Assembly: GCA_046563655.1 (NCBI GenBank)
Contig: CM102283.1
Span: 9,920,001-9,984,000 of the forward strand
Reading direction: 5' to 3'
DNA from: Yuukianura sp. NJ FZ-2021
Lineage: Eukaryota
Length of the DNA: 64,000 nt
Below, one piece after another: positions 1-64,000 of this stretch. The notes below the pieces were generated by a model that was given only the letters and a program-made list of their open reading frames with translations, was not told the origin of the DNA and did not search any database. Position numbers and translations under genes: made by a program. Each line of letters opens with the position of its first letter. Position 1 is the stretch's first letter.

Positions 1-876
1 AAACTAACTTTCTAGTTCACTTTTACCTAAAAACCACTACTTTTAAATGGAACTTTAAACTAAGGAACATGAGAAATGGACCTCATGTCCTTATGCCTCC
101 ACGTTCCCTCCCTCAAATTCACTACGCTAAACCTACAACCTTCCCCGCTTCTTCAAGAAAAATGAACAAAAGGTATGGCGCTTATCTTCAACTTTTTACA
201 AAAAAAGAAGAAACTTCTTCCAAAAAAAAGTGCTCCTACAACTTTCCGTTTTCCCTAAAATTTTGAGAAAAGTTGGAGGCCAAAAGAGATAGGAAGAACC
301 AGGAACAGTACTTTCTACAAAAACTTTTTTCCCTACTTTCACCGCAAATATGACTCGGAGGGATTTTGAACAAGAAATTTTTTGGAAGGATTTTGAAAGT
401 TCTTCTTACTGAACCACATAAATACTTTGGAAATATCAAAGTTTCATTCTTCACTTTCATATCTTCCTACCGTAGTCTTGTCTCTTTTGGCTTTCTGCTG
501 GAAAACAAATCCCAAAAAAGGAACTTTGTCCAAGTTTTCACATCCTCCGAACAAAACAATATCTCAGGTTTGGAAAAGGTTCCCATACTTTTACAAAGGA
601 ACTTCCACAGAATCTACACTGTACAAGTGTCTATTGTCTCTGTACAATCTCCTGTTAACTTTCATCTGGAGAAAGGAGAAGTTAGGGGATCATAACTCAG
701 TTGCGAGCGGCATAATCAGCCTCCTTTCGCCATAAAATTTAATAACTATGAATGTGAGATCTCGGGAACTTTTTCCACTTTTCCTCCTCATTTCTCATTA
801 ATTTGAATCAACTCTGGATTATCTCCCAAAAGTTGCGTGGTTGTTGGTGGAGAAAGTTTGTTGAATGTAAAAGTTA

Positions 877-27095
<26,219 letters not shown>

Positions 27096-28272
27096 CTTGA
27101 GTCCACCGAGCAGCTCAATCTTGGCGGCTCAAGGGTACTGCAGAGGGGACTTGAACTGTATCACAGAGTTAGGCCAATGTCAGTCGCAGTCACTGGGCAA
27201 CTGCCTCCTCACTCATCCGTCCTCTCCTCTAACTGAAGTGGCTTAATTTCACTCTGAATAGTGGAGCTAAACACTCCAAACGTCTTAACGATTAGATTAG
27301 GTGCAATTATTTGGCTGGCACTTTGTGAGAAATGGTTTCGTCAGTTTGTTGACGTCGTATACTTCTGTTGTATCCTCTGGTTCTGGTTTGTTCCTCAAAA
27401 GAGTCCCGGGTTTCGAGAGTCCATAAATAAAACGCGGATGGGCAATGTATCAAAACTAAGTAGTGGATGAGGCAGTGAGTGGCTTCAGTTCCTCACCGCC
27501 AAAACCAAGCAGAAGAGTCACTTGAACGATGAAACGAAAGTTGAGTCAAAAAAGAAAAAAGTTCCAGCGGCGGCCTGGGTCACGTTGGATTGTTGTTCTC
27601 CTGTCGCTTTTGATGATGGTAAAATATGTGGCTGGTGGTGTTCGGCTCTGGTTTCGTCCGTTCCCGTTCTTGTGTCACGCGTCGCTGGAACTAAAGGATG
27701 TTGAAAACACAAGATAAAGTCGGAGACTACTTGGAGGCGGATGAAACTTTGTGTCTAACTTGGGTAAAAGTTCGTTCGGGGGAGTTGAGCTTTCTCGGGT
27801 CCAACTTTGTGTACAGAATCGGATATCCTGCCTTTCACTGCCAGTGTAGCTGTCGGGTTGATCCGTAAGTTAATAGCACTTCTCCGCTCCTGTCCCTCTT
27901 ATAGCAAGTCGAACAAGGGAACTTTCTCGGAAATCGGCTCTCACGATCCAGACCGAGAAAGTGACGAGTGCGCAGGCAGCACCAGATCTGAAACCAACAA
28001 AACAAAATATAACCAGGTGACTCCAGTCGCTCAAACACTCCACTAAACAGACACTGACTCTCTCTTCTAATTTCCAATTTACACTTATTCTAATTGACCC
28101 AGTACTTATTCACATTACTCCAATCAGTTGTAGCACTAACTTCCATATATACAAAGTAATTGAGCATCCCAACTGATTAGTACTTCAACTTACGTTACTT
28201 CAACCGGTTCGTCTCTACTCTGGATTCCTGGAAGTCAACTTGCCGGTATGTCTCTCTCTGAATTATAAGTTA

Positions 28273-28293
28273 TATCGATAATCGATATCGATA
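28273..28293. promoter_or_regulatory. Tandem DRE-like elements (TATCGATA), candidate exd promoter region
   Basis: TATCGATA at 28273-28280 and 28286-28293 plus ATCGATA at 28281, about 1.2 kb upstream of the exd ATG. DRE is a known Drosophila promoter element. Confidence 0.4.
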
Positions 28294-31200
28294 AGTCGTC
28301 GTTGTCCAACAGATCATTCGACACCAATTAATTAGATCAAGACGATTGACGGAGATGATCAGAAACACTGGAGAACCAACTTAGTTCACTGGAGAGGACA
28401 GGAGAGACAAAGAACGAAACACCTTTATCCGTTGTCTCCTTTAAAATTCAAATTCCCGCATTTCCCTCCTTTTATGTCTCAACAATAGAAAGTTAAACTA
28501 TGGAGGCAAAAGTGATCCACGTTAAAAACTACTATTTTTTTTTTTAAAAAACGAAAAAGTGATTGACACGACACAACAACTTTGGTCAACTATTGCGACT
28601 GTCCTCTATGCAGAAGATAGTCCACTTGACTGGGCCTTATCTTGGATTGGAAATAAATAAATAGAGGGGCATTTAAAGTTGTAATCTCCTTAACACCACG
28701 ATTATCTCGCACTAGGATCAAGTGACAGTTTTTGAATTGTCTCGTGTGAGTTGTGCACTTCCCTGCTCAATCCTCTACTGTTCATGTATCCAAAAATCCA
28801 CGAGAACACTCTGAGTTAAGTTGGTTTTGAAAAGACGAGGGATTGAAAGTATACAAATGTTAGAAAGTAGGCTGTTTAGGCATATGCTATGCCTCTTTAG
28901 AGAGCCATTCCAAAGTACGAAACTGCCAAGGGGTCGACCACAACGATGTATTTCATAGCAGCAGGAACATGCCGGGCACAAACCATTCTTCCAACCCTCA
29001 TCTACAAACCATCCCAGAGATCCAAGCATCTTCCACCCCTGCTCTAACCCTCTCCATCTCCCGTAACCAAGCAACGTCATCTCACAACGTCCACTTTTAC
29101 CTGCATCTCCACACTCCCTCCAGCAATCTTCCACTCTTCACGACTTGACGTTTCCCAAATTCCAATCGCTACAACATTTCCTACCTTACTTTACAACATC
29201 AGTTCAAAATTTACAATTTTAGCAATCCTTATTCAAATCCACCATATCATTCAATGCATTTTGTCGCTTTTGAATTTAGAAAAAGGTGCTGGGAGAAATG
29301 CACAACTCGTTCACAGGAAATTTAGTTCGCAGACAATTTGCAATTGCGAGAAATGAGAAATTTTTGCATCCCTTCGATCCATCCAATTGTTGACAAAAAT
29401 TGAAACCAATAATTTTCGATACAGTGCTTTTCCTCCATATTTTTTTCTCTTGACCTTCCGAATCGCAATTTTTTTTTCAAAGTCAAGCGTCTCTGGTAGC
29501 TTAAAAGACTACAAAATGATGGAAAGATTCTCATATGAATTGGCGGGAAGATTTGAATTTTGAAAAGGCTTTCTGCATCTAAACGCATGAGTTTCGACCA
29601 ACTTGTGAGATCCATTGGAGTTGGAATTTTTGCGAAATACTTTCCCCTGCTTTCTCCATTGACTGGGGAGGGGGATGATGGATAGTAAGTTTGTGCAGTA
29701 GGCTAACAGTGGGCACATGACAAGGTCTGTGTTGCAACTAACCTATGTTTCGTATAAGGTGGGATTATAACAGGGAGTAGGATGTGGTGGACTATAGCCA
29801 TCTTCTTTTACAAAGTTTCCCTCCCCTTGAGACATTTCTGTAATGGCGCTTGGGTGGGTCTGGCTCTGTGGATGTTCAAATGACTCCAGAGCCACTCCCA
29901 CTCTGCCCTCTCCCGAGTCGACGCCATGCCATCCAAATACCGCTACTTTTTCAAACTGAGCCCCGCCATCCCACTCCCCACTTATCTCCCACTGCCTCTT
30001 CAGCAAAGATCAAATCACCAACACTTTCACATCACTTTCTCCAAAGAACCACTTTTCTCATGCACAAATCCACCACTTCATTCCCAAAGAAGGCTCTGTT
30101 GGGCCGCCATAGGGCCACCAAAGTGACAAGGGACTCTGTCCACTCTAATCCCATTAAAACCAAAACTACAAAAGGAAGAGTCTTCAAGTGACCGGGGCCC
30201 TTTGCCTTGAGAAACTGCCGAACCTTGACGCTTGAGCCAAATCCCGGCTACAACGACCCCCAACTTCCTTCATTCCATTAAGGGCCCCTTAAAACCCTCA
30301 CTTAAAGCCCTTTGCTCGCAATCTTAGGAAAATTCGAAACACGAAGAAACTTTGTTGGTTAAGGGAGTCACAGAACCCCTTTCGAAGTCATTCCGAACAA
30401 AAGACTTCTTTCAGCGGTACAACAACTCTATCCCAAAATAGATAAAGCGTAGAAAATTCAATTGAAATTATACGATTTTCAAAAGGATTTTTCAAAAAAT
30501 CAGAAAAAGATTTTAAAATTTCAACATTCGACCCTAAAGTAAGGAGGTTTACAACCGTTGTAAAATCTGCTACGCCCACAAATTGAAAAATCCCACTTGT
30601 CGCCAATATTTGTTTTGAGGAATTTGTTTTGGATGCTGCTGGAGTTTAAATTTAAGCGCATGAGTGGAGAGTAACTGGAGAATTCTTAATCAAGATCTCA
30701 AGTCATTTCGCATAATTGAGCCCCCTGCACCCTTAAGTCACTCCACTATTTTGATTTCCTTTCAAGTGTTTCTGCACCACAGTCACCATAATTTCACAAT
30801 CATAATTCACTTGGACCACTCCAGGGCCGTATCCCTCATTTCACAAACATTCCAATTGAGCACAAAAGAGAAAAGTATTGAGACGGTCCTGGTGGTTCGT
30901 GTGACAACTTTGTCCACTGACACACCCTGCCGCCAAGCACAGCGAGTGGTCGGCAGAATAAAGCAATCAAGCAGAGCAAGGACAAGAAGAGAGAAAGCAG
31001 TTGATTTTGGTCATTTTGACCCACACACCATAAATTACTTTTCATCTGACATGGTTTTACTTTCACCCACTCCAGCTCCAAATTTAACAAAAGGTAGGAA
31101 CATATTACCCTCCTCTTAATTTCCATGTTACTCTGCTCCCACTTTAAGACTTTCTACAATTTACGACCAGTGCACTCTTTATTGAGCAGTGGCATGAAAC

Positions 31201-33297
31201 ACAGTCCAAATAAAAACTACTTTCTCCACTCTCCAAAATATGCAAATCACAAAATAAAACCACAACTAACAACTTCCCACTCCTCCAACATCAAAAACTC
31301 AAAATACTTTCTGAAATTCTGGGAATTTGAGAAACTAAATCCGAAGTCCAAATTGGACACTGAGCGTATGTTGGTTTTTTGAAAAGAAAAGTTGTAAAAG
31401 CATAAATTTGTGGATGTAGAAACATTTACTGGTTGGAATTGGACTCCAGACACCCATTTCAAATTATCTCTTTACTTTCTCCCACGCCATCCTCCTTTGT
31501 CATTCTCTCTCCTCCAACTTCATTCACAAAACCACTTCAAACAAGGAGAAAGCGAAAGCGATGGAGAAAGTTAAAAATCAAAATCAAGATCAGAACAAGA
31601 TCTTTGGAGACTTTTGATAGCATTTGCATACAAGGGAATGCAAACACTTAAACCTCTTGCACAAAGTGTATGTTTTGAGGGTGTGTCCATTTAGCTACCA
31701 CTTGTCAGCTTAAAAAACCAAAAGTTTTACTTACGGAGAGTGGGAGCAGAGTGGACGTCTCAATCGGAGTGTCAATCCCTGCAGTTGAACATCTCTTTGG
31801 AATTTGGCATAAAAGTGATGTTGATTGTTGCGTTGATGAGCAATAAATTGGAGAAGCAGGAGGAAGCTCCTCTCAAGTTTCTTGACACCCTGCGATGCCA
31901 TGGGGAAATTATGAAAAGGAATTAAAAGTTGGATTCCATGAACTCACCTCGTCCTGCGGCACTCGCTTTTCTTGACAACATTAAACTGAGATCTGCTCAT
32001 TGATTATCCCAATCAAGTTCTGAGTTCCACCCAGCATCCTTCGAGCCACCCAAGGCAAGGCGAGAGAGCTCAATGACAGGCGACCTAGGGGGCATTTTTA
32101 CCAACTTTTTACAACCTCCAAACACGCTCAAATGACAAGTTCCAATAATGTTTCTCAGCTTACAGCTCACACGAGACTCCAATCACATTCAACTCCAATC
32201 CAAATCCGGTTTCACCTGACAAAAAAATGGGGAAAAATTGTGATCATTGATAGTTTCAATTCCCAATGAAACATTTCCACTCCAAATCATTGGATGATAT
32301 CATTTACATCCCGTTTAAAAATTAGCTAAAGTTTGGCTAGTCTCTTACCTTGATCTTTGTGTGGTTTGTAAGATCGCATTCCAACCAAGATTTTGAAAGC
32401 GGTCGATGGCAAATCCTTCTTCCAAAGTCTGTCCCTGCGTCAAACCAAAAAATTAGAAAAGGTGGATTTGGAAGATAAGTTTTTATTGAAATTAGGCTTA
32501 CATTCTCTTCTGTTTTTGAAATGGAGATGGTGGTGGAGCGGAGGAGGAAGGCGCTGCAGGTTGTCATAGCGGAGACAAAATTAATCAAGATGAGTTGAGG
32601 TTGGATTGCAGAAGAGAGAAACTGGAGAAAGATTAATTGGAGTCTGTCTCCAGTTGAGCCAAGATGAAGATATTAAAAGTTTACCTTTCCCTCGTCTCCC
32701 TCACTCCCAGTCACAATTATTCCGAAGTTGATCTCTCCAGCCACACATTCCAGAGGCTGTCTTTGTCCAGAGATGCTGGATGATGAATTCCTCTGGAGTG
32801 GCCGAGACAAGGAACCTATTAAAAATTCCTCAGAATGCACTTTTTCAATTTGAATTTAATATTTGGACTCACTTGAAGTTGGTGCTTTCCTTGGAATTTC
32901 GGCGGGAGTGGAATGGTTGTTTGTCGGGTAGTAATTAGCGATTTAGTTAATGAGAAAAGCCTCCTGCCTCATCCCATAAATAAGGCTCCCCTCCACGCGT
33001 CTCCAGGGAATTCTCCAGAACTGAGTCGATTTCATGGAATGCTCCGCTGCTTCCTCATTGTCCAGTCCTCGTCTGTCCAGAGTCGTCTCCTGTTCTCACA
33101 CAAGCAGAATCTACGCATGCCAAATGAAGCATTGGAAATGCCAAAATGACTACGTGCCAACCTGGTCAGGAGAGAAACAGATGGAATTAAACACCTTGAA
33201 AAGAGTAAGTGAGTGGATAATTGTTGGCTTTATTCACTGCTACCTACTAACATTCTTTTACTTTCACACAACTCATGCGTATTGCCCAAGTAAGTTT

Positions 33298-34826
<1,529 letters not shown>

Positions 34827-35152
34827 TTTTACTGCTTGCAGGAGTCCTCAAAGTTGATCAGTTGATGTCCAGTGACACTTACAAGCTGGAATTGTTAGTA
34901 CCTAAACGCAGTTACAAATTTCAAATTATTAGGAATGCGGGGAAAGTGAGACAATTCGACTACATCTCTGTCTTTTCCTATCAGTATGACATTGAACTAA
35001 GCAAATAACAAGTGCACGCACTTCAATATGATGAGATGCAAATGTTTTCGCGTCAACTGTCATAAATTTATTGTCTCGGATGTACCTTTTGTTAGCTTTG
35101 TGATAAATAATCAAGAATTTGGATTGTCTTCATACTGGCTAGTATGTCCATA

Positions 35153-37040
35153 TCACAGAATAACTTTGGCAGTTCCACCCACTCGATCTTGGCACACTTC
35201 AATGGTAGAAATGACAAGGTTCAGTCTTCGATCCATGGCAGTCAAATGGGCTGGGGTGAGGAGAGGATAGAGGGGGTCAGTCAGGGTCAAAGCATCAAAC
35301 GACTTCCCCAGTACTCCTCGAAATCTTCGCAGGACGCTGTACAACTCCTGACGAATTCTGAACAACACCAATTCAACTTAGAATCATTATTACTCTAATA
35401 TGTTGAATTGAATTGAATGCCTTACATGCAGCATTGGTAAAGTGGTGCCAGAATATCATAGTAGTCTTCTCCCGCATCTCCGAAGCTTTTTCCATTGTCG
35501 AGTAAGGCAAATGTTTGTACATGACCAGAGATAGCTACTTCCTGCTCAAACAGATCCAAATGGTGTCTGTCTGCATTTCCAATAAGGAAATCAAAAACGG
35601 AAATGGCCACGATCTCCAAAATAAGCTGCAAAAGCCCATAAACTTAGTTTCCACTTGCACTTGAACTAATTCAAATCACCTTTTTTCGTTGTGGTGCTGG
35701 AAGTTCTCTGAAAACGTTGTGACAGAATGAAGAGTTGCGTTCCCAGTCAGCAAATTGATTCTTCTTGTAAGTTCTTCTCCAAGGACTTGGAAAAAGTTTG
35801 AGTTTATGTTTGATGAGCATAACAACAGCTCCTTCCAACATTCCTTGTTTGGAGCATACTGGATCAGTTGCTTTGCAGTAGTAACACACTCCGTAGAAAC
35901 AATATTCACCATCTACATAAAACAAAAAGAAAGTTAAAGACTCCATTTGAAAGCAGCAAGCAACAATGACATGCCTGAGTTTTGATAGAAAGTAGAATTC
36001 AACTGAGGAGTGGAAAAGGGAGCAACATCCTTGGCCAGATCCAGTTTTCTTCCGACGACAATCGGCCCACTTCTGTAGCCGAGAAGGTGGGCGAGGTAAA
36101 AGGAGGCAATCTCACCGTAGTGCCTGTCTTTTCCACCGTAGGGGTCACCACGCAGCTTAACGTCACGGGCATACCAACTTGGCTGTCGGTTGAAACGAAA
36201 CAATGAAACAAGCGGGCAGTAGGAAAGTATTGATTGATTCCTTACCTTGAATAGACCTAATTTTCCACCTTCAAATGCCAGTTCAAGTTTAAGTTGAGTT
36301 CCCTTGCGAGATGTAGATACTTGTTGAATTTTGACATTTCTTAGGAATCGTAACATGTCCTCCATGCCTCCATCTCTTAGAAAATCTGTAGCAGGCCACT
36401 GAAATATGAACAAGGCACTTCATAATCTCCGGTGGAAATTGATGTCTTATCTATGTGGTTGGAAACTTAACACTTACGTCTTCAATGCTTTTCCACATTT
36501 GAGTAGAGTCAAAGGTTGTTGTGGACTTCTTGTCCGAACTATCTCGGTATCCAACTCCGAAAGCCCGTCGAAGTCTTCGATCAAATGGGCCGATCTTATT
36601 ACTTGTTGGTGAGGTCAAGGCTAAAGTATTGTCATACTCCAATTTGGCCAAAAGTTCTGCCTCCAGCGACTGCCAGTACTCGGTTGAAAGGTTGAGATCG
36701 TTTGGAATCAGCAGCAAGTATTGGCCGTCTTGTTCATACATCTATTACACAAATAAAAATCATTCAAATCCACTTTCTGTTTCACAAAAGGAAGGATAGA
36801 AAAGTTATCGTATGTACTTACCCTGAATCTGACACTTGATACGTCCCCATCATTGCGTGAATCGTCGTGAGATCGGTGGTGTTTGAAAAAGTCCGACTGA
36901 ATAGCTCTTGTATTCCTTAGCTCAAGTAGACGGTCATCCAACTTCGATTTCCAGAAGATGAGGAGCGTGTAGAGATTCATTGTGATCATAACGGAGGCCA
37001 GGATCACGAGACACACCGTAATGCTTTGTCGTGTCACCAT
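35153..37040 (-). CDS. FAM20B: FAM20-family Golgi kinase, FAM20B-like glycosaminoglycan xylosylkinase
   Basis: Seven exons: 37040-36822, 36741-36478, 36398-36246, 36182-35975, 35912-35680, 35625-35426, 35357-35153. N-terminal signal anchor; motifs KGTQLKL, DRHYGEIASF, CFYGVCYYC, FDFLIGNADRHH, LDNGKSFG, ILAPLYQCC, MDRRL. The B versus C subfamily call rests on CFYGxCYYC and needs a tree. Confidence 0.88.
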
Positions 37041-37389
37041 CTTCAGTTATCGGTCTATCGGATTTAAGAACCTATACACGAATCTACCTTTGTTCTTGGC
37101 TACGAAAGAGATGCATGTTCATGTCAGCAGTACATTACCTTTGTCAGTTAGAAGAACAATCGTCTGCTGCAGCTTCCACTTTCGTTGTAAATACGGGAAT
37201 ACTTGACCATTATAAATTAATTAATTAACTAATTAGTAGTTAATTTACATAGTCAGTATCTATTATTTTAGATCAACTTCTCCTGTGTCCTCCCTCCTCC
37301 CTCCGTCTCTGCTTTTGTTTTGATTTCGGCTTTTGAATTTTGAAAAGAGTTTCCGCACTTTTGTCTCAACCTCAACCGCAACACTATAG

Positions 37390-40300
37390 TTGTAGAGTTT
37401 CGAAGAAAAATATGATTGTATACCTTAGGAAGGGTTCCTCAGTAAGTTGTAGATTTTAGAAGAAAAATATTATCTAGTCTATACTTTAAAGGAAAGGGAC
37501 CTCAGTAATTTGTAGATTTTAGAAGAAAAATATTCTCTAGTTTCTAACTTTAAAGGAAAGGGACCTCAGTAATTTGTAGATTTAAAAAGAAAAATATTAT
37601 CTAGTTTCTAACTTTAAAGGAAAGGGACCTCAGTAATTTGTAGATTTAAAAAGAAAAATATTATCTAGTTTCTAACTTTAAAGGAAAGGGACCTCAGTAA
37701 TTTGTAGATTTAAAAAGAAAAATATTATCTAGTTTCTAACTTTAAAGGAAAGGGACCTCAGTAATTTGTAGATTTAAAAAGAAAAATATTATCTAGTTTC
37801 TAACTTTAAAGGAAAGGGACCTCAGTAATTTGTAGATTTAAAAAGAAAAATATTATCTAGTTTCTAACTTTAAAGGAAAGGGACCTCAGTAATTTGTAGA
37901 TTTAAAAAGAAAAATATTATCTAGTTTCTAACTTTAAAGGAAAGGGACCTCAGTAATTTGTAGATTTAAAAAGAAAAATATTATCTAGTTTCTAACTTTA
38001 AAGGAAAGGGACCTCAGTAATTTGTAGATTTAAAAAGAAAAATATTATCTAGTTTCTAACTTTAAAGGAAAGGGACCTCAGTAATTTGTAGATTTAAAAA
38101 GAAAAATATTATCTAGTTTCTAACTTTAAAGGAAAGGGACCTCAGTAATTTGTAGATTTAAAAAGAAAAATATTATCTAGTTTCTAACTTTAAAGGAAAG
38201 GGACCTCAGTAATTTGTAGATTTAAAAAGAAAAATATTATCTAGTTTCTAACTTTAAAGGAAAGGGACCTCAGTAATTTGTAGATTTAAAAAGAAAAATA
38301 TTATCTAGTTTCTAACTTTAAAGGAAAGGGACCTCAGTAATTTGTAGATTTAAAAAGAAAAATATTATCTAGTTTCTAACTTTAAAGGAAAGGGACCTCA
38401 GTAATTTGTAGATTTAAAAAGAAAAATATTATCTAGTTTCTAACTTTAAAGGAAAGGGACCTCAGTAATTTGTAGATTTAAAAAGAAAAATATTATCTAG
38501 TTTCTAACTTTAAAGGAAAGGGACCTCAGTAATTTGTAGATTTAAAAAGAAAAATATTATCTAGTTTCTAACTTTAAAGGAAAGGGACCTCAGTAATTTG
38601 TAGATTTAAAAAGAAAAATATTATCTAGTTTCTAACTTTAAAGGAAAGGGACCTCAGTAATTTGTAGATTTAAAAAGAAAAATATTATCTAGTTTCTAAC
38701 TTTAAAGGAAAGGGACCTCAGTAATTTGTAGATTTAAAAAGAAAAATATTATCTAGTTTCTAACTTTAAAGGAAAGGGACCTCAGTAATTTGTAGATTTA
38801 AAAAGAAAAATATTATCTAGTTTCTAACTTTAAAGGAAAGGGACCTCAGTAATTTGTAGATTTAAAAAGAAAAATATTATCTAGTTTCTAACTTTAAAGG
38901 AAAGGGACCTCAGTAATTTGTAGATTTAAAAAGAAAAATATTATCTAGTTTCTAACTTTAAAGGAAAGGGACCTCAGTAATTTGTAGATTTAAAAAGAAA
39001 AATATTATCTAGTTTCTAACTTTAAAGGAAAGGGACCTCAGTAATTTGTAGATTTAAAAAGAAAAATATTATCTAGTTTCTAACTTTAAAGGAAAGGGAC
39101 CTCAGTAATTTGTAGATTTAAAAAGAAAAATATTATCTAGTTTCTAACTTTAAAGGAAAGGGACCTCAGTAATTTGTAGATTTAAAAAGAAAAATATTAT
39201 CTAGTTTCTAACTTTAAAGGAAAGGGACCTCAGTAATTTGTAGATTTAAAAAGAAAAATATTATCTAGTTTCTAACTTTAAAGGAAAGGGACCTCAGTAA
39301 TTTGTAGATTTAAAAAGAAAAATATTATCTAGTTTCTAACTTTAAAGGAAAGGGACCTCAGTAATTTGTAGATTTAAAAAGAAAAATATTATCTAGTTTC
39401 TAACTTTAAAGGAAAGGGACCTCAGTAATTTGTAGATTTAAAAAGAAAAATATTATCTAGTTTCTAACTTTAAAGGAAAGGGACCTCAGTAATTTGTAGA
39501 TTTAAAAAGAAAAATATTATCTAGTTTCTAACTTTAAAGGAAAGGGACCTCAGTAATTTGTAGATTTAAAAAGAAAAATATTATCTAGTTTCTAACTTTA
39601 AAGGAAAGGGACCTCAGTAATTTGTAGATTTAAAAAGAAAAATATTATCTAGTTTCTAACTTTAAAGGAAAGGGACCTCAGTAATTTGTAGATTTAAAAA
39701 GAAAAATATTATCTAGTTTCTAACTTTAAAGGAAAGGGACCTCAGTAATTTGTAGATTTAAAAAGAAAAATATTATCTAGTTTCTAACTTTAAAGGAAAG
39801 GGACCTCAGTAATTTGTAGATTTAAAAAGAAAAATATTATCTAGTTTCTAACTTTAAAGGAAAGGGACCTCAGTAATTTGTAGATTTAAAAAGAAAAATA
39901 TTATCTAGTTTCTAACTTTAAAGGAAAGGGACCTCAGTAATTTGTAGATTTAAAAAGAAAAATATTATCTAGTTTCTAACTTTAAAGGAAAGGGACCTCA
40001 GTAATTTGTAGATTTAAAAAGAAAAATATTATCTAGTTTCTAACTTTAAAGGAAAGGGACCTCAGTAATTTGTAGATTTAAAAAGAAAAATATTATCTAG
40101 TTTCTAACTTTAAAGGAAAGGGACCTCAGTAATTTGTAGATTTAAAAAGAAAAATATTATCTAGTTTCTAACTTTAAAGGAAAGGGACCTCAGTAATTTG
40201 TAGATTTAAAAAGAAAAATATTATCTAGTTTCTAACTTTAAAGGAAAGGGACCTCAGTAATTTGTAGATTTAAAAAGAAAAATATTATCTAGTTTCTAAC

Positions 40301-43300
40301 TTTAAAGGAAAGGGACCTCAGTAATTTGTAGATTTAAAAAGAAAAATATTATCTAGTTTCTAACTTTAAAGGAAAGGGACCTCAGTAATTTGTAGATTTA
40401 AAAAGAAAAATATTATCTAGTTTCTAACTTTAAAGGAAAGGGACCTCAGTAATTTGTAGATTTAAAAAGAAAAATATTATCTAGTTTCTAACTTTAAAGG
40501 AAAGGGACCTCAGTAATTTGTAGATTTAAAAAGAAAAATATTATCTAGTTTCTAACTTTAAAGGAAAGGGACCTCAGTAATTTGTAGATTTAAAAAGAAA
40601 AATATTATCTAGTTTCTAACTTTAAAGGAAAGGGACCTCAGTAATTTGTAGATTTAAAAAGAAAAATATTATCTAGTTTCTAACTTTAAAGGAAAGGGAC
40701 CTCAGTAATTTGTAGATTTAAAAAGAAAAATATTATCTAGTTTCTAACTTTAAAGGAAAGGGACCTCAGTAATTTGTAGATTTAAAAAGAAAAATATTAT
40801 CTAGTTTCTAACTTTAAAGGAAAGGGACCTCAGTAATTTGTAGATTTAAAAAGAAAAATATTATCTAGTTTCTAACTTTAAAGGAAAGGGACCTCAGTAA
40901 TTTGTAGATTTAAAAAGAAAAATATTATCTAGTTTCTAACTTTAAAGGAAAGGGACCTCAGTAATTTGTAGATTTAAAAAGAAAAATATTATCTAGTTTC
41001 TAACTTTAAAGGAAAGGGACCTCAGTAATTTGTAGATTTAAAAAGAAAAATATTATCTAGTTTCTAACTTTAAAGGAAAGGGACCTCAGTAATTTGTAGA
41101 TTTAAAAAGAAAAATATTATCTAGTTTCTAACTTTAAAGGAAAGGGACCTCAGTAATTTGTAGATTTAAAAAGAAAAATATTATCTAGTTTCTAACTTTA
41201 AAGGAAAGGGACCTCAGTAATTTGTAGATTTAAAAAGAAAAATATTATCTAGTTTCTAACTTTAAAGGAAAGGGACCTCAGTAATTTGTAGATTTAAAAA
41301 GAAAAATATTATCTAGTTTCTAACTTTAAAGGAAAGGGACCTCAGTAATTTGTAGATTTAAAAAGAAAAATATTATCTAGTTTCTAACTTTAAAGGAAAG
41401 GGACCTCAGTAATTTGTAGATTTAAAAAGAAAAATATTATCTAGTTTCTAACTTTAAAGGAAAGGGACCTCAGTAATTTGTAGATTTAAAAAGAAAAATA
41501 TTATCTAGTTTCTAACTTTAAAGGAAAGGGACCTCAGTAATTTGTAGATTTAAAAAGAAAAATATTATCTAGTTTCTAACTTTAAAGGAAAGGGACCTCA
41601 GTAATTTGTAGATTTAAAAAGAAAAATATTATCTAGTTTCTAACTTTAAAGGAAAGGGACCTCAGTAATTTGTAGATTTAAAAAGAAAAATATTATCTAG
41701 TTTCTAACTTTAAAGGAAAGGGACCTCAGTAATTTGTAGATTTAAAAAGAAAAATATTATCTAGTTTCTAACTTTAAAGGAAAGGGACCTCAGTAATTTG
41801 TAGATTTAAAAAGAAAAATATTATCTAGTTTCTAACTTTAAAGGAAAGGGACCTCAGTAATTTGTAGATTTAAAAAGAAAAATATTATCTAGTTTCTAAC
41901 TTTAAAGGAAAGGGACCTCAGTAATTTGTAGATTTAAAAAGAAAAATATTATCTAGTTTCTAACTTTAAAGGAAAGGGACCTCAGTAATTTGTAGATTTA
42001 AAAAGAAAAATATTATCTAGTTTCTAACTTTAAAGGAAAGGGACCTCAGTAATTTGTAGATTTAAAAAGAAAAATATTATCTAGTTTCTAACTTTAAAGG
42101 AAAGGGACCTCAGTAATTTGTAGATTTAAAAAGAAAAATATTATCTAGTTTCTAACTTTAAAGGAAAGGGACCTCAGTAATTTGTAGATTTAAAAAGAAA
42201 AATATTATCTAGTTTCTAACTTTAAAGGAAAGGGACCTCAGTAATTTGTAGATTTAAAAAGAAAAATATTATCTAGTTTCTAACTTTAAAGGAAAGGGAC
42301 CTCAGTAATTTGTAGATTTAAAAAGAAAAATATTATCTAGTTTCTAACTTTAAAGGAAAGGGACCTCAGTAATTTGTAGATTTAAAAAGAAAAATATTAT
42401 CTAGTTTCTAACTTTAAAGGAAAGGGACCTCAGTAATTTGTAGATTTAAAAAGAAAAATATTATCTAGTTTCTAACTTTAAAGGAAAGGGACCTCAGTAA
42501 TTTGTAGATTTAAAAAGAAAAATATTATCTAGTTTCTAACTTTAAAGGAAAGGGACCTCAGTAATTTGTAGATTTAAAAAGAAAAATATTATCTAGTTTC
42601 TAACTTTAAAGGAAAGGGACCTCAGTAATTTGTAGATTTAAAAAGAAAAATATTATCTAGTTTCTAACTTTAAAGGAAAGGGACCTCAGTAATTTGTAGA
42701 TTTAAAAAGAAAAATATTATCTAGTTTCTAACTTTAAAGGAAAGGGACCTCAGTAATTTGTAGATTTAAAAAGAAAAATATTATCTAGTTTCTAACTTTA
42801 AAGGAAAGGGACCTCAGTAATTTGTAGATTTAAAAAGAAAAATATTATCTAGTTTCTAACTTTAAAGGAAAGGGACCTCAGTAATTTGTAGATTTAAAAA
42901 GAAAAATATTATCTAGTTTCTAACTTTAAAGGAAAGGGACCTCAGTAATTTGTAGATTTAAAAAGAAAAATATTATCTAGTTTCTAACTTTAAAGGAAAG
43001 GGACCTCAGTAATTTGTAGATTTAAAAAGAAAAATATTATCTAGTTTCTAACTTTAAAGGAAAGGGACCTCAGTAATTTGTAGATTTAAAAAGAAAAATA
43101 TTATCTAGTTTCTAACTTTAAAGGAAAGGGACCTCAGTAATTTGTAGATTTAAAAAGAAAAATATTATCTAGTTTCTAACTTTAAAGGAAAGGGACCTCA
43201 GTAATTTGTAGATTTAAAAAGAAAAATATTATCTAGTTTCTACTTTAAAGGAAAGGAACCTCAGTAATTTGTAGATTTTAGAAGAAAAATATTACCTATT

Positions 43301-43310
43301 TTATACTTTA
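37390..43310. repeat. 64-bp tandem satellite array, ~90 copies
   Basis: Unit AAAGGAAAGGGACCTCAGTAATTTGTAGATTTAAAAAGAAAAATATTATCTAGTTTCTAACTTT. The printed line pattern recurs every 960 bp (15 x 64). Copies look identical internally and are degenerate at both edges. Confidence 0.98.
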
Positions 43311-43539
43311 ACAGAGAATAATAAACTTTTTAAAAAATTTGTCTCTGAGTGAATTTGCACCTTAACAGAGAATAATAAACTTTTTAAAAAATTTGTCTCT
43401 GAATGTGAAAATACACCTTCAATGAAGGGGGCCTCGGTAATTAGTAGATTTTAGAAGAAAAATATTACCTATTTTATACTTTAACAGAGAATAATAAACT
43501 TTTTAAAAAATTTCTCTCTGAATGTAAATTTATACGTTT

Positions 43540-44520
43540 AAGGACTCGAAGCTTAGAACTAAAAATCTAATGGTTAAAAAGATAGAAAGTTGCGAAGGAT
43601 TTGAAGCTCAGAACCAAGAATTTAGTGGTTAAAAAGATAGAAAGTGGCGAAGGATTCGAAGCTTAGAATTAAGAATTTAATGGTTAAAAAGATAGAAAGT
43701 GGCGAAGGATTCGAAGCTTAGAATTAAGAATTTAATGGTTAAAAAGATAGAAAGTGGCGAAGGATTCGAAGCTTAGAACTACCAATTTAATGGTTAAAAA
43801 GATAGAAAGTTGCGAAGGATTCGAAGCTTAGAATTAAGAATTTAATGGTTAAAAAAATAGAAAGTGGCGAAGGATTCGAAGCTGAGAATTAAGAATTTAA
43901 TGGTTAAAAAGATAGAAAGTTGCGAAGGATTCGAAGCTTAGAATTAAGAATTTAATGGTTAAAAAGATAGAAAGTGGCGAAGGATTCGAAGCTTAGAATT
44001 AAGAATTTAATGGTTAAAAAGATAGAAAGTGGCGAAGGATTCGAAGCTCAGAACTACGAATTTAGTGGTTAAAAAGATAGAAAGTGGCGAAAGATTCAAA
44101 GCTTAGAACTAACAATTTAATGGTTAAAAAGATAGAAAGTTGCGACGGATTCGAAGCTTAGAATTAAGAATTTAATGGTTAAAAAGATAGAAAGTGGCGA
44201 AGGATTCGAAGCTTAGAATTAAGAATTTAATGGTTAAAAAGATACAAAGTGGCGAAGGATTCGAAGCTCAGAACTACGAATTTAGTGGTTAAAAAGATAG
44301 AAAGTGGCGAAAGATTCAAAGCTTAGAACTAACAATATAATGGTTAAAAAGATAGAAAGTGGCGAAGGATTCGAGGCTTAGAATTAAGAATTTAATGGTT
44401 AAAAAAATAGAAAGTGGAGAAAGATTGAAGCTTAAAAGTAAGGATTAAATATTTGAAAAGACCAAAAGTTGTGAATGATTCAAAGCCTAGAAATAAGGAT
44501 TTAAATATTTGAAAGCATAG
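43540..44520. repeat. 55-bp tandem minisatellite, ~17 copies
   Basis: Unit AAGGATTCGAAGCTTAGAATTAAGAATTTAATGGTTAAAAAGATAGAAAGTGGCG recurring at 43650, 43705, 43760, 43815 and so on, with point variants; it decays after ~44430. Confidence 0.96.
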
Positions 44521-44762
44521 AACTTTTAAAATCCCCCACTAAAAATACAAAAAGCAACGTTTGAGAAATAATTTAAAATTTAAAAAAAGTTTTCCTAGAG
44601 AAAAGTTGTTCTTAAAAGAACTTTTTAAATCCCCCACTAAAAATTCAAAAAGCAACGTTTGAGAAGTATAATTTGAACATTTAAAAGAAAAAAAAAGTTT
44701 TTCTAAAGAAAAGTTGTTTATAAAAGAACTTTTTAAATCCCCCTAAAAATTCAAAAAGCAAA
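44519..44762. repeat. ~100-bp tandem repeat, ~2.3 copies
   Basis: GAACTTTT(T)AAATCCCCC..TAAAAAT(A/T)CAAAAAGCAA recurs at ~44520, ~44618 and ~44726. Confidence 0.8.
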
Positions 44763-46039
44763 CCGTTTCTGATATTTGGTCATTTCTAAGCTATTACCCC
44801 TCCCAAATACTACTCCCGACTAGTCCCTACGGCTGAGCTAAAAATAGTGAGGCAGAGTCCCCCATAGCCACACTACTCCTTCTAAACAAAAACAAAAGTA
44901 CATAACTTCCGTTGAACTTTAAAATACTTAGGCAAAAATATAAGTCTTTTAGCATCTTGCCACTTATCTAAAACCACAACAAAAATAACGTCGGATCAGA
45001 ATCATAAAATAACTTTGGAATTGAGATGCTGTGGAATTCGTGGGTTGTTTTGAGAAGAATCTCTTAGCTAAAGATCTTTGAAGCGTACGTTAGGTAAATG
45101 AAGCCAGTGCCACCCAGCACTGGAACTGAATTGAGTCTAAGAAATGAAGATGGAATATAAACACTGATGGATACAAAGATGGCAAATGTTGGGCCATTTA
45201 TCTTCCTAGTTATCTCAATTCCATTTTTAGCACCTCATGTAAAGATTGAACCCCGGTAAAGTCCCTCCCTTCCGAATTTACGTTTGTTCAAGTGACCTGA
45301 CCTTTGAACTACGTTTGACCTCAACGGTTCTCACTATGACCAATTGAAGCCCAAACAAATGACTAAATGCCAACTAGGAGTAATGAAAAAGAGTGTTCCT
45401 TACCTTGTTATCAAAATGTGGAAAGTGGAATGTGAAAAGTGCTTCGCGTCCTACCTTCCAAGTACTTGAGCAACGATTGAAGTAGTAGAAATGGAGAGGT
45501 GGGAATGCTTCGTTGCCAAAGTTTGCACAAGAGGAACGACGACTGAAATGGAGAATTGAGATGCAGGATCAAAAGATTTGGAAGAGGTGATGCCGATTTG
45601 GAAGGTGATGATGTGGGTGTCCATTTTTAGAAAACCCCATTCCCAAGTCCCAACTAAAACAAAGCAACAAACATTGACCGTTAGACCTTATGACTTTTGG
45701 TTCCTTTAGTTGTTAGTTGTTGTTACCTGTAGTTGACACTTTGTATGGTCATGAGATTATGACTAACAACTACTAACTAACAACAATGGTTAATCGATGA
45801 ACGTTAATTAAACTTCAATTAAAGTAACGGACACTTTTACTTGCGGGAGAGGATACAGCTGAAGACAGAGCAACAAAAGTGACGACGAAGAGGAGACGAA
45901 TGCGGCAAGAAGGAGGGAGAAAATTCAAATGAAGGAGACGCCGGTTGCACTAAAAGCCCCACACAATACCCGTCACCCACCCTCTGCAGCGCCATCTCTC
46001 CAACACAACAACCCTTCCTCTCCTGGTCCAAGACAGAGA

Positions 46040-47297
46040 CGTGAGTGAAGGAGAGGAATAAATTGTGTGAACTTCCCTTTTATATGAAGCTGGAAGGAGT
46101 AGGATTCCTTTGGATTTTACTCTTTTGGAGTTGGATGGTGGGGGAGGGAGTGGGTGGCAATGGAAAAAATGCATGCAGGGACCACCCCAACTCCAAACCC
46201 CCAACATCTTCTTTTCACAAATTCAAAATACAATGTTTTCATAGTATGTGATGAACCTATTCTTTGAATCATTGGATTGGCAATTCAATCCATTAATTAA
46301 CTAAAAATAAGAGTTAATTAGAAATGACAATTAAAAATAGATGAAGAAGAAACAGATCCTGTTTGTTCACATAAGGAAACTATTATGTCTCCTCTTCCTT
46401 CATCTCTCGAGTGAGACCACAAAGTGAATGAAAAGAAATTGCTGAGCTTCCCTTTTATAGGAAGACGAAAGGAGTAGAACGAAGGAGTGTTTTACTCTTT
46501 TGGAGTTGGATGTTGGGGGAGGGAGTGGGTGGCAATGGAAAAAATGCATGCAGGGACCATCCCAACTCCAAACCCCCCAAAAACAAACATTTTCGAGTGA
46601 AAAAAACGGAGAAAGTTCCGCAGAACCAGCAGAATCTATTGGAGTTGACTCTCGTTCAATTTTATTTTGATTTTTGGAGACTTAAACACATCTTCTCCAT
46701 GCACTTTCGCTTGCTAAATCCAAATAAAAGTTCTATAAAGCTTTTCAATTTCAGGTTTTCTAAATTCTTTCTCCAAACTTTCTTTGTGCTTTCTTATGAA
46801 AGTTAAAAAATGAATTTTTCATCTTATTTAACCAAAAACAGAGCTAAAAATGGCAATTAATGAGGAAATTGATGTTTTTTTCTTGTAAAGAAACAGAAAC
46901 GACAGTTAAAACAACTTTCTTGTGTAAAAAGCCAGTTGCGATGACTTTCGACCATCATCGCGTCAGAAAAAGTTGAATTTTTTGAGTGTGAAAAGCACAG
47001 AAAGTTGCTGAGAACAGGGAGAGACTGTGTGAGTTGACTCCGCTTTATTCTCAGTTTCACTTTCGTCCACTCTCAATTCTCAAAACACAAATTCTCCATA
47101 CATTTTCTCTTGTTCAAACAAAATCAAGGGGCAAAAGCTTTCCAATTTCACTTTCTTTGCATTATTTTCACCAACTGTCTTCCTAGTTTTAGTTTCTGTT
47201 TGAAAATTCACTTTAATCAAAATCTAAGCGTGTAAAATGGAAGTTATGTTAAAAGAAGTGTTTCTTGTGATGAATAAAGATGGACTACACTAATGAA

Positions 47298-47337
<40 letters not shown>

Positions 47338-47712
47338 CTAGTTTTTTTATTAGTTTTTCATTTATTTATCGAATTTTTTCACAGTCACCTGCCTAATGAA
47401 AGTTGTTTCATTCTGATCAACCGCCATTTTCAGTACCAAATTAACCGTTAAAGGGTTCGTAATTTGCACAACTTTCCAATTGGCGAAATAACTTTCTCCT
47501 TGAATGCGTTTTTGGTCCTCATAAGAAGACAAGACGCCTTCCGAGCAACAAAGGCGCCAACTACTCAATTTAAAATTAAACTAAAATAAACAGTCCAACA
47601 AACAGTTTTTCTGTGCACCCGTCATAACTTCACATATGGGCATCTTTAAAAAATACAAACGAAAGACAATCTAGAAAACTGCGAAGAATCCACTCAAACT
47701 TAATTAGTTTTA
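46040..47712 (+). mobile_element. Dispersed non-coding repeat, left copy (probable non-autonomous element)
   Basis: 46312-47712 is the reverse complement of 64000-62682 at high identity. 46040-46205 is internally duplicated at 46420-46580. No transposase ORF is seen, and the left boundary is uncertain. Confidence 0.7.
47290..47404 (-). mobile_element. Short poly(A)-tailed retroposed insertion with 12-bp target-site duplication
   Basis: CTAATGAAAGTT at 47290-47301 and 47393-47404 flanks a 36-nt T run (47300-47335) plus ~57 nt of unique sequence. The insertion is absent from the inverted copy near 63010-63025. Confidence 0.8.
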
Positions 47713-47970
47713 GTAAAACGTAATGGTTCTGTGATGATCGTAAGTGAAACAAATTAAAATTTTATTTCCCAATCCTGAGGAGTTGAACAAAACAACGAAA
47801 ACCGCTTAAAAGGATAATCCATTTTGATTGAAATACTTTGCAATTTAAGAATGAAAACGAAAAGGATAGTGGTCTAAGTGTGAAATTCGTTGGGCAAGTG
47901 CTGTTTCAAATTTAACTTTTTGTTTTGAAAAATTGGAATTGTGTTTGATTCAAAGGCAGCGTTGTTTGAA

Positions 47971-48951
47971 TCATTTGGCTTGTTGAAGGAGAACCACGGC
48001 GTTTGCCAAGTTGGCGTCTTCCAACGTTGCTGTCTCATCTTCAATGACCTTGCTTGGATGACCAGCGAAAAGGCGAAACGGCACTTCAGCCAGCGATGGC
48101 CGAGCAATGGTGATGTACTGGCGGAGTTGTTCCACAGTCACCGTGTTGTTCAACACCACAGACATCCTGTTAATAAACAACATGTCACTAATTTCACTGT
48201 TTCTTCCGTTGGTTAAAAAAGACATTCTTACTTCTTTCCATCCAAAAGGCGAACTTGCATTTTGCAAGTTGGTTTCTTGTCATCCACTCGGAAGATCTCT
48301 TTCGCTTGGTCCTCGCATTTTGCATTCAAAGCCTCATCTTCGCTCCCAACAGAAGTGGCTGAAGAGCCGCCAGTGACACTGTTGACCAAGTTTCCAATCC
48401 AAGCACCAAGTCCCTGGGAAGTAGACGATGCAGAGGTCGTAGTAGACTCGCTCCCAGTTGCGCTGTTCAAAGTGTAGCCACTTCCACTGAACGTATCAGC
48501 TGAACCGTGCTTCACAATGGTTGCCTCCAGTGAAGCCACGTCTGCCCCCGAGAATCGGTGCACTTCATTCGAATTCTTCACGAACACAAACGTCTAAAAG
48601 AAATAAACATGAGTTCCAATTAATACTTGAAATGTTTAGTTTTGGACAATTACTGGCATGCTGCGAATGTTGTAATCCTGAGCCACATCAGAACAATCGT
48701 CCACATCCACTTTGAAGAATTTCGTCCCTGTGTACTTTTGACTCAGGCGGTCGAATTCCGGGGAGATGAATTTGCATGGACCACACCTTGAATAAATGAG
48801 ATGTAAAGTGGGGAAAACATCAATGCAATTTAATTTGTCTTTTTCCAATTAATTACCACTGGGCCGTGAAATCCAGAACGGACAGTTTGCTTCCAGCCGC
48901 TCCAAGTTCCGATTCCAGATGATCAGCATCACGAATTACAGTGACAGTCAT
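47971..48951 (-). CDS. Thioredoxin (WCGPC) - SHP box - UBX domain fusion protein, ~261 aa
   Basis: Four phase-compatible exons: 48951-48857, 48786-48654, 48593-48232, 48166-47971. Trx domain MTVTVI...VLDFTAQWCGPCK...KVDVD...MPTF...FSGAD; SHP-like FSGSGYTL; C-terminal VDDKKPTCKMQVRLLDGKK...ARP...HPSKVIEDETATLEDANLANAVV, resembling the p47/NSFL1C UBX domain. Confidence 0.88.
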
Positions 48952-49462
48952 ATTGATATCTTCTCCTCTATCAAGTAAATATGAACAGCGATTAAACGAT
49001 GAATCCAAACAATAGTCTTATTCTCTTATTAGCGTAATTCACCTGTCTTTGATGATCACTTAAGCACGACTTCGAGATGAATTTAGGAAGCCGAATGGAT
49101 AGAAAGGGCGCAATTAGTCACACCACCTTACACTCCAATTCTCGACTGATCTCAAGATGAAATGAGGAATTTGTCTTTTTAATACTCTCGCAAAGTCATC
49201 ATCATGTGTCCTCATTTATCTCTAAAAAAAAGCCGCTATCTCTTTACATGCTTTTTATAGCGCATCTTCACCTTATGACGTAACATCTGATTGTTTAGCT
49301 TTTTAAATTTGGCGCTCTAAAATGTTTCAGCATGCCCCAAAGTAAGGACCATCGTTGAGAGCACTAATTAGCAAGAACGATTAATCTAGTATTTCGTTTT
49401 GCGAAAAAGAGATAATGAATTTGGAGAAATGGTGTTGAGAAGTTTGTGCTTGTCGGTTAGCT

Positions 49463-50660
49463 CTAAGTCCCTCCTTCCGGAAGAACTTCTTCGATGATGA
49501 GAGAACCGTCAGGGCGACGTGCTACTTTGAGATTATCCACAGCCACACCCTCCGGAATTTCGATGATTTCTGTCACTTTGCGAGCGTGGTTCGTGCTGTC
49601 CTTTGGACGATAAGCCACAACCTACAAAAAGAATGATAAAGTACTTCAGTTTGAAAAAGTAGAAACTAAGTCGTACGATGACACGGCGTCCGTCCAGGTC
49701 CAGTGAAATGTTGTCGTTGGAGAAACCCTGGAGGTCAACAGTCGTTTGATAAGGAACTTTCTGTGGTGGCTGGATCACAACTCCTTTGGTGGAGGGAGGT
49801 GCAGTGGAACGGACTCGCTTTCCAGTTGCTTTGGATCCAATCATCTTCGGCTTCTTCTTCCCTTGGATGTTGTGATTTGCGCCATTTGATCGCGACACTC
49901 CAGGAACGTCTCTGAGGCCTCTAAGTAATCACAACAAAATATTTACATGAGCCTCTTTCCAAAAATGAACAATTTCCTTACTTTGATTGAATCTCATCTG
50001 CAACTCGCGCCAAAACCAGCTCCAGCGATTTGGAATAGTCAGAAACTATGTCTTTCTGGGAAACGGCATTTTGATTCAGCGCTGAAGCTTTGGTCTGAAC
50101 CACTTCTTTCGGTTTCTCCACTGCTGGGACGACGGGTATCGGCTGTGTTTGTTGGACTTGGGTCGGAACGTGCGTTACATCAACAGAGGCAGTGAGTGGA
50201 GGAACTGAAACTGCAGATACTTCGGCCTTGGCTGAAACGTCGGATTGACACTCCTTACGACGTCGGGAAGTTTTATCACACAGACGCCCAACATGCTCTC
50301 TCATCTTGTCCGAATTGAGACTCAAAGCAGCCTTCCGAGCACTGTCGCTACCTATACAACAAAAATAACAAAGTTATAATACACTAAATAATTAAAAGGA
50401 ATACTTTTGGAAAAGAATGAACTGTTGGGAGTACCTTGGAGGGCTTTCATGTCAGCGACGACCATTCCGACTGCAATGTTGATCCTTCCAGCACGATCTT
50501 TCTCCTCCACGTTCAGAACAGACTGAGTTTCTGAGTTCATGACGATGAGACCAGGGCCACTGTCCTTCTTTTCCATTTCTGCTCGGATTTCCTTGATGGA
50601 CTTCTTCCGCGGGGGCTTCCCTTTGGATTTGGTGGGATTCGAGTGATGTGGAGGCGACAT
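49463..50660 (-). CDS. ~332 aa protein with a divergent C-terminal alpha-crystallin (HSP20-like) domain
   Basis: Exons 50660-50435, 50351-49982, 49920-49677, 49621-49463 splice in phase. The C-terminus YQTTVDLQGFSNDNISLDLDGRRVIVVA...KVTEIIEIPEGVAVDNLKVARRPDGSLIIE follows the ACD pattern. The start codon is less certain. Confidence 0.68.
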
Positions 50661-51068
50661 TCTTCCGAAGTGTCAACAAAAAAATGTTGCCCAACCTTAC
50701 GAAACGTAACTTCTATCTCAAGATACAGATGAAAAGGAAAGACAAAAGAAGATAGAAAGTTGTTGACTGAAACAAAAATGCTGTTATTTGGTTCCTCCGG
50801 GAGAACAAAACACAAATTAGGAATTGGGGATTCTGTTCCTAATAAAACCTTCATAAATAATTAGAACGTACAACTAATTAATGTGAATACTTTGAATGGG
50901 ATACCCTAATAAGGAGTACCTTAAGTGACATTCTGAGGGAGTATTTTTAACAATGTGAAAAAGTATCACTAAAACACAACACTCAGTTAACAATTGTAAA
51001 TTAGAAAGAGAAGGAAATGAATTGGAAAAGAAGATTTTGACTAAAAGTTGAAGTTTGGCGGTTAGTTA

Positions 51069-54000
51069 TTACCTCCATGCTTGTTCCAGTTGCTTCTTTG
51101 CACTTAGGCGTTTGGAGACGTATGCTCCGATGACGAGAGCTCCAAGAACAACCATGATAAACCAATGGTCAAAGTCATCTTTCAGAACATCAAACTGCTT
51201 CGACGGGGCAACTTTCGTGTAGAAAATGTCTGAAACACAAAGACAATTGAATTAAAATATAATTGTAAAGTGAATTGAATTTTGAAAAGTGAGTTACCGA
51301 TGCCGTAGACTAGAACAAGGCAGGTAGACTCGAGGCGAGTGGGCCACGTCTTGATTCCTCTCACTCTCTTCACACTCTGGTTGTAGTTGATGATCATGTC
51401 CGGTGGGAGGGGCAGTTCTGGAATGTAGGGCACAGAGTGGATCACTCCATCTTCATCTTGGTGGATTTGGTGATGCTGGGCACTGAGACGAGGCTGCATC
51501 ACGAACTTCGGCAGTTCCAGAATTCCGCCGGTTGGAAGAGCGAGTAGAATGTCCTTGTTTGTGATCCCCTTCTCAGTCCGAGTGTAGGACATGAACTCAA
51601 TCTTCGTGGGGAAAATATAGGACTGTTTGATCACAATTGGTTCAATCGAGGGAGCAGCAAAGGAAGAAAACACTAAAAACAGCAGTAGTTTTTAAGTTAT
51701 ACTTTCATCAATTTGCAATCGTCAGTGTAAAGTGTTGGGTGATTTTAAATTTACCTGTGGAGTTACTCTGTGTTTGTCCTTCGTACAGTTCCACGGAAGT
51801 GATTTCGTAGCGCCGATTCTTTTCGTTGAAGAGAGAGTAGACTAGCCAGTGTTCTGTGTGCACTACATGGACGGGACCACGGCTTTTCTTGTGCCAAAAC
51901 GAGTGAATCACAGCACCTAAAAGTAAACCGTCAACTAATCAAAATCACTTTTCAAGATTGAATTTTAAAAAATGAAAAACTTGTTACCGGAGACGGCATC
52001 TACAAGAAGGACATTGACATTGCCAACTTCTGGTTCTGCTGTGACTACTGCCACTAAGTTTGGATTCATGTACTTGTAGGAGACTGATCTGTCAGGAAGC
52101 ACACGACCCTGAGAATGGATCTTCTCACACGGAAGTTTCCCATGCACTCCGATTAACTCTGACTTCCCAATTGGCAACTTCCACAGAAGATGAGCTCCAA
52201 AAGTCTGGAAATGAAATGAACAAGAATTAAAAAAAAGAATTTAGAGGAGCGAGTGATTATGTTTGAATTCGAGTGACTTACATTTGATTTTCCATCTTTC
52301 CGCACACTGAATCCTTTGAGTACTGGTTGTTCCGATTTGTGTGCCACAAAGAAGAACAAATTGTTTAACTCTGCTACCCTTGGCGGGTAAGTGTGGATTT
52401 TGTTGTTCTTGTCCAGCAACACGACTGGTTTGAGGAAGTTGGTTTCCTGTGTTCCATGCAGCAGCATTTGAGCTTGAACAATTGGAGGATAGATTTGAGG
52501 CTCATCGGAATGCTGGCCTTCGATTGGATTGAATGGGAAGAGAATAGTGGAGTCTGATTTGGAGCTGCTGTAAAGGACACTGGCTAAAGGCTTGAGCGGA
52601 AAATACTTGGCTGGACGCTGGATGCTTAGCAGCACAGAAGAATCTTGGAAAGTTTTGAATTCCGGAAGGAGAAAGGCGTACAGAATTTGGCCAGAGGAAC
52701 CATCCATTCCAATCACCTATACACAAAAATCAAAACTTATTTTTCTAAACACAAAAGTAAGAAAATATTAAAAACGAGATGTGACACATACTTTTCCGAC
52801 AGCGGTGACAAAGATGATGACCTTGTTGACTCCGAATCTGTCGTCATTGGAAGTGTAGAATCTGTCTCCTGTAACTAGTGTGTCCACTTCATACTTGACT
52901 CTGGACAGGAAGGATTTGAGTAGTCCCTGTTGCGAAGAGTAGGGATTCCACGACTGCTCTGCCTCACTTGGATAGTCAACAGTCTCCACTGCCAGTGTAG
53001 AAGCGAGGCTCTCTTGTCTGGACCAACTCACTTCCAGCTCTCCTTGTCCTTCACCCTCCAATTTACTTCCGAACAGAAGTTCATCCTTCGTGAATCCAAC
53101 GAGGCCACAGGCTGAACCATGGCAAAACGCTTTGGTCAAAGCCAACGAACTAATGAGCATCTTCGCATTCACTTGTTGAGAGTGGCTCCTAACTCCTTCT
53201 AATGTCCCACTGTCAAAGGCATCCATTTGAATGGAATGTGCTGAAACAAGTCGTGTGATGAACAGAAGACTCTTCCCATCTACTTTTGCTTGAGACAGCG
53301 TTGGAAAGTAAGCAGTGTTTGAGTAAGGAATTGGAACAAGATTTGGCGACGATCTAGCCAAAGATATAACCAAGATTAGGAAAATTACATCAAAATAAAA
53401 TGAATCAACTACTCTAACTTACGTTTCGCTTTCAGTTATTTTGAAGATTTTGACAAATCCGCTCCCTTTGACAGCTACTGCAGCGACGTCACCGGAAGTC
53501 CCACTAATTTCATTCACTTCCCCATCTTCAATGTTTATCAAGTTCATCTTTGAATTTGACAAGTTAAGAACTTGAACTTTCCTTCCATTGGTACAAACAA
53601 AGTAGACTCCCACAGATTCACAGAACTTCAGCTGGTCCAATGATGCTGTAAACTTGTGACTGCCCACGTTCTTCAACTTTGCATTGTTCTTGGAGTTGGA
53701 GTAGTCGTCACTCTCAACAGTGCTCACTTCGTAGGAAGAAATAGTGAAGGTAGGGAAAGCAGAAGAATCAACCAAATAGACATTTCCTCCGGATGTACTT
53801 GCATAGTTGGCCTTTTGTTTGAAGCTCCATTCGTTGACTTGAATGCCAGTGGAGGTCAAAAAAGTTCTGACTTTGACTTGGTCAGTGGAAGAGGACACAC
53901 TGAGGATCTCCTTGTCCCCGAAAGTGGCCAAGTGGAGTAGTTGTGCATTGGACTCTAGGATTCTGCGGTACAACACAGCTCCTAAACAAAGGACAGAATT

Positions 54001-54344
54001 ACATTGACTACTTCCTTTAGTGTAGTGGGTTTTTAGTAGTAATAGATCCAACTGACCAGTATTAGAATTGACTGCTCCAATAACGTTGTGAGTTGTACCC
54101 AGAATGACTCTCTTTGGTTGATTCAAGTCGTTTAGTAGAAATCGAACATGTCCAAAGTATTTCTGATGCCTACAATCAAAACATAAAATCCGTTACGAAC
54201 TTGCTCAGTAGTTGGTGGTCTATAGTTTCATAGATCGTTTTACCAGTCAAATTTCCCAGCTTGATCTTCGAAGAGTGCGACAACGTTTGAGAAGAACAAG
54301 AATAGAAGAAGTATGGCGAAGGATTGTCTCCATGAAGTCTGCAT
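51069..54344 (-). CDS. EMC1: ER membrane protein complex subunit 1
   Basis: Nine exons: 54344-54244, 54169-54057, 53981-53423, 53353-52792, 52716-52282, 52204-51988, 51916-51755, 51672-51298, 51229-51069. Signal peptide then LFEDQAGKFDW; IHSQGRVLPDRSVSYKYMNPNL; TEKGITNK; PYIPELP; LESTCLVLVYG; PSKQFDVLKDDFD; C-terminal TM ending LEQAWR. Confidence 0.96.
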
Positions 54345-54951
54345 TTTGAAGGGGAATCTGAAGAGTGGTTTTCAAGGGAATTTTAAGGATGTAGGTCGAC
54401 AGTCAAATCCAGGCCAGTCCCTCTAAAGAGGGGAAGTTGATGATTCCACAAAAAATTGAATTAGTTGAAAATGACAATGGATAACTGGAAAGAAGGAATG
54501 GAATTTAGTGAAGTTTTGAAGTGAGAATGGGAAAGTGTTTTGACAAGAAATGAGGTACCTGTTGCGGTGTCCACTTCCAGTATCCAGTTAGTTGTCTTCG
54601 TATGTCCCAATCCCAATTAATCTTGATAGTTTGCAAAACCGATTGATTGGAAATTCTAAAAAGGAGTCCGGAAAATCGGCGGAATTTCAGAAACCTCTAC
54701 TCCAACATGAAAATTTAAATTTGAATGTGAAAAAAGCGCGCCATTGAATGTATGAAATGAGACTCCTCTCCATAGGTGGAGCGAGTGTCTTCAGATTCAA
54801 TGGTCGCACACATAAACTAATTCAATTAATTAGAAACTGTAATTAACACTTATGGTTGCAAGTGTTAGGACAATTTGACATTCAATCGTTAAACAATGAA
54901 AGAAAAGAGCCAATGCAAGCTATCATGCAACATTTTCCTCAGTACATCACT

Positions 54952-55257
54952 TCAAAATAGGATTTTGTCGTTACCTTGGAAACAGCCTGTGCCGTTCTTG
55001 TTTGTTAGAAACAAATTGGAAATCAATTCAACTTGTGCAAAACTGTCAAGGTCAAAGGCAGCAAAAGCATCAACACCAACATTTTTAGCCTCACTTGTGT
55101 CGATTGGATTCTTGTGCAAAATAAATTGACATTCTCTGAGAGAAAGTATCGACAGAAGAGAGTGAATCTTGGAGTTGGGAATGGGTGAAGCTGGAATTTC
55201 GCCGACAGCCAAGGCGTATGGCTGTGATGGTCCTGGAGGATGGGTAACATTGTCCAT
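54952..55257 (-). CDS. Possible small orphan protein (101-aa ORF, may be spliced at ~54974)
   Basis: ATG-initiated ORF with coding-like composition in a gene-dense island and a plausible donor AAG|GTAACG. No family recognised. Confidence 0.3.
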   Translation of the reverse strand: MDNVTHPPGPSQPYALAVGEIPASPIPNSKIHSLLSILSLRECQFILHKNPIDTSEAKNVGVDAFAAFDLDSFAQVELISNLFLTNKNGTGCFQGNDKILF

Positions 55258-55470
55258 ATCATCAATTGACTAAAACATAAACTCAATTAACAGTAAGGAT
55301 TGACTTGCTAGGTGGCATTCCCCAAGGAAATCCCTAAGCGTCATGCGCTGACTGAAAGTGTCCTAAGAGTCGACTATCCCTGCGGTCGGCCAGCTAAAAC
55401 CACTCTTGGCTCCTCCGTGTAAGGAAATTCCACTTTAAACTTCATTTGAACAACTGTAAAAAGCATTCAA

Positions 55471-56418
55471 ATGATGTCCAGGCTCAGTTCAAACTTGGAA
55501 GGATCGGGACAGGACGGCCAAAGAAATCTGTGTGTACTGGATGAATCTGCCACCGGAAACAGAGCAGACGACAACGAAGAAGATGCTGGAGCAACGGTCA
55601 ACATCACGGTGGCTCCAGGAACTCCAGCGGAGATTTGCTTACGCCCACAACCAATTCTACAAACTCAAACAATGTAAAAATTAACTTTACATTTTCAATT
55701 CAAAATTAAAGAGTTGAATTTTGATAGTTACGCGAATCCACCCACAATTGAGGACTGCTGTTCTGATGGACGTCGTCTGGACACGTTGGAACAAGAAGTG
55801 GCCAAGATTGTTGGTCCACATGAAGAGATTGAGATGGGAATGAAGAACTGGGCGCAGTGTCAGTCTGTGTGTCAGCCACTACTCCCAAAGTATCCGTGTC
55901 GAGGCGTCATTCGGTCAGCGATTTAACCTAAACAAAACAATTAAAATCAGCATTAAAATTGTTTGACTTTTAGTTCTCCGCGACCCGACTGGCCTAAACT
56001 GAGTTTGGAAGAACGGTGCAAGCCTTCACTCGTGTCCACTCGAGAAGCTGACCCAGAAGGAAGTAAGCCACTGACTGGTCGAGAGTTTGTGGAGGGCAAG
56101 AAGACGTGTGACCTCTACCCAATCCACCCCAACCTCCCTCCACGATTCAACAACTCAGAGTGGTTCAAGGTAAGACACAACTACAAAGTGAACTGGACAA
56201 TATCTGGATACTGTGCCTTGCAGGGTTATGGGTGTGAGAATCCTGCGCATCCTTTCTACATGACGACCAGCATGGACTATGGCCGATTCCCACCAACTGC
56301 TCACACCATGACGCAATCCTACTACCCGCGACAGTCTCAATTCTCAAGCAACTTGGCCAAAGCGGGAATGCCACGCAACAGATCTCTCAACTTGGCCAAC
56401 GACAAAACCATTGTCTAA
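55471..56418 (+). CDS. PIERCE1/2 (C9orf116/C15orf65, DUF4490)-like protein with N-terminal extension, ~277 aa
   Basis: Exons 55471-55673, 55728-55913, 55974-56418 are in phase. The C-terminus HPFYMTTSMDYGRFPPTAHTMTQSYYPRQSQFSSNLAKAGMPRNRSLN matches the recalled family motif (Y.T....YG...P..H.M...F.P....FS..L...GM.RN..LN). Confidence 0.75.
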
Positions 56419-56751
56419 AACAACCTCAATCTTAATCCATCTCTACAAAAACAAAATAGATACAAATATTAATCCACAAATAAATAAAAAATAAATGGAT
56501 AAAGTCAATGCAACTACCATCAAACTACAGCAGATTCTCCTTTCACTTCCATTTACTTATTTCCACAGTGAGCGACGAACCTTATGTAGCAAACGATTTC
56601 AACTAAAAAGTGAAAGGGGAAGTGGTGATGAATTAGTATTTTGAAATGTATCATTTCATAGTTCGTTTATAACTAAGGAAACGCGTCAATTGAACGCGTG
56701 TTACCGACTAAACGACTGGATTAGATTGAATGCGGATATCCAGGATCTTGT

Positions 56752-57335
56752 CTACTTCTGAGCCTGAGCCGCATTGGCTGATCCGTTTTTCTTGGTTTTG
56801 TAGTCATGCAGAGCTGCTCGAATGGCATCTTCTGCCAACATGGAGCAGTGGAGCTTGACTGGAGGGAGACTCAGCTCCTTGGCGATGTCTGTGTTCTTGA
56901 TCTTCATCGCATCATCCAGCGACTTCCCTTTGATCCACTCTGTGGCCAGTGAACTAGATGCAATGGCCGATCCGCAGCCGAAAGTCTTGAATTTCGCATC
57001 CACAATCCTCCCTTCTTCGTCCACTTTGATTTGCAACTTCATGACGTCTCCACATGCTGGTGCACCCACCTGTAATCCAAGTTTAAATATGGATTAAACT
57101 CTAAGTGCTCAGTTTTTAGTGGTAAGTGACTAACGAGTCCAGTTCCGACGTTGTTGTCGTTCTTGTCGAGAGATCCGACATTGCGAGGGTTTTCGTAGTG
57201 GTCGATTACTTTCTCATGGTAGGACGCCGAGGGCTGGACTTGAACTGCAGCGGGTGACATCAAGGGGTAGGAAGCAGAACGCAGTCCAAGTAAACGTGAA
57301 GCACTGAAGCAACTTCGCGCAATTGGATTCGACAT
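56752..57335 (-). CDS. IscU: Mitochondrial iron-sulfur cluster assembly scaffold IscU
   Basis: Exons 57335-57135 and 57069-56752. Presequence-like N-terminus; YHEKVIDHYENPRNVG, GAPACGDVM, FKTFGCGSAIASSS, LPPVKLHCSMLAEDAI. Confidence 0.97.
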
Positions 57336-59212
57336 CTTCTGCTCAACAAATAACAAAGTTAACAAATCAAACAACAAAAAGATACCAACATGCCTATGAA
57401 GAAATGACGTTGTAATTTCTATTTATAAACATCAAACGGAGAGGCGTCAACGTTTTCGTTTCTGGAATTTTCCTAATGGATACTTTGTACATGTGTAAAT
57501 TCCTAGTTAAATACTAACATGAATGACAGTTCCAGTCAGATGACTTACCAAAAGGATCCAATAGTTGAAACAAGTGGCAACTGATAGGTTGATCGTTGAG
57601 TGTGTCCAGATGACAGATTGTTTATGTTAGTTGTTTGTTAATTAGTAATTAAGTAATAGTTCAATTAATCTACGACTTAAATTGTTTTCTAAATTAGAGT
57701 AAAAGACAGCTGATGGAACGGAAAATGAAAAGAGAATGGCCATACATTGAGACACTCACTCTCAATCCTCATCCCACAATTCATTTATGGGCACAATCAT
57801 GACTTTAACTTTGAAATTAAGTTCTACAGTTTTAATAACTATTAAAATCAACCTTTCAATTTCTGTTAAGCTTAGTTTATGAAGTTTAACATATTTTAAT
57901 TAAGTGTAACCAATTAAACTGCAACTCATTCGCAAATAAGGTAATTATTATGGGGATGTTGTGCATGTATGGAAGGGTGGTGGGGAGATGAGGGAATCCA
58001 GTTTGGCGGTAACTCAAGAAGACACTTGGGTTTGAATTCAAATTCAATTGGCGCCTCAAATCCATTCCCAAATTAGTGTCTCAAGTTATGCCCCCAACAT
58101 AAAGAAATCATAAGATTCGCAGCATACAAATTAAGTTAAAACTGCCACTGATTATGATTGTAATAGTTAATTTAATTGTGACACTTTATTCAAGTCACCA
58201 CTTGAGTCTCCGCTTACAGCCACAATTCCCCATTTAAATAGCCAAGTTGTGAAGAAATGGAGGAAAACTTACAAAAACATAGCCTACTTCCTTGGCCTTT
58301 TACAATGAACATTAATGAGGAATTAATGACCCCACTCACAGCCCTTCCTCTGCCCCCTCCAAAATACTGACCTTCCTTCTATCACTAATCCTTACAGTAG
58401 AATAAATTAGAGCTCAAATGCTAGGTGACCGGGAATAGTTTTAGAGAGTGGAAAAGGAAAAGTACAAAAGATCCCAAGTGAGGACGCTCACAAAGCGACT
58501 GCTAACAGAAAAGAGTAGTTGAAATATCATTGGCAGAGGGTTATTGGCGTAAGGTGACAATTGTGGTGGAAACATTAAAGCTACTTGTCATGGAACATGG
58601 GTTGACACGCTCTTAACAGAGATAAAGACATGATAAACAATTGATGTTTGAGTAGAAGCTTCAGATATCCAATCACTCACTTAACTTCTTACTTTTTACA
58701 TTGACACATTCATGCTACTCCACTCAATCCGACTTACAAAGCGACTTATGTTTTACATTCATTATCGTACAACTCTACAACTAAACTATACAACTAGCTG
58801 CCACTTTAGTCTTCCACATTTGTAGCTTCCAATTCTAGCCAATGTCACCAAAATTGGAAGCCTCACTACACTAATCGATTAATCTATAACGAGTTGGTAG
58901 TGTTGTAGACGCTGCGAAGTGCGTTATGTCTAACAGTCCATTCACACACTAATACAACTTATGTTTTGATTAGAGTAATGCTGCCAAATGTTAATTAAAG
59001 CAGCATTTGTCAGAGTTAGGAGACATTTGTAAGAGTAGACTAACGAAGGGTCCTAAGGAATAAAGTATACAAAGTGAGTCATTACAATCTAACTTAAATT
59101 AAACTTAGGGTGATGAGCTCGTTAGATCATGATGATTCCCCGCCATTCGGTGGACATTCGTAAGAGTAACGTTGGGGAGCAGCGGGTAGTTTTGGTGATT
59201 CTGAGATTTAGG

Positions 59213-60257
59213 CTACGCATAGAATTCTTTCGTCTTTCCGTAAGAGGTGGTTGTTCGTTTAGAATCTTCTAAGACATAGGACCCTTCATCCTTCTTCCGC
59301 ATGCGATACACTATAAACATCACCAACAGAATGGCACACAGCAGACCTACAATCACAACACTTTCAGTTACACACTCGTGACATTTGGATCAAATGAGAG
59401 ATTAAGGTGGGCCCTTAATTACTCACCAACAATGGCTCCACAAATGATGGCTGAAACAGAACAAAACACATTAGAACTTAGTATTGTCATCTATCATTTC
59501 CAACACTCCCTTGAATCTAAAATCCCTTGAATTTCCAACAGGGACACTAGGACATTAGGTTAACTTTTGTAGATGAGTAATTGTGACTTACCAGCTAGAA
59601 TGCCTGGCTGTGAGAAGAAGGAAGCCTCGTGCTTGGGTTCATATCCGGGAGTGCCACTTGGATTGGGTGGTTCATTTGGAGCTGAAGGTGGGTCTCCCTT
59701 GTCGTAGCGTGGCTTGTCTGGCCCCGAAGGTGGGAGGATCGGTGGGACTTTGGCATGTTGCTTGGCTCTGCAGTCCTCAAAGTCCTCGTCATCCACACTG
59801 CACCCAGATCCATTGTCAATGTCTCCGAACCCCGGCAGTCTCCCGTCTCCAGATCCACCGTCGTCTTCTAAAAATAAATCTGCATCGATTTTGGAGGATA
59901 ACTGCAAAATAAACAAAAGACAGAGTCAGACCTCCGAAACAAACGTCAGTAAATGAACGTGGGAGTGATGACGTTAGATTACTACTATGGAAATTCCTCA
60001 TTACTTCCTCGTTTGCTTAAAATTGGTGTACTATCTTGATGAATTTACGTGCTGCTTAGCAACTAGAAATGGATTAAAGTATGAGGATGACCTCCAATAG
60101 GTAGTGACGAGTGGATGAGAGTGAGTAATTGGAGTTAAAAAGTTACCTCGTCTCCATATCCTAGTGTGGGACATATACTGCACGACCAACAAATGAAGAT
60201 GAAGATGAGAGTGACGAATGAGTAGTAGGTGGATCTTCTTCTTGTCAATTGACCCAT
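59213..60257 (-). CDS. Sdc: Syndecan, ~192 aa
   Basis: Exons 60257-60147 (signal peptide), 59901-59592 (acidic SG attachment sites GGSGDG, NGSG; ends FFSQPGILA), 59450-59427 (24 nt), 59346-59213 (LLCAILLVMFIVYRMRKKDEGSY...KEFYA). Confidence 0.96.
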
Positions 60258-61011
60258 TTCTCTAGATGTGAATGTTGAAGGACAAAAGCAGTTGAACTTT
60301 GTGTAGGAAGGTGTGTGGGATGGGAGAATGGGAGGACGTGAGACGGAAGTGAGTGGTCACTGGTCACTGTGGAATGTGATCATTGACACTGTTGTCCTGG
60401 ATACTGGAATTCGCGTGACCGACTCCCTCCCTGCTACACTCTGAATGAGCTCCTCTTCCTACTTCCTTCCGGGGGTCATGTGCAGTAGACCAAATGTCAC
60501 AATTTACCACCCAACCACCCACTCCAATCTACGCAAATCTCAAAATTCCCAACAAAAACCGCCAAAAACTTAATTCAAAAACACAAAAAGTTTAAAAAGG
60601 TGGTTCTACTAAAAGAGAGACGACGGATTCCGCGGATACCGTCTCGAATTCCGCACAAACCAATAATAAAGATCCTTGCGACGCAACTGTGGAATTGATC
60701 GCACTTTTTGTTAATAAATTCAACACTAACTTAGACGTAACCAGTTGTATAGGTATTTAGAAAGAACATTTAACAAAATTCGCCAGTTGTATACCACAAA
60801 TGAGGCAAACGACGAAGAGTTTAACGTGTACAATTCGCGGATATGCGATTTTGTTTCGCAGGACGATAAATGCAGAGCGGCATGTATTCTGACTTTTAGT
60901 GAGACACTACGAACGTCCACATGTGCTTTTGTTTTTGTCATTTCGTATTTTACATTACTGTTGTTGTTTATATCGTTAAATTAAAAATTAGTGGTTAATT
61001 TTGTAATTAAA

Positions 61012-62318
61012 ATGGCAGATGAAATTATAATTAAGAAAGGTGGAGTTGTGCCTAGCCTGTCATTGCCGGGTAACCGACCTCAGCGTCCAAGAGTACGTGG
61101 TGCCTTTGCTGGAAGTCAATTTGGGGAGCAAGTGATTTCGACTGGGATTTGTTCCCTGGATGGCTACATCGGTAATGGAATCCCACTGGGTGCTATTGTG
61201 ATTATCAGTTAAGTCAATAACACTTACCGACATGAATGACGATTTGAAAGAGCTATGATAAAGTACTCATACGTCATGCTTTGTTTGCGTATTTTTAGAG
61301 GACGAGTATCCCTCCCGCTTTGCAGATCTGGTTCTCAAAACGTTTTTGGCGGAAGGTGCAACTTGTGATCATCATCTGTTTGTGGCTGCCGGCCAAGTTG
61401 ACTCCACAAAGTTTGCCAATGCTCTACCTTCGCTAAGAAGAGGACAGGAAACACCGAATCCAGAGTCGTCTTCCCGTTCTTCCGGCGGAACATGCGACGA
61501 CATGAAAATAGCCTGGCGGTACAAAGAGGCTTCTACTCTCCCCGTCACAATTTCATCCCGAGGACTTTTTGTCAAAGGACAGAAGTTGGCTAAATTCGAA
61601 TTCACAAAGAAGTGTACTGCAGAATCACTCGGTGGAAGTCATTTGTACGTTAGTAAATTAGATGCAGTGGACTTTGACCTCACCCCACCTACTGCACGAT
61701 CCCTTCTTCTGGAAATAGCAGAACAAGCCAAACTATTTGAGCTGTCTACAGTAGCTGGTTCCGGTGGTGTTTCTAATTTCCTGAGGATTGGAATTTCACA
61801 CTACGAAACGCTAGTGCTGAGCCCAACATTTCTGTTTGGTTTGAGATCAATCGTCCAGAACACAAACTCTACTGCACTCCTCACAGTGTCAACAATCAAT
61901 TGCGATCCAAAGTCCTTATCGGAAGTGGAGAATTTTGCAGACATGGTGATCCAACTGGAGGGGATTGTGGATGAGAAGAAGAGAGATGAACTGGGAGGTG
62001 TGGATGGACTATGCAAAATTCAGAAGATCAAGTCCCGTAATTCAGTTAAGCTGTTTGTACCGCCGCTGGATCTTGGATTCACATTCACACATAGGCGACT
62101 AACATTCCAGGTACTCTGTCAATTGATTTTTTTAAATCCACATTGATAAAACCTTTAATGAGTTCAATTGGATTTGATTGCAGGAGTTACACCTTCCACC
62201 TGAAGGCGAATCAACTGCTCAAAGGACTACACACAAACCGCATCAACATCCTGTCCCATCCTCCACATCCATGTCGGGTTGCGGCGGAAGTAAAGTTGGT
62301 TCTGTAATGGACTTTTAA
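61012..62318 (+). CDS. Elp4: Elongator complex protein 4
   Basis: Exons 61012-61207, 61299-62110, 62184-62318. STGICSLDGYIGNGIPLG, FLAEG, DDMKIAWRY, FLFGLRSIV, ELHLPPE...GCG...MDF C-terminus. Confidence 0.9.
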
Positions 62319-62681
62319 CTAATTAAAACTATTTTCAGTTAATAAATCAGTGGATGAATGATTACATCGGAAATAATCCGTTTTCTTGTTATTTAATTCA
62401 GAATGAACATAAAGTCATTTCAGGGAAGATTGCGATTAATTCTTAATTAATCTAGTAATTAGTGACTTCCAAGCAACTAACATTACAATTAACCGGATTT
62501 TAATTGAAAATGACAGAAGAATTTTGAATAGAGGCAACTCTGGCAGCCACACACATCTCCATTTCACCCAGAAAGCGAAAGCACAACATGTGGGATTTAA
62601 CCCAAATAAAATCAATAGAAACAACATATGAATGAAAATCAACATAAGATAATTAACATTTTTTAATCTTAATTAATGTAA

Positions 62682-64000
62682 TTAAAACTAATTAAGTTTG
62701 AGCGGATTCTTTGCAGTTTACTTAAATTATTATAAATTACCTGTTGTTTGTAGTATTTTTTAAACATGCACGCCCATATGTTAAGGCATGAGTGGTGCAG
62801 AGTGAAAACTGTTTGTTAGACTGTTTATTTTTGTTCAATTTTTAAATTGAGTAGTTGGCGCCTTTGTTGTTCGGAAGGCGTCTTGTCACCTTATGAGGAT
62901 CAAAAACACTTTCAAGGAGAAAGTTGTTTCGCCAATTGGAAAGTTGTGCAAATTACTAACCATTTAACGGTTAATTTGGTACTCAAAATGGCGGTTGATC
63001 AGAGTGAAACAACTTTCACTAGAGTAGTCCATCTTTATTCACCACAAGAAACACATCTTTTAACATAACTTCCATTTTACACGCTTAGATTTTGATTAAA
63101 GTGAATTTTCAAACAGAAACTAAAACTAGGAAGAAAGTTGGTGAAAATAATGCAAGGAAAGTGAAACTGGAAAGCTTTCGCCCTTTGATTTTGTTTGGAC
63201 AAGAGAAAATTTATGGAGAATTTGTGTTTTGAGAGTGGACAAAAGTGAAACTGAGAATAAAGTGGAGTGAACTCACACAGTCTCTCCCTGTTCTCAGCAA
63301 CTTTCTGTGCTTTTCACACTCAAAAAATTCAACTTTTTCTGACGAAATGATGGTCAAAAGTCATCACAAATTACTTTTTACGCAAGTAAATTGTTTCAAC
63401 TGTAGTTTCTTTTTCTAGTAGAAAAAAGAAGCAATTTAGCAGCAATTTCCTCATTAATTGCCATTTTTAGCTCTGTTTTCTTTTAAATAACATGAAAAAT
63501 TTAATTTTTAACTTTCATAAGAAAGCACAAAGAAAGTTTGGAGAAAGAATTTAGAAAACCTGAAATTGAAAAGCTTTATAGAACTTTTATTTGGATTTAA
63601 CAAACGAAAGTGCATGGAGAAGATGTGTTTAGTCTCCAAAAATCAAAATAAAATTGAACGAGAGTCAACTCCAATAGATTCTGCTGGTTCTGCGGAACTT
63701 TCTCCGTTTTTTCACTCGAAAATGTTTGTTTTTTGGGGGGTTTGGAGTTGGGATGGTCCCTCCATGCATTTTTTCCATTGTCACCCCCTCACTCCCCCAA
63801 CATCCAACTCCAAAAGAGTAAAACACTCCTTCGTTCTACTCCTTTCGGCTTCATATAAAAGGGAAGCTCAAACAAATTCTTCTCATTCACTTTTGTGATC
63901 TCACGCGAGAAATGAAGGAAGAGGAGACATAGTTCCCTTATGTGAACAAACAGGATCTGTTTCTTCTTCATCTATTTCTAATTGCCATTTCTAATTAACT
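62682..64000 (-). mobile_element. Dispersed non-coding repeat, right (inverted) copy, truncated by window end
   Basis: Reverse complement of 47712-46312 (for example, 63961-64000 matches 46312-46351). It lacks the poly(A) insertion. Confidence 0.7.

Follow-up and report, generated by a model that had tools for sequence, protein, structure and literature searches.

The locus analysed here raises the question of whether a catalytic thioredoxin has been fused, within one gene, to two modules of the kind that bind the p97/Cdc48 unfoldase, and what such a protein would do there. The window is the whole 64,000-nt stretch of contig CM102283.1 of Yuukianura sp. NJ FZ-2021 (assembly GCA_046563655.1, positions 9,920,001 to 9,984,000). 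The gene is located on the minus strand (48951..47971) and, according to the splice model and its translation, comprises four exons and three introns and encodes 261 amino acids. The coding parts total 786 nt, corresponding to 261 codons and the stop codon, from ATG at 48951-48949 to TGA at 47973-47971. The individual features are listed in Table 1. The window's own protein was absent from the protein collections searched. Rfam at gathering thresholds gave no match anywhere in the 64 kb. For another gene of the window, EMC1, a word-based protein search with one exon returned nothing at E up to 1e-5, and a second exon matched only unrelated beta-propeller clusters in the Atlas.

Table 1. Features of the thioredoxin-SHP-UBX gene in the window, in reading direction.
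Feature	Position	Strand	Content	Basis or remark
Exon 1	48857..48951	-	Start codon, thioredoxin residues 1-31, bases 1-2 of the WCGPC Trp codon	N-terminus pairs with residue 1 of P0003; exon 1 of L003 is likewise 95 nt
Intron 1	48856-48787	-	70 nt, GT..AG	Splits the Trp codon of WCGPC
Exon 2	48654..48786	-	Base 3 of the Trp codon, CGPC (48785-48774), thioredoxin core to the cis-Pro motif (SMP)	Pfam Thioredoxin 47.5 bits (cut-off 23.5); 133 nt in L003 too
Intron 2	48653-48594	-	60 nt, GT..AG	
Exon 3	48232..48593	-	C-terminal strands and helix of thioredoxin, SHP box, Ser/Thr/Gly linker, pre-UBX helix, UBX strand 1	One open frame, 48593-48228; fragments P0043 and P0023 stop at the homologous exon end
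SHP box	48468..48491	-	FSGSGYTL	Fits the consensus F-x-G-x-G-x-x-h
Linker motif	48369..48413	-	G-L-G-x-W-x-G-x-L and the next residues	In the window, P0003, P0043, P0023 and P0009
Pre-UBX helix (predicted)	48294..48350	-		Position taken from the homologous helix 154-172 in the P0003 model; the helix is also in the model of the C-terminal 108 residues of P0003
UBX, part 1	48232..48281	-	Strand 1, conserved Arg in MQVR	Pfam UBX 177-254 of P0003 corresponds to 181-258 here
Intron 3	48231-48167	-	65 nt, GT..AG	
Exon 4	47971..48166	-	Rest of the UBX domain and TGA stop	Pfam UBX 27.8 bits (cut-off 21)
UBX S3-S4 loop	48055..48060	-	His-Pro	Phe/Tyr-Pro in p47 and most family members

The original prediction had described a single four-exon ORF joining a WCGPC thioredoxin and the FSGSGYTL motif, through a Ser/Thr/Gly linker, to a UBX-like domain, and each of these elements was found in place. 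Equally confirmed is its observation that one exon carries the C-terminal end of thioredoxin together with the SHP box and the beginning of the UBX domain, exon 3 being a single open frame that covers all of them. That the gene model is an artefact of two joined neighbours, or a decaying pseudogene, is extremely improbable. Exon 3 runs in one frame from the thioredoxin C-terminus via the SHP box and linker to the start of UBX, so the fusion is independent of any joining of two genes, and a two-gene artefact was rejected on account of this bridging exon. The full length of the protein is collinear with P0003, the product of an uninterrupted 257-aa ORF at locus L001 (end-to-end alignment with 61% identity, 161/265 columns, E 1e-124). 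The L003 homologue consists of four exons of 95/133/365/196 nt, compared with 95/133/362/196 nt in the window, with equal intron positions and phases; L002 contains three exons and, like L001 and L003, still represents a single coding unit. Consistent boundaries are seen in the fragment P0043, whose matching part also starts at the position homologous to the start of exon 3. No frame breaks occur in the four-exon gene and its splice sites are canonical. The four-exon thioredoxin-SHP-UBX gene is thus real, chance being excluded by its collinearity with P0003 and L003.

A further argument against pseudogene decay comes from the strong constraint on non-synonymous change. Over the 261 codons compared between the window and L003, pN is 0.18 and pS is 0.71. 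The values by section (pN/pS) are 0.16/0.74 for thioredoxin, 0.22/0.61 for the SHP box and linker, and 0.18/0.75 for UBX; all three sections are under purifying selection. Comparison by tblastx of L001 or L003 with window positions 40000-58000 revealed no shared sequence outside the gene's own exons. The same comparison with L002 gave one extra short match (45948-45880; 23 residues, 21.7 bits), which is taken as chance.

The N-terminal domain is, as judged from its sequence, a classical cytosolic-type thioredoxin with an intact-looking active site. In the Pfam scan of single exons, exon 1 (31 aa) gave no match and all matches of exon 3 were below the cut-offs, while the thioredoxin core was recognised in exon 2. 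P0003 scores 91.5 bits against Pfam Thioredoxin (PF00085), and its matches among solved thioredoxin chains reach E values as low as 3.7e-32. The structural model of this orthologue, which is 61% identical to the window protein, has a thioredoxin fold with pLDDT of 91-97 across residues 1-100, and its comparison with Drosophila and human thioredoxin gives a target TM of 0.90-0.98 at about 50% identity. The alignment of 18 relatives shows no variation at W32, C33, C36 and P76 and almost none at D27, G34 and P35; the window protein carries all seven. The WCGPC active site, the preceding buried Asp and the cis-Pro (MPT) loop are all present in the spliced window protein. In fold, active site and identity (about 50%) the domain resembles cytosolic thioredoxin 1 (human TXN, Drosophila Trx-2); the latter, however, stands alone at about 105 aa and has no tail, whereas the window protein carries an SHP-UBX tail.

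This tail begins with the SHP box, located a few residues C-terminal of thioredoxin in a linker of low model confidence. Its alignment position is fixed in 17 of the 18 rows of the short-form alignment, and F111, G113 and L118 are invariant (alignment A1, 18 relatives). The SHP box consensus, F-x-G-x-G-x-x-h, is given in PMC8181520. The flexible linker spans about 40 residues in the P0003 model and is poorly conserved apart from the G-L-G-x-W-x-G-x-L motif, which falls in a low-confidence part of the model. The pLDDT of 41-48 for the SHP box and linker is expected for linear motifs and is neutral as evidence.

The C-terminus had been interpreted as a p47-type UBX domain, and this assignment is supported by a score above the Pfam cut-off in exon 4 of the window and by a p47-like fold in the model of P0003. 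Exon 4 alone matches profile positions 24-81 of 82 in Pfam UBX (PF00789; 27.8 bits versus 21), and P0003 matches positions 2-81 with 44.1 bits. Among solved sequences, p47/NSFL1C (E 7e-8) and UBXN2B (E 4e-6) come closest to this UBX domain. The C-terminal 108 residues of P0003 were modelled with pLDDT of 86.8, and the eight top Foldseek matches of this tail, with E values of 5e-9 to 5e-8, comprise seven p47 chains (six entries) and one Arabidopsis CDC48A-N/PUX5 SHP-UBX entry. Further matches to PUX5, p37, UBXD7, Shp1 and FAF1 rank below the p47 UBX chains. Superposition of the modelled helix and UBX domain on p47 C (1s3s_H) yields a TM of 0.83 and rmsd of 1.2 over 97 columns, with 33% identity.

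The signature of p97-binding UBX domains consists of an Arg in strand 1 and a Phe-cisPro touch-turn in the S3-S4 loop. In the complex structures of p47 and FAF1, the Phe preceding the loop Pro contacts p97. The title of PDB entry 3qca names a conserved 'FcisP touch-turn motif', and the S3-S4 loop and its Pro are described in PMC8181520. In the family, the strand-1 Arg (MQVR in the window) is kept in 16 of 18 rows, including the fragments P0023 and P0043 that end in that strand, and the loop Pro (P230) is invariant and present in the window. The residue before this Pro is different: GHPSK of the window aligns with TFPNK of the p47 chains. Of the 16 rows that include this region, 12 read F/Y-P, two (window and P0003) read H-P, and one row each has M-P and A-P; H-P also occurs in L002 and L003, and thus throughout the clade formed by the window, L001/P0003, L002 and L003. 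Two parts of the signature, the strand-1 Arg and the loop Pro, are therefore found in the window UBX domain, while the aromatic residue is replaced by His, and the domain is not filed here as carrying the canonical p97-binding signature.

The replacement of the loop Phe by His could mean that UBX of the window lineage no longer binds p97 and that the tail serves, for example, another ubiquitin-like receptor. Such a loss would agree with the occurrence of His-Pro in place of Phe/Tyr-Pro throughout the clade and with the absence of the aromatic residue from the two other family rows with M-P and A-P. It is, however, a decidedly improbable reading, since the SHP box is intact and invariant across the clade (F, both G, Y-T-L), the strand-1 Arg and loop Pro are retained, and the His itself is constant over four diverged loci, with no sign of drift. 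The constraint measured on the UBX section (pN 0.18 versus pS 0.75 between the window and L003) and the continued proximity of the remaining UBX sequence to p47 argue in the same direction.

The order SHP box, helix, UBX at the C-terminus is the same as in p47/NSFL1C/Shp1 and in p37/UBXN2B. Unlike p47, which contains UBA and SEP domains, the window protein lacks both, carries a catalytic-type thioredoxin at the N-terminus instead and has a single SHP box. Neither SEP nor UBA was detected on any exon (E up to 1) or on P0003 (E up to 0.01), while the p47-like control proteins P0005 and P0006, included in the Pfam scan of P0003, scored 57.7 and 84.8 bits for SEP. Membership of the p47 family was therefore rejected for lack of SEP and UBA, the C-terminal module alone being in common. 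The prediction that a single gene unites a WCGPC thioredoxin with an SHP box and a UBX domain of the p47 type, without SEP or UBA, is thus borne out.

Another protein with a similar plan is TXNL1/TRP32, in which an N-terminal redox-active thioredoxin is likewise combined with a C-terminal docking module for an AAA+ unfolding machine. TXNL1 docks through its PITH domain (Rpn11/Rpn2/Rpn10), whereas the window protein is predicted to use SHP and UBX, directed to p97. PITH was not matched in the Pfam scans of the window exons, P0003 or the family representatives, and identity of the window protein with TXNL1 was rejected on this ground. TXNL1 is nevertheless its closest functional analogy. PMC12700817 describes TXNL1 as a redox-active thioredoxin that docks on the 26S proteasome, and its authors propose co-degradational disulfide resolution (see also PMC12700798 and PMC10570131). 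The same name is encountered within the family studied here. A cluster member from Bradysia coprophila bears the RefSeq name 'thioredoxin-like protein 1', while the representative of its cluster, B. odoriphaga P0027, scores Thioredoxin plus UBX; judged from this representative, the RefSeq name looks like a misnomer.

The UAS-UBX proteins FAF1, FAF2 and UBXN7 also combine a thioredoxin-fold domain with UBX in one p97 cofactor. Their UAS domain, as characterised in PMC8181520, is without C-x-x-C and is not a reductase. An inactive thioredoxin fold of the UAS type was rejected for the window domain, which has WCGPC and a PF00085 score.

Taken together, the locus probably represents a functional gene for a soluble 261-aa protein composed of thioredoxin, an SHP box and a linker-helix-p47-type UBX tail, acting as a p97-tethered reductase. 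By analogy with TXNL1 at the proteasome, a reductase tethered to p97 is a reasonable interpretation of these domains, with the reductase activity predicted from residues. The protein would dock on p97/Cdc48 by means of its SHP box and UBX tail, and the flexible linker would give the thioredoxin domain access to disulfides at the unfoldase, which it would reduce. Two kinds of targets may be envisaged, namely client proteins whose unfolding would be impeded by their disulfides, or a redox-sensitive cysteine in the N-domain of p97/Cdc48. As regards the latter, Cys115 of yeast Cdc48, an N-domain residue close to the Shp1-UBX interface, is described in PMC12137173 as a reversible redox switch, and the association of Cdc48 with Shp1 is reported there to depend on its redox state. 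The case for a reductase at p97 is slightly weakened because the loop residue before the invariant Pro is His in the window lineage.

The same domains and the same tethering logic would also suit a thioredoxin that senses redox state or recognises clients rather than reducing them. Its oxidation state could then switch the binding of the adaptor to p97, or mixed disulfides could recruit oxidised proteins for unfolding. The conserved hydrophobic linker motif, which could fold back onto thioredoxin or p97, may be seen in this light, as may the redox-dependent association of yeast Cdc48 with Shp1 via Cys115 (PMC12137173). Such a role is unlikely, however, because the active site and supporting residues match a fully catalytic thioredoxin and show no or almost no variation across the family; in particular, the resolving cysteine C36, superfluous for a pure sensor, is invariant. 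These features are in line with the p97-tethered reductase.

The domain combination is not confined to Yuukianura. Thioredoxin plus UBX was found in at least 29 among the best 150 cluster representatives at 50% identity; these 29 come from Pfam scans of 36 representatives, which were chosen from the best 150 by two local screens and five hand-picked rows. The carriers include insects, a springtail, a flatworm, fungi, green algae, a glaucophyte and Chromera. A short form, with the order thioredoxin-SHP-UBX and a length of about 200-265 aa, occurs in Bradysia, Orchesella cincta, Trebouxia, Spirogloea muscicola, Chromera velia, Neoconidiobolus thromboides and unnamed metagenome proteins. The window protein, with 261 aa, fits this form and aligns collinearly with 15 full-length relatives of the short form, all of which (15/15) have Pfam Thioredoxin plus UBX. 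By its domain content, the window gene is a member of a widespread eukaryotic Thioredoxin+UBX family. Most other members lack the linker motif, whereas the window clade adds it together with the His of the UBX loop.

The original prediction had taken the architecture to be undescribed, a view that it would have given up in the face of a widespread annotated family, and the architecture search uncovered just such a family. Besides the 29 or more representatives mentioned above, Atlas clusters exist for Thioredoxin+UBX, Thioredoxin+UBX+UBA and Thioredoxin+PUB, and one cluster is automatically named 'Thioredoxin/UBX domain-containing protein'. Atlas clusters of this database family have 50, 123 and 153 members. 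Deposited records appear under the names 'Thioredoxin', 'thioredoxin-like protein 1', 'Thioredoxin domain-containing protein' and 'NSFL1 cofactor p47'. The claim of novelty does not stand. No paper on the thioredoxin-UBX fusion family was found in the freely accessible literature searched, where hits concerned Trithorax/Ultrabithorax and Ubx biomaterials. As far as could be found, the family has been catalogued by automatic annotation and seemingly never characterised experimentally. The class is not known from the sets of UBX proteins of yeast, human, fly, worm and Arabidopsis. If so, its absence from the standard model organisms would explain why it has been neglected.

It may be tentatively proposed, with somewhat less than even confidence, that Thioredoxin+UBX proteins form an unstudied class of p97/Cdc48 cofactors that couple disulfide reduction to unfolding, being for p97 what TXNL1 is for the proteasome, with the window lineage as a variant. 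Their substrates would be either disulfide-locked clients or the conserved redox-switch cysteine that the p97 N-domain carries beside the UBX docking site. In the window lineage, the His loop together with the G-L-G-x-W-x-G-x-L motif could result in an altered, perhaps pH- or redox-tuned, engagement of p97. The class bears on two open questions, how p97/Cdc48 handles disulfide-bearing clients and what resets its own redox-sensitive cysteines. The recurrent fusion of a catalytic thioredoxin to p97-binding modules in eukaryotes (UBX, UBA-UBX and, in Atlas clusters, PUB) is a hint, of the Rosetta-stone type, at joint action of thioredoxin and p97. The fusion also offers a ready-made tool, as a trapping mutant should capture the relevant substrates. 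The significance of the window gene itself is modest, as it is one unannotated member of a family already present in databases.

The other domain arrangements bear on the origin of the fusion. Replacement of the N-terminal part of p47 by thioredoxin is one possible history. Trx-UBA-SEP-UBX forms also exist, in which thioredoxin is added to the whole p47, as do Trx-UBA-UBX forms, 5 of 11 of which have an SHP-type motif just past the thioredoxin domain. A quick tree was built from 36 thioredoxin domains (20 from fusions and 16 stand-alone; 105 columns), multi-domain and longer stand-alone thioredoxins being left out, and only 2 of its 33 inner branches are starred. On this tree the fusion label needs six changes, only one of which is forced by the starred branches.

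The minus-strand gene at 48951..47971 encodes a thioredoxin (Trx), an SHP-type motif, a linker and a UBX-like domain in one four-exon open reading frame, and the original prediction of this structure was confirmed in every detail by the sequence, its spliced translation and a Pfam search of each exon. The introns, of 70, 60 and 65 nt, all start with GT and end with AG, and the spliced frame of 786 nt encodes 261 residues followed by a TGA stop. Intron 1 interrupts the WCGPC motif within its Trp codon. The motif FSGSGYTL was found exactly where it had been placed. A single open frame in exon 3 runs from the end of the thioredoxin (its final strands and helix) through the SHP motif and the Ser/Thr/Gly-rich linker into the C-terminal domain, of which it includes the first strand; the fusion is thus independent of the choice of splice sites and, as had been claimed, is not an artefact of joining two genes.

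Features of the Trx-UBX gene and its surroundings (L001–L003, metagenome loci covering the whole protein; P0009, a database relative)
Feature	Coordinates	Strand	Observation
Start codon ATG	48951	-	Opens the four-exon gene
Exon 1	48951-48857	-	31 aa; no Pfam match
Exon 2	48786-48654	-	Pfam Thioredoxin, 47.5 bits (cut-off 23.5)
CGPC	48785-48774	-	
Exon 3	48593-48232	-	Pfam matches below cut-offs only
SHP-type motif FSGSGYTL	48491-48468	-	Read from the sequence
Linker motif G-L-G-x-W-x-G-x-L	48369-48413	-	Conserved in window, L001, L002, L003, P0009
Exon 4	48166-47971	-	Pfam UBX, 27.8 bits (cut-off 21)
Direct repeat, two copies	46115-46202, 46490-46577		88 nt, 98% identical, 375 nt apart
Several long open frames	49466-50672	-	Immediately upstream of the Trx-UBX gene
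EMC1 gene exons (ER membrane protein complex subunit 1)	51185-54192	-	
EMC1_C	51185-51691	-	116 bits
EMC1 N-terminal beta-propeller	53422-54192	-	Weak, 33.4 bits, just below cut-off 34
PIRC1_2 open reading frame	55957-56415	+	Pfam, 79 bits
ISCU-type iron-sulfur scaffold gene (NifU_N)	56755-57422	-	At least two exons: main 147.5 bits, upstream 30.4 bits

A word-based search among longer proteins with exon 3 returned a single protein: P0003, of 257 aa, which carries Thioredoxin and UBX domains and is encoded by locus L001. P0003 and the spliced product of the window gene align over their full lengths, with 61% identity (161 of 265 columns, E 1e-124) and ungapped exon junctions. Scanning of metagenome contigs revealed 17 loci, three of which (L001, L002 and L003) cover the whole protein. 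The exons of L003 measure 95, 133, 365 and 196 nt, against 95, 133, 362 and 196 nt in the window, and its GT-AG introns occupy the same places. The first and last introns are present and the middle one absent in L002, and L001 comprises 257 codons without interruption (127-897). Past its stop, L001 continues for over 1 kb (900-2031), and from about 450 nt onwards this stretch looks coding by eye; if it is, L001 would be genomic DNA in which the copy lacks introns, as opposed to a cDNA. Two database fragments, P0043 and P0023, stop at the position homologous to the exon 3 end, and the matching part of P0043 also begins at the homologous exon start; such boundaries are what a prokaryote-style gene caller would produce from a genomic exon of this kind.

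Comparison of the window gene with L003 over 261 codons gave pN 0.18 and pS 0.71, and by section 0.16/0.74 for the thioredoxin, 0.22/0.61 for the SHP-linker part and 0.18/0.75 for the UBX domain, quoted as proportions and not as ratios because synonymous sites are saturated. Outside the exons, no conservation between the window and L001, L002 or L003 was found except one weak piece of L002 (23 residues, 21.7 bits).

The thioredoxin part is canonical in sequence and predicted fold. P0003 matches Pfam Thioredoxin with 91.5 bits and solved thioredoxin chains with E down to 3.7e-32, and its model, with pLDDT 91-97 across residues 1-100, superposes on Drosophila and human thioredoxin with target TM of 0.90-0.98 at about 50% identity. 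Residues W32, C33, C36 and the cis-Pro P76 are invariant in 18 relatives, D27, G34 and P35 are nearly so, and the window protein keeps them all.

The SHP box consensus is given in PMC8181520 as F-x-G-x-G-x-x-h. A motif of this type stands at one alignment position, a few residues past the thioredoxin, in 17 of 18 aligned rows, the sole exception reading FSGQSYSL; F111, G113 and L118 are invariant among relatives. Among solved chains, exon 4 best matched p47/NSFL1C (E 7e-8 to 1e-6), then UBXN2B (4e-6), with PUX5 (0.0045), TUG (0.1) and yeast Shp1 (0.2) far weaker. The last 108 residues of P0003 were modelled with pLDDT of 86.8, and the best Foldseek match was p47 C (1s3s_H; E 4.6e-9, TM 0.83, rmsd 1.2, 97 columns), followed by other p47 chains, an Arabidopsis CDC48A-N/PUX5 SHP-UBX entry and p37. 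The superposed columns take in the pre-UBX helix, indicating that the whole stretch from this helix to the C terminus is p47-like. The C terminus thus scores and, in the P0003 model, folds as the p47-type UBX originally proposed, and the domain reading of Trx, SHP and UBX was right. No SEP or UBA domain was detected by Pfam on the window exons or P0003.

PMC8181520 describes the S3-S4 loop of the UBX domain with a 'crucial proline', and the PDB title of 3qca names a conserved 'FcisP touch-turn motif'. This Pro is invariant in the family. It follows a Phe in p47, and a Phe or Tyr in 12 of the 16 aligned rows. We take this aromatic residue to be the one entering the hydrophobic cleft of p97-N. 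Its place is occupied by His in the window, L001/P0003, L002 and L003, and retention across four diverged loci marks it as selected and not as decay. The linker motif is confined to these loci and P0009, most other family members lacking it, and matches no p97-binding motif known to us.

The architecture had been thought undescribed, a claim that fails. When P0003 was searched exhaustively with HMMER against 1.84 billion cluster representatives, 45,663 matched at E up to 0.001, nearly all of these being thioredoxins. The best 150 were screened locally with the UBX part of P0003 and with a family-built UBX profile, which matched 30 of them. Pfam was then applied to 36 of the 150, namely 31 flagged by either screen and the hand-picked P0007, P0010, P0016, P0025 and P0078. 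Thioredoxin and UBX occurred together in 29 of the 36, and hence in at least 29 of the best 150; the other seven were the exon-sized fragments P0023 and P0043, the multi-thioredoxin proteins P0007, P0010, P0016 and P0025, and P0128. Among the best 150 of the 45,663 matches, 14 representatives are short Trx-SHP-UBX proteins (199-302 aa), two are Trx-UBA-SEP-UBX, with thioredoxin ahead of a whole p47, nine are Trx-UBA-UBX with a UBA match and two are similar without one, one has two thioredoxins and two UBX domains, and one has an added bacterial-PH match. The Trx-UBA-UBX type sometimes includes a ZZ or OTU1-type zinc finger, and an SHP-type motif just past the thioredoxin was present in five of six examined of its 11 representatives and absent from the sixth.

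Carriers include the flies Bradysia coprophila (recorded as 'thioredoxin-like protein 1') and B. odoriphaga (hypothetical), the springtail Orchesella cincta ('Thioredoxin'), the flatworm Cichlidogyrus casuarinus ('NSFL1 cofactor p47'), the fungus Neoconidiobolus thromboides ('thioredoxin-like protein'), the chytrid fungi Phlyctochytrium and Entophlyctis and the green algae Trebouxia and Apatococcus (all hypothetical), the streptophyte alga Spirogloea muscicola (gene identifier only), the glaucophyte Gloeochaete wittrockiana (transcriptome identifier only) and the alveolate Chromera velia ('Thioredoxin domain-containing protein'). An ESM Atlas look-up with P0003, whose rows are leads without alignments, added Thioredoxin+UBX clusters of 50 (commonest phylum Chlorophyta) and 123 members (Rotifera), one of 51 with an added UBA (Rhodophyta), and one of 153 auto-named 'Thioredoxin/UBX domain-containing protein'. 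The architecture is therefore widespread and already deposited, named by automatic pipelines only. A further Atlas lead is a cluster of 98 proteins, with Bacillariophyta as the commonest phylum, in which thioredoxin is combined with PUB. The PUB domain, too, binds p97 (PMC8181520), and this combination might represent a second, independent means of tethering thioredoxin to p97.

No paper on a thioredoxin-UBX fusion was found in the full text of open-access PubMed Central and bioRxiv. To our knowledge, no catalogued UBX protein of human, yeast, Drosophila, C. elegans or Arabidopsis carries a catalytic thioredoxin, which would explain this silence. Among the papers matched, the word 'thioredoxin' refers to the inactive UAS domain in PMC8181520, general redox chemistry in PMC13616930 and an expression tag in PMC5042407.

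The window gene, so far without annotation, adds a new member to a eukaryotic family that is widespread, catalogued and, it seems, uncharacterised. It is established that p47 and Ufd1-Npl4 use two elements together, an SHP box and a UBX or UBX-like domain, to bind the p97 N-domain (PMC5042407), and that UBX proteins contact this domain by means of their SHP box and UBX (PMC8181520). Since such binding is known, the SHP-UBX tail would be expected to dock the protein on p97/Cdc48, and the disordered linker (residues 110-151 of the P0003 model, pLDDT 41-48) would let the docked thioredoxin sweep the neighbourhood of p97. One possible target, by analogy, is client disulfides at p97: the docked thioredoxin of the proteasome cofactor TXNL1 was proposed by the authors of its structures (PMC12700817) to resolve disulfides blocking mechanical unfolding, and this logic would apply equally to p97 clients. 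Another is p97 itself, as a p47-type tail would place thioredoxin beside an N-domain Cys. Yeast Cdc48 Cys115, located in the N-domain near the Shp1-UBX interface, is reported in PMC12137173 as a conserved, reversible redox switch affecting Shp1 binding. We regard it as nearly, but not quite, an even call that the family truly forms a reductase system tethered to p97 and deserves specialist attention. The main interest lies in the family as a whole, within which the window gene represents a lineage variant, marked by its His loop and additional motif.

The open frames upstream of the gene gave no Pfam match at E up to 0.01 and probably represent a gene of unknown family. Downstream, the open reading frames across the two repeat copies read alike, and no family match was found for them. 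The PIRC1_2 match, to the Piercer of microtubule wall family of ciliary doublet inner proteins, suggests a ciliated eukaryote.
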